Shown one piece after another: positions 1 through 59,693 of a stretch of 59,693 bases of DNA (position 1 is the first letter of the stretch; the number at the start of each line of letters is the position of its first letter). Made by a program: the position numbers and the translations under genes. The notes beneath the pieces were generated by a model. The model saw only the letters and a program-made list of their open reading frames with translations, made no database searches and had not been told where the DNA came from. The DNA comes from Octopus bimaculoides (taxonomy: Eukaryota). Location: assembly GCF_001194135.2 (NCBI RefSeq), contig NC_068981.1:63189905-63249597 (forward strand), read 5' to 3'.

Positions 1-245
1 GCTTGTGCGGGTGGCACATAAAAGACACCATTTCGAGCGTGGCCGTTTTCGTGCGGGTGACACATAAAAGCACCCACTACACTCTCTGAGTGGTTGGCGT
101 TAGGAAGGGCATCCAGCTGTAGAAACTCTGCCAAATCAGACTGGAGCCTGGTGTTGCCATCCGGTTTCACCAGTCCTCAGTCAAATCGTCCAACCCATGC
201 TAGCATGGAAAGCGGACGTTAAACGATGAGGATGATGATGATGAT
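1..245 (+). mobile_element. RTE-type LINE 3' UTR fragment with (GAT)n tail
   Basis: Reverse complement of the 3' end of the ORF-bearing RTE copies at 1361 and 24190; ends ...GGAAAGCGGACGTTAAACGATGAGGATGATGATG. Older copies of the same tail at about 3630-4040, 20200-20440, 22000-22290, 30660-30900, 31900-32110, 34000-34260, 40380-40690, 41130-41270, 48660-48960. Confidence 0.8.
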
Positions 246-663
246 ATATAAAAATTCAACGGCACTAGCCAGATATATAAACGACTTTTACAGAACATTA
301 ATTATACATTGTCTTGGTCAATGTATAATACATATAATACTGGCAGATGTTACATTATCCTTCGCATGTTTAATTCCACTGTTTTGAATAAGTTTTCTGA
401 CGCTATTCATTCATGCAACCACAGATACTCCTCAACTTTCTTGAGATGATTTAAATATGAACCCACTTAACATTAATTTCTGTTGCACAACAATATATCA
501 CCAATGCAAATATAAATTTTAAGAAAGACAGTAAGCAATCAGCCCATCAGCCCTCGTAAAAACTTTCATAATTTACATAACTATATCTGCTCTTCTATAA
601 AAGCATCCAATTTTCTCATACCTTCGTAAAGAACTGAATACATATCTAGAGTAAACATCATTT

Positions 664-751
664 TTCCCTGATGAGGGGGGCATTCTCTGGAAATGAATCT
701 TGAGATTCATCTGTAATTCGGATGAATGAGCTCCAGAAATACTCGTTGGAA
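664..751 (+). ncRNA. Candidate type I hammerhead-like motif with extended stem II (Penelope-like terminal repeat)
   Basis: TTCC(664-667)-CTGATGA(668-674)-long imperfect stem II containing the hairpin ATGAATC/GATTCAT-GAAA(736-739)-TACTCGT-T(747)-GGAA(748-751). Confidence 0.45.
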
Positions 752-1221
752 CACTGTATTACTTCTAACATGTAACCCAAAACTCTTTTTAATGCCAATT
801 ACTATACCATATTTTAAATTTTTTTAAAAGACGTTCTTTATTTATATTCCACTGTTATTTTTGTCTATATTCAATTATTAGTATGTTTATATATCTATAT
901 GTCCATGTATATTTTAGTATTCATATATTATTATATTTCTATATATTTTTATAACTCTAATATATCAATACACTATTGATGAAGGTCACAGAGAGGGTCA
1001 TAGCCCAACTAATTAGTGTGAAAGTCTGCTTAGATAAAATGCAGTTCATTTTTTTGCCAGATAGAAGCTCCACTGATGCTATATTCCTGGTACGGCAACT
1101 GCAGGAGAAATGCCTAGCCAACTGATTACACATGCATACATGTACGCATGCACATATTCTCCAAGATGGTGTCCAAGAGACAAAAGAAACCAAGTTACAT
1201 GCATGTTTAGAAATAGATATA

Positions 1222-2597
1222 CGAGGGGGTGCTGAAAAGTTCCTGGCTTTAAGGGTATCACGAAAAGCCTGATTGGAGGCCCAACCTTCCAAGTTCTTTT
1301 ATAGACCTTAGAAAAACTGAAGGACTACTGCGATACGTGAGTGAATCTGAGAGGGGGATATCATCATCATCATCATCATCGTTTAACGTCCGCTTTCCAT
1401 GCTAGCATGGGTTGGACGATTTGACTGAGGACTGGTGCAACCGGATGGCTACACCAGGCTCCAATCTAATTTGGCAGAGTTTCTACAGCTGGATGCCCTT
1501 CCTAACGCCAACCACTCAGAGAGTGTAGTGGGTGCTTTTACGTGTCACCCGCACGANNNNNNNNNNNNNNNNNNNNNNNNNNNNNNNNNNNNNNNNNNNN
1601 NNNNNNNNNNNNNNNNNNNNNNNNNNNNNNNNNNNNNNNNNNNNNNNNNNNNNNNNNNNNNNNNNNNNNNNNNNNNNNNNNNNNNNNNNNNNNNNNNNNN
1701 NNNNNNNNNNNNNNNNNNNNNNNNNNNNNNNNNNNNNNNNNNNNNNNNNNNNNNNNNNNNNNNNNNNNNNNNNNNNNNNNNNNNNNNNNNNNNNNNNNNN
1801 NNNNNNNNNNNNNNNNNNNNNNNNNNNNNNNNNNNNNNNNNNNNNNNNNNNNNNNNNNNNNNNNNNNNNNNNNNNNNNNNNNNNNNNNNNNNNNNNNNNN
1901 NNNNNNNNNNNNNNNNNNNNNNNNNNNNNNNNNNNNNNNNNNNNNNNNNNNNNNNNNNNNNNNNNNNNNNNNNNNNNNNNNNNNNNNNNNNNNNNNNNNN
2001 NNNNNNNNNNNNNNNNNNNNNNNNNNNNNNNNNNNNNNNNNNNNNNNNNNNNNNNNNNNNNNNNNNNNNNNNNNNNNNNNNNNNNNNNNNNNNNNNNNNN
2101 NNNNNNNNNNNNNNNNNNNNNNNNNNNNNNNNNNNNNNNNNNNNNNNNNNNNNNNNTCCCTCAACTGTTAGGGAGTGGCACTTTTTCACGCAACTATCCT
2201 CATTCATTCTCACTACATGTCCAAACCAGCGCAATCGTCTCTCTTGCACACCACTACTGACGCTTCTTATGTTCAGCTTTTCTCTCAAGATACTTAAACT
2301 CTGATGGGTATGCACATTTACATTACACATCCAGCGGAGCATACTGGCTTCATTCCTTGTGAGCTTACGCATGTCCTCAGCAGTCACAGCCCATGTTTCA
2401 CTGCCATGTAGCATGGCTGTTCGTACACATGCGTCATACAGTCTGCCTTTTACCCTGAGTGAGAGTCCCTTTGTCGCCAGCAGAGGTTAGAGCTCTCTAA
2501 ACTTGGCCCAGGCTATTCTTGTTGAGACAAATCTTAATTAGCTGATCCTCTTGTATTTTCTTTTACCCAAAGCCAGGAACTTTTCGGTACCTTCTTG
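1222..2597. mobile_element. Mariner-derived MITE split in two by an RTE insertion (parts 1222-1360 and about 2521-2597)
   Basis: TIRs CGAGGGGGTGCTGAAAAGTTCCTGGCTTT and AAAGCCAGGAACTTTTCGGTACCTTCTTG, flanked by TA at 1220-1221 and 2598-2599. Confidence 0.75.
1361..2520 (-). mobile_element. 5'-truncated RTE-clade LINE (end of ORF, 3' UTR, (GAT)n tail); contains an N gap
   Basis: Minus strand reads RIAWAKFREL*PLLATKGLSLRVKGRLYDACVRTAMLHGSETWAVT...RRLRWFGHVVRM, the typical post-RT C-terminus of RTE elements, with one in-frame stop; (CAT)n on + at 1361-1380. Confidence 0.9.
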
Positions 2598-2764
2598 TAT
2601 AACCAGAATAAGGACAAAGTAGAGGAGCTATTATTAACCTCTGCTGACAACAAGCATGTTTCTCTTCAAATGAAGGGTAGATCTATGTGATGCTGCATGG
2701 AAGTGAGTCATGTGCAGTGATTGCAGAAAATGTAAGAACATTGGATAGAAATGAAGTAAGCATG

Positions 2765-3226
2765 CACACAGACATGGCTGTGTGGTAAGAAGCTTGCTTC
2801 CCAACCACATGGTTCCGGATTCCGTCCCACTGTGTAGCTCCTTGGGCAAGTGTCTTCTACTACAGCCTCGGGCCAACCAAAGCCGTGTGAGTGGATTTGG
2901 TAGATGGAAACTGAAAGAAGCCTGTTGTGTATATGTGTGTGTGTGTGTGCATGCGTGTGTGTATGTATGTGTGTGTATATGTGTGTGTGTGTGTATGCGT
3001 GTGTGTGTTTGTGCCTTTATGTCTGTGTTTGTCCCCACCACACATGACAACCAGTGTTGGTCTATTTACGTCCCCATAACTTAGCAGTTCAGCAAAAGAC
3101 ACCAATGGAATAAGTACCAGGCTGAAAAAAGATAATTCTTGGAGTCGATTTATTCAACTAAAACCTTCAAGGCAGGGCTCCAGCATGGCTGCAGTCAAAT
3201 GACTGAAACAAGTAAAAGGTAAAAGG
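2765..3226 (+). mobile_element. Abundant tRNA-derived SINE (here 'SINE-A') with internal (GT)n tract
   Basis: Head ...TGGCTGTGTGGTAAGAAGCTTGCTTCCCAACCACATGGTTCCGGATTC, central CTTGGGCAAGTGTCTTCTACTACAGCC, tail GACTGAAACAAGTAAAAGG. Related copies at about 8180-8330(-), 13533-13860(-), 14826-15010, 19362-19790(-), 20790-20960, 23290-23876(-), 29573-29910, 35205-35350, 41860-42175, 48220-48430(-), 51990-52140. Confidence 0.8.
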
Positions 3227-3301
3227 TGATGAGGATGATGATGATGGCAATGATGATGATGTATTATATGTAACCTAATTATTTTGCTTTTTGTATTTCA
3301 G

Positions 3302-3455
3302 AAGAGTGAAAGAAAAGGTATTTCAAGCCATCATTAATGAGTTCAATATCCCTCATACAGATCTCTATCTTACTAAACCAACCTTCTTTTCAAGAATGAC
3401 GCCAAAACCAGCTAAAACCATTCATGATGAATATTGGCATTTACATATTGACAAG
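3302..3455 (+). CDS. OGFOD3: OGFOD3 internal coding exon (antepenultimate); earlier exons not seen in the window
   Basis: TTCAG acceptor and GTAAGT donor; encodes RVKEKVFQAIINEFNIPHTDLYLTKPTFFSRMTPKPAKTIHDEYWHLHIDK, matching OGFOD3 as recalled (LTKPTFFSR...HDEYWHAHVDK) and containing the HxD iron ligands. Confidence 0.93.
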
Positions 3456-4662
3456 GTAAGTGCTATGATACAGAATAACATTTAACCTAGTATTAAAATA
3501 TCAATATCCACCAAAAATGATATAGAATTCAGCAATTTACATGAATGGCTATTCTAGTATTGTTCTCACAAGAGAATACTAATATATGTGTGTATATGTA
3601 TTACAACACACACACACACACACACTATATCATCATCATCATCATCATTTAATATTTGTTGTCCATGCTGGCATGGGTTGGACGGTTTGACCAGGGCTGG
3701 TAAGTTGAGGGGCTCCACCAGACTTCAGTCTGATGTGGCATGATGCTCTACAACTGGATGCCCTTCCTAATGCCAACCACTCCGAGAGTGTAATGGGTGC
3801 TTTTACATGCCACCAGCATGGGTGCCATTTGCGTGACACCAGTATCTGTCATGACTGCAATTTTATGTGGCTTGATGGGTCTCCTTCTCATACATGACAT
3901 AATGCAAAAGATTTCAGTCATTTGTCATTGCCTCCATGAGGCCCAACACTCAAAAGGAGCTTTTCATGTGCCACCAACAATGGTCTCTTTGCCTCTGTGA
4001 GGCCCAACGCTCGAAAGATGCTTTTTATGTATCACCAGCACAAGTGCCAATTATGTGATGTATTTTGAGAGTTTAGAAATGTGTATAACACACAGTAACT
4101 ATGTGATATCATCATAAGAGTGTTGATGTGTGTTTAGTACATCAAGTGTGTGAAGAGTAATACTACATTTGAGGACATACCTGAAATTTAATATATCTAT
4201 ATATATATATATATTTGAAAATATTTGTAAAAGTACCACACGAACTTAACGAAAGGACCATGTGCGCATGCAAGAAATAACAGTAAACTATGAATGTCAT
4301 TCTTAATTATGATTTCAATTTTATTTTATTAATAGCCCTTTTCTCTTCTCACATATTTTATATTCATTTTTGATAAGGTTTTTCAAAAAAACTGAAATAT
4401 GTAAATTAATTAAAACACCCTAAAAATGTTTTTAAAAAGTGGCATTTTCATTTTTATTCATTTTCAATATATATATATTCTTGAAACTTGGTTATTTTCC
4501 CTAAAACTATATATTTTATATATATTTTATCTGTAAAGCTCAATTTAATTTTGATTTTTTTATAAATTGATTTTAATTGAGTTTTTACCTGCAATTTTGG
4601 ATTTTGTCCCTAATATTNNNNNNNNNNNNNNNNNNNNNNGTTATACTTACTACTCATTACAG

Positions 4663-4786
4663 AAAACTTACGGCACCTTTCACTATACATCTCTCTTGTA
4701 TCTAACCACCTATGGAGAAGATTTCACTGGCGGCAGATTTACATTTGTTGACAAAGATAAAAATTCCACTGTGGAACCTAAATTGG
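4663..4786 (+). CDS. OGFOD3: OGFOD3 penultimate coding exon (124 nt, phase 0 to 1)
   Basis: TACAG acceptor and GTGAGT donor; KTYGTFHYTSLLYLTTYGEDFTGGRFTFVDKDKNSTVEPKL(G) continues in frame from the previous exon. Confidence 0.93.
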
Positions 4787-5020
4787 GTGAGTTGATTTGC
4801 TGTTTGGAAATTCACCACATTTTAAAATTCTTTAATAAATCCTCAGGTTAACCAACAACTTCTTAGTGAAATTTGGTAGATTGAAACGGTACAGAATCTT
4901 TTTATATGTATAACCTACTCCTGTTGCTAACCCATTGCACCCTCATTATGGGGAGATGTCTTCTCAGCCCATTTAGGAAGTTTACCACTCTAAACAAACC
5001 TAACAGTATATAAGAAGATA

Positions 5021-5868
5021 CGTGGTGTTATCAAAAGGTTCCTGAACTAGTTATGCTTAATAAAAAATAACTTATTTACCTAAATTTTAATATCATCTCC
5101 TTTGAAATAGTCACCTTGCGCAGTAATACACCACTCCCAGTGTTCCTGCCACTTTTGGAATCCGGCCTGGAAGTCATTTTCTGTAAATGAGTCAGGGATC
5201 TTTTGTGATTTGCTCTAGATCTCAACAACGGTGTTAAAATGCCAACCTTTGAGCTGCATTTTCATCTTGGAGAAAAGATGGAAGTCTGCAGGTGCTAAAT
5301 CTGGCAAATAGGGCAGGTGCTGAAGCGATACTATGTTGTTTTTGGTGTGAGACTCATGAGTGAGGAGAGCTCGGTGACAGGATGCATTGTTTTCATGAAG
5401 AATCCAATTCTTCAAAATGTCATTGATTGTCCTCTGATGATTATCATGCTCAAGCTGATGAATTTTCTCAACGTTTCCAGCAGTGACACTTGGGGCAGGT
5501 CTTCTAGATTGCTCATCATCTTCCAGGGATGTTCTTTCATTTTTGAAGCACCTGTGCTACTCAAAACATTGTGTATGACCCATTACCTCATTGCTGAAGC
5601 ATGCTCAATGTCTCTGGAACAGACTTCCCAAGTTTAACTCAAAATTTCACATTGGCTCCTTGTTCCTGTCCATGACAAAAATTGCAGACTACAGTTTACA
5701 TATGATCACAAAAACATAAATTTCACAACTTGTGAAGTAAACACACCAATGTCACTTGGTACACTGCCTCATGAAGGTCACTACTAGATCTCACTATGCA
5801 TGCAACCATGTGCTGCCGTCTGTTGGCACACTGCAGAACTAGTTCAAGAACTTTTTGGTACCACCTCA
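5021..5868 (-). mobile_element. Internally deleted mariner element (848 bp) in the last OGFOD3 intron
   Basis: About 32-bp imperfect TIRs (CGTGGTGTTATCAAAAGGTTCCTGAACTAGTT / AACTAGTTCAAGAACTTTTTGGTACCACCTCA) with TA on both sides; minus frame WILHENNASCH...HLPYLPDLAPADFHLFSKMK matches the mariner HDNA and YSPDLAP motifs. Confidence 0.88.
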
Positions 5869-6299
5869 TATTACATGGAAGAAATGTAGATTCCACAAAT
5901 TGTAATAAAGGTAATCTAGGAAAGCAGTAGATTTGAATAAAATTTCATAACAGAGTATAGGAGTCATTTAAAACCTGGTAGACACCTTCTCTAGTGCCAG
6001 TGATATGATAAAATGCATCCTGTTTGTGGTGTAAATTGTTTTAGGATAGAAAGAATATCAAGTTGCAAAAAGCAGAAATCAAAACATTAACCAATAAAAG
6101 GAGTCTATATGGTGTAGAATCAAATATTTGTTTAGAAAAATTGGGGTGACTTTTCTGCCTCACATCTTTGGCAAACCTTTCTTTTTAAATAAATATGTGA
6201 GTATGTATGTTGTGTGTGTAACTTTCTTTCTCCAATATATATTGGTAAAGGATATGAACACTGGCAAAATCCTGGTTCTTTGAGCAGAGTCTCTCATGA

Positions 6300-7600
6300 G
6301 AGTGTTTCTGTCATTATTGGTGTCAACAACTATTTCCTACAAATTACATTTGTGGGAAATAATTAACAGAATCCAGGAGTGGTTTAAAAGTAATACAAAG
6401 ATGTAATTTTCTCTGTCACCCAGTGCATTTGTGATGCAGCCATGATGGTCTCAGGCTTCCAGTATTCATGTACTCACCACAAAAAGGAACTCTAATCAGT
6501 CAGTGCAGCTTGTCAGAGTGGTAGACTTGTGTCTGCTCCTCTGCCAGCCACTGATTCCATTTGGTGCAAACATGCAATTTAAATGGTTTGTTAATGTTGA
6601 TGTCCAATTGATGTACAAGAGTTGACATCTCATTAATATTGAAAGGAAGACTGGTCTTCATGGATTTCAGTTGCTGTTTCAGAGCAAGTTCTTGACAATG
6701 GTATTTGAAAATGTCAAGCATCTGTAAGGAAGGCTGTTTCAGATGACTGCTATGTGTCTTCTCCCACCATTTTGATCCATCCATTTGTTATCTCTACATC
6801 AAATTACTCCATTTTGCAGATGTAAACATCCTCTGTTTCTTTCAAAAATGTTTCAATGAAGAAGATTTTTCTTTTGAAAACAACATAGGGTGGTAGTTTT
6901 TCGCCATTACCAGTAACAGCTGACATTACTATAAAATGATTCTTCTCTTCACCAGTGATTTTATAATGATTATCTTCTAACTCTTGATATCAACTGTCTG
7001 TGAGGAGGAGGATGTCAAAGGTCATTTCTTGTCTGTAACAAGTAGTACTCAGTGGCTTCCTACTATCTAAAGCTGAAATGCTGAACCCACTCTTAAGTCT
7101 TTGAGATCTGCAGTTAAATTTTGTGTTATGTCATTCTGACAACAAACTAATATTCATATCTCTCTATAAGGCACTGACTCCATCATCCAACACAGGCTTT
7201 GAAGTTGTGAGGTGTTGTTATTATCTTCTTCATAATTTCAAATGCTTTGAGACTTATATCAAATGTGCTAATTCCAATGCCAGTCATTTTATGTTTCTTC
7301 ACCAACTTGATTGGCTTGTCTTCCAACTAAAAAAATACTGCAGATTTCCTCTGTCTGTCTTCTTTGACTTTAGCATGGATTGAAGTTTGTACACGTTTTT
7401 GCATCTGTCAGATATTGGACTGAGAACATCCAAAATAATGAACAAATACCTGAATCCCATTTTCCACTGCATACAGGACTGGCTTCAATTTCATTGCACT
7501 TGTGCATTATGTTCTTTTAGACATCGTCACTGATAATGATAAACTCCTGCATCACATTATAAACATGTTTTTACATAGATGAAAGCATCTTTATTTATTT
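6300..7600 (-). mobile_element. Degenerate pogo/Tigger-type (DDE_1) transposase relic
   Basis: Minus strand gives LPPYVVFKRK (about 6870-6898) and SLQMLDIFKYH...MSTLVHQLDININKPFKLHVCTKWNQWLAE, resembling pogo motifs KLPPYVIFK, LLVLDAF.GH and QPLDV.INKPFK. Boundaries approximate. Confidence 0.75.
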
Positions 7601-8654
7601 TCACTAGTGAACAATAAATACTTTGTTCTTCCATGACAGCACAACCAAGTGCATATCAAAGAGAAACTGAATAGTAAAACTGAATATAAACTTATTTAAG
7701 TACTCTGACATTATCAAAGTGCAATTGAGTTTTTCTCCAAAAAAATCATTGCGTGCTTTCTACAATGTTGACTTTACAGCAGATGTTTTTTTATGGCCTA
7801 CATTGATGAAGTTAAAAGGTCACTTTTGAATTTACTTTCTTTCATTTAGGGTGCATGTACTTTTACAAGTTTAGTTAGGAATGACATCATCATCACCATC
7901 AGCAACTGTCAAACACTACTTCTTAAAATAGCCATGTTTCCTGGTACTTCAGCAGTATTGGCAGGCAATTATCATAATGTAACGTCCACTTTTCCATGCT
8001 TGCATGGGTCATACGAAATTTTATTGGGGTAGATTTTGTACAACTGAAATGCTCTTCCTGTCTCCAACCCTCACCTGTTTTTATGCAAGATATTTTCCCA
8101 TGGTCAGACATGCTTTTCATGAACAACCTCGCTTGTATGATGGTGATGTTCATTTACAAGCATCACATGTCTAGACAATTGTACACACAAACACACACAC
8201 ACACACGATGGGTTTCTTTCAGTTTCTATCTACGAAATCCACTCACGAGACCATGGTTGGCCCACGACTATAGTAGAAGACACATACCCAAGATGCCACA
8301 TGGTGAGGAAGCAATCTTCTCAACCATGCAGCTACTCTTGCACCTGTTAGAGATAATTATCATTAACACTTAAGAAAAATAAAGGCAGTAAGCTGGCAGA
8401 ATTGTTAGCACCCAGGCAAAATGCTTAACTGCATTTCATCTGTTTTCACATTCTGAGTTCAAATTCCACCAAGGTTGATTTTGCCTTTCATCCTTTCGGT
8501 ATCAATAAAATAAGTACCAGTTGTGCACTGGGGTTGATGTAATTGACTTACCCACTCCTCCGAAATTGCTGGCCTTGTGCCAAAATTTGAAACCATTATT
8601 AATACTTAAAAAGTAAATTTTTTTGTAATACAATGTTTTTTTCTCTCTTCGTAG

Positions 8655-8782
8655 GTCGTGTATCATTTTTTACTTCAGGATCAGAAAATCCTCATTTTGT
8701 TGAAAAGGTTTCCTCAGGCGAGAGATATGCAATCACGATTTCATTCACATGTGACCCAACCAAAGCAATCAAAATCCAATGA
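8655..8782 (+). CDS. OGFOD3: OGFOD3 terminal coding exon including the TGA stop
   Basis: Polypyrimidine tract plus GTAG acceptor; (G)RVSFFTSGSENPHFVEKVSSGERYAITISFTCDPTKAIKIQ*; contains the distal His and the 2OG-binding Arg; phase matches the previous exon. Confidence 0.93.
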
Positions 8783-9377
8783 TTTCACATACTGATCCAC
8801 TGGACCCAGTGAATCCCCTACATAGAACTTCTTTTATTTTTATTTTTCATATATTTCTTTGTTTATTCAAAGCAATAGTCTTCCATACTCATAAACATAC
8901 ACACACACACATACACACATAGATGCATACACACACACATACACACACACACACATACATACACACATGCATACACGCACATATGGGACAACATTAATTC
9001 TGAAACTGAACTATTGCAAAGAGAACAACTTCTCTAAAAAAATTTTTTTTATTGGTGAACCCAAGGTTATGACTGAAGACACTTGCCTGAGGTACCACAC
9101 AGTGGGATTGAACTCAGAACCACAGAACCACATAGTTTCAAAGTAAACTTCTTAACCATACAATAAAGAAACAATTATTACTCATTGTTGTGATGTAAGG
9201 AATTATAGTTTTCTGTTCTTCTTCTACATTTATTTTTCCTTTCAGCAACATTCTTAGACACACACACACACACACATGTATGTATGTATGTGTGTGAGAG
9301 AGAGAATTTACTTCTAAAACAGATCCATTGCAGCAAAAGAATCCTATAGAATTCTTTTGCCTCATTTTCTTTTCTTT

Positions 9378-9930
9378 CTTCTATCACATTAGGTGATAAT
9401 GTCTTCACAATCAACCATGTCCCATTGCATAATTTAGGAGGATCTAAATTTCTTGGAAGCATTCTCAGGCCTCCTACTTTCAGGAAAAGTTTATGTGGAA
9501 AAGTTCCATGTGGCTCAAGAGAATTAAGGAACTCTGTTGTATAATGGACCGCTTGATTTTCATCAAGGACTAACTCAACTGATTTGTACTCCTTAATGAC
9601 TGCTGGAATCTTATTTGTTAATTCATGGTTAATCCTTGCTACTGTCTCAGTTTTTGGAGCAAGAATTGCCCTTTCACACAACCATTTATGTGAACTATAA
9701 TTGTTACTCAAGTCTGGAAATACCCTGTTCTCCAATTCAGTTGAGGAATTCACCATGGTAGCTATATGAGCAAAACTGATATCACCATTCCCATCAAATG
9801 GTACTTTCCCATTTCCTAATTTTCCTTTTTGACTCTTGGTACCTGTGGATTGCATCTTGTTGATGTAATTGTTCTAACCGTTTTTCCTGTGCCTCTTGTG
9901 ATTCATTGGCCCTGCGTGCAGCAGGGTTCT
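9378..9930 (-). mobile_element. Helitron RepHel fragment (PIF1-like helicase C-terminal part)
   Basis: LGNGKVP...VFPDLSNNYSSHKWLCERAILAPKTETVARIN...YTTEFLNSLEPHGTFPHKLFLKVGGLRMLPRNLDPPKLCNGT matches Helitron helicase motifs (ERAILAP.N, EFLNSL...G.PPH.L.LKVG, LRNL.PP.LCNGTRL). Confidence 0.88.
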
Positions 9931-10144
9931 ATGTATATGTATATGCGAATCTGTTTATTTGATTAGGTAATAGGCGTAGATGTATAGCTATGTGTATGTG
10001 TATGAGTCTATTTCTATTTATACATGTGTGTATATATAAATGGATACATATGTGTATATGGGGACATGCACACATGTGTATATTTGTATATGCATGGGTA
10101 TGTATGTGCATATGTATAAATGTGGACGTATGAGTGTATATATA

Positions 10145-10194
<50 letters not shown>

Positions 10195-10322
10195 CAAGTG
10201 CACATATGTATGTATATGTATATACATATATATATATATGTGTGTGTGTGTATCAGTATGCATGTATGTGTGTGTTTGTGTATATGTATTTATGTATGCA
10301 TGTACGTTCTCACACATTTATA
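9930..10322. repeat. Compound (TA)/(TG) microsatellite running into an N gap
   Basis: Low-complexity TA/TG/TATG sequence; source of many spurious H/I/Y/T-rich ORFs. Confidence 0.95.
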
Positions 10323-11094
10323 NNNNNNNNNNNNNNNNNNNNNNNNNNNNNNNNNNNNNNNNNNNNNNNNNNNNNNNNNNNNNNNNNNNNNNNNNNNNNN
10401 NNNNNNNNNNNNNNNNNNNNNNNNNNNNNNNNNNNNNNNNNNNNNNNNNNNNNNNNNNNNNNNNNNNNNNNNNNNNNNNNNNNNNNNNNNNNNNNNNNNN
10501 NNNNNNNNNNNNNNNNNNNNNNNNNNNNNNNNNNNNNNNNNNNNNNNNNNNNNNNNNNNNNNNNNNNNNNNNNNNNNNNNNNNNNNNNNNNNNNNNNNNN
10601 NNNNNNNNNNNNNNNNNNNNNNNNNNNNNNNNNNNNNNNNNNNNNNNNNNACTGCTGTGTCTGGGGAGAGTCATTCTCTTTACATGCCTTATAATTTAAC
10701 ACACTCACCAGTAAAAAGTTTATGTTAAATTGCCCCATTCACCAGCTTATTAATGAGAAAGTTCTTTTATTAAATTCTTCATTATTTAAGAAATTAATAG
10801 AAACAAAGGCAGTTTATGTCAGAATATACTGTAACAGAAATATGGTAATAACAGAGTTTAGCAAACGTCATTTCCTCACTGCATTAGTAAATCTAATTAC
10901 ATATTTTATACTCACTACATTAATTCTAGCGTCACTAATTATTCACTATTGTTGTACATGAAATGACTATTTTTGAGCAATTAACTTCAGTGGTTAATTA
11001 TTTTTTTTTAGATATGTAAACATCATATGAAAGCATCCTGGGATCATTTGTAGTTTGTTGAATTTCTACTGAAATTGTTCCAGGTTATGAGAAA

Positions 11095-11490
11095 GATAAC
11101 AAAATGCCTTCCAGAAGTTTTGAGATTTTTACAGGAGAAACATTTATTAATTTCAAAGAAGTACAAAACTCTAATCTCTTTTGAAATAGGATCCTCTGAT
11201 TTCAATGCACTTGTAGCACTCCAACCACTTTGTGAAGGTTCCATGGAAGTCTTCCATACTGAAGATCTCCAGGACTCTTGTCGTCTCCTTCATCTTAGAG
11301 AACAACCAAAAGTCACAGGGAGCAAGATTTGGATTGTGGGGAGGGTGAGAGGCAGTTTTGATGCCCATCTGTATCAAGTAGTTGGAAGACTACTACAAAA
11401 AAAAAAAAACAGTAAGGGATGGTACATAAAAACCAGTCTTTGGGAATCTGTAGTTGTGGTCTCTGGTGATAAAATTTATTGAATAACTCT
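11095..11490 (-). mobile_element. Mariner transposase C-terminal relic
   Basis: Minus frame MGIKTASHPPHNPNLAPCDFWLFSKMK...FHGTFTKWLECYKCIEIRGSYF matches the HPPYSPDLAPCDFWLF and terminal RW.KCI...G.YF motifs. Confidence 0.8.
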
Positions 11491-12250
11491 ATATATATCA
11501 TAGGGAGATAAGGGCTTGTCTTATTTTGAACCAACTTGTTCTGTATTTTGTGGGGAAGATGAATACCCTGAAATATAAAACCAATTCTTTCAATATTCTG
11601 TGGGGAGGTGAGCTTAGGCATCCTAAATTCCATGGGAAAATGTGTATCTTGGAATGTCAAGCCAGGCCCTTCTGTTATTTTGATATTTTGAGCCAAACCT
11701 TTCAACTAAAGGCTTGGCTTGAAATATCAGAATTCTTGTCATTCTATGGCATACAAACTTGATTAAATTACTATACTTTACTAACAAATGATTCTCTATG
11801 AAAGCTATTTTGTTTTGACTAGCACAGTGATTATGAGGTTAAGTTTCTGAACTATTGAACATTTGGTTGTAAAGTTCAAATCGTCAGTTATTGTTTTATG
11901 TCTTTGAGTAAAGGTACATAATTCTGTTAGTTAAACTTGTGCCTATAGTAGAAAGGATTATTATCATTATTAAGGTGGCAAGCTGGTAGAATCATTAGTG
12001 TTTAGCAACATTTCTTCCAGCTCTTTATATTCAGTGTTCAAATTCCACCATGGGCAGCTTTGCCTTTCATTTTTCGGGGTTGATAAAATAAAATACCAGT
12101 CAAATTCTGGGATCAATGTAATCAACATGCTCCTATGATTATTATCATTATTATTCTTTCTAATTTTGGCACAAGGCTAGTAATTTTGAGAGGAGGGGCA
12201 AGTTGGCTACATTGACCCTAGCACTTCACTAGTACTTTATTTTATTGACT

Positions 12251-12595
12251 AAGGTGCATAGCTTAGTGGTTAAATTGTTTGGCTCACAATCATGAGGTAG
12301 TGAGTTCAATTCTTGGACTGGGCTGTTTTGTTGTGCCCTTGAGCAAGATACTTATTCCACATTGCTCCAGTTCACTCAGCTGTAGAAATGAGCTGCGACG
12401 TCACTGGAGCCAAGCTGTATCTGCCTTTACCTTTCCTTTGGATAACATTGGTGGCATGGAGAGGGGAGGCTGATATGCATGAGTGACTGCTGGTCTTCCA
12501 TAAACAACCTTGCTTGGACTTGTGCCTTGGAGGGTAACTTTCTAGGTGCAATCCTACAGTCATTCATGACCGAAGGGGATCTTTGAAGGGATGAA
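12251..12595 (+). mobile_element. tRNA-derived SINE with CORE-like central region
   Basis: A-box-like TAGCTTAGTGG and B-box-like GAGTTCAATTC, followed by GTGCCCTTGAGCAAGATACTT...CACTCAGCTGTAGAAATGAG; reverse copies at about 43050-43330 and 39170-39305. Confidence 0.7.
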
Positions 12596-13097
12596 AGGCA
12601 AAATTAACCTGGACTGGATTTGAACTCAAATGTAAGAGCTGGAATACTGCAAGGCATTTTTTAAAATGCTCTAATGATTAAGTCCCAAGCAAAAAATGGA
12701 CAATAAAATAATAAAGATTTTCCTCATTGGCTCAACATCAGATATTTATAGGGAATAGGTAAATTTGATGGAATTGATTCCAGGGGAACAGAAAGTCAGC
12801 CCTAATGAAATTTAATATCTCCTTCGGAGAGTAAAAGGTTTTATGATAAAGCGGATAGAAACAATGGTGATAACAATGAGAAAAATTATCATTCTTATTT
12901 TTGTCACGATTTGGGTGAAGAATGTTTGTTTACCAGCGTTTTAAAAATAGGTGAACAAAATATTTCAAGTGAAATTTTAAATCAGTATACTGTTATTGGG
13001 CTTCTGAACAAATTTTATCAACTAAATTTTACTCTCATGGCATTGGTCAGCCTGAAGCTATAGTTGAAGACAGTTACACAAGCTGTTGTGCTATGGG

Positions 13098-13491
13098 GCG
13101 TGGAGGCACAATGGCCCAGTGGTTAGGGCAGTGGATTCGCGGTCATAGGATTGCAGTTTCGATTCCCAGACCGGACGCTGTGAGTGTTTATTGAGTGAAA
13201 ACACCTAAAAGCTCCACGAGGCTCCGGCAGGAGATGGTGGCGAACCCTGCTGTACTCTTCCACCACAACTTTCTCTCACTCTTACGTCCTGTTTCTGTTG
13301 TGCCTGTAATTCAAAGGGTCATCCCTGTCACACTCTCATGCTGAATCTCCCCGAGAACTACGTTAAGGGTACACGTGTCTGTGGAGTGCTCAGCCACAAG
13401 CACGTTAATTTCACGAGCAGGCTGTTCCGTTGATCGGATCAACTGGAACCCTTGATGTCGTAAGCGACAGAGTGCCAACAACAACAACAAA
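13098..13491 (+). mobile_element. Full-length tRNA-derived SINE with (CAA)n tail and 11-bp TSD
   Basis: A-box TGGCCCAGTGG and B-box GTTTCGATTCC; TSD TGTGCTATGGG at 13087-13097 and 13492-13502. Confidence 0.85.
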
Positions 13492-14791
13492 TGTGCTATG
13501 GGATTGTTTTTTCTTTTATCTTTTACTAGTATCAATCATTGGACTGCAGCCATGCTGGAGCATCACCTTGAAGAATTCAGTTGAACAAATCAACCCCAGT
13601 ATTTATTTTTTAAAATCTGGTACTTATTCTGTTGGACTCTTTTGGCAAAATGCTAAGTTATAGAGACATAAACAAACCAACATCAATTGGTGATGAGGAA
13701 CAAACACAGACACATATATACATGAATGATAGGCTTCCATACAGTTTCTGTCTGCCAAATTCACTCACTAGGTAGGGGCTATAGTAAAAGACACTTGCCC
13801 AAGGTGCCAAGCAGTGAGACTGAACCCAAAGCACATGAGCTTTTGAACCATATAGCCTAACCATATATGCTTAACTATCCTCCCTCATGATCCTTACACT
13901 TTCCTTCTTGTTTGGCCTTGGGCCTTGATAGACTCCTAGGAGCTTCAAAGTAATTTATGGCATGTCTCGGGCAACTTTTGGATATAACGAAGCTCATCCA
14001 GTTATGACTATAGCCAATTTCTTCCAGAAAGAGAGATACAGACATTGTGAGTGAAAGGTTAAAAAAAAAAAAAAAAAAAAAAAAAAGAATTATCCTTGGT
14101 ATATTACTGCTACTTTATTTATTGACTTTGAAAGTTTAAAAGACAAAGTCCGCATCAGCAGCACTTGAACCCAGTGCTTAGAGAACTGGAAAAACTACAG
14201 AAACACAATGTATCCAATGTTGTAATGACTGCCAATTGGCTGCCTTATGTTAAGTATGATACTAATTATCAGTGTTGCTACCACCTCTGTTATCACTACT
14301 ATAACTATCCCCTGCCGCCACTTCTGTTACTATAAAGTCAAAATCACTACCATTACCACCACCACCACCACAACCACCAACAACAACAAAAACCACTTGA
14401 GCCAATGAGGGAGTCTCAGAGTGATGGCACAATCAAGTCCTCCTCAAATTACAACAGATTTTCAAAAAGGAAGATTACAAGTTGGACAATAGTCCCAGAG
14501 ACATCGTTTGAAAATAAAATGGTATGGTCATGGCTGGTATGGCTTGGGCTAAACTCAGATCACTGAAACTCAAGCTAATGTTGTTGTATGACTTCCTAGA
14601 AATAACAGCCAAATGTCCTTGAAATCACACCTTATCTTTAGAAAGGAAGGAAGTCAGATTGTGTAATCTCTCTTGCTCCATATATAATTTATAACTCAAA
14701 GGCTGAGAATATTGTATGTGGCACTAGAGGTCCTCGAGTCTCTTTGTGACTTCAACCAACCAATAATAATAATAATAATAACAATAACAAC

Positions 14792-14825
<34 letters not shown>

Positions 14826-15124
14826 GGCGCAGGAGTGGCTGTGTGGCAAGTAGCTTGCTTACCAACCACATGGTTCCGGGTTCAGTCCCACTACGTGGCA
14901 CTTTGAGCACGTTTCTTTTACTATAGCCTAAGGCCGACCAAAGCCTTGTGAGTGGATTTGGTGGACGGAAACTGAAAGAAGCCCGTCGTATGTGCGTGTG
15001 TGTACACATACACAGAAATACATACGTATGCGTCATCATTTGGCAGGGTGATCACAACCGGAATGTCTTCGATTACCGGACATCTCTTTTCAAGGTTGCC
15101 TTGAGACAAATCAACAGACCACTT

Positions 15125-15310
15125 TTACTACTACTACTACTACTATTACTACTACTACCACTACCACTACTACTTCCACTATCAGCAACAAGTACGACTA
15201 TTATCGCTGTCTCTATAATCGTCACTACCACTACTACAACACAAACAACTGTGACTGTTACAACCACATCATAACCACAACCACCACCACCACCACCACC
15301 ACAACCAAAC
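15125..15310. repeat. Compound (ACT)n/(ACC)n trinucleotide repeat
   Basis: Directly visible tandem triplets. Confidence 0.9.
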
Positions 15311-15624
15311 TTCATCAAGTATCACACTACACAATTTCCTAACCTACTTTTATTTTCTTGCGCTTTGTAGCGAGGAGTGTTTTAGTTTGCTTGTGTTCAG
15401 TTATAAAATACGCCCCCTAACAATAGGAGTTAAACTTATATCCTCTACAACAGCTAAACTTATATCGTCTATAACAGATATATATATATATATAAAGAAA
15501 TTAATTTCATTTAATTAAACAGAGCAACAGGCAACAACACATACAAGTATTAAGGTGAAAACTTTTATTAAAAGGTAGGAAATCTTTTGTTTATTTGATT
15601 TTTCAGTTTACATGCATGTATCTG

Positions 15625-15685
<61 letters not shown>

Positions 15686-17159
15686 TAAATGCAGAGATAA
15701 ACAAGTTAGATCAATATATTAAATACATGAAATACAAAAAATCTATATCATCCGTATTTTGTGTAAGTCGGACATTTTTGTATGTAAACATAAATACATT
15801 TTTTGTATTTCATGTATCTAATATACTTTATACCTTGATATGTCTATCCTGCTTATTCCTACATTTACTTCTATACCCGCTCAAGTTTAAATATCATGAG
15901 CGCTTCTGATTTTCATCTATGAACTCCACACACACACACACTGTAGGCTATATAATACACATTCAATATTTTATGTGTTTATCTATCTATCTAATATATA
16001 TATGTGTGTGTGTATATCGATGAATACACACATTTCTCTATACACCTGGTGTATACACACAAACTAACACATATTGAATTTATTAACAGCTGTGTAAGTA
16101 ACTAAGCACTTAGTACATTGTATAGCTTTGTAGAGACCCATACGTATCATGTGTATATGATATATAGTAGACATATGTTATACATAATATGTATTATAGA
16201 AGTTGTTTGTGTGAAGCATGTCCGCACCAACCCCCACACAATCATATGTAATATAAATAAGATTACAACTTTCGATCTAAAGTTTTCGTGCTATCGACCT
16301 CATGGGCAGCTATCAACGGATTGATTTGTGTATGTATATGTATATATCTGCATGTACGTGTGTGTATGTATATATGTATGTGCATAAGTAGTTAAGTCTA
16401 TGTCCAGTCATAGAGTGACCATTGGTATCGCATCCACAAAGGGCTTAGCTCCGTGAACGTCCCGCCAGACTCTAAAGCCGAATTTTAATATGCTATGTTT
16501 GTTTTTACGGTCTTAGTCCCAATTATGCAAGTACTGAATGTGTGTGTGTGTAGGGTATTAGGTTAAAAGTGCGTGTTTATTTTGTGTTGTTAAGTTAGTC
16601 AACATATTATTGAAATGAGTCAACATTTCGAATAGTATAGTTGCAAATTCATATTCGATGATAAACGTATGTGTGCGTAGGTGTGTTTTGTAAGGAAGAG
16701 AAACCAAAACTCAATGCAAACATATTCTCTTAACAAGATAAAGATAAAAAAAAACAAAAACAAGTAAGGTTTTTATTCTATGTCCTCAACACACACATTC
16801 CTATATGTACAAGCTAAGATCCAACTGGTTGCTTTTTTCCTAGAAAAGCTAATCTGGCATAAGTTTGTATGGTTCATTTGAAACATCCAGGTTGTTGACG
16901 ACAATTAGATGATTATCCATGTTTTAACTTTCACCAGGTTAATTTTAAACAACGCCCCGTACGTATCTGTATATATGATATTCGTGTGCTAAAATTCATA
17001 TCTGGTAGTACTCAGAATGTATAAAAGTCAAATTAAAGTCTAACTTCATCTGCATTTGAACACCATTATAAATTAAAAAAAAAAAAGTGATTGGGGCTGA
17101 GTTCATTTGTAATCAAAGATGTGCTAAACTTATGTAAGATTAGTGAATCATAATGCTAA

Positions 17160-17460
17160 ACAAACATGACGATCCTCTAAGAAACTAAATTACGGGGGTG
17201 CTACGTAAATTTTGAGTGACTTTGATATAAAATTTATTACCCACCTATAAAGATACCAACACTTGATAATAAAGACAGAAAGTGAGGTCACTCACGGAAA
17301 CATGGTAAATAGAGGATCGGTGCGGTGTGGCGATAGAAACGAGAAAGTAGGGGTGTTTATGATCTGATATATTGATTAGGCGTGAAACATTTAAAAATTT
17401 GTCTGATAACATATTTAATTTCTGATATGCTCAGTCGTAGCACAATAGATCCGTTGTTCA
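17160..17460 (+). promoter_or_regulatory. Candidate promoter/first-exon region (CpG-retaining)
   Basis: About 11 CpG in 300 bp versus about 3 in the next 540 bp (manual count); GGAAACATG|GTAAAT donor-like site at 17304/17305; T-rich sequence downstream. Inference only. Confidence 0.35.
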
Positions 17461-17761
17461 GTGATTTATAATTTTTTAAAGTGTTTTTTTTTTTCATTTA
17501 GATAATGTAAACTTTATGTTGTAATGGATAGTGAATGGAGGAAACTGATGAGAAAATGTTGAAAGAGACACACATTGTAGGGCTAGTAAAAGCAGACGTA
17601 AATTGTAGAGCTAGAAGATGGGATGCTTAACATAGAGCCATCCTACACAAATGCTGGTCTCTAAGAAAGAAAGCCCATCATTTGAATATAGACATTAAAC
17701 AACAGTGATAACTTTCTAAATCTTAGAAGAGCTTTTCTAAATTTTACCATTTCCCTTTCAG

Positions 17762-17817
17762 GATAGACATTTGACAGGCATTAGTGATAGCCAATAAAAG
17801 CGTATATTCTAGGTGTG
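17762..17817 (+). other. Candidate 56-nt non-coding (5' UTR) exon
   Basis: Strong acceptor (TTTTACCATTTCCCTTTCAG) and consensus donor (TG|GTAAGT); all three frames contain stops. Confidence 0.35.
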
Positions 17818-20800
17818 GTAAGTGAGCATCTGTCGGTGATGGTAAATTTTCATTCATTTGGCTCATATCCATTTTTCCATACTGGCATGGATTTGCAAGG
17901 ACTTTACAGATATGTAGTTCCTGTTACCAACTTTATCCCCCCCCCCCATTTTTTCCAGTAATGAAGTTCTTTTGACAAATGAGGAACATGAGTAATCATA
18001 CACATTATTTCCATACCACACACACACATGCGCTTCTTGCAGTTCTGTCTATTAGATTCACTTACAAGCATTGATTGGCCAAAAACTTTAGAAGCTATTT
18101 AACCAACATGCAGCTCTGTGGAACCAAACCACAAACGCGATGATTGTGAAGCAAACCTCTTAAACCACACATCCATATCAAGTTGACTTGATGGAACACA
18201 CCTATGCTTAATTGCATTCAAATCATGTCCACCTTATCTTTTTTGCATAAGTTTTGTGCCTCAGGAGATATTATCCTGCAAATCCCTTTTTTTATGATGG
18301 TAGAGTATGGTTTGAGGGAGCCCTATGAAGTTGAATATTCTAACCACCAGCATATTGTTAAACTGGAAGAATCAGCAAAACTATAGGGAGTAATGGGATG
18401 ATTTGGTTTATTCTAGTTTGCTTTGGGATACCTACAGATGAAGAGGTTAGGGCCATAAATAGCTACTAGATTCCAGAAATGATACACACATGATTTTGAG
18501 TGACAAAAACTTGGCGGAGGGGGGGGGGGGCTTATTCTCAAACTGATTCATCATTTCCAGTATTTCTATATCTCTCTGCACTATTGCTAACAGTTATCAA
18601 CCTCAGGCTAGCTTTATCTGTCCTTTTGGCCTGTCTTTTTTTTGTTCTGCAGAGTTTCTTGCAGCCCTCCTCACCTGTTTAGTTTGATGGGTGCATTGGT
18701 TTAATCACTGATGAGCTAACCATATAACAGGTTGTACTGGATTACTTGTTGTTACAAGTAGCACCCAGGTATGATGTGACATGTGTGTACTTAACACTAA
18801 TACTGTATTTGCTATTTATTTGATGACTAGTTTTTTTCTTGAAGATGTCATTGTATATTGTTTTGGCAAGAGCATCAAACTGCGTAGGAAGGTCATCATA
18901 TGTAGACAGTACTGTCTTAAGGTATGGGCACTAGCGCATCAGGGAGGAGGGGGGGGGGCGATAGGAGTGGTCTGCCCCAGGTGGCACTTTTAAAGGGGTG
19001 CCACTTTTGGATCTTCTGTAGACAATGTTTTTTGTGGGGTCTAGGGGTGGCAAACAGAAGGGTGGCACACACTCTATCTATGCTAGTGGGTATTGGCACA
19101 GCACGGGCTCACTGGAAAGTTGCCTAGGGACCCAATCTTGATTTATATATGTTATGGTTTGCTATCAATAAATAAATACTATAGGGCCCAGTGAATGATT
19201 TGCTCAGGAGCTTATAATACAGCTAAAACAGTCCTATATGGAGAGGCAGTTACTAATTGTGTGTGTGATAGCTTTCACAGACACCTGGCACATTTAACAT
19301 TTTTAGTTGCCTCTTGGTGGGAGCGGGGGCTGGGTGAGTTAAGGACATTGTCCTTTTATTCTTTTATTCTTTTATTTGTTTCAGTCATTTGACTGCAGCC
19401 ATGCTGGAGCACTACCTTTAGTCAAACAAATCGACCCCAGGACTTGTTCTTTGCAAGCCTAGTACTTATTCTATTGGTATCTTTTATTTAGTACTTATTC
19501 TATCAGTCTCTAACTTACGGGGACATAAACACACCAGNNNNNNNNNNNNNNNNNNNNNNNNNNNNNNNNNNNNNNNNNNNNNNNNNNNNNNATATATATA
19601 TATATATACATACATACATACACACACACACACAATGGGCTTCTTTCAGTTTCCATCTACCAAATCCATTCACAAGTATTTGGTCTGCCCTAGGCTATAG
19701 TAGAAGACACTTGCCCAAGGTGCTATGCAGTGCGACTGAACCGGAAACCATGTGGTTGGTAAGCAAGCTACTTACCACACAACCACTCCTGCACTATTTG
19801 TTCATCTTCTAGTTTGTTATTCCTCTTTGCTCTCAGATATTGAAATGTGGAGTGTTCATGAGTCTAAGAGAGGTTGGACACCTGCTTAATGTTGGCACTG
19901 TTTTGATGTTTATTCTTAAAATAATCATGCATAATAAAATGTATTGTTAGTATACAATGTTTCTTCTTCCTGGTTAAGATAGACCTGTCTAGCACTTCTG
20001 TTATCACATGTGATATCATCAAGTGTATGTTTGTGAATATCTTTGTTGATATACCATCTGGTGACTGCCTCTTCAGCATGTAACTTGAAGTAATGGAATA
20101 GAAATTAGCTTAAACAATTATTATTGTCACCAATTTATATCCACCTCACAGAGCCAGTGACAAGTGACCGAGACCTTTCGTGATATACCATGCTTAAGAA
20201 GACCTGTCAAACCAAGTACGATTGTAATCCTGGCTTATGCCAGTACTGCGTAACTGATAGCCATGCTAGTGGCATGTAAAAAGCACTCACAGAGCTGTTG
20301 GCATTAAGAAGGGCATCCAGCCATAGAAACCATGTCAAATCAGATTGGAACCTGGCGCAGCTCCCCAGCTTACCAGTTTTCAGTCAAACCATCCAACCCA
20401 TGCCAGCATAGACAACAGATGTTAAATGATGATGAGGTGATTTCAATGTTAGCATTGATTGGATAGGTCATCATGGACAGAGTCAGTTCTTATTTGAAGT
20501 TACCACCTTCCTCAACAGAGGGACTATATCTCACTCATAACGTTGCATTTTTTGCATGTTTTCTATGGCTGGATATCTTTCCTGTTGCCAATCAGTTTGC
20601 AGAATGTACTGGGTACATGTTATTGTGGCACCAGCACAAAAGGAGTCATCGTGTTCCAGGCTAGACTAAAAGTTTTCTTTATCCTTCATTATTGACTCGT
20701 TTTATACCAAGATGCTAATGTTGGTATAAAAGGCTGTTAATGCTATGCCATGAATTGTTGTACACAAGGCTATATTTTTTCTCATCATAGGTGCAGGGAC

Positions 20801-22880
20801 GGCTGTGTGGTAAGAAGCTTGTTTCCCAACCACATGGTTCTGGGTTCAGTCCCACTGTGTGGCACCTTGGGCACTTGTCTTCTACTATAGCCTTGGACTG
20901 ACCAAAGCCTTGTGAGTGGATTTGGTAGATGGAAACTGAAAGAAGCCTGTTGTATATATATATANNNNNNNNNNNNNNNNNNNNNNNNNNNNNNNNNNNN
21001 NNNNNNNNNNNNNNNNNNNNNNNNNNNNNNNNNNNNNNNNNNNNNNNNNNNNNNNNNNNNNNNNNNNNNNNNNNNNNNNNNNNNNNNNNNNNNNNNNNNN
21101 NNNNNNNNNNNNNNNNNNNNNNNNNNNNNNNNNNNNNNNNNNNNNNNNNNNNNNNNNNNNNNNNNNNNNNNNNNNNNNNNNNNNNNNNNNNNNNNNNNNN
21201 NNNNNNNNNNNNNNNNNNNNNNNNNNNNNNNNNNNNNNNNNNNNNNNNNNNNNNNNNNNNNNNNNNNNNNNNNNNNNNNNNNNNNNNNNNNNNNNNNNNN
21301 NNNNNNNNNNNNNNNNNNNNNNNNNNNNNNNNNNNNNNNNNNNNNNNNNNNNNNNNNNNNNNNNNNNNNNNNNNNNNNNNNNNNNNNNNNNNNNNNNNNN
21401 NNNNNNNNNNNNNNNNNNNNNNNNNNGGTAAATAACAAAATTAAAAACAATGGTTAAAAAACACTATTCTTGAGTATAGTTGTTTACATTGGCACTCACT
21501 GCTTCTTTTATAAACTGGTATTTATTTTATTAACCTCGGACGGATGAAAGGTAAAGTGGACAAGAACAAGATTTATAGACAATCTATAAATAAAATATAA
21601 AGCATTAAAGCAACAGAAATTAATTTGTATTTGTTCCATTTTTTTTTTTTTGTTTTTGTTTTTTTAATTCAAACAAGGCATAAAGGTGATGATGGTGCAG
21701 AGACATGAAGTCTGAAATTAAGCAAAAATTAATAAACAATATTTTATATATTTAAATAAACAATCAAAAACTCACGAAATTCTGAATTGGAGAAACTACA
21801 CTTTAACTGAAACTTGAGACAAAGCTTCACAGCTATACGTATGTGTTAGACCATGTGTTATTGGTACAGTTGTGGCTGTGTGGTTAAATAGCTTGTTTCC
21901 CAACCATGTGGTTTTGTGTTCAGTTCCACTGCACAGCACTTTGGACAAATGTCTTCTACTATAGCTCCTGGTCAGCCAAAGCCTTCTGAGTGGATTTCAT
22001 CATCATCACCATCTTTATTTAACATCCATTGTCCATGCTGGCCTGGGTTGGACGGTTTGACCAGAGCTGGCAAGCTGGGGAGCAGCACCAGGATCCAGTC
22101 TGATTTGGTCTGGTTTCTATGGCTGGATGCCCTTCTTAATGCCAACCACTTCACAAAGTGTGCCAGGTGCTTTTACGTGGCACCACACAGGCACTTTTAT
22201 TTGACCCTCAGTGCTTTACACCACCATAGGGACAGATCTTAACACTTCTGCTGCAGAGTACAGGTCTCCTTGAGTACAGCAAGCCGCCAGGCATCTTTGT
22301 CCTTTGTCATCTCACCTGAAAGGTTCAGCATCCTGAGCATTCTGAACCCTTCATAGGCAGAAACTGACAAAGTCTGTCATCTGTGTGTATGTACTTGTGT
22401 ATACCTGTGCTTAAACATGTAAGAGTTGTAAATGTGGAACAATATTGTCATACAAGCTAGGTTGTTTCTAGTCATCATCATCATCATCCTTTAATGTCCA
22501 TTTTCCATGTTGGCTCCGTGAAAAGCATGTCTAGCTATGGGAATATATTACCTTGCTTGAAAACAGATTGGTGACTGAAAAGGCATCCAACCATAGTAAA
22601 TTTGCCCCAAAATTCTGGCTCCTGAAAGAACAGAAAAGTGGATGTTAGATGATGATGAAATCAATGATCTTGCTTATTCTTCAAGATGATTCAAAGAACT
22701 GGGACAACTGAGAAATGGATTAATAGGATTCCTGACATTGGTTTTAATTTTCTAGAAAGGAAACATTTAGTTATATTAACTTCTAGAAGAATGGAAAAGA
22801 AAGTTAACCTCAGTCAGATTTGAACTCAGAACAGAACATAAAAGGGAGCAACAAAATATTGTAAGGAATTTCGGTTAACC

Positions 22881-23118
22881 CAGTGGTTTTCAACCAAGGT
22901 CCATATAACCCTTGTGGGTCCAATAAGATTGTGTTGTTTAAATTTATGTGCAATAAATTAGTAATACTTCTCTAATACACAATATACAATTCCTAATAAT
23001 ATTTAATTAAAAAGAAAGTAATAGAATTTTTTTTTAAAGATTAAATGGCTATGAGGGTCCTACAGAATAAAATATTAATCAAAGGAGGCCATAGATTAGA
23101 AATGGTTGAGAATCACTG
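22881..23118. mobile_element. hAT-type MITE
   Basis: TIRs CAGTGGTTTTCAACC / GGTTGAGAATCACTG; an inverted relative lies at 51708-51964; the 8-bp TSD is not preserved here. Confidence 0.65.
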
Positions 23119-24189
23119 GTCTGTTCCATGCAAGCATGGAAAGTGGATGTTAAAACAATGATCATTATGATTTTGTCAGAAACTCTACAAATTCTACCAC
23201 TTCACTACCCTTCTCTGTATTAAAATGGATCCTTTACCAATGTTTTTATTGAGATTTTGAATAACTGCAGTAGATTTATTCTTTTATTGATTTCATTCAT
23301 TTGACTGTGGCCATGCTGGAGCACAGCCTTTAGTTGAACAAATCAACCCCAGGACTTATTCTTTGTAAGCCTAGTACTTATTCTATCAATCTCTTTTGCC
23401 AAACTGCTAAGTTATGGGGACGTAAACACACCAGCATCAGTTGTCAAGCGATGATGGTGGGGACAAACACAGACACACAAACATATAAATACATATATAT
23501 GTATATATATATATATATATATNNNNNNNNNNNNNNNNNNNNNNNNNNNNNNNNNNNNNNNNNNNNNNNNNNNNNNNNNNNNNNNNNNNNNNNNNNNNNN
23601 NNNNNNNNNNNNNNNNNNNNNNNNNNNNNNNNNNNNNNNNNNNNNNNNNNNNNNNNNNNNNNNNNNNNNNNNNNNNNNNNNNNNNNNNNNNNNNNNNNNN
23701 NNNNNNNNNNNNNNTATATATGAAGGGCTTCTTTCAGTTTCTGTCTACCAAATCCACTCACAAGGCTTTGGCTGGCTCAAGGCTATAGCAGAAAACACTT
23801 TCCCAAGGTGCCACGCAGCAAGACTGAACCTGGAACCATGTGGTTGGTAAGCAAGTTTCTTACCACACAGCCACACCTGTTATTTATATTAATATGATGG
23901 AAAGCTGGTAGAATTGTTACCATGCCAGACAAAATGCTGAGTGGCATTTCTTCTGGCTTTTTATATTCTGAATTAAAATTCTACTTAGGTCAACTGTACC
24001 TTTCTATCCTTTGTGGATCAATAAAATAGGCACCAGTTGAACATTGGGGGCCAATGTAATGAATGTACCTCACTGCACTAAAATTGCTGGCCTTGTGCCA
24101 AAATTTGAAACTGTTTTGTGATTATATTATCATTATTGAGTGAGGAAGAAGGCAGTGAGCTGGCAGAATCATTAGCACACCAGGGGAAA

Positions 24190-24904
24190 TCATCATCATC
24201 ATCATCATCATCGTTTAACGTCCGCTTTCCATGCTAGCATGGGTTGGACGATTTGACTGAGGACTGGTGAAACCAGATGGCAACACCAGGCTCCAATCTA
24301 ATTTGGCAGAGTTTCTACAGCTGGATGCCCTTCCTAACGCCAACCACTCAGAGAGTGTAGTGGGTGCTTTTACGTGNNNNNNNNNNNNNNNNNNNNNNNN
24401 NNNNNNNNNNNNNNNNNNNNNNNNNNNNNNNNNNNNNNNNNNNNNNNNNNNNNNNNNNNNNNNNNNNNNNNNNNNNNNNNNNNNNNNNNNNNNNNNNNNN
24501 NNNNNNNNNNNNNNNNNNNNNNNNNNNNNNNNNNNNNNNNNNNNNNNNNNNNNNNNNNNNNNNNNNNNNNNNNNNNNNNNNNNNNNNNNNNNNNNNNNNN
24601 NNNNNNNNNNNNNNNNNNNNNNNNNNNNNNNATCTTCTCACGCACAGCACATTTCCAAAGGTCTCGGTCAGTAGTCATCGCCTCGGTGAGGCCCAATGTA
24701 TGAAGGTCTTGCCTCACCACCTCAGCCCAGGTCTTCCTGGGCCTACCTCTTCCACGGGTTCCCTCAACTGTTAGGGTGTGGCACTTTTTCACACAGCTAT
24801 CCTCATCCATTCTCACCACATGTCCATACCAGCGCAATCGTCTCTCTTGCACACCACAACTGATGCTTCTAACGTTCAGCTTTTCTCTCAAGATACTTAC
24901 ACTC
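24190..24904 (-). mobile_element. 5'-truncated RTE LINE inserted inside a SINE; contains an N gap
   Basis: SILREKLNVRSISCGVQERRLRWYGHVVRMDEDSCVKKCHTLTVEGTRGRGRPRKTWAEVVRQDL; (CAT)n tail on +; closely similar to 1361-2520. Confidence 0.9.
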
Positions 24905-24975
24905 AGCAGTATTTCGTCTGTCGTCACATTCTGAGTTCAAAATCCACCAAGGTTGACTTAGCCTTTCATCCTTTT

Positions 24976-25300
24976 TTGTTGTTCTTGTTTTTTCCTTCTT
25001 GAGTCATGTGTGGCTCATAAGGGCTGATTTCCTGGTTTCATTATCATGTAGGTTCTCCACCTGGATGGGACACCAGTCCGTCACAGGTGAGCTGCTAAAT
25101 GCAGGAGGAAAGAGTGAGAGAAAGTTGTGGTGAAAGTTATGATGAAAGAGTCAACAGAAGTTTGCCAATATCTTCTGCCGGTGTCATGTGGAACTTAGGT
25201 ATTTCGCTCATAAACACACACATCACCCGGCCTGAGATTTGAACCTGCGATCCCTTGACTATGAGTCTGCTACTCTAACCACTAGGCTATGTGCCCCCAT
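24976..25300 (-). mobile_element. tRNA-derived SINE with 13-bp TSD, nested in another SINE
   Basis: TSD CTTTCATCCTTTT at 24963-24975 and 25301-25313; minus-strand head TAGCCTAGTGGTTAGAG...GGTTCAAATC. Confidence 0.82.
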
Positions 25301-25980
25301 CTTTCATCCTTTTAGGGTTGATAAATTATGTAACAGTGAAACACTGGGGTCATTGTCATCAACTAGTCCCCTCCCCCAAATTTCAGGCCTTTTGCCTTCA
25401 GTAGAAAGGATTATTGAATGAGAGAGCAGCATGTGCCATCAAAGTGACACTGGGGTACAAATATACAAAACCTAATATATCGATCATGACTACTCGTCTG
25501 ATAAGGGTACACCAGGCACATGCATCACAACCATATGTGCACAACATGGTGACCTCATATCAAGGTAAACAGTGTATGACATTGCAGGTGGGACCTAGTT
25601 AGATTTTTTTCTTCAGGTTGAGTAGTACATTCTGCTCAAAAGGTCCTTGAATAAGGGTTGTTTTTTTTTTAAGGATGCTGAACAAAACACCCGTATTTCC
25701 AGGAATGGATTATTCAAACCCCAAAGAATCCCTCTTAACACATGGTTATGATGCTCCACACCATTACTCCTGCTACCAATCAAAGATACACATATCATCA
25801 GCTACTAAGGGACATACTCAACTGGTTAAGGTCAAGCAACTGACAAGGAAATCTGTGGTATTGAGCAGAATATTTGTTGTAGCCCATCTTTTATACCAAG
25901 GCAAAACAATGTACATGATAACACTACCAATCAGTTAAAATCAGAATCCATGAGAACCAGTGGCTGGTACTGCATCAAGG

Positions 25981-25981
<1 letters not shown>

Positions 25982-26034
<53 letters not shown>
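25982..26034. repeat. (ATT)n microsatellite
   Basis: Perfect tandem triplets. Confidence 0.95.
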
Positions 26035-27884
26035 GGTGACAAACTGGCAGAATTGTTAGCATGCTGGATGAAATGCTTAGCAGTACTTTGCCCGCTGCTA
26101 AGTTCTGAGTTCAAATCCTGCTGAGGTCGACATTACCTTTCATTTTTTTGGGGGTCAATAAAATAAGGACCAGTCAAACCCTAGAGTCAATATAATCAAC
26201 TTACCTCCTCTCCCAGAATTGCTGGCTTTGTGCCAGAATTTGAAATCAATATTAGAAGTCATTATTATTAAGAGACAATAGATAAAATACCTTTGTGAAT
26301 TCAATATTTTTTCTTTATTGGCCACAAAGGCCAAACTCTTTAGTATCATTATTTAATGTATTTGAAGACAGACAACATCTAAAAAGATGCTTACTGGTTA
26401 TATCTTAAATATTTTTGATCATATGTCTCTTTGATCGAGATTAACCTTGGGCTAAACAACAATAGCAGCCAACTCATGAATGGTTCTAAAATGAGAGCTA
26501 CAAATTTTCTGATTGCTTGTCTTGTTGGTAGCAATTGTTGTTTCGCCCCCAAGCCAGCTTTGGTCAAGCAGACCTATAACAAGAGTGCTTCAACCATGAC
26601 CATCTCATCCCATTATATATGTCTCCAGGTGATATTATCTGAAGTCTATTTTTTTTTAAAGACAGTATGATGTAACTTAAGAAGGATTTGGTTACTACTT
26701 CTAGCTGTTTGAGTGTCCGCATAAAGGCTCTTTTGTTTTGTTAGCGGTAAAAGTTCATGAAATATCTCCCATCACCCTCTATTACTGAACCACTTTTATA
26801 TATCATTCATTTCACTTAATTAGGCTGATTACATTGCTATGTTACTTGTATGTTGCCACAGTAGCAGCAGCAGTCATAGATAACCCTGAAGAGCCAGGAT
26901 CAGTGATTGGAATGTTTCTGATCATAGGCCTGAGCTTAATCAAAGTTGACTTGGACTTAAACATCACAAACAACAAAAGATTTTACTTTCTCTTCCCATT
27001 TTTCTTTTCTGTCTTTCCTTTCTTTAAGGTCAGACTAACCTTTGATGAAAGAGTAGACTGTTCCTTGTGTTCATGAAAAGTAATAGTGGCTATAAAGAGA
27101 TGATTTATGGATTATAAATACAACCAGAGCATGATTAGTGTCATGTGCAATCCTAGTTTTATGAGAGGAGTCTTGATATCAAATACATCTTCAGATTGCT
27201 GTTTAACTCCAAGATCAGCTGTGATTGAAAAAATTTATAATAGAAGTAATTTAAACTGTGATCATTCAGTGTTTGTTTAAGGCCTAGTGTAACTGGGACG
27301 ACACTATCCATAGTGCATTTGTTTCTTATGCTTTTTAAGACATTTGGATGTTGTTAAAAGGTGTTGGGGGTTGGTTACTATTTCTAGCAGGTTGAGCAAC
27401 TAAGTAGAGTACAGTCTCTTTTTTGCTGAAGTTTCAGATATGTGCAGGATAGGTGACTATATACTGGTTTTAGTATGTTGTATGAAGAGATATATCATAT
27501 ATGATGGGTGAGGAAAAACACTAGTTGATGATTGTGAAAAAGAAAACTTACTGGAGTAATCTAAAGATTTGAAAAAAAAGTAAGACAGGGCAGACCTCAG
27601 GGCATTTGGCCTTATTAAAAAAAAGGGACATATGATTGAATAATGTAGGGAGGCATTTTATTACCCTTCCAGCTTATGTTAGCATAGATTAAAAATAAAC
27701 ATAAAACTAATTATTACTAAAGCAGTTCTATACTGTCAACTTAATGTGACAGTCCCAATAAGGGAATCATACTGCTGCTATTTAGCCCTATGAAGCTGGA
27801 CCGCTTCCTGTCGGCCTTGACACATTTCCTGTGTCCTTATGTTTGTGAGGGGAAGACAAGCACCTCGACCCAGCCTAGCCTGCA

Positions 27885-27927
27885 TTCAGGGACATGTTTC
27901 TGAGTCATTGCTCATCATCAGCCTGAA
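27885..27927 (-). ncRNA. Minimal type I hammerhead ribozyme (Penelope-like-element type)
   Basis: Minus strand: TTCAGG CTGATGA TGAG caatga CTCA GAA ACATGT C CCTGAA. This gives a 6-bp stem I, the complete CUGAUGA/GAAA core, a 4-bp stem II, a palindromic stem III and a GUC cleavage triplet. Confidence 0.8.
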
Positions 27928-28404
27928 GTAGCACAACCAGCTGGCTGAAGATGCCTGTCAACCTCTCACAAACATATATATTTCTAGTGAAAACACATTC
28001 ACTGATTACAAAAATTAGAAATGATCTAATTATAAATCTCACAGAGAGACTTAAGCAGCAGTGTTACGATAATTATTACTATCATCTAAGATATNNNNNN
28101 NNNNNNNNNNNNNNNNNNNNNNNNNNNNNNNNNNNNNNNNNNNNNNNNNNNNNNNNNNNNNNNNNNNNNNNNNNNNNNNNNNNNNNNNNNNNNNNNNNNN
28201 NNNNNNNNNNNNNNNNNNNNNNNNNNNNNNNNNNNNNNNNNNNNNNNNNNNNNNNNNNNNNNNNNNNNNNNNNNNNNNNNNNNNNNNNNNNNNNNNNNNN
28301 NNNNNNNNNNNNNNNNNNNNNNNNNNNNNNNNNNNNNNNNNNNNNNNNNNNNNNNNNNNNNNNNNNNNNNNNNNNNNNNNNNNNNNNNNNNNNNNNNNNN
28401 NNNN

Positions 28405-28680
28405 GGTGTCACAGTGAGGATCTGATCGAAGACTTTGCTTTAAAAAAAAGATTAAAAAAAAGATTGGAGAAAACTTTTCAAATATAAAGTGGAAGTATAC
28501 AGGTGGAAGTATACAAGTGGAAGTATACAAAAGTAAACATTATTTTCCGTCTCACTATTAGTTTTGTTTCATTTTAAAAACTAAAAATTTATTTTATGGT
28601 TTATTATTGTTTATATTTTGAATTACATATACATAGGGGCACCAAAATCTTAGGGCCTCTATGGCTCTTAATCCAACTCT
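28405..28680 (+). mobile_element. Terminal fragment of a probable hAT-type DNA transposon
   Basis: Shares about 270 bp with 30587-31180 in inverted orientation; the end CTCTTAATCCAACTCT resembles CAGGGCCGGATTAAG-type TIRs. Confidence 0.45.
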
Positions 28681-30586
28681 ACTTTCAATAACTTTGTTGA
28701 ACGAAATAAAGACAATCAAATTTTTCAACCTAATTAAGCAAGTTCAAATATTATGCTATGTATTAAACAACCTTAATTATGACAGAATGAGACAATTGGG
28801 CACAGCTGTTTGGATGCTGGTAATTTGGCATGGCTGACTAGATGCTGAATATGTTTTAGTAACTTTTTGGCACTGGAGGTAAATACAGATGCACATGTAC
28901 ATGAGCTGAACATGCTTCTCTCTCACTCGCTTTCTCTCTGTCTCTTTTTCTTTTCCATGTTTCATTAATATTTCTCTGCTTCATAAAGTGAAGCAGAAAG
29001 TTAAATGAAATTTAATAGTTGTGATTACAAGTTAGTTGTCAATTAGAATGAAAAGCAAAATTTCCACAGTGCCAAAAGTTCTTGTGGACAAAGCGTCTCA
29101 TGTTAAACAAGTCAGCATTGAAGTGGCAGTGTCAAATGGGCAGCACCAAAATGACTGTGCCAAAATGCCTCCTACCCTAATCATGGAATGAAGCTGAAAA
29201 CATAATTGATGTATATGCATTAAAATAGAAATAAAAAGATTTACCAAATGGGAAATTAATTACTACAGGACTCATTAATATTTTGGTAAAACCATAGTTT
29301 CAGAAATAATCATAGCATGAAACTAATTACTGTTATCGTTATAATTTGAGTGAAAGCTTGAGTAATAATGATAACACACATGTTAAAGAAGTGGGATACA
29401 GTGGAATGCGATGGAGGCTTTGTTAGTATTTAAAAGTTGTCTTCGTCATTTAACCTTGTAGAATAAATAAAAGAGCAATAAAACTATAAGGTGTCATTTT
29501 AAAGGTCTTAAAATTATAAGGTTAGCTGCTATTTCTAGCAGGTTGAGCAACTATCAATTGGGCAATAAAATATGTGTGGTTAAGAAGCTCAGAAGCTTAC
29601 TTAGCAGCCATGCAGTTTTAGGTTCAGTCCCACTGCATGGCACCTTTGGCAAGTGTCTTCTATTACAGCTCTGGGCTGACCAATGCCTTGTGAGTGAATT
29701 TGGTAGATGGAAACTGGATTGAAGCCTATTGTGTGTGTGTGTGTGTCGTTGTTTTTGTTTATATCCTCATAACTTAGCAGTTTGGCAAAAGAGATCTATA
29801 GATTACTGAAAAATAAGTACTGGAAATATTTTTTTCAACTAAACCCTTCAAGGTGGTGCCCCAGGATGGTCACAGTCCAATGACTGAAAGAAGTAAAAGG
29901 TAAAAGGCAAAACATACGTGACTTTTAAATTATTTAAAATAAGATTATCTGCTTTGCTTATCCTTAGTAAGATTTACTGTATCAATTGATGTTCCCCATT
30001 CAGTTTGTATTTACAGGTCAGATATGATATTCAATTACCAGCTCAAAGGTCTTGAGTTTAAATACACTGAAAGTTTCTTGTTTATTTCAGCAATTTATAT
30101 TTTGATTACCGTTGGGTAGTCCTAGATCAGTTCTAACCAAGCAGACCTATGGTATGTAGGCAACTGGTTGAATGCTAAACTGTGAACCATAGAATCCAGT
30201 TTCTCAGTTATCCTGTCTCAAGTTGACAGAATTTGTGTATCGGATAGACTGCTTTGCAGTATTAGATTTGGATCATTTTGCAAGGAGTTCAAATCCTATC
30301 TAGGTCAACTTTACCTTTTTGTCCCTTTCAAGGTTCATCATCATTGTTTTAACATCCACTTTTCCAATACTTGTATGGGTTGGATTGAATATGTTGGGGT
30401 AAGTTTTCCACAGCTGAATGCTCTTCCTGTTACCAACCCGTACCTGTTTCCTCCCATGATCATCCAGTATTTTCTATCTGTCAGATACATAGATGCAGCT
30501 AAAGCTGCTTAGTAAATAGGTGCAGCAATGGATGATTGATTAAGAAGTTTACTCTGCAGCCATGTGGCTTAACATTGAGTCCTGTT

Positions 30587-31180
30587 CAGGGTCAGACTAA
30601 GACTCTTAGAAGTCCTAAGCACTTTAAAGATTTTGGTACCCCCATATATATGTAATTCAGGGCGTCATGTAAGATGCACTTGTGCTGGTGCTATGTAAAC
30701 ACACCCATGCAGGTGGCATGTAAAAAGCATCAAGCACACTCTGTAAAATGGCTAGCATTAGGAAGGGCATCCAGTTGTAGAAACCATGTCACAACAGACA
30801 ATTTGGAATCTGGACAGCTCCCTGGTTGGCTAGCACCTGTCAAACTGTCCAACCCATACCAGCATGGAAAATGGACATTAAACTATTATGAGGATAATGA
30901 TGACGAAACAATAATAAACCATAAAATATATTAACAAAGTTAACAGCGAGATGGAAAATAATGTTTATTTTTGTATACCTCCACTTTATTTATATTTGAA
31001 GTTTTCTCTTTTTCTTTTCTCTTTTTGATTGCAAAGTCTTTGATCAGATCCTCATTGTGACACCACAAACACTTTGAGATTATATTTCTGATCATATAAA
31101 CTACTTTGAATTTTAGTTTAGCAAGTTTAAAGTGATTTCTTTTGTGTCGTAAACCATTTACCATTTCTGTGATGCTCCCC
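30587..31180 (-). mobile_element. Second copy of the same DNA-transposon end, interrupted by an RTE tail (about 30660-30905)
   Basis: Begins CAGGGTCAGACTAAGACTCTTAG; the reverse complement aligns to 28405-28680 on both sides of the insert. Confidence 0.5.
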
Positions 31181-32112
31181 ACACATCCCTTGATGACCTA
31201 ACCTAAGCATGTGCTTATTTTGCTTAATGGTTAATCCAGTGCTGTTCCTGCTGCATGTTACATGGGTCAGGTCTTCTTCTATAGCCTCAGGCTGGCCAAT
31301 CCCTTGTGAATGGATTTGACTGGCAGAAACTGGAGGGAGCTTGTCATATATAATCTTCATTGTTTTAATGTCTAATTTCCCATGCTTGCATAGGTTGGAT
31401 GGAATTTGTTGATGTGAATTTTTCTATGGCTGGATTCTCCTCATGTTGCCAACTTTTATCTGTTTCCAAGTAAAGTAATATTTCCTCGTGGTCAGATATA
31501 TTTTCAGGGAACTTTGGAGACAGAAGACACTGCTTACATAACAGTGATGCTTGTTTGCAACCATCATATGATGTCTAGACAAAAGCGTGTATGTGTGTGC
31601 ACACGAGTGCACACACACACACGCACACACCCCCATTTATACAATGTTTCTTTCAGTTTTCATCTACCAAATCCACTCATAAGGCTTTGATTAACATAGA
31701 GATATAGTTAATCAAGATTCTTGTTCATGATGCCACACATCAAGACCATGTAGGCATGTCTTCTATAGCACTGGGCCAACCAATACCTTGTGAATGAATT
31801 TAGTAGACAAAATCTGTATGGAAACCTCTGTATGTGTGTGTGTGGAGCAGAAGTATGAATGCTACTCACCCTGGTGAAGAGGATCAGCCTCCAAGAGTCC
31901 TGTTCTGGTGCTACATAAAAAGTGCTCATGCTGGTGTCATGTAAAAGCATCCAGAATGCACTGTAAAGTGGTTGGCATTAGGAAGGGCATGTGGCCATAG
32001 AAACCAGGCCAAATCAGACTGGACCCTGGTGCAGCTCTCCAGCTTGCCAGCTCTGGTCAAACTGTCCAACTCATGTCAACATGGACAAGAGACGTTAAAT
32101 GATGATAATATA

Positions 32113-33325
32113 AATGGTACGATGAGTAAATTGTCTAAATTACGCAAAAATGAAAATAACTCTGACATCTAATTATTACAGATATATTTACCAAAATTAC
32201 ATAAAAATATCTTGAAATACTAAAGAGTAAATTTATTCAATAAAATCGCCATCGGCTTAAACCACAGCCTCCAGATGACTTCAGCATCTCCTGCAACTTT
32301 TCTGAACAGTCTCCTTGTTCAAGTTAGTGAATACTGCCATAATCCTTGCCTTCAGTTCGTCTTTGGTGTTACAAGGAGTTTTGTTGGTCTCTCTCTCAAC
32401 TGTACCCCACACATAATAATCAAGGGACTTGCAGTCTGTGGTCACAGAAAATGTCTGACAACACGACTGGGTTCTCCTACTTGTGTGGCATGGTGCAGGG
32501 TCCTGTTGCCAGACATAGGACCTTCCAGCAGCCATCCTCTTGACCCAGGGCAGCACTACCTCCTCTAGGCAGTTAATGTAGGCCTCTGTGTTGAGTCTGA
32601 GGTTGTGTGGGAAGATGAATGAAGGCATAACATTGCCATCACTAGTGATCACTCCAAACACCATGATGTTTGATTTCCATCACTCTCGGTACATGTTTTG
32701 GGGATATGGCAAGCCAACGGTTGTTCTGTGTGTTCACCATTTGATCCTGGCAGAAACTTCTCTTGTCTGAGAAAAAACAAAGCATATTCAGTTGGAGGGG
32801 ATGCTTGAGCTTGTTCAAAAGCTTTGTAGCATGATCTTTCGTCTTGTCCTTGATGGCTTGGGATAAAAATTGGCCCTTTCTCATCTTGTATGATAAGAAA
32901 CTCAGACGCTCCCATGTCACTGGCGATTGACCTGAGGGATTATTGTCAATCATGGCCTGGACTTCACCAACAAATTCAAGAGTTTTTTTCTTATCAGAAT
33001 GATCAGAGTGAGTTTTCCAAGCTGCTGTACTTTTCTAATCACCATTAGACTCATCCAACTCTTTCCAAATCCTCTGCACTGTCCTTGGATTGACACTCAA
33101 ACACTCTGAAATGCTTGTATTGGAGCTTCCGGCATGAATACCAAGCAGTACAGCATGTCATTTCCAAATTTCTGGCAAAGTGAATTGCATCATGGTGCTG
33201 TTTTTCCCACAGATGGTGCCCAACTGACTCTACTATACTGAGCAGTCGACAAAATCAAAAACAAACAATGCAAACGCGTGAAATTAAAAAATATAAAATG
33301 GCAACAATTTAGCCATCGCACCCTA
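32113..33325 (-). mobile_element. Near-full-length degenerate Tc1/mariner (maT/DD37D-like) transposon
   Basis: Imperfect TIRs (TA)AATGGTACGATGAGTAAATTGTC and GCAACAATTTAGCCATCGCACCCTA(TA); minus frames FFSDK..FCQDQMVNTQNNRWLA, MVFGVITSDG.VMP.FIFP...YVWQQDPAPCHTS, LDYYVWGTVE. Confidence 0.85.
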
Positions 33326-35846
33326 TATAAATGTATATGGTGTGTGTTTTTGTTCATCTTTCATGACTGTCATTGCTTTATTTATGTGTCTGTAACTTAG
33401 TGGTACAACAAAAATAGACTGATAGAATAAGCACCAGATTTAGAAATAAGTACTGGTGTTGACTTGCTTCACTAAATCCTTCAAGATGGTGCCTCCACAA
33501 ATATATTTTATTCAACACTGCTTTGCTTTGTGTAACTATTTAATTTTAACTTGAACAAGCTTTACACACATCAGAAAATGTTTCATATGCTGTTCTAATA
33601 TAAGAAAAATGAATTTGTTCTTATCAGGCTGTGAATAATAAATTTGGTGTTTATAGGTAATGATGTGAAAGAATGCAGAAACGCATGTGTCCTACAGCCC
33701 AGTGCTATCATTCACAGACCAATGTGTTTTCAAACATATCTTCTAGGAGAAGAATTTCTTGCCATGATTGTTTCCACAGTGGAAGGTCTCTCTATATTTA
33801 AGTGTCCTCAAGTGTGTTAAATATGACTTTATTCAAGTATATTTTATTCAATGCTGTTTTGTGTGACTTTATGTATGTAGTGAGGAAAAGACAACATTAA
33901 CTGAATGGTTAATATTATTTTGATGATTTTTCTAAATATGTGGAGTTTATATTCATAAATTCGAAATGTTCTAGTCTTATTAAACCGTTTCAGTAAAGCC
34001 TTGTAAAATGCACTCATGCCTGTGCCATGTAAAATGCACACATGCCCATGCCACGTAAAATGCAGTCATGCTGGTGCTATGTAAGTGCACCCATGCCAGT
34101 GGCATGTAAAAGTACCCAACACACTCTGTGAAGTAGTTGTTGAAAATATGCTAAAACAGACAATTGGAGCCTGAACAGCTCTTTGGCTGGCCAGCTCCTG
34201 TCAAACCATCTAACCCATGCCAGCATGGAAAACAAAGCTTAAACAATGATGATGGTGATGGTAAGTCCAACTAAAATTCTTCAATGTGGTGCTTCAGCAT
34301 GGTTGCAGTCTAATAACAGAAACAAGTAAAAGATATAGAAGGGAATATAGAAGGGAGTCCTTAGGGATTATGTTTGACAGCTATGAAGGGAAATTGGTTT
34401 AACTAGTTCCTGGAACACAGTTATGAGTTGTTTGTGTTTGGATTACTTTTGGGACTACAAGACATCACAAAGTAGTTTGATGCACCATTCATCTTCATGC
34501 TTAGTTGCTGTTGTTTAATTTCAGGTGAACCCTAAATAAGCAGGCTCTATAATCAAAGGCGTCCCAGCCAAGAGCATCTTGTCCTTTTTTTTTTTCCAAG
34601 CATAGCCATAGAAACCATACCAAAGTAGACCTCACCATGCCAAAACAAACAGTGGAACTTACCAGCTCCTGTCAAACCGCCCAACCCATGCTAGCATGAA
34701 AGACAAACCTTACATGATGATGATGTTGATGAGTGAATAGGACTTCATTATCCGTTCTAACATTTTATTTTTATCACAGACAGATATGTGAGATCTGGCT
34801 GCTATTTCTAACAGGTTGGACAACCTCATACAGCCTTGATTTTTTTTATGGCTTTAGTTGTGAATTGCCTGCCCAAGAAACACTATCTGTCAAAAAAACA
34901 AATTTCAATGGAGATCTGGAAAATCCAATAACTCTCATACCACTGAATTAGAATTTGTTTGACGTGGTTTTATTTTGTAAGCAAAAACATTTTGCTATGG
35001 GTGAGTGCAAACACGTCATAAATTGTGACAGAAATAGATTGATGACTAATGTTAGTCACATAAGGAAACATGTATTCTATTGAATGCCTTGTGTGTATGA
35101 GTGATTAATATGAATGTTTCAAGGAAGAAATTTAAAGTAATAGTCAAATTAACTCTCCACCGTCAGAGTATAAAAATAGTTGGGTTTTTCTGTTTTCATA
35201 TGTAGAGAGCATGGCTGTGTGGTAAAAAGTTTGCTTCTCAGCCACATGGTTTTGTGTTCAGTCTTATTGTGTGGCACCTTGGGCAGGTGTCTTCAACTAT
35301 AACCCCTTGGCTGACCAAAGTCTCATAAGTGGATTTGGTAGACAGAAACTGAAAAAAGGCGGTGAGCTGGCAGAAACATTAGCACGCCAGGCGAAATGCT
35401 CAGCGGTATTTTGTCTGCCAGTACGTTCTGAGTTCAACATCTGCCGAGGTTGATTTTGCCTTTCATCCTTTCGGGGTCGATAAATTAAGTACCAGTTATG
35501 CACTGGGGTCGATGTAATCGACTTAATCCCTTTGTTTGTCCCCTCTATGTTTAGCCCCTTGTGAGCAAAAAAAAAAAAAAAAAAAANNNNNNNNNNNNNN
35601 NNNNNNNNNNNNNNNNNNNNNNNNNNNNNNNNNNNNNNNNNNNNNNNNNNNNNNNNNNNNNNNNNNNNNNNNNNNNNNNNNNNNNNNNNNNNNNNNNNNN
35701 NNNNNNNNNNNNNNNNNNNNNNNNNNNNNNNNNNNNNAATAATTGAGAAACGTCTAATTATATAAGGGAAAAAATTTTCAGAAAAGCCATTTCTGTGTAT
35801 TTTTACAAATATAAAAAATGTACTAAGGACTTTCTATTTTTAATTC

Positions 35847-35894
<48 letters not shown>

Positions 35895-37318
35895 CTGTTT
35901 CTCCACTACTTGGCAACTGGTGTTGGTTTGTTTACCTTCCCTTAACTTAGAAGTTCAGCAAAAAAATCAATAAAACGAGTGCCAAACTTAATAAAAACAA
36001 AAACAAAACAAAGTACTAGGGTCAGTTCGTTTGAGTAAAACCTTCAATGTGGTGCCCCAGCATGGCCGCAGTCCAATGACTGAAACAAACAATAAAAGGT
36101 AAAAGATGTGCAATATCAAAAACATAATTTAACTATTTATTAATATTTTTTCTAATATAGACGCAAGGGTCAGCAGTTTTGAGGGCAAGGATTCCAGTAC
36201 TTAACTGTTAATTTATTTTATTGATCTCCTCCTTTTTTCAGAAGGATGAAAGGCAAAATTACCCTCAACAGGTTTTGAACTCAAAATTTAACCCTTTAGC
36301 ATTTAAACTAGCCAGATGTAGCTTCTCACACTTATCCTACAATGCCATTCTGAAGAGATACAACCACATCATTGAAATCTTGAAGCTACAAGGTATTACA
36401 TGATTAATTCAAAATAATGGTTCCAGATTTTGGCACAAGGCCAGCAATTTCAAGGTGTGGGGAATAAGTCAATTAGACTGACCCCAGAGTTCAACTGGTA
36501 CTTATGTTATCAACCCTGAAAGGATGAAAGGCAAAGTTGACCTTGGCAGAATTTGAACTCAGAACATAAAAATGAACAAAATGCAGTTAAACATTTTGCC
36601 TGATGTGCTAACGATTCAGCCAACCACCCTGATTAATTCAAATCAATTAGATCGATCCCAGTACGTAACTGGTACTTAATTTATCGACCCCAAAAGGATG
36701 AAAGGCAAAGTCGAACTTGGCGATATTTGAATTCAGAACGTAAAGACAGACGAAATAGCTAAGTAGTTTTTCTGACAATCTAATGATTCTGCCCATCTAC
36801 TGCTTTTGTGCCAATCCACCAATGCTAGACCAAAAAATCAAAAAGGTCAATGGTTGTTGAATCACTACCAAGTTAACTGTATTGGTATTTCTCTTTTTTA
36901 ATTCTTATATTTCGGTATGGTCATTTTTTTACTTGCCAAATAAACACACTCACTATATATTAATTTTTCGCTCGTTTATTATTGTTCTTACTAGTTGGCC
37001 CTGTGCCATCAAAAATGATGGCTAATTGTAGTATTTTGTATATGAATATGGATGGTAAATCAAATTAATACACTTGTCAATGTTATCTAGTGGTTGTCTT
37101 TTGAGATGTGACATTGATCATCGTCTGTTACTGAAAGAACGCTGGTTCACACATACAAACATTCACATACTTCCCTTGTACATGCACACACATACAAGCA
37201 TATACTCACACAGAGTTTGAATTTTCGTTTCAGTGTTGAATGTTCACCATCCTACTTCCATTGTACACACAGACACAGACACATTCACATACCTCCCTTT
37301 TACATACACACACATGTA

Positions 37319-37712
37319 GGCGCAGGAGTGGCTGTGTGGTAAGTAGCTTGCTTACCAACCACATGGTTCCGGGTTCATTCCTACCTTGGGCAAGTGTCTT
37401 CTACTATAGCCTCGGGCTGACCAAAGCCTTGTGAGTGGATTTGGTAGACGGAAACTGAAAGAAGCATGTTGTATATATATATATATATATGTGTGTGTAT
37501 GTGTTTGTGTGTCTGTGTTTGTCCCCCCAACATCGCTTGACAACCGATGGTGGTGCGTTTATGTCCCTGTAACTTAGTGGTTCAGCAAAAGACCGATAGA
37601 ATAAGTACTAAGCATCCAAAGAATAAGTCATGGGGTTGATTTTCTCGACTAAAAGGCGGTGCTCCAGCATGGCCGCAGTAAAATGACTGAAACAAGTAAA
37701 AGAGTAAAAGAG
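37319..37712 (+). mobile_element. Full-length young SINE-A copy
   Basis: GGCGCAGGAGTGGCTGTGTGGTAAGTAGC... through ...GACTGAAACAAGTAAAAGAGTAAAAGAG; retains many CpGs. Confidence 0.85.
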
Positions 37713-38790
37713 TATATACTCAAAGTTGAAACACTCCCACTACCATTTTGCTATCACCCCTTCCTCTCTCATTCATATGTTTTGACAGAAAAACACAAGA
37801 GTATTATTATTGTAGATTTTTATCTTATGTCCATTGTCTGGAAATCTTTTGTCACATATCTGTGACCTCTTCAGTATCTCTTCCATCCCACATGTATCCT
37901 CCTGTTTTGTTTAATCCAGCCTGTCTTTCATTTTTTTAAATTCCATTAGTGCATATGTAAGGTGTTGAAATAGCTGACCCATTAGTACATTGGACAACAT
38001 ATCTTGCAGTATTGAATCTGGGCTCTATGTTTTGAGTTCAAATTATACAGAGATCAACTTTTCCTTTCAGCCTTTCAGAACTTAATCAGCTCTGAATGTA
38101 TTGGGTTTCACACATTCTTCTTCTCTGTCTGTCTGTCTGTCTGTCTGTCTCTGTCTTTCTGTGTGTGTGTGTCTCACATTGTCACCAGGTTTATATACAC
38201 ACAACACTGTATGTCACACCTGTACCTCTACAACAGCATCCATCAGGTGTTGAAAATCCAAGGGAAGTGTGTGACTGGTAGCAATTGCATAGATGATAGA
38301 GATAGAGACACTATGTACTCACTTGACCTGCTACAAATAGCGACCAAGTTGCCCTCATGTCATTCCATACCGTCTTCAAATATGGAGGCATTGTACCTAT
38401 CCATGCCTGGAATGCTCTCCTCTCCAAAAGGGAAATGGTCTTTGATCATTGGTTTGTTCTGTTAGAACTGATCCTGGGGCTAAACTATAATAGCAACAAT
38501 TTAATCTTTTCTACAAAAGTGTTGACCTGCCTTGCCTGAAGAGATCAGTGATCATATGTTGATGACACAGATTACATTTTACAAACACACACACACACGT
38601 TACAGACACCTAATAAGTACACATGATGTGCAGACACACTACATGCTCACATACCACACACATATACCATATACAAACTGACAGAGACAGATAGAATGTA
38701 AAGAAGCCGATGAGAGTTTAAGAAGGTTCAAATATTTTATTGTGTATTTCAGGAAAATAAAAACTTTCATTGAATAATATTTTATTCAAG

Positions 38791-38792
<2 letters not shown>

Positions 38793-38875
<83 letters not shown>
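38793..38875. repeat. (CT)n microsatellite
   Basis: Perfect dinucleotide run followed by (CA)n. Confidence 0.95.
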
Positions 38876-38887
<12 letters not shown>

Positions 38888-39838
38888 TCGTATATATACA
38901 TATGTATGTTGTTTATGTCATTTATTTTTAGAGACTTTTAGAGAATGTGAAATAATTTGTTTTTAGGTGCAGAACATGAAGTAGACAAAAGTATAAATTA
39001 TATAAATTCCTTCTTTATTTACTGACACTCTGTCTGTTGGTTATGATGATGCATGTTCCAGTTAATTTGATCACCGGAATAGTTTGCTTGTGAAATGAAT
39101 GTACAAATGGTTGAGTACTCCACAGATGCGCATGCCCTTAACAGTGTGGCCCTTCAAAATATAGGTGCAACTCATTTTTGCCTGTTGAGTGGACTGGAGC
39201 AATGGGTAATAAAGTGTCTTGCTCAAAGACACAATACATTGCTAGGAATCGAACTCATGACTTTATGATCATAAGCTGAATACCTAATCACTAAGCCACA
39301 TGCTTTCACATATAAATCCCTATATAAGTAAATAACATACAAAAAGTTTTTTAACCTAATATTTACATGCTATTATAACTTAATATACTTTGAGTTCTAC
39401 AGCTAGAAATTATATATATATATATATATATATGCTTTTATATAAGGTTAGTTGAGTTAGAGGTTAAAATAACTGTCTAAGGGATACAAGTACCCATTAT
39501 GCTACCAGTATATTACCTATGTTTCACCATGGATGTACATATGCAAACATATTATGGTCATAAGTTATAGGTAAAGACAAGGATAAGCATGGGTCTATCA
39601 AGCATCAAAATTTAAAGAAAACAGAAAATGGATAAGTACTGATTAACAACAATTGACTTACATCAATTATTATTTATTAATTCAATGCAAACAGACTGCA
39701 TTCCATCTAATAGCTGTTTCTGTTTCCAGTGTGATATGGTATTGCCATTGATGCTCAAAATATGTAAACTATTAATCATATTTGGTAATAAAACCAATCT
39801 GAAACAAGGAGCTTCATCATATTTGCACATGCTTGTAT

Positions 39839-40101
39839 ATCATCATCATCATCATCATCATCGTTTAACGTCCGCTTTCCATGCTAGCATGGGTTGGACG
39901 ATTTGACTGAGGACTGGTGAAACCGGATGGCAACACCAGGCTCCAGTCTGATTTGGCAGAGTTTCTACAGCTGGATGCCCTTCCTAACGCCAACCACTCA
40001 GAGAGTGTTGTGGGTGCTTTTACGTGTCACCCATATATATATATATATCATCATCATCATCATCATCGTTTAACGTCCGCTTTCCATGCTAGCATGGGTT
40101 G
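39839..40101 (-). mobile_element. Young RTE 3' end plus an adjacent second, shorter tail copy
   Basis: 39839-40031 differs from 1361-1552 at only a few positions; 40048-40101 repeats (CAT)n-CGTTTAACGTCCGCTTTCCATGCTAGCATGGGTTG. Confidence 0.85.
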
Positions 40102-40835
40102 ATGTATATGTGTGTGTGTGTGTGTGTGTTTATACATGTTTATGTCTGAAGCTGCAAAAGTGACTTAAGCACCTAAAGTTTTGTGCTATTACATGTATCA
40201 AGCTAGAAGCTAGTTTCTTGTTTGATGAGTGTTGTTGCACAAAACACTAGGCCCTCTTGTAACTAATGTAGCTTCACAATTAATAAATAAATAACCTTTC
40301 ATCCTCTGACATTAGTGGCCCTCCTCAAATCCTCCTGCTCCCTCTCATAATTCCTTGTCTTGCGAGTTACTCGATGACCCTGCCAGTGCTGGTGCCACAT
40401 TAAAAGCATGCTGTCCACACTAATGTGGTTGGTATTTGGAAGAGCACTGAGCTGTAAAAATCATGCCTAAACTAACCTTACCTGTGCTAATGCCACATAA
40501 AAAGTACCGAGTTCATTCTGCAAACTGGTTGGTTTTAGGAAGGGCATCCAACAGTAAAAACCCTGCCAAAACAGACACTATAGCATAGGGTAGTTTTTCT
40601 ACCTGGCCAGCTCCTTTGAATCACCCTACCCATGCATGCATGGAAGATGATGTCAAACTATGATAATGATGATGATGGTGATGATGATGATGTACTCTAT
40701 TTCACATACTGAGTTCTAATTCTCCAATTTGTATTGTGAAAACTAGGTATATGTTTGTGCGTGCGTGTGTGCATATATATATATATAAATTGATATTCTT
40801 GTGACGGTATTTTTTTTTTCTGTTTTGTTTTACAG

Positions 40836-40859
40836 GGTTAAGTGTCAAAAGAAGGGAAA
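40836..40859 (+). other. 5' UTR part of the first coding exon of the VAMP7-like gene
   Basis: Strong acceptor TTTTGTTTTACAG at 40835; an in-frame TAA lies upstream of the ATG, so at least one untranslated exon must lie further upstream. Confidence 0.75.
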
Positions 40860-41011
40860 ATGATTCATTACAGTTGCATATGTAGGGGAGAGACGATTCT
40901 GTGCTCGCAGCTCAAAACGACGTCAATGCAAAACTTTGAAAATGTTGTTGCTGACATGCTGCCTAATATTCCAACACACCAAAACAAGTCGACTACATAC
41001 ACATCAGATAG
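40860..41011 (+). CDS. VAMP7: VAMP7-like longin R-SNARE, coding exon 1 (start of longin domain)
   Basis: MIHYSCICRGETILCSQLKTTSMQNFENVVADMLPNIPTHQNKSTTYTSD(S) resembles the VAMP7 N-terminus (ARGTTILA...IP..NNKLTYSH); donor AG|GTAAGT, phase 2. The symbol denotes family membership; orthology is probably to the Vamp7-like/VAMP8 branch. Confidence 0.88.
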
Positions 41012-41019
41012 GTAAGTGG

Positions 41020-41058
<39 letters not shown>

Positions 41059-42260
41059 AGTGAGTGTTGTCTGTGTGTGTGTGTATGTATTTATATGCGC
41101 ATGTATGTGTATGTATTTATATGCACATGTATGTGTGTTAGGAAGGGCATCCAGCCATAGAAACTATGCTAAAACAGATATGGAGCCTGAACAGCCCTTC
41201 AGCTGGTCAGCTCCTACCAAACCATGAAACCCATGCCAGCATGGAAAACAGACATTAAATGATGATATATCTATATATTTCTAGCAATGCAGGTGCTGAC
41301 TTGCATGGTTAGTCACTTTTAGTGATAATTGTATTTGTGCCTTTTGGTTTTAAATTGCATCTAGTCACTTTAATAATTCTATACACATACACACACTCAC
41401 ACATGCACTGTAAAAGTGTGTGAATAGAACTTCCAATCAGTTAATGTCTTGTAATTCCCTCCTAATCGATTTGTTTAATTCTCCTGCTATTTTTCCAGAT
41501 CTCCTCCTGACTGTTTTGTGTAATTACTCAGCCACTAATAGTGTGGTGGTCATTCTGAAGTTATTGAGACAGTTACATACCAACCAGTTATTAAAGCTCT
41601 GTTGACATAAAGTTGTTGTTTAGCTGAAGGTCAAAACTTAACAAGCAGGCCCATAATCAAAGTCATTTCGGTCATGCTAGTCCATCTTTAATTTTTGTGG
41701 TACTGTACTTTACTTATAAATAAAACATTTCAGACCAAAATTTACAGTCAAAAAAGTTAGATTGAATTATATAACAAGATGACTTTGGAAGACACAAACT
41801 TCCATGTGAGATACAACAGGGTTTGGAAAAATAGCCATGATGTTTGAGTGCTTAGACATGGTTCAAAGCTTGCTTCCTGACCACATGGTTCTGAGTTCAG
41901 TCCCACAGCATGACATCTTGAGCAAGTGTCTTCTACTATAGCCCCGGGTTGACCAAAGCCTTGTGAGTGTGGGTGTCTTTGTGTCTGTGTTTGCCCCCCC
42001 CCCCACTACTTGACAACTGGTGTTGGCATGTTTACATCCCTGTAACTTAGTGATTTGGCAAAAGAAAGCAATAGAATAATTACCAAACTTTAAGAAAAAT
42101 AAAATATAAGTACTAGGGTTGATTCATTTGACTAACAATTCTTCAAGGCAATGCCCCAGCATGGTCACAGTCTAATGTGTTGTGATTTGAGGAAAAAGAA
42201 TTGTTTTTAGCATGTTGAACAACAGTAGAGAGACTTTTTTTTTTGGTTTAATTGGCTTAA

Positions 42261-42480
42261 CCCCTTAGCATTTAAACTGGCCATATCCAGCCAAAATATT
42301 CTACCTGTTTTATGTTCAAACTGGCTAGATCCAGTTTCTCACACTTACCCTACAATCACATTCTAAAAATATACTATCTCATCATTGGAATCTCGAAGCT
42401 ACATGGTAATGCATGATTAAATCAAAGTAATGTGAATAAATAAGCATTGCATATGACAGAGTAATCTGAATGCTAAAGGG
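42261..42480. mobile_element. piggyBac-type MITE (220 bp)
   Basis: TIRs CCCCTTAGCATT / AATGCTAAAGGG flanked by TTAA (42257-42260) and TTAG; a shortened copy lies at about 36290-36415. Confidence 0.7.
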
Positions 42481-42788
42481 TTAGTTTGTGAGCTGTGATT
42501 GTAACATTAGTATAATATAATGCATCTTTTGTAGGTTATTGCTCTATTACTTTTATTTAGCCACTGAATATCAAGTGCAGACCACTATTGTGAATACTTA
42601 AAGGATACCCTGTTCTTTTCCAGTTTAGTTTATGTCAATCCATACATTACAAATCTCCATTCTATAACAAACCAGGTTATCATTGTAAATATTTTTGTTA
42701 TTGTTAGAATTTGGTATGACCGAATATTTTAGGAACTGTAAAGATATGTCTATTTATTTACCTTATTTTATTTTCATTTCTTTTCCAG

Positions 42789-42885
42789 TTACTCATTCCA
42801 CTGTAAAGTAGAAAATGGCATTTTGTTTCTGTGTGTTGCAGACCCAAATATGGGAAAGCAAGGACCTCATTCATTCCTTTCAGAA
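42789..42885 (+). CDS. VAMP7: VAMP7-like coding exon 2 (longin domain)
   Basis: TTTTCCAG acceptor and GTAAGA donor; (S)YSFHCKVENGILFLCVADPNMGKQGPHSFLSE resembles YLFHY...IVYLCITD...AF.FL.E. Confidence 0.9.
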
Positions 42886-43671
42886 GTAAGATTTCAATAT
42901 ATAATTCATGTCTGTGTTTACTTATTAGTCTGTTTTATTCCATATCTTAACATTAAGCAAATAAAATAAACACTCACCTTTGTTAGAAAACATCTCAATA
43001 CTTACTTTAAAACAGTTTTGGTGTCTTAATTCCTACATATGTAAAGTAAAAGACCCCCTTCGGTCATGAATGACCATAGAATTACACCAAGAAAGTTCTC
43101 TTCCGAGGCAAGCTTGTTCTATGGAAGACCAGCAATTGCCCATGCATACCAGCCTTCCCTCTTTTACACCAGTAATGTTATCCAAGGGAAAAGCAAAGGT
43201 CAATACAGCTTGGCACCAGTGACATCGCAACTCATTTCTGCAGGTGAATGAACTCGAGTGACGTGAAATAAAGTGTCTTGCTCAAAAACACAACTCACAG
43301 CCTGGTCTGGGAATTGAGCTCACTACCTCTGTACTACTGAGTCATTATGAGATATTAAAATCTATTGATGAAATAATCTAGTTCAGTGGTTCTCAGGCTG
43401 GTCATTAGCAACTTCTTGGGGGCATTGTATACTCATAAAAAACAATAAATATAAAGGGGACACTGTACAGGTGACTGGTGGGAGGATTTAGATTCAACAT
43501 GATTTTTCTTAGAAATATACTGCTCAAACGAGCACGTTTTCAAAAGTATCTGTTAAGGTTGGAATATTGAATAAGATATTGCCTTATCTGTGAGCAAAAA
43601 ACATGACTGATGATGTGCAAAAATTCAGTATAATTTCCTCTATAAGTATTTAACTTAAGGGACATTCAAGC

Positions 43672-43953
43672 GAGGGCGTTGCCTGTGTCGCTGGACTGGC
43701 TCCTGTGCAGGTGGCACATAAAAAACACCACTTGAGCGTGGCTGTTGCCAGTACTGTCTGACTGGCTTTCGTGCCGGTGGCACGTAAAAGCACTCACTAC
43801 ACTCTCGGAGTGGTTGGCGTTAGGAAGGGCATCCAGCTGTAGAAATTCTGCCAGATCAGATTGGAGCCTGGTGCAGCCATCTGGTTCGCCAGTCCTCAGT
43901 CAAATCGTCCAACCCATGCTAGCATAGAAAGCGGACGTTAAACGATGATGATG
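43672..43953 (+). mobile_element. RTE 3' UTR fragment with (GAT)n tail
   Basis: Closely similar to 1-245. Confidence 0.8.
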
Positions 43954-44155
43954 ACAGTAATCCATGCAAAAATGTCCAAAAGGAGGCTCATACTGAAATT
44001 GGGATAATGTAAGAAAGTTTTAATTTTTACATTTAATTTTTTTTGCATTCTATATATTCATTAGAAAGAACTGTGTATCGCCATAGGAAAGTGTCTTCTA
44101 CAATAATCCCAAGCTAACGTCTTGCAAGTAGACTTGACAGAAACTTTGCAGAAGC

Positions 44156-44201
<46 letters not shown>

Positions 44202-44759
44202 TAAGGTTTGAGCATATTAGGTAATTGCCTGGAAGTCTCACACATTAAGAAAGCCTAATGCTGATCTATGCTTTCTGTGATTGTGTATATAGGGACGCCA
44301 GTGCATTACTTAGCTCAATGGCTGGCTTTCTCAGAGTTCTCGTCTTGCAAATTTCACTCACAAGGCTTTGGTTAACCTAGGTTTTGGTGTACAAAGAAAA
44401 TAACATAACATTCCTTAGAATATTAGGAATTAATTCTAGACTGACTCTACAACTCTACCCTTGAAGCTGGTGAAAGCATTCTAGCATTCTGTGTTTTACT
44501 GTTTATTCCCAGATCAGCCTTAATCAAGCAGACTTATGGTCAAAGTCGTTCCAGTTGTGACCATCACATACTTTTGTATATCAGGGACTTAATTGCTCAA
44601 GGTATCTGTCTTTATTGATGACAGTAGGGTGTAATTTGTGGTCGATTTTGTTGCCATTTCTAGCAGGTCAAGCGATCAAATAAAACCTTTGCTGTTGGTT
44701 CTGTATTTAACAGTCTTACAATAAAGCAATTGAGTGTAATATTTTTTTCTTTGTTTTTC

Positions 44760-45480
44760 ATCCGTAAGAGGAGACATAGGTCTTACAACTACTGTAAGTC
44801 TGTTGCAAACTTCAGTTAATAGATCTATTTGGATTACGTTATTCATTATATATCTTCGTTTTTGGATTTGGTTTGCAAGATTCTTTATATGAGTTCGCGT
44901 GTTGAAGTATATTTTCTGGTGTCTGGGGAGAGTTATTCTCTTTTAGTGTCTTATTTAACACGCTCACCGGTAAAGTTTCCATTCATTTACTTATTTATAT
45001 TTCCTAAAATTTTCGTTGCCTCATAACAATCTTTCCAGTAGTCGTTGACTCTGTCCGTTATGCGAGCTGCGTTCTTTTTGTTTGTGCGCATGTGTGGGTC
45101 TGTAGGTCTGTATTATTATTAATATTTTTCTTGACTACTTCCAGATCTCTTTTCAATTGTAAACACCCTCAAATAGCTCGTTTTAATTTTTCCTTTTAGT
45201 TTTCCCCAATCTGTTGTATTATGAAGAGATTATATGAATCTGTTCGACATTCAGCCAAGCTAAACCAACGTTTTGTTGCAAGCCATTAAAAAAAAAAAAA
45301 ACTCGAGTTTATAAAGTTACTTCCCTTGTCTTGAATTGCCTCCCTTGCTCCATTTTAAATTCGCTTCTCGCGATATTAATTGATTGCAGAATTCTATTAA
45401 ACATTGTTTTCTGTACGGGATGAGAATACGTTTCTCATGTGTTATATCATACTAAATATCAGCAAATAACGGCAAGCAGC
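44760..45480. promoter_or_regulatory. CpG-retaining island in intron 2 of the SNARE gene; candidate internal promoter
   Basis: About 23 CpG in 720 bp versus about 2 in 42181-42900 (manual counts); part of it (about 44850-44990) is a dispersed repeat also seen near 10651. Confidence 0.4.
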
Positions 45481-45859
45481 TTCCTTTGTTTAGCTGTAAT
45501 GGTGTCTTGCAGTTTACTTTGGGCAGCTTTTTTCATGATTTCATTACTTGTGATGTATTCACACTGGGTGATCTTCAGGATATTTCTAAAGCACCATTCA
45601 CAATATTGTAAATCCTCTCCGTCCACACATATGTTTTACTTGCATGCAATGCAGTCGAAATGGCAATAGATGCGTATAAAGGAAGTTTAATCCCTTGGTA
45701 AACGAATGAGTTCTGACCATATTAGTCTTAATCACTGGAAAATTGCCATCACTTTGTCAACTGTACTCTTGATATCAATTTCTGCTTTTCCATTTGTATC
45801 AGTATTACTGCACATGTGTAGTGTGTGTGTTAAACACGTACATACATACATACATGCAC

Positions 45860-45896
<37 letters not shown>

Positions 45897-46108
45897 ACAT
45901 TAGGCTTTCTTAATGTGTGAGACTTTCAGGTAATTACCCATATATATGTATGACATTAAAATAAAGATGGAGAATCATACATCTACAATTTTTTATAATT
46001 ATTAAATTCATAATTTATATATATATATATATATATATATATGTTTCTTGAACATCAATATTCTCTATTTGCTTCTTTTAAATAAATCAAATTTATTCTT
46101 TTCAATAG

Positions 46109-46210
46109 ATCAAAGATACATTCCTGAATGGCCGCCTAGCAGGCCGAGCATCAGCCGCCTTCAGTCATGAGTTTGATCGAGATTTTGGACACGTACTTCA
46201 GAGAGAAATG
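46109..46210 (+). CDS. VAMP7: VAMP7-like coding exon 3 (end of longin domain; last codon is ATG)
   Basis: CAATAG acceptor and ATG|GTATTT donor; IKDTFLNGRLAGRASAAFSHEFDRDFGHVLQREM; 102 nt, phase 0-0. Confidence 0.88.
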
Positions 46211-46950
46211 GTATTTTCAATTATCATAAATTGTCTTTTTATTTTTTATTATTTTTGTATGATGACAAAAGAGTGATGGAAGGGCACTACTGCAGTACTG
46301 AAGAAAGGGAAATAATATATTTAATTTGTTCTGTAGTTCATTTTATGCCCTTTTCTCTATGATAGCACTGTTTGGACGAATATATTGTTGAGGCGCTGTC
46401 TTACAGCTGAATGTCCTTCCTCTCCTTGTCGCTAACCCTTTCTTGTGCTTCAAGTAAGGGCTCTCTTATTTCATGTTTTCAAAATTGATTTGAAAACAGA
46501 AGAGTTGATGACAATGCAGCTTGTAGCTCATGATTTTCCTGAAACAAGAACAAGTATGATTGTAGAGAACAACATAGAATAAACATGACAAAACAAACAG
46601 TGTAAGACTTTGCAATACCATATGATAGTAGAGGCAAAGACGGCTTTGGCAGAATTTGAACTCAGAACATGAAGAGCTAGTAGAAATGCCACTAAACATT
46701 TTGCCTGACTTTTGCTGATAATATTGCAAGCTTGTTACCTTTATAATAATAAGAATAATAGTTGCTTCAAATTTAGATACGAAGCCAGCAGTTTTAGGAG
46801 GAGGTGTTAGTTGATGACATTGACTCTAGTACTTGGCTTATTTTATTAACCTCGAAAGGATGAAAAGCAAAGCTGACCTTGGCAGAATTTGAACTCTGAA
46901 CATAGTGATGGATGAAATGCTGCTAATCATTTTGCCAGCTTGTTGCTTTC

Positions 46951-46983
<33 letters not shown>

Positions 46984-47204
46984 TAATTATAATCCTTTCT
47001 ATTATAGGCACAAGGCCTGAAATATGGGGTAGGGGGATAGTCGATTACATCGACCCCAGTACTCAACTGGTACTTCATTTATTGACCCTGAAATGATGAA
47101 AGGTCAAGTCAACTTTGGTGGAATTGGAACTCATAACATAGTGATGGGCGAAATACTGCTATGAATTTCGTCCAGTGTGCTAACAATTCTGCCAGCTCGT
47201 TGCC

Positions 47205-47248
<44 letters not shown>

Positions 47249-47608
47249 AATGATGGTTTCAAATTCTGGCACAAGGCCAGCAATTTGGGGGGAGGAAGTA
47301 AGTCGATTGCATTTTATCAACCTTGAAACGATGAAAAGCAAAGTCAATCTTGGCAGAATTTGAACTCAGGACAAAAAGATGAACAAAATGCTGTTAAGCA
47401 TTTTGCCTGGTGTGCTAACAGTTCTGCCAGCTCACTGCCTTCTATTAATATTATCATCGTTAATAATAATGATAATAATAATGATAATAACAACAACATC
47501 TTACATATACATATAGATATTTAATCACAAGCACATGCACGCATGCCCACACATACACATGCACAAACAGAAATTTATAATTGCATATATGTATATAATA
47601 TTTTAAAG

Positions 47609-47767
47609 GAAACATTTTCAAAACCCGGTGCTGGAAGTGGTCTCTCTCAACTCCAAAGTCAAGTAAATGAAGTGAAAGGTATTCTTACACAGAACATTGA
47701 AAAAGTTCTGGAACGTGGAGACAAACTGGATGACTTGATGGATAAAACATATGAATTAGAAGAGCAG
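47609..47767 (+). CDS. VAMP7: VAMP7-like coding exon 4 (R-SNARE motif)
   Basis: TTTTAAAG acceptor and CAG|GTTAGT donor; ETFSKPGAGSGLSQLQSQVNEVKGILTQNIEKVLERGDKLDDLMDKTYELEEQ contains the zero-layer Arg; 159 nt, phase 0-0. Confidence 0.93.
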
Positions 47768-49048
47768 GTTAGTAATGATATTTATCGTTAGTTTCTCTTA
47801 TTTGTTTCTCACCCTCTCTCTCTCACTTATTGTTTTCTCCTCTTACACCTCCTCTCTTTTTCTTTACCTTTTCCCATTTTCATCCCTGTCTATCTTGTCA
47901 CTGATATATTATTAGTGTTTTCTCTGTAGCTGTTCAGGTTGGGTGCCAACTGTATCAGTCTCACCGACCTGAGTGTGCTTGTAATAGTCATAGCCACTGT
48001 TCCACTCTGTAACAAATTTATTGAAAGAATAGTAACAATTTTGACAGTAGTTACAAATTTAGTAAAAGAATTTTGCCAATAGTATGCTGGTGCTTGGGAC
48101 AAGCTAACATGGAATTTTGATGGAAAGTTTTAGTGTAGATCAATTTAAAACAAGAATTTTGTATCATAAGACCAAGGATGGTCTCAAGCAGGTTTATATC
48201 AAAGGGGTTCTTTTACTCTTTTACTTGTTTCAGTCATTCGACTGCAGCCATGCTGGAGCACCACCTTGAAAGGTTTTAGTTGAACAAAGCAACTCCAGGA
48301 CTTATTTTTTTAAGCCTAGTTCTTATTCTGTCAGTCTCTTTTGCTGAATCACTAAGTTACAGGGATGTAAACACACACTCCAACACCCCGTTGTCAAGTG
48401 ATGATAGGAGCGGGGGACAAACACAGATGCAAAGATATAGATACATTATTGTCATTTACCAAAAAAACCCAAAAAAACCCCCCAAAGGNNNNNNNNNNNN
48501 NNNNNNNNNNNNNNNNNNNNNNNNNNNNNNNNNNNNNNNNNNNNNNNNNNNNNNNNNNNNNNNNNNNNNNNNNNNNNNNNNNNNNNNNNNNNNNNNNNNN
48601 NNNNNNNNNNNNNNNNNNNNNNNNNNNNNNNNNNNNNNNNNNNNNCCCCCCCCCCCACAAAAAAACAACTACATCATCATTATCATCATTGTTTAACACT
48701 TGTTTTCCATGTTAGCATGAATTGAACAGTTTGAAAGGAGCTAGCCAGACTCTAATTGTCTGTTGTTGCATGGTTTCTATGGCTGGATGTCCTTCCTAAT
48801 GCCAATCACTTTACAGAGTGTGCTGGGTACTTTCCATGTGCCACCGGCACTGGCGCATTTATGCAAAACCAACATGAGTGCATTTTGCATGGCACTGGCA
48901 CCTGTAAAGGTGCAAACCTGTATGTATGAATGAATAACATTTTTACTTAGCTTGAAGGGTCTTCTCAAGTACAGTAATTTGCCACAACTCTTGGTCCCTT
49001 GTCATAGAAGTGAAAAACTGTAATATTCTCTTTTACTTTTTTTTTCAG

Positions 49049-49240
49049 TCTATCAAATTCCACAAGACGTCTCGTAGCATAGCAAAGAAATTCTGGTGGA
49101 AGAATACCAAGATGACCTGTCTGATGGTCGGTGGTGTACTTATACTGCTTACCATCATTATTATCATTATTCTCTATTCTACTGGTGTATTTTCAAGTTC
49201 TGATAGTAGTTCTTCAAAGCCCACCACTGCTGCTCCTTAA
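49049..49240 (+). CDS. VAMP7: VAMP7-like terminal coding exon (end of SNARE motif, TM helix, lumenal tail, stop)
   Basis: Long polypyrimidine acceptor; SIKFHKTSRSIAKKFWWKNTKMTCLMVGGVLILLTIIIIIILYSTGVFSSSDSSSSKPTTAAP*; the five exons sum to 702 nt (233 aa plus stop). Confidence 0.93.
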   Translation, partial: SIKFHKTSRSIAKKFWWKNTKMTCLMVGGVLILLTIIIIIILYSTGVFSSSDSSSSKPTTAAP

Positions 49241-50568
49241 GCAGAGACAATTAAGACCATACACAGACAAAGATTCGACAAGTTGCTCTGTATAAATATA
49301 TTTTATATATCTTACACATATATATATATTTCTATGATTCCGAAAAAATTTTTTCCCTCTATCATCAGTCTGCTATAATTCCATTTTTTATCTTTTATGT
49401 GTCATCTCCCTTATAATTCCATATTTTTGTTTTATGTCATCAAGTTTTTATACACCGCCCCACCCATCTATTTTTTTTTGTTGATTTGGATCTTGTTGGT
49501 GAAGATGATTTATCTGATGCTAATGGAAAACAACAATGATGATGATGAGAATTATTATGACTCTGTTGAATATATGTGCATCATTAAAATCAATTAAAAT
49601 TTTAATCAATGTTTTAAAATTCATTGGACATTCCTGGTGGTTACCCTCCCACATATGTAGATACGCCTGACGAAAATATTTGATAATGTTGTTTTGGATT
49701 TAACTCATTTGATTTGATCTACTCTCACCCCCAACCTGCCACCCCACCATATTTTTGCTAAGGGTTCTCTGCAGTCTATGATGGACAACATGTAATCTTG
49801 CATAACCATTACAACAAATTTGATTTGGTAAACCAATTCAACCACTGGCATCATGGACTGATTTTATATGTTGATTTGGTGATTGAGAATACCAGATATT
49901 TTGGTCAATGGAATTATCTAATCATCAAATCATGGTGTATATAACTGAGTATTCCCCCAGACTTTTGTCCCCTTTATGTAATCATCAAACAAAATCATTG
50001 TAATACTATGTGACAAAACTGGCCCTTTGAATAATAGGCATGATAAGCTTTCATAGTTCTTGTCTCCCCTGTTTCATTGATAGGGCATTGGGGTGATGCA
50101 AAGCTGTTGTGGAAGATACTTGGGAATGAGATGGTTTGGCACAGTTGTTTGCTGGCATCGTTGATTTGATGATGACTTATTTGACATCAGGCTTTTCTAT
50201 GTTTCTTGTTTTAATGTTTCTCTTATTCTCTGTCTGTCTGTCTGTTTGTTTATGTGTGTGTGTGTGTGCATATTTCTCTTTATGTTATGAGAAGAAAAAT
50301 GTTTATGTCATTTGTGTTCAATTAATAAATCGTAATGTCTCTCTTTCTCTCTGTGTATGTATGTATTTCTGCATTCTCATGCTTGTGAGTGTGTTTGCTT
50401 CAGGTGCCAAAAAGTACTATTGTCAAAAAGGTTCAATGTCTAATCAGCCAATGTGAAATTGCCAGCACCCAAGCTGCTGTGCCCAATCATCTCGTACCAA
50501 AGTTATCTAAGGGTCAGTGTTGGGATCAAATCTGAGACCTCTTGATCACACAGCTGACATTTTTACAT

Positions 50569-50629
<61 letters not shown>

Positions 50630-51707
50630 AATGTCAGTTGTCTACAGAAACTATTCTTGTATAAAGTTTGCCAACTAACTTTTGTAATAAATTTTATGAA
50701 ATTGAAGATATTGTTTTACTGACTGGATTCACTTGATACTCTCTATATGAGATAAAATTTCTGTCCTGTATGAATGTGTGTGTAATATATGTATGAGTGT
50801 GTATATATGTATCTATGCTTGTATGTGTGTGTGTGTGTGTATGTTTGTGTAAATTAAATCATTGCTGTTTAAAAACTCATGTGATTACCCTATAAGGGAA
50901 CCCTTATGTGATCTGCTATAAATAGCAACCGAATCTATTTCAAATCACACCTATCACCATGAAAGATGCATTAAACAATATAGTGTCAAACGTACAAAAG
51001 CCAGGATGGTGATGGTTCTAACAGCTTTTATCATAGTCTTACTCAATCAAGGGGTAGCCTTGAGCTAAACCTTGAGTATATATGTAATGAATCCAAGGTA
51101 AGTAGGCCTAGCAGACTGACTCAATTATTCCCTGCTCACTGGATGTGTTGATTTCACTTTGTAAGAAATTGAAAAATTTACTAACTTTATTGATCTCACA
51201 GTGTGGAGAAGCTTCTGCTTGTGATAGATAGCAAGATGGTGTGTGTATTTAGTCAAACCTGATTAAGCTGGTAGCTGACAAATATGTGGCCAGTCGATAG
51301 AATAGAAACAATCTATTAACTCTGGCTCCAGATATATCTTTGTCTACAAGAAACTTCAGAAAAGGGACGTTAAATAACTGTTAGTAAAAGAAAGGGGACG
51401 ATAGTTTTAATAAAATTTTGAGAAGCACGGTTTAAGATCTTAAAATAGTGTGTAAAAAAAGAGCAAAAAACAAAACAAATGCAACAAGGGATATAAACAA
51501 TATAAACGTTTTAAAGAGTTATTTCCCTTGAAATCATTAGACTTATTTGTAAAGAATGAATGTAAACATTAACAAAATTTTCAATGTAGTACGCCAACAG
51601 GCAGTCACAGATCTGTTGGTCAGTTTTGCCTAGAGTTCCTTTATTCTTTTCTTGTTTCACTCATAATACTACGACCATGCTACAGCACCGCCTCGGAAGG
51701 TCTAGTC

Positions 51708-51964
51708 AAGTGGTTCCCAACCATTTTTTGCCTATGGGCTTCTTTGATTCCAGTTTTACTCTATTGAACCTCCATAGCCATACGATGTATGTATATAAAA
51801 AAATCCTGCTATATCTTTATTATTAAATATTACTAGGAATTGTCTAAAAAATTCTGAAAATATTTTGTGTATTGTAGAAGTATAACCAATTTATTGTACA
51901 TAAATTTCAACAAAATCTTATATGGACCTCTAAGGGTCATATGTACCCCGGTTGCGAATCACTG
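51708..51964. mobile_element. hAT-type MITE with degenerate 8-bp TSD
   Basis: TIRs (A)AGTGGTTCCCAACC / GGTTGCGAATCACTG; flanks GTCTAGTC / CTTTAGTC (6/8 identical). Confidence 0.65.
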
Positions 51965-52141
51965 CTTTAGTCTAACGAATCGACCCACACAGGCGTGAGT
52001 GTGTGATAAGAAGTTTGTATCTCAACCATATGGTTCCTGGGTCAGTCCCACTGTGTGGTGCCTCAGGCGAGTGTCTTCTACTATAGTCTTGGGCCGATCA
52101 ACACCTTGTGAGAGGATTTGGTTGACGGAAACTGAAACAAA

Positions 52142-52376
52142 AAAGGCGGTGAGCTGGCAGAAACGTTAGCGCGCCGGGCGAAATGCTTAGCAGGTATTTC
52201 GTCTGCCGCTACATTCTGAGTTCAAATTCCGCTGAGGTCGACTTTGCTTTTCATCCCTTCGGGGTCGATTAAATAAGTACCAGTTTGCACTAGGGTCAAT
52301 GTAATCGACTTAACCCCTTTGTCTGTCCTTGTTTGTCCCCTCTGTGTTTAGCCCCTTGTGGGCAATAAAGAAATAA
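52142..52376 (+). mobile_element. Young SINE (here 'SINE-B') with 14-bp TSD, inserted in a SINE-A
   Basis: GGCGGTGAGCTGGCAGAAACGTTAGC...GAGTTCAAATTCC...; TSD GAAACTGAAACAAA at 52128-52141 and 52377-52390. Many relatives, e.g. about 8385-8600, 26035-26250, 35358-35570, 36420-36760, 46630-47440, 54500-54700, 56020-57310. Confidence 0.85.
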
Positions 52377-52552
52377 GAAACTGAAACAAACCCGTTGTAT
52401 GTACACATACGCACTGATCTACAATAAAAACGCTAGACCATACAATAGAACATCGTGGGTGTATAACTTATGCTTAAAGGAAACACTGGAGATAATCACA
52501 TCCAGAGCAAGCATAATTAATAGATAATACAGTTCTATATTTAAGAGATGAT

Positions 52553-52806
52553 GCCCGTGGGCATATGGCGTAGTGGTTAAGAGCGCAGGCTACTAACCCC
52601 AAGATTCCTATTTCGATTCCAGGCAGTGACCTGAATAATAATAATAATAATAATAACAACAACATCGAAAAATACTTTAGGAATGAGAACCCAGGTTCGA
52701 AATTTCCCCAAGACACCTGATGAAGGCTGGAGGGTATATCAGCCAAAACGCTGTGTTAACAACAAGCAAGATGAGGACAAATATCAGTCAAATGTAAATA
52801 ATGTAT
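52553..52806 (+). mobile_element. tRNA-headed SINE carrying a decayed hammerhead-like motif
   Basis: A-box TGGCGTAGTGG, B-box-like ATTTCGATTCC and (AAT)n spacer, then GACAC-CTGATGA-A-GGCTG...CAGCC-AAAACGCT-GTGTT (52712-52757). Confidence 0.7.
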
Positions 52807-54714
52807 ATAATTAATAGATATTCCGAAGAAATTATATCATGCAAGTATAAAAACAAGGTATTATTCCTAGAATTCGAAAAGAATGTTTTGACCCCCCCCC
52901 CAAAAAAAAAACACTAACCGTTATTAGTATCTAATGGAACAAGAGAAGAACACATAAACCAACAAAAACAAAAGCAAAAAAAAAAGACACATTATTTTCC
53001 TGTGCTATATGCTATATCATTGTACTATCAGAAGTAATTAAAAGGACTCTCTAGGAGAACATCATTTTTCAACTCAGACAATGAACCTCAACAACAAAAT
53101 AGGTTCACTTCCTGACCCTACAACATCTGGATTTATTGAGGAAGCACCTGCTGTGACTAAGAACAAACCAGTGAACTATATTACTGATCCCGACATCTGC
53201 ATACACAAATATGAAAACAAGTCTAACATCCCCACACACTCCCCACTTCTCTATCGTTACCATTCCTTTCTCTCTTTCCATCACCTTTTATTCCTTCTTA
53301 CCAAATACGCACAGAACTGTCCACACACCCCAGTCAACCATTTGATTGGTGAAAATTGTTAAACATCCTTCGGTTGTACATTTGTTGCTTCCAGCCTGAT
53401 GAAATGAGCACGTGATACACCAGATAACCATGGATACTTAGGACTGTACTGTAATCATCCCACTAATACGGACTAGGATCTTTCTGATTTGGCGGGCGCC
53501 ACTTGTTTTCCTAACGAAACACTTTCAAACTTCGGACACTGGTAGAATGTGTCATATAAAACATCTTTTACTCTTAGTGTTATTGAGAAAATTTTATCTT
53601 TTTAAAGTTATTTCGTGTTAAAATTGTTGTGTTTCGGTAATTTCAACCAATCACTGACGTCTATTGAGGTGAAAACAATTACTGCTATGCATATTGCTTT
53701 GAACTATGTGTTCAGTAGTAACGTTGAAGGCTATCTATCCCATTGTTACCCAGTGGAACTTTACTATTAATGGTTGGTCTTTCTTTGCTTAGTCCACCAA
53801 AGATGCAATCATAGCATACTTTGAATGACAAGCCCTCAAGGAATTTCGCTCAGGCTGTTTTAGTCAACCAGCCAGTGCCGTTACCCAGGAGGCTGCACAC
53901 TGCCTCATGTAGACAGTTCGTGGAGACGCAGGTGACGGCTGGGTGACAGGTAGATACCAATGGCAGACGAGCTTAGCTGAAAGAGAACACTTACCAAAGG
54001 TGCTATCTTTTTCTGATACTCCATATGACCAATGCAGAGAAAAATTGGTGCTAACAAAGCATGCGATCTACTAAGATTCTACCTGACACAATTAGTAAGG
54101 TGGATCAATGTAGATCCCTGACCTGCTAAAAGGAGGATCAACGAATATTAAAATTTGCATCCTCCCAAAGTTGAAACTGAGAACACCAGTCTTAATATAT
54201 TTTATCTTCTACAATGCTGTTGAAAGATTTTTACAGAAATGTTATGTGGAAAGAAGAAATCACGGTTGCATTTTTGTGTGAAAACAATCCTTTAGGCAGA
54301 CCACAAGAAGGAGGCTTGCCATCGATGTGGTAGCGTAATAAAAGAAGGAAAGAAACGTTGCATAGATGAGAAATACAGAGCTGTACTTCGCTGTTCCAAA
54401 CGTCACGTTTTGTTCAGAAGGAAAAGCATTCTCTCAGAATATTAAATTTCGCGTCCTGTCTGTCCTGAAGGAAATGGATTACCTCATTGTACTGAAATTG
54501 GTTTCAAATTTTGGCACAAGGCCAGGAAGTTAGAGGGAGGGGTTAAGTCGACTACATCCACCCCAGTGTTCAAGAGGAACTTATTTTATCAACTCTGAAA
54601 GGACGAAAGGCAAAGTCGACCTTGGTGGAATTTGAACTCAGAACGTAGAAGACGGGTGAAATGCCGCTAAGCATTTGTCCTGGCCAGCTCACCGCCTTTC
54701 ATTGTACTGATATT

Positions 54715-55080
54715 TGTTGTTGGCACTCCGTCGCTTACGACGTCGAGGGTTCCAGTTGATCTGATCAACGGAACAGCCTGCTCGTGAAATTAACGTGCAA
54801 GTGGCTGAGCACTCCACAGACACGTGTACCCTTAACGTAGTTCTCGGGGACATTCAGCGTGTCACAGTGTGACAAGGCTGACCCTTTGAATTACAGGCAC
54901 AACAGAAACAGGAAGAAAGAGTGAGAGAAAGTTGTGATGAAAGAATACAGCAGGGTTCGCCACCATCCCCNNNNNNNNNNNNNNNNNNNNNNNNNNNNNN
55001 NNNNNNNNNNNNNNNNNNNNNNNNGAAACGACGATCCTATGACCGCTGCCCTGATCACTGGGCCATTGCGCCTCCACGTG
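54715..55080 (-). mobile_element. tRNA-derived SINE (same family as 13098-13491) with 8-bp TSD; small gap inside
   Basis: The reverse complement aligns end to end with 13098-13491; TSD CTGATATT at 54707-54714 and 55081-55088. Confidence 0.85.
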
Positions 55081-58000
55081 CTGATATTAGCAACAGATTA
55101 TACTGCAATGTTTTTGAATCAATGGGCACATCAGGGAGTCTAGTAAGGACGTCTTTTGAAAAGAATAAACTGACCGGTATATGAATGAAGACGTGTGAGG
55201 AGCTGTTGTTTCTCACTGTGTACAAGACACAATGGTTGGCAGAGAATAACCTTATCCGTATCAACGAAGCATGGTTAAAGAAAACATAGTTGTTGAAGAA
55301 TGCTAAATAGCGACCAAGGCTTCTCTTTCCGAAAATAATGACGCAGTTGTCGTACACAACGGCAAGGAAGGATTTATAATTGATGCCATTGGTTACCGTC
55401 ATTTTACGATGAACGAACAAGAAAATTATATGGATTAAGTGACAGGAGCAAGCACGCTAGCAATTGAATAATTATGGTTCGATTCCAAAACACAAATCTG
55501 AAAAAGAAAAAAAAAAATGTGAGGCGTTCGCTGTGAGCTACTTCAATTGTATTTTAATTACATTTGCCGGAAAATGTTAAGGAAATATACAAATGGTTTA
55601 TTTGTGGTATTTCTAAATGATATACGAATTATTATTTACATTTAAAAATTTAAGTGTAAATAATAATTTCTAGTATTAGCACAAAGTCAGCATTTAGATG
55701 CGCGCGCGCGTGTATATAAGTGTATGTGTGTGTGTGTGTGTGTGTGTGCTTGCATACGTTTGTAGGAGGTAATCGATTAAATCGATCCTAGTGCGGTTTT
55801 TGAACTCAGAATTTAAATAGTCAGAACAAATGCTGCAAGGAGTTTTGGCAGATACATTAGAGGTCATGCTGAGGTCAACATTGTCTTTCGGCCTTTCGAG
55901 AGCAAAAACCCTAAATAAAGCCTCTCAAAAATAAACAAACAAATAAAACAAACTGAAAACAAAAGCCAAAAACGTTCCAATGCAGAGCGTTGGATTATCG
56001 AAACTGTCAGAGTACCGGACAGTACTTCACTGGTACTTATTTTATCGACTCCGAAAGGATGAAAGACAAAGTGGATCTCAGCAGAAATTGAACTCAGAAC
56101 GTAAAAACGTGTTTGCCAGTTTGCTGCCTTTCGACATTGTACAATATAAAACTAAGACCGGGAATAATAAATTTAATTATATGTTCCGGCCTACTAGTCA
56201 CATGTAACAGACCGGTACTTACGTTATGAATTCAAATCAATGTAATCCAGAGGTACAGAGTGTGTCAGTGTGATATCCAAAATGATTCTTTTTATTTATG
56301 TATAAAGCCCTTATTGAGGTATCTTTTATTGGGTAATGATGCCGAATCTATGGAATGCGTACGCTGCAGATTTTCAGATAATACGCGATGGATTTTGATA
56401 TAAAAAATCTTCTTGCAATAGTGGTATAATTGTTTATCAATAGCCTAAAACTAAAATTTATACATACATATAAGAGCCACTGAAAATTACAGATCTCCGT
56501 AAGATAATGTATTCAGGACCAATTACACCAGCTATAGCTAGTTGTAAAGCGGCGGGCTGGCAGAATCGTTAGCACGCCGGACAAAATGCTTAGCGGCATT
56601 TCATCCGGCTTTACGAGGTCGACTTTGCCTCTCATTCTTTCGGGGTCGATAAAATAAGTACCAGTCATGTACTGGAGTTGATGTAATCGGTTATCTCTTC
56701 CCACAAAATTTCATACCTTATGCCTATGGTAGAAAGAATTATTGGTCTCATATTTTGGCACAAGGCCAGCAATTTCGGGGGAAGGAGTAAGTCGATTTCA
56801 TTGACACCAGTAGTCAACTGGTACTTATTTTATCTATCCTTGAAGGATGAATTGCAAAGTTGACCTCAGCAGAATGTGAACTCAGAGCGCAAGGACGGAC
56901 GAAATGCCGTTAGCATTTTGTCCGATGTGCAAACGATTCTATCAGCTCGCCGCTTTAATAGAAAGTATTATTAATAGTCTGTTGTGAAGGCGGTGATATA
57001 ATGTGTTGTATTTCTTCGAACTGTTTTTGTTTAGAGTTCAAATCCCGCTGGAGTCGACTTTACCTTTCATCCTTCCGAAGGAGATAAAATAAATTACCTA
57101 TTAAGTACTGAAAGCGATGTAATTACTAACTCCTCCACTGAAAATTGCTGGACTCAACAGATTGTTTTGAAAGAACTAAGCTGACAGAATTGTTGGGGCT
57201 TCGGAAAAAATACTTCGCGTATTTCTTCCCACTTTGTGTTATGAGTTCAAATTCCAACCGGGTTAACGTTAACTTTTATCCTGTCGGGGTAGATAAAATA
57301 AAGTACCAGCTAAGAATTGACGTCTATTTAGCACATTGAGTGCCATGTATACAATATATGTATACGCAGCACTTTACAAATGTGCTGCGTATACGTACAT
57401 TGTATACATGTTTTCTCATCGAAAAATGAACTGCATATAGTTATTGTATACAATTGAAATACTATGCGAATTTGAAAAAAAAACAAAAAAACCCTACCTG
57501 CGGCACATATGACCGATTTACACATTTCCTCTTGGCACTCAATGTGTTAATCGACTAACCCCTCAACTCAAAACTGTAGCCCATGTGCCGCAATTAGAAA
57601 TTATAATTTAAAAGAGTCTTGTATTTTCAGATGATTCTACCTTTTTTGCAGACATCGTTTATCTAGGAATACATTATTCAATGTGATTATCCTTTTTAAA
57701 GATAGTTGCGTATGATTTGACAGACATTCGGTTGCTCTTTGTGGAGACCCAACGTGGTATATTAGTTGTTTTTATTTTTGATGTTTAAATCCATGTCAGC
57801 TCTAATTAAGTAGAGTGGTAGGGATTCGAACCACAGCCGCAAGATATTCAGTTATGGATCACGAGTGAGCCACCATAGTTTCACGCGATTGATCTATGAA
57901 TAAGCCAATCAGCGTGAAGCTGTGTAATGTGATATGACTTCTTGGATGATCTAAAAGTCCTTTTTCTTTTTCCACATCGAATCAGCGCGACTCNNNNNNN

Positions 58001-58978
58001 NNNNNNNNNNNNNNNNNNNNNNNNNNNNNNNNNNNNNNNNNNNNNNNNNNNNNNNNNNNNNNNNNNNNNNNNNNNNNNNNNNNNNNNNNNNNNNNNNNNN
58101 NNNNNNNNNNNNNNNNNNNNNNNNNNNNNNNNNNNNNNNNNNNNNNNNNNNNNNNNNNNNNNNNNNNNNNNNNNNNNNNNNNNNNNNNNNNNNNNNNNNN
58201 NNNNNNNNNNNNNNNNNNNNNNNNNNNNNNNNNNNNNNNNNNNNNNNNNNNNNNNNNNNNNNNNNNNNNNNNNNNNNNNNNNNNNNNNNNNNNNNNNNNN
58301 NNNNNNNNNNNNNNNNNNNNNNNNNNNNNNNNNNNNNNNNNNNNNNNNNNNNNNNNNNNNNNNNNNNNNNNNNNNNNNNNNNNNNNNNNNNNNNNNNNNN
58401 NNNNNNNNNNNNNNNNNNNNNNNNNNNNNNNNNNNNNNNNNNNNNNNNNNNNNNNNNNNNNNNNNNNNNNNNNNNNNNNNNNNNNNNNNNNNNNNNNNNN
58501 NNNNNNNNNNNNNNNNNNNNNNNNNNNNNNNNNNNNNNNNNNNNNNNNNNNNNNNNNNNNNNNNNNNNNNNNNNNNNNNNNNNNNNNNNNNNNNNNNNNN
58601 NNNNNNNNNNNNNNNNNNNNNNNNNNNNNNNNNNNNNNNNNNNNNNNNNNNNNNNNNNNNNNNNNNNNNNNNNNNNNNNNNNNNNNNNNNNNNNNNNNNN
58701 NNNNNNNNNNNNNNNNNNNNNNNNNNNNNNNNNNNNNNNNNNNNNNNNNNNNNNNNNNNNNNNNNNNNNNNNNNNNNNNNNNNNNNNNNNNNNNNNNNNN
58801 NNNNNNNNNNNNNNNNNNNNNNNNNNNNNNNNNNNNNNNNNNNNNNNNNNNNNNNNNNNNNNNNNNNNNNNNNNNNNNNNNNNNNNNNNNNNNNNNNNNN
58901 NNNNNNNNNNNNNNNNNNNNNNNNNNNNNNNNNNNNNNNNNNNNNNNNNNNNNNNNNNNNNNNNNNNNNNNNNNNNNN

Positions 58979-59693
58979 ACGGGAGTTACTATGGGACTAT
59001 AAGAAAAAATAACTGTATTGGAAGCTGCCGTGATGGAGTCACGCAACTGGCATGGCCAGAATCTGAAAATTATTATACAAACGGAACAGACCACGCTGGA
59101 AGAAATGACAGAAATTATCCAGGTTGGTGAGTACCGACTTGTAGTCGTGGTAGAAGGTCGCCAACCTCGTTGCTTCCAGTGTGGTAAAAAGGGCCACGTT
59201 AGGGCGGACTGTAAGGAGAACGAGAAAAAGAAAGCAAAGGAGCAAGAAGAAATAACTTTAACGCCGGCGGAACAAACACCTCTACCAGAAGAAAAAGCAG
59301 GCGAGGGGTGGAACACAGTAACCTACAAGAGGAAAATAAATTCACCCTCCCCTGCAAAGTAAAAGAAAAAAACAAGCGACGAAAGACAAGTTAAAAAACC
59401 TAGAAAGAAAGAAAACTGCTACACAGCGGTTCGCAGCTCGAATCGAGAGCTAGCGAACCGGCTGGCAGTAATGCATGCTGGAAAAAAAAAATACTGAAAA
59501 TAAGGATGGTTTTGACATCTTTAAGACTAATAGGAAAAACTATAACATTTTAGCTAACGATTTTCGCAAGGATGTAGGCCCTCCCAGATTGGACATTACC
59601 GTTAATCTATATGAGGGTCTCATCACTCCGACAACGCGAGCCCGAGAAAAAGAAAAGGAGGCGGATAACCCTCCCCCTCCAGACATCGAATAA
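58979..59693 (+). mobile_element. Degenerate non-LTR retrotransposon ORF1 (gag-like, CCHC zinc knuckle), cut by a gap and the window end
   Basis: ...RLVVVVEGRQPRCFQCGKKGHVRADCKENEKKK contains CX2CX4HX4C, followed by a K/E/P-rich low-complexity region; stops break the frame. Confidence 0.75.

What the first reader, a model, noticed from the sequence alone, without database searches (positions are those of the whole stretch)
40860..49240. Longin R-SNARE that looks like a longin-bearing VAMP8 (Vamp7-like) rather than canonical VAMP7
The C-terminus AKKFWWKNTKM...IILYSTGVFS matches human VAMP8 as recalled (ARKFWWKNVKM...IVLFATGAFS) much better than VAMP7 (ARAMCMKNLKL...CGGFTWPSC). As I recall, human VAMP8 has an ATG-only first coding exon, a 159-nt exon ending ...EDLEAT, and a last exon starting SEHF. 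Here exon 3 ends in ATG, exon 4 is exactly 159 nt ending ...YELEEQ, and exon 5 starts SIKF. This fits the published idea that endobrevin/VAMP8 arose from an invertebrate Vamp7-like gene by longin loss, and it suggests the VAMP8 start codon descends from the last codon of the final longin exon.
Basis: partly seen in the sequence, partly recalled or inferred. Interest (0 to 1): 0.7.

Follow-up and report, generated by a model that had tools for sequence, protein, structure and literature searches.

The report
Octopus Vamp7-like longin SNARE gene
This is an intact octopus gene for a membrane-fusion protein of the already described "Vamp7-like" family, the closest longin-bearing relative of vertebrate VAMP8; it is an ordinary gene, though its exon layout adds modest support to a published idea about how VAMP8 arose.

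Summary
Window 40860-49240 (+) holds a five-exon gene (152/97/102/159/192 nt, all GT-AG) encoding a 233-aa tail-anchored R-SNARE with a complete longin domain. The assembly gap lies inside intron 4 and does not touch coding sequence.

The protein is not canonical VAMP7. Both halves score far higher on profiles of invertebrate "Vamp7-like" proteins. It lies outside a VAMP7 clade with 98-99% bootstrap support. Its exon layout is identical to the Lingula orthologue.

VAMP8 is nearest to this group: its sister group is Vamp7-like in 91 of 100 bootstraps and never VAMP7. A single clade joining the two is weakly supported (6-20%).

- Both cited introns, and the 159-nt unit, also exist in canonical VAMP7.
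- FWWKN also occurs in invertebrate VAMP7, VAMP2 and fungi.
- Diagnostic features are the absence of VAMP7's two extra introns, the 97/102-nt longin exons, and the ...L(F/Y)(A/S)TGV end of the membrane anchor.
- The ATG-only first coding exon was seen only in a mammal. Shark and bichir VAMP8 start with a five-codon exon, so the "start codon = last longin codon" idea is doubtful.

The family and the evolutionary idea are already published. A side finding is that teleost "VAMP8" genes still carry longin exons.

The parts
40836..40859 (+). 5' untranslated part of the first coding exon. It follows the acceptor ttacag (40830-40835) and contains an in-frame TAA at 40839-40841.
   Evidence: Sequence read directly. 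This implies at least one upstream non-coding exon, which was not located.
40860..41011 (+). [quoted passage not shown] The donor is GTAAGT and the exon ends in phase 2.
   Evidence: The length and phase are the same in O. sinensis and Lingula. The homologous phase-2 intron is also present in canonical VAMP7.
42789..42885 (+). Coding exon 2 (97 nt), the middle of the longin domain. It ends ...HSFLSE in phase 0.
   Evidence: A 97-nt exon ending FLTE (Lingula) or FLNE (Osmerus 'VAMP8') is specific to the Vamp7-like type. VAMP7 is split differently (58+138 or 58+50+88 nt).
46109..46210 (+). Coding exon 3 (102 nt, phase 0-0), the last longin exon (IKDTF...VLQREM). Its last codon is ATG (46208-46210).
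   Evidence: The terminal Met is conserved in Vamp7-like proteins, VAMP7, and fungal and plant homologues.
47609..47767 (+). Coding exon 4 (159 nt, 53 codons, phase 0-0). It encodes the linker and most of the SNARE motif. The 0-layer arginine R153 is the codon CGT at 47714-47716.
   Evidence: Searches show it is collinear with the 159-nt VAMP8 exon of Tenrec and Polypterus. R153 and G154 are invariant in alignment A1. Pfam Synaptobrevin covers aa 129-211.
47768..49048 (+). Intron 4, which contains the assembly gap 48489-48645 and a SINE-like repeat copy at 48782-48799.
   Evidence: The O. sinensis intron 4 has no gap and no extra exon.
49049..49240 (+). Coding exon 5 (192 nt including TAA at 49238-49240). 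It encodes the C-terminal SNARE layers (SIKFHKTS...), the juxtamembrane KKFWWKNTK, the transmembrane anchor (aa 192-215, about 49112-49183) and a Ser/Thr/Pro-rich luminal tail (aa 216-233, 49184-49237).
   Evidence: The AlphaFold2 model has a continuous helix over residues 128-214. There is no intron in the transmembrane region, unlike VAMP7.

Best explanation
The locus is an intact, ordinary protein-coding gene. It is the octopus orthologue of the metazoan "Vamp7-like" R-SNARE, a paralogue of canonical VAMP7 that predates bilaterians.

The product has four parts:
- An N-terminal longin (profilin-like) domain, aa 1-~120.
- A short linker.
- An R-SNARE motif with the 0-layer arginine R153.
- A C-terminal transmembrane anchor followed by a short Ser/Thr/Pro-rich luminal tail.

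Inferred mechanism:
- The SNARE motif zippers with three Q-SNARE helices on the target membrane to drive fusion, most likely in the endosomal/lysosomal or secretory-granule pathway, as VAMP7 and VAMP8 do.
- The longin domain folds back on the SNARE motif or binds sorting adaptors, and so controls when and where the protein is active.

Evolutionary placement:
- Vertebrate VAMP8/endobrevin is the closest longin-less relative of this family. It most probably descends from a Vamp7-like gene by loss or bypass of the three longin exons.
- VAMP8 keeps the undivided 159-nt SNARE exon and the single terminal exon.

Shown here: gene structure, domains, fold, family assignment and shared exon layout. Inferred: the trafficking step, autoinhibition, and descent of VAMP8 from this family.
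For: Gene and domains:
- Gene model and open frame.
- Pfam Longin and Synaptobrevin hits.
- The AlphaFold2 model has pLDDT 86-95 over residues 1-120. Its best Foldseek matches are VAMP7 longin crystal structures 4B93, 4AFI and 2VX8, at rmsd 1.0-2.3 A.
- R153 and G154 are invariant.

Orthologues:
- 94% identical to O. sinensis, and 49-62% to other molluscs and Lingula over roughly the full length.
- Relatives occur in a bryozoan, an annelid, chelicerates, hemichordates, a crinoid, an acoel and cnidarians.

Family assignment (profile scores in bits):
- Longin half: 148 on a Vamp7-like profile against 58 on a VAMP7 profile.
- SNARE plus membrane-anchor half: 141 on Vamp7-like, 100 on VAMP8, 70-82 on VAMP7.
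- The VAMP7 clade excludes the protein at 98-99% bootstrap.
- The 152/97/102/159 exon layout is identical in Lingula and O. sinensis.

Link to VAMP8:
- The eleven database VAMP8 sequences score 109-132 bits on the Vamp7-like profile against 81-96 on the invertebrate VAMP7 profile. The reverse comparison agrees.
- The sister group of VAMP8 consists only of Vamp7-like or fish VAMP8-like sequences in 91 of 100 bootstraps, and is never VAMP7.
- Both share the membrane-anchor end ...L(F/Y)(A/S)TGV, where VAMP7 has CGGxxWPxC.
- The Osmerus gene annotated 'VAMP8' carries the Vamp7-like longin exons. These include an intact but unannotated 102-nt exon ending in ATG.
Against: - A single clade of Vamp7-like plus VAMP8 gets only 6-20% bootstrap support. 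Cnidarian and crinoid members float near the base. Only neighbour-joining on 63-93 columns could be run.
- The Vamp7-like profile is generic: VAMP2, VAMP3 and VAMP4 also score about 95 bits on it. Part of VAMP8's closeness may reflect slow evolution of Vamp7-like proteins.
- Absence of two introns is a weak character unless VAMP7's extra introns are ancestral. That polarity was not tested.
- No remnant of longin exons was detectable in the Tenrec, Scyliorhinus or Polypterus VAMP8 loci.
- No expression or functional data exist for this gene.
Confidence: 0.74

Rival explanations
1. The gene is simply a divergent octopus orthologue of canonical VAMP7 (TI-VAMP). Its VAMP8-like look would then be an artefact of comparing it with the human sequences only.
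For: - The best full-length match among solved structures is VAMP7 (4b93, 1e-27).
- Sources name the relatives 'VAMP7' or 'VAMP7-like'.
- FWWKN is also present in invertebrate canonical VAMP7.
Against: - Canonical VAMP7 from a nemertean (Tubulanus) and amphioxus is 69-70% identical to human VAMP7. These form a 98-99% clade with vertebrate VAMP7 that excludes the window protein.
- The window protein scores 58 against 148 bits (longin half) and 70-82 against 141 bits (C-terminal half) on VAMP7 against Vamp7-like profiles.
Confidence: 0.04
2. The gene is a Vamp7-like longin SNARE, but VAMP8 did not descend from this family. VAMP8 would have arisen from canonical VAMP7 or from a brevin. The similarities would be retained ancestral characters plus slow evolution of Vamp7-like proteins.
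For: - Joint monophyly has low support (6-20%).
- WWKN, the terminal Met, the 159-nt unit and both introns are ancestral to the whole family.
- VAMP2, VAMP3 and VAMP4 score about 95 bits on the Vamp7-like profile.
- No longin remnants were found in true VAMP8 loci.
- PMC6143360 recovered endobrevin as a separate cluster.
Against: - VAMP8 was never sister to VAMP7 (0 of 100). Its sister group was Vamp7-like or fish VAMP8-like in 91 of 100.
- The profile advantage is 20-30 bits in both directions.
- The ...LFATGVI membrane-anchor end is shared.
- The unsplit SNARE exon and unsplit terminal exon are shared.
- Longin-bearing proteins with VAMP8-like C-terminal halves exist: P0290, Osmerus P0029 and Salvelinus P0309.
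Confidence: 0.2
3. The locus is a pseudogene or an assembly chimera, because the gap at 48489-48645 joins unrelated sequence or hides a missing exon.
For: The window has 12 gaps and many repeats. The sequence beside this gap is homopolymer-rich.
Against: - The gap is intronic.
- There are no frame disruptions, and all splice sites are canonical.
- The gap-free O. sinensis orthologue has the same five exons, and its intron 4 is collinear on both sides of the window gap.
- The exon 4/5 junction aligns without indels to every homologue.
Confidence: 0.02

Closest known systems
Vamp7-like R-SNAREs of invertebrates. This subgroup of the VAMP7-type R-SNAREs is attributed to Kloepper, Kienle and Fasshauer 2008. 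That paper is not held in the library; the idea is quoted in PMC6143360.
   Same: - Longin domain, R-SNARE motif and transmembrane anchor.
- 49-62% identity to other mollusc and brachiopod members, and 39-49% to chelicerate and hemichordate members.
- Exon layout 152/97/102/159 identical to Lingula.
- Membrane-anchor end ...LYSTGV.
- Ser/Thr/Pro-rich luminal tail, as in other lophotrochozoan members.
   Different: Nothing of substance. Cephalopod members have two extra residues in the first longin loop.
VAMP8 / endobrevin (vertebrates)
   Same: - R-SNARE motif (52% identity over SNARE motif plus juxtamembrane region) and KKFWWKN.
- Membrane-anchor end LFATGV(I/F).
- A collinear 159-nt (53-codon) phase 0-0 exon, followed by a single terminal exon starting S(E/I)(H/K)F.
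- No intron inside the SNARE motif or the transmembrane region.
   Different: - VAMP8 has no longin domain and is about 100 aa long.
- It has a very short luminal tail.
- It has NV(E/D)RILARG where the octopus protein has NIEKVLERG.
- Its first coding exon is ATG only (mammal) or five codons (shark, bichir). No longin remnants are detectable.
Canonical VAMP7 / TI-VAMP (SYBL1)
   Same: - Same domain order and the same longin fold (rmsd 1-2.3 A to 4B93, 4AFI and 2VX8).
- Three shared intron positions: the phase-2 intron in the first third of the longin domain, the phase-0 intron after the terminal Met of the longin domain, and the phase-0 intron before S(V/I)xF.
- The same 159-nt linker plus SNARE unit.
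   Different: - About 43-44% identity over the SNARE motif plus juxtamembrane region.
- VAMP7 has an extra phase-1 intron in the SNARE motif (NI|D) and a phase-0 intron in the transmembrane region.
- Its longin exons are divided differently.
- Its C-terminus is CGGxxWPxC.
- It forms a separate, well-supported clade.
Teleost genes annotated 'VAMP8' that carry longin exons (Osmerus mordax P0029, Salvelinus P0309)
   Same: - A 97-nt exon ending FLNE, a 102-nt exon ending ATG, a 162-nt SNARE exon and a single terminal exon.
- The C-terminal half scores equally on Vamp7-like and VAMP8 profiles (about 120 bits each).
   Different: - The fish longin region is divergent (84 bits on the Vamp7-like profile).
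- There is an extra intron in the first longin exon.
- The annotated isoforms skip the 102-nt exon through a GC donor.
- Neighbouring genes (hnRNP-like RRM genes) differ from those recalled for human VAMP8, so this may be a separate vertebrate paralogue.

Membership tests
R-SNARE (synaptobrevin family) | SNARE heptad motif with an arginine at the central 0 layer | tested here: met
   Pfam PF00957 at 6e-30 over aa 129-211. R153 in ...VLERGD... aligns with the ERD/ARG arginine of VAMP2 and VAMP8 and is invariant in A1.
R-SNARE (synaptobrevin family) | C-terminal transmembrane anchor directly after the juxtamembrane basic/aromatic patch | tested here: met
   KKFWWKNTK is followed by 24 hydrophobic residues (aa 192-215). 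The AlphaFold2 helix is continuous to residue 214.
R-SNARE (synaptobrevin family) | Forms four-helix complexes with Qa, Qb and Qc SNAREs and drives membrane fusion | not testable with these tools
   This needs biochemical pairing and fusion assays.
Longins | N-terminal longin (profilin-like) fold: five beta strands and three helices in the order two strands, helix, three strands, two helices | tested here: met
   Pfam PF13774 at 1e-13. The AlphaFold2 model has strands at 2-9, 12-18, 43-48, 53-59 and 62-68 and helices at 26-36, 75-89 and 106-121, with pLDDT 86-95. The top Foldseek hits are the VAMP7, Sec22b and Ykt6 longin domains.
Vamp7-like (invertebrate paralogue of VAMP7) | Groups with invertebrate Vamp7-like sequences rather than with VAMP7, in both the longin and SNARE halves | tested here: met
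   Profile scores are 148 against 58 bits (longin half) and 141 against 70-82 bits (C-terminal half), with cephalopods left out of the profiles. The protein nests among mollusc sequences in both trees.
Vamp7-like (invertebrate paralogue of VAMP7) | Gene layout with an unsplit SNARE exon and an unsplit terminal exon, and longin exons of about 152/97/102 nt | tested here: met
   Window 152/97/102/159/192. Lingula 152/97/102/159/246. O. sinensis is identical to the window. Ptychodera is 149/202/156/147, with one intron lost. This feature is my own working criterion, not a published definition.
Canonical VAMP7 / TI-VAMP | Membership of the VAMP7 clade, which includes lophotrochozoan, amphioxus and vertebrate VAMP7 | tested here: not met
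   The VAMP7 clade has 98-99% bootstrap support and excludes the window protein.
Canonical VAMP7 / TI-VAMP | C-terminal CGG(F/L)xWPxC tail, and the VAMP7 exon layout with a phase-1 intron in the SNARE motif and an intron in the transmembrane region | tested here: not met
   The tail is ...LYSTGVFSSSDSSSSKPTTAAP. Neither intron is present.
VAMP8 / endobrevin | Brevin architecture: no longin domain, about 100 aa | tested here: not met
   The protein has a complete longin domain and is 233 aa long. It can be a relative or pro-orthologue of VAMP8, not a VAMP8.
VAMP8 / endobrevin | Specific relationship of the SNARE motif and membrane anchor to VAMP8, rather than to VAMP7 or to VAMP1-5 | tested here: inconclusive
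   The direction of the evidence is consistent: the sister group is Vamp7-like in 91 of 100 bootstraps, the profile advantage is 20-30 bits, and the anchor end is shared. Joint clade support is only 6-20%.
   Tenrec is ATG|159|144, Polypterus 15|159|144 and Scyliorhinus 15|153|144, all phase 0 and collinear. The same positions occur in canonical VAMP7, so the test does not discriminate.

The most novel reading that the evidence does not exclude
The loss of the longin domain that produced VAMP8 may have been gradual, and it may be incomplete in some living vertebrates.

- Some teleosts (Osmerus, Salvelinus) keep a VAMP8-type gene with a full, open, spliceable set of Vamp7-like longin exons. In Osmerus this includes an unannotated 102-nt exon ending in ATG.
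- Predicted isoforms in Nematostella, Osmerus and Salvelinus all skip this in-frame exon. This suggests an ancient alternative-splicing switch between a version with an intact longin domain and one with a disabled longin domain.
- VAMP8 would then have arisen when transcription or translation start moved to the 3' end of the last longin exon. The candidate start is the Met five codons from its end (VMxxxM|E in many Vamp7-like proteins, against MERRA|E and MAAKA|E in bichir and shark VAMP8).
- The mammalian ATG-only exon would be a later shift of the splice donor.
Probability: 0.3. Interest if true: 0.55.

Novelty: already known. Interest (0 to 1): 0.3.

Why it matters
For the window itself, little changes. 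It holds a normal trafficking gene that public annotation already predicts in a sister species, though under a misleading plant-derived name ("VAMP711").

The comparative results have some value for SNARE evolution:
- They put gene-structure evidence behind the published proposal that endobrevin/VAMP8 derives from a longin-bearing Vamp7-like gene.
- They show which of the intuitive arguments do not discriminate: WWKN, the 159-nt exon, the two introns and the terminal ATG.
- They point to teleost "VAMP8" genes with longin exons as possible living intermediates.
- A Vamp7-like gene in cnidarians, molluscs and hemichordates gives tractable systems for asking what a "VAMP8 with a longin domain" does.

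Tried and rejected
- **Primary literature.** Kloepper et al. 2008 (doi 10.1093/molbev/msn151) and 2007 (PMC1951749) are not held. Only a secondary citation was found. Searches for phrases about longin loss gave nothing useful.
- **Canonical VAMP7 in Octopus.** The VAMP7 search listed only the best 120 of 664 hits, almost all vertebrate. The window itself holds no second VAMP gene.
- **Genomic loci not on record.** The shark second paralogue (P0035, P0036) and Salvelinus P0309 could not be retrieved. Shark longin exons and the Salvelinus 102-nt exon therefore remain unchecked.
- **Remnants of longin exons.** tblastn searches in or upstream of the Tenrec, Scyliorhinus and Polypterus VAMP8 loci found nothing below E = 0.3.
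- **Organism names.** No names were available for several informative proteins, notably P0290 (full longin domain with a VAMP8-like tail).
- **Phylogeny.** Only neighbour-joining with bootstrap could be run. Deep nodes are unresolved.
- **Outgroup sequences.** The VAMP2, VAMP4 and VAMP8 parts are corroborated by PDB alignments and by database VAMP8 sequences.
- **Rejected readings.** Canonical VAMP7, and pseudogene or gap artefact.
- **Window ORFs.** A Pfam scan of other ORFs found only fragments of mobile elements. No tRNA genes were found.

Full report
**1. What is in the sequence**

Reading 40500-49700 and assembling the exons gives a + strand gene with five coding exons:
- 40860-41011 (152 nt)
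- 42789-42885 (97 nt)
- 46109-46210 (102 nt, ending AGA GAA ATG|gt)
- 47609-47767 (159 nt, ending ...YELEEQ)
- 49049-49240 (192 nt with TAA, starting SIKF)

All introns are GT..AG. An in-frame TAA lies seven codons upstream of the ATG, and an acceptor at 40835 implies an upstream non-coding exon. The product is 233 aa.

**2. The gap**

The N run 48489-48645 lies inside intron 4. The Octopus sinensis orthologue (P0001, 94% identical) maps to a gap-free locus with the same 152/97/102/159/192 structure. Its intron 4 aligns to the window on both sides of the gap, in the same order and orientation. All homologues align across the exon 4/5 junction without indels. The gap therefore does not affect the gene. 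The window is from an octopus closely related to O. sinensis but not identical to it.

**3. Domains and fold**

- Pfam finds Longin (aa 33-106, 1e-13) and Synaptobrevin (aa 129-211, 6e-30).
- An AlphaFold2 model built from a 21-sequence alignment has pLDDT 86-95 over residues 1-120, a classic longin topology, and one long helix over residues 128-214.
- Foldseek's best hits are the VAMP7 longin structures 4B93, 4AFI and 2VX8 (rmsd 1.0-2.3 A), followed by Sec22b and Ykt6.
- The 0-layer arginine (R153) is invariant.
- A hydrophobic anchor (aa 192-215) is followed by an 18-residue Ser/Thr/Pro-rich luminal tail.

**4. Which family**

A protein search returned full-length relatives from molluscs, Lingula, chelicerates and hemichordates. 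A profile search of 1.84 billion representatives, followed by name look-ups, added Bugula, Dimorphilus, ticks, a crinoid, an acoel, Hydractinia and Nematostella. Sources name these proteins inconsistently as VAMP7, VAMP7-like, VAMP711, VAMP722-like or VAMP8.

Canonical VAMP7 is a different, very conserved protein. Tubulanus and amphioxus VAMP7 are 69-70% identical to human VAMP7.

Profile tests, with cephalopods excluded from the profiles, place the window protein firmly in the Vamp7-like group (bit scores):

| Region | Vamp7-like profile | VAMP8 profile | VAMP7 profiles |
|---|---|---|---|
| Longin half | 148 | not scored | 58 |
| C-terminal half | 141 | 100 | 70-82 |

Neighbour-joining trees give the VAMP7 clade 98-99% bootstrap support, with the window protein outside it.

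**5. Relation to VAMP8**

- The eleven database VAMP8 sequences score 109-132 bits on the invertebrate Vamp7-like profile and 81-96 bits on the invertebrate VAMP7 profile. Vamp7-like proteins score 96-118 bits on a VAMP8 profile and 64-95 bits on VAMP7 profiles.
- In the 93-column tree, VAMP8 nests among bilaterian Vamp7-like sequences. Its sister group consists only of Vamp7-like or fish VAMP8-like sequences in 91 of 100 bootstraps, and is never VAMP7.
- The all-inclusive clade has only 6% support, or 20% in the 63-column tree.
- The Vamp7-like profile is also fairly generic: VAMP2, VAMP3 and VAMP4 score about 95 bits on it.

The sequence signal is therefore consistent but moderate.

**6. Gene structures**

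Exact spliced mapping of proteins onto their loci gave the following coding exon lengths.

| Gene | Coding exon lengths (nt) |
|---|---|
| Lingula Vamp7-like | 152/97/102/159/246 |
| Ptychodera Vamp7-like | 149/202/156/147 |
| Tenrec VAMP8 | 3 (ATG)/159/144 |
| Polypterus VAMP8 | 15 (MERRA)/159/144 |
| Scyliorhinus VAMP8 | 15 (MAAKA)/153/144 |
| Callorhinchus VAMP7 | 146/58/138/91/68/93/69 |
| Tubulanus VAMP7 | 146/58/50/88/91/68/93/63 |

Three points follow.

(b) The same two introns occur in canonical VAMP7. One follows ...SAQM| and the other precedes |SVSFKTT, both in phase 0. VAMP7's two SNARE exons sum to 159 nt. The human literature agrees: the longin domain is residues 1-114 on exons 2-4, and skipping exons 5 and 6 keeps the reading frame (PMC3123573). 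These features are ancestral to the family and do not discriminate.

(c) The features that do discriminate are:
- VAMP7's additional phase-1 intron in the SNARE motif (NI|D) and its transmembrane intron. Both are absent from Vamp7-like genes and from VAMP8.
- The 97- and 102-nt longin exons of the Vamp7-like type.

**7. The C-terminal argument**

FWWKN is not a VAMP8-specific character. Tubulanus VAMP7 has SMWWKN, VAMP2 has YWWKN and chytrid homologues have WWKN. Only chordate VAMP7 has MCMKN. The end of the membrane anchor is informative: Vamp7-like proteins and VAMP8 share ...IL(F/Y)(A/S)TGV(I/F), whereas all canonical VAMP7 proteins end in CGGxxWPxC.

**8. The start-codon idea**

- The Met codon ending the last longin exon is conserved in Vamp7-like proteins, VAMP7, fungi and plants. 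The next exon starts with Glu in Vamp7-like proteins and in VAMP8.
- In Tenrec, the VAMP8 ATG sits at exactly that position (...GAGAAATG|gtgagc).
- In shark and bichir, the first coding exon has five codons and ends in Ala. The N-termini of coelacanth, lungfish and sturgeon VAMP8 (MEGGA-EE, MERRA-EE, MERKA-EE) fit the same pattern.
- Parsimony therefore makes the five-codon exon ancestral and the mammalian ATG-only exon derived. A donor created directly after the ATG (ATG GAG... to ATG|GTGAG) would be enough. This last step is my inference.
- Many Vamp7-like proteins have a Met at the fifth codon from the exon end (VMAREM|E, VMAQDM|E). That is an alternative candidate ancestor of the VAMP8 start, but five residues are too few to test it.
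- No longin remnants are detectable in the true VAMP8 loci examined.

**9. A side finding outside the window**

The Osmerus mordax gene annotated "VAMP8 isoform X1" (P0029; L001) has longin exons of 102+71 and 97 nt (the latter ending FLNE), then a 162-nt SNARE exon and a terminal exon.

In the annotated intron there is an intact 102-nt exon at L001 10846-10947. It runs tctttcag|ATC...CTGATG|gttcgt and encodes IHSMFTNSPLITRVAFAQPNEFSADLHQVLGKLM. It matches octopus exon 3 in length, phase and terminal ATG.

- Salvelinus has a similar isoform (P0309). Its longin part is 67% identical to Osmerus and its C-terminal part 80%.
- The fish longin region scores higher on the Vamp7-like profile than on the VAMP7 profile (84 against 57 bits).
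- In trees these fish proteins sit next to VAMP8, and next to an unnamed full-length longin protein (P0290) that has a VAMP8-like tail.
- The Osmerus neighbours (hnRNP-like RRM genes) differ from the human VAMP8 neighbourhood as I recall it. Sharks have a second VAMP8-like gene (P0035, P0036). The fish gene may therefore be a separate vertebrate paralogue rather than the VAMP8 orthologue.
- Nematostella's "VAMP8 isoform X2" (P0304) also skips the 102-nt exon.

**10. Mechanism**

Shown: a tail-anchored R-SNARE with an intact longin domain. Inferred from VAMP7 and VAMP8 biology (established knowledge, not tested here): the protein pairs with endosomal/lysosomal or granule Q-SNAREs to drive fusion, and the longin domain provides autoinhibition and adaptor-mediated sorting.

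**11. Verdict**

- The classification as Vamp7-like and not VAMP7 is well supported.
- The link to VAMP8 is plausible and consistent, but not robustly resolved here.
- The start-codon inference is probably wrong in detail.
- The family and the evolutionary proposal are already in the literature, and the gene is predicted in a sister species, so novelty for the window is low.

Noticed in passing
L001 10846-10947 (Osmerus mordax CM076175.1, locus fetched): An intact, unannotated 102-nt phase 0-0 exon lies inside the annotated intron of a teleost 'VAMP8' gene. It has good splice sites, encodes IHSMF...LGKLM and ends in ATG. It is homologous to octopus exon 3. The annotated isoform skips it, using a GC donor at 10759|10760.
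   Followed up: partly
P0304 (Nematostella 'VAMP8 isoform X2'), P0029 (Osmerus), P0309 (Salvelinus): Predicted isoforms from a cnidarian and two teleosts all omit the same in-frame last longin exon (...FLEE|ALYS, ...FLNE|ADAS, ...FLNQ|ADYS). This may be an old alternative-splicing event that disables the longin fold. No transcript data were checked.
   Followed up: no
P0290 (JGI/IMG, 209 aa, 2-kb contig, organism unknown): A full-length longin protein whose C-terminal half scores equally on Vamp7-like and VAMP8 profiles (123 and 125 bits) and ends ...LLATGVIPTGSS. It is the nearest neighbour of the VAMP8 clade in the neighbour-joining tree. Its source organism could not be identified.
   Followed up: partly
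P0035 / P0036 (Chiloscyllium plagiosum 'synaptobrevin-like protein 5' / 'VAMP8 isoform X6'): Sharks appear to have a second VAMP8-like gene (ADTFQKTS type, like the teleost gene) beside true VAMP8 (SEHFKTTS type). This suggests two vertebrate descendants of the Vamp7-like gene. The locus was not retrievable.
   Followed up: partly
P0030 (Scomber scombrus 'VAMP8 isoform X1', 254 aa): [quoted passage not shown] This is either tandem exon duplication or a faulty gene model.
   Followed up: no
window 49184-49237, and the homologues listed: Lophotrochozoan Vamp7-like proteins carry a 15-45-residue Ser/Thr/Pro-rich luminal tail after the anchor, which could be O-glycosylated. It is missing in chelicerate, hemichordate and vertebrate relatives.
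   Followed up: no
window 100-117, 1488-1505, 3753-3770, 20304-20321, 22122-22139, 24320-24337, 30758-30775, 39970-39987, 40535-40552, 41138-41155, 43820-43837, 48782-48799: Twelve copies, on both strands, of a SINE-like repeat core TTAGGAAGGGCATCCAGC (0 expected by chance). Three lie in introns 1, 2 and 4 of the gene.
   Followed up: partly
window 9178-9855 (-), 59018-59362 (+), 1545-2414 (-), 24370-24927 (-), 32281-32953 (-): Fragments of mobile elements:
- A Pif1-type helicase 2B domain (Helitron-like; Pfam 1.5e-9).
- A CCHC zinc-knuckle gag-like ORF.
- Two ORFs sharing ...ERRLRW(F/Y)GHVVRM(N/D)EDSCVKKCH..., which resemble the tail of a retrotransposon reverse transcriptase (no Pfam hit).
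- A transposase-like ORF pair (no Pfam hit).
   Followed up: partly
window, whole: There are twelve assembly gaps (22-985 N) and long microsatellite tracts of TA/TG/CA and ATAATA type. No second VAMP-family gene and no tRNA gene is present in the 59.7 kb.
   Followed up: yes
L010 (Polypterus senegalus CM029065.1): A minus-strand gene model of 782 aa combining Cnd2 (condensin) and Synaptobrevin domains spans the whole VAMP8 locus. It is probably a fused model of a condensin subunit gene and another VAMP gene.
   Followed up: no
names: Automatic names for this family are inconsistent. Examples are 'VAMP711' (O. sinensis, Argonauta), 'VAMP722-like' (Haliotis), 'VAMP7' or 'VAMP7-like' (oysters, Lingula, Limulus), 'VAMP7B-like' (Antedon) and 'VAMP8' (Nematostella, teleosts). 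The plant names suggest that the best named match was not animal VAMP7.
   Followed up: no
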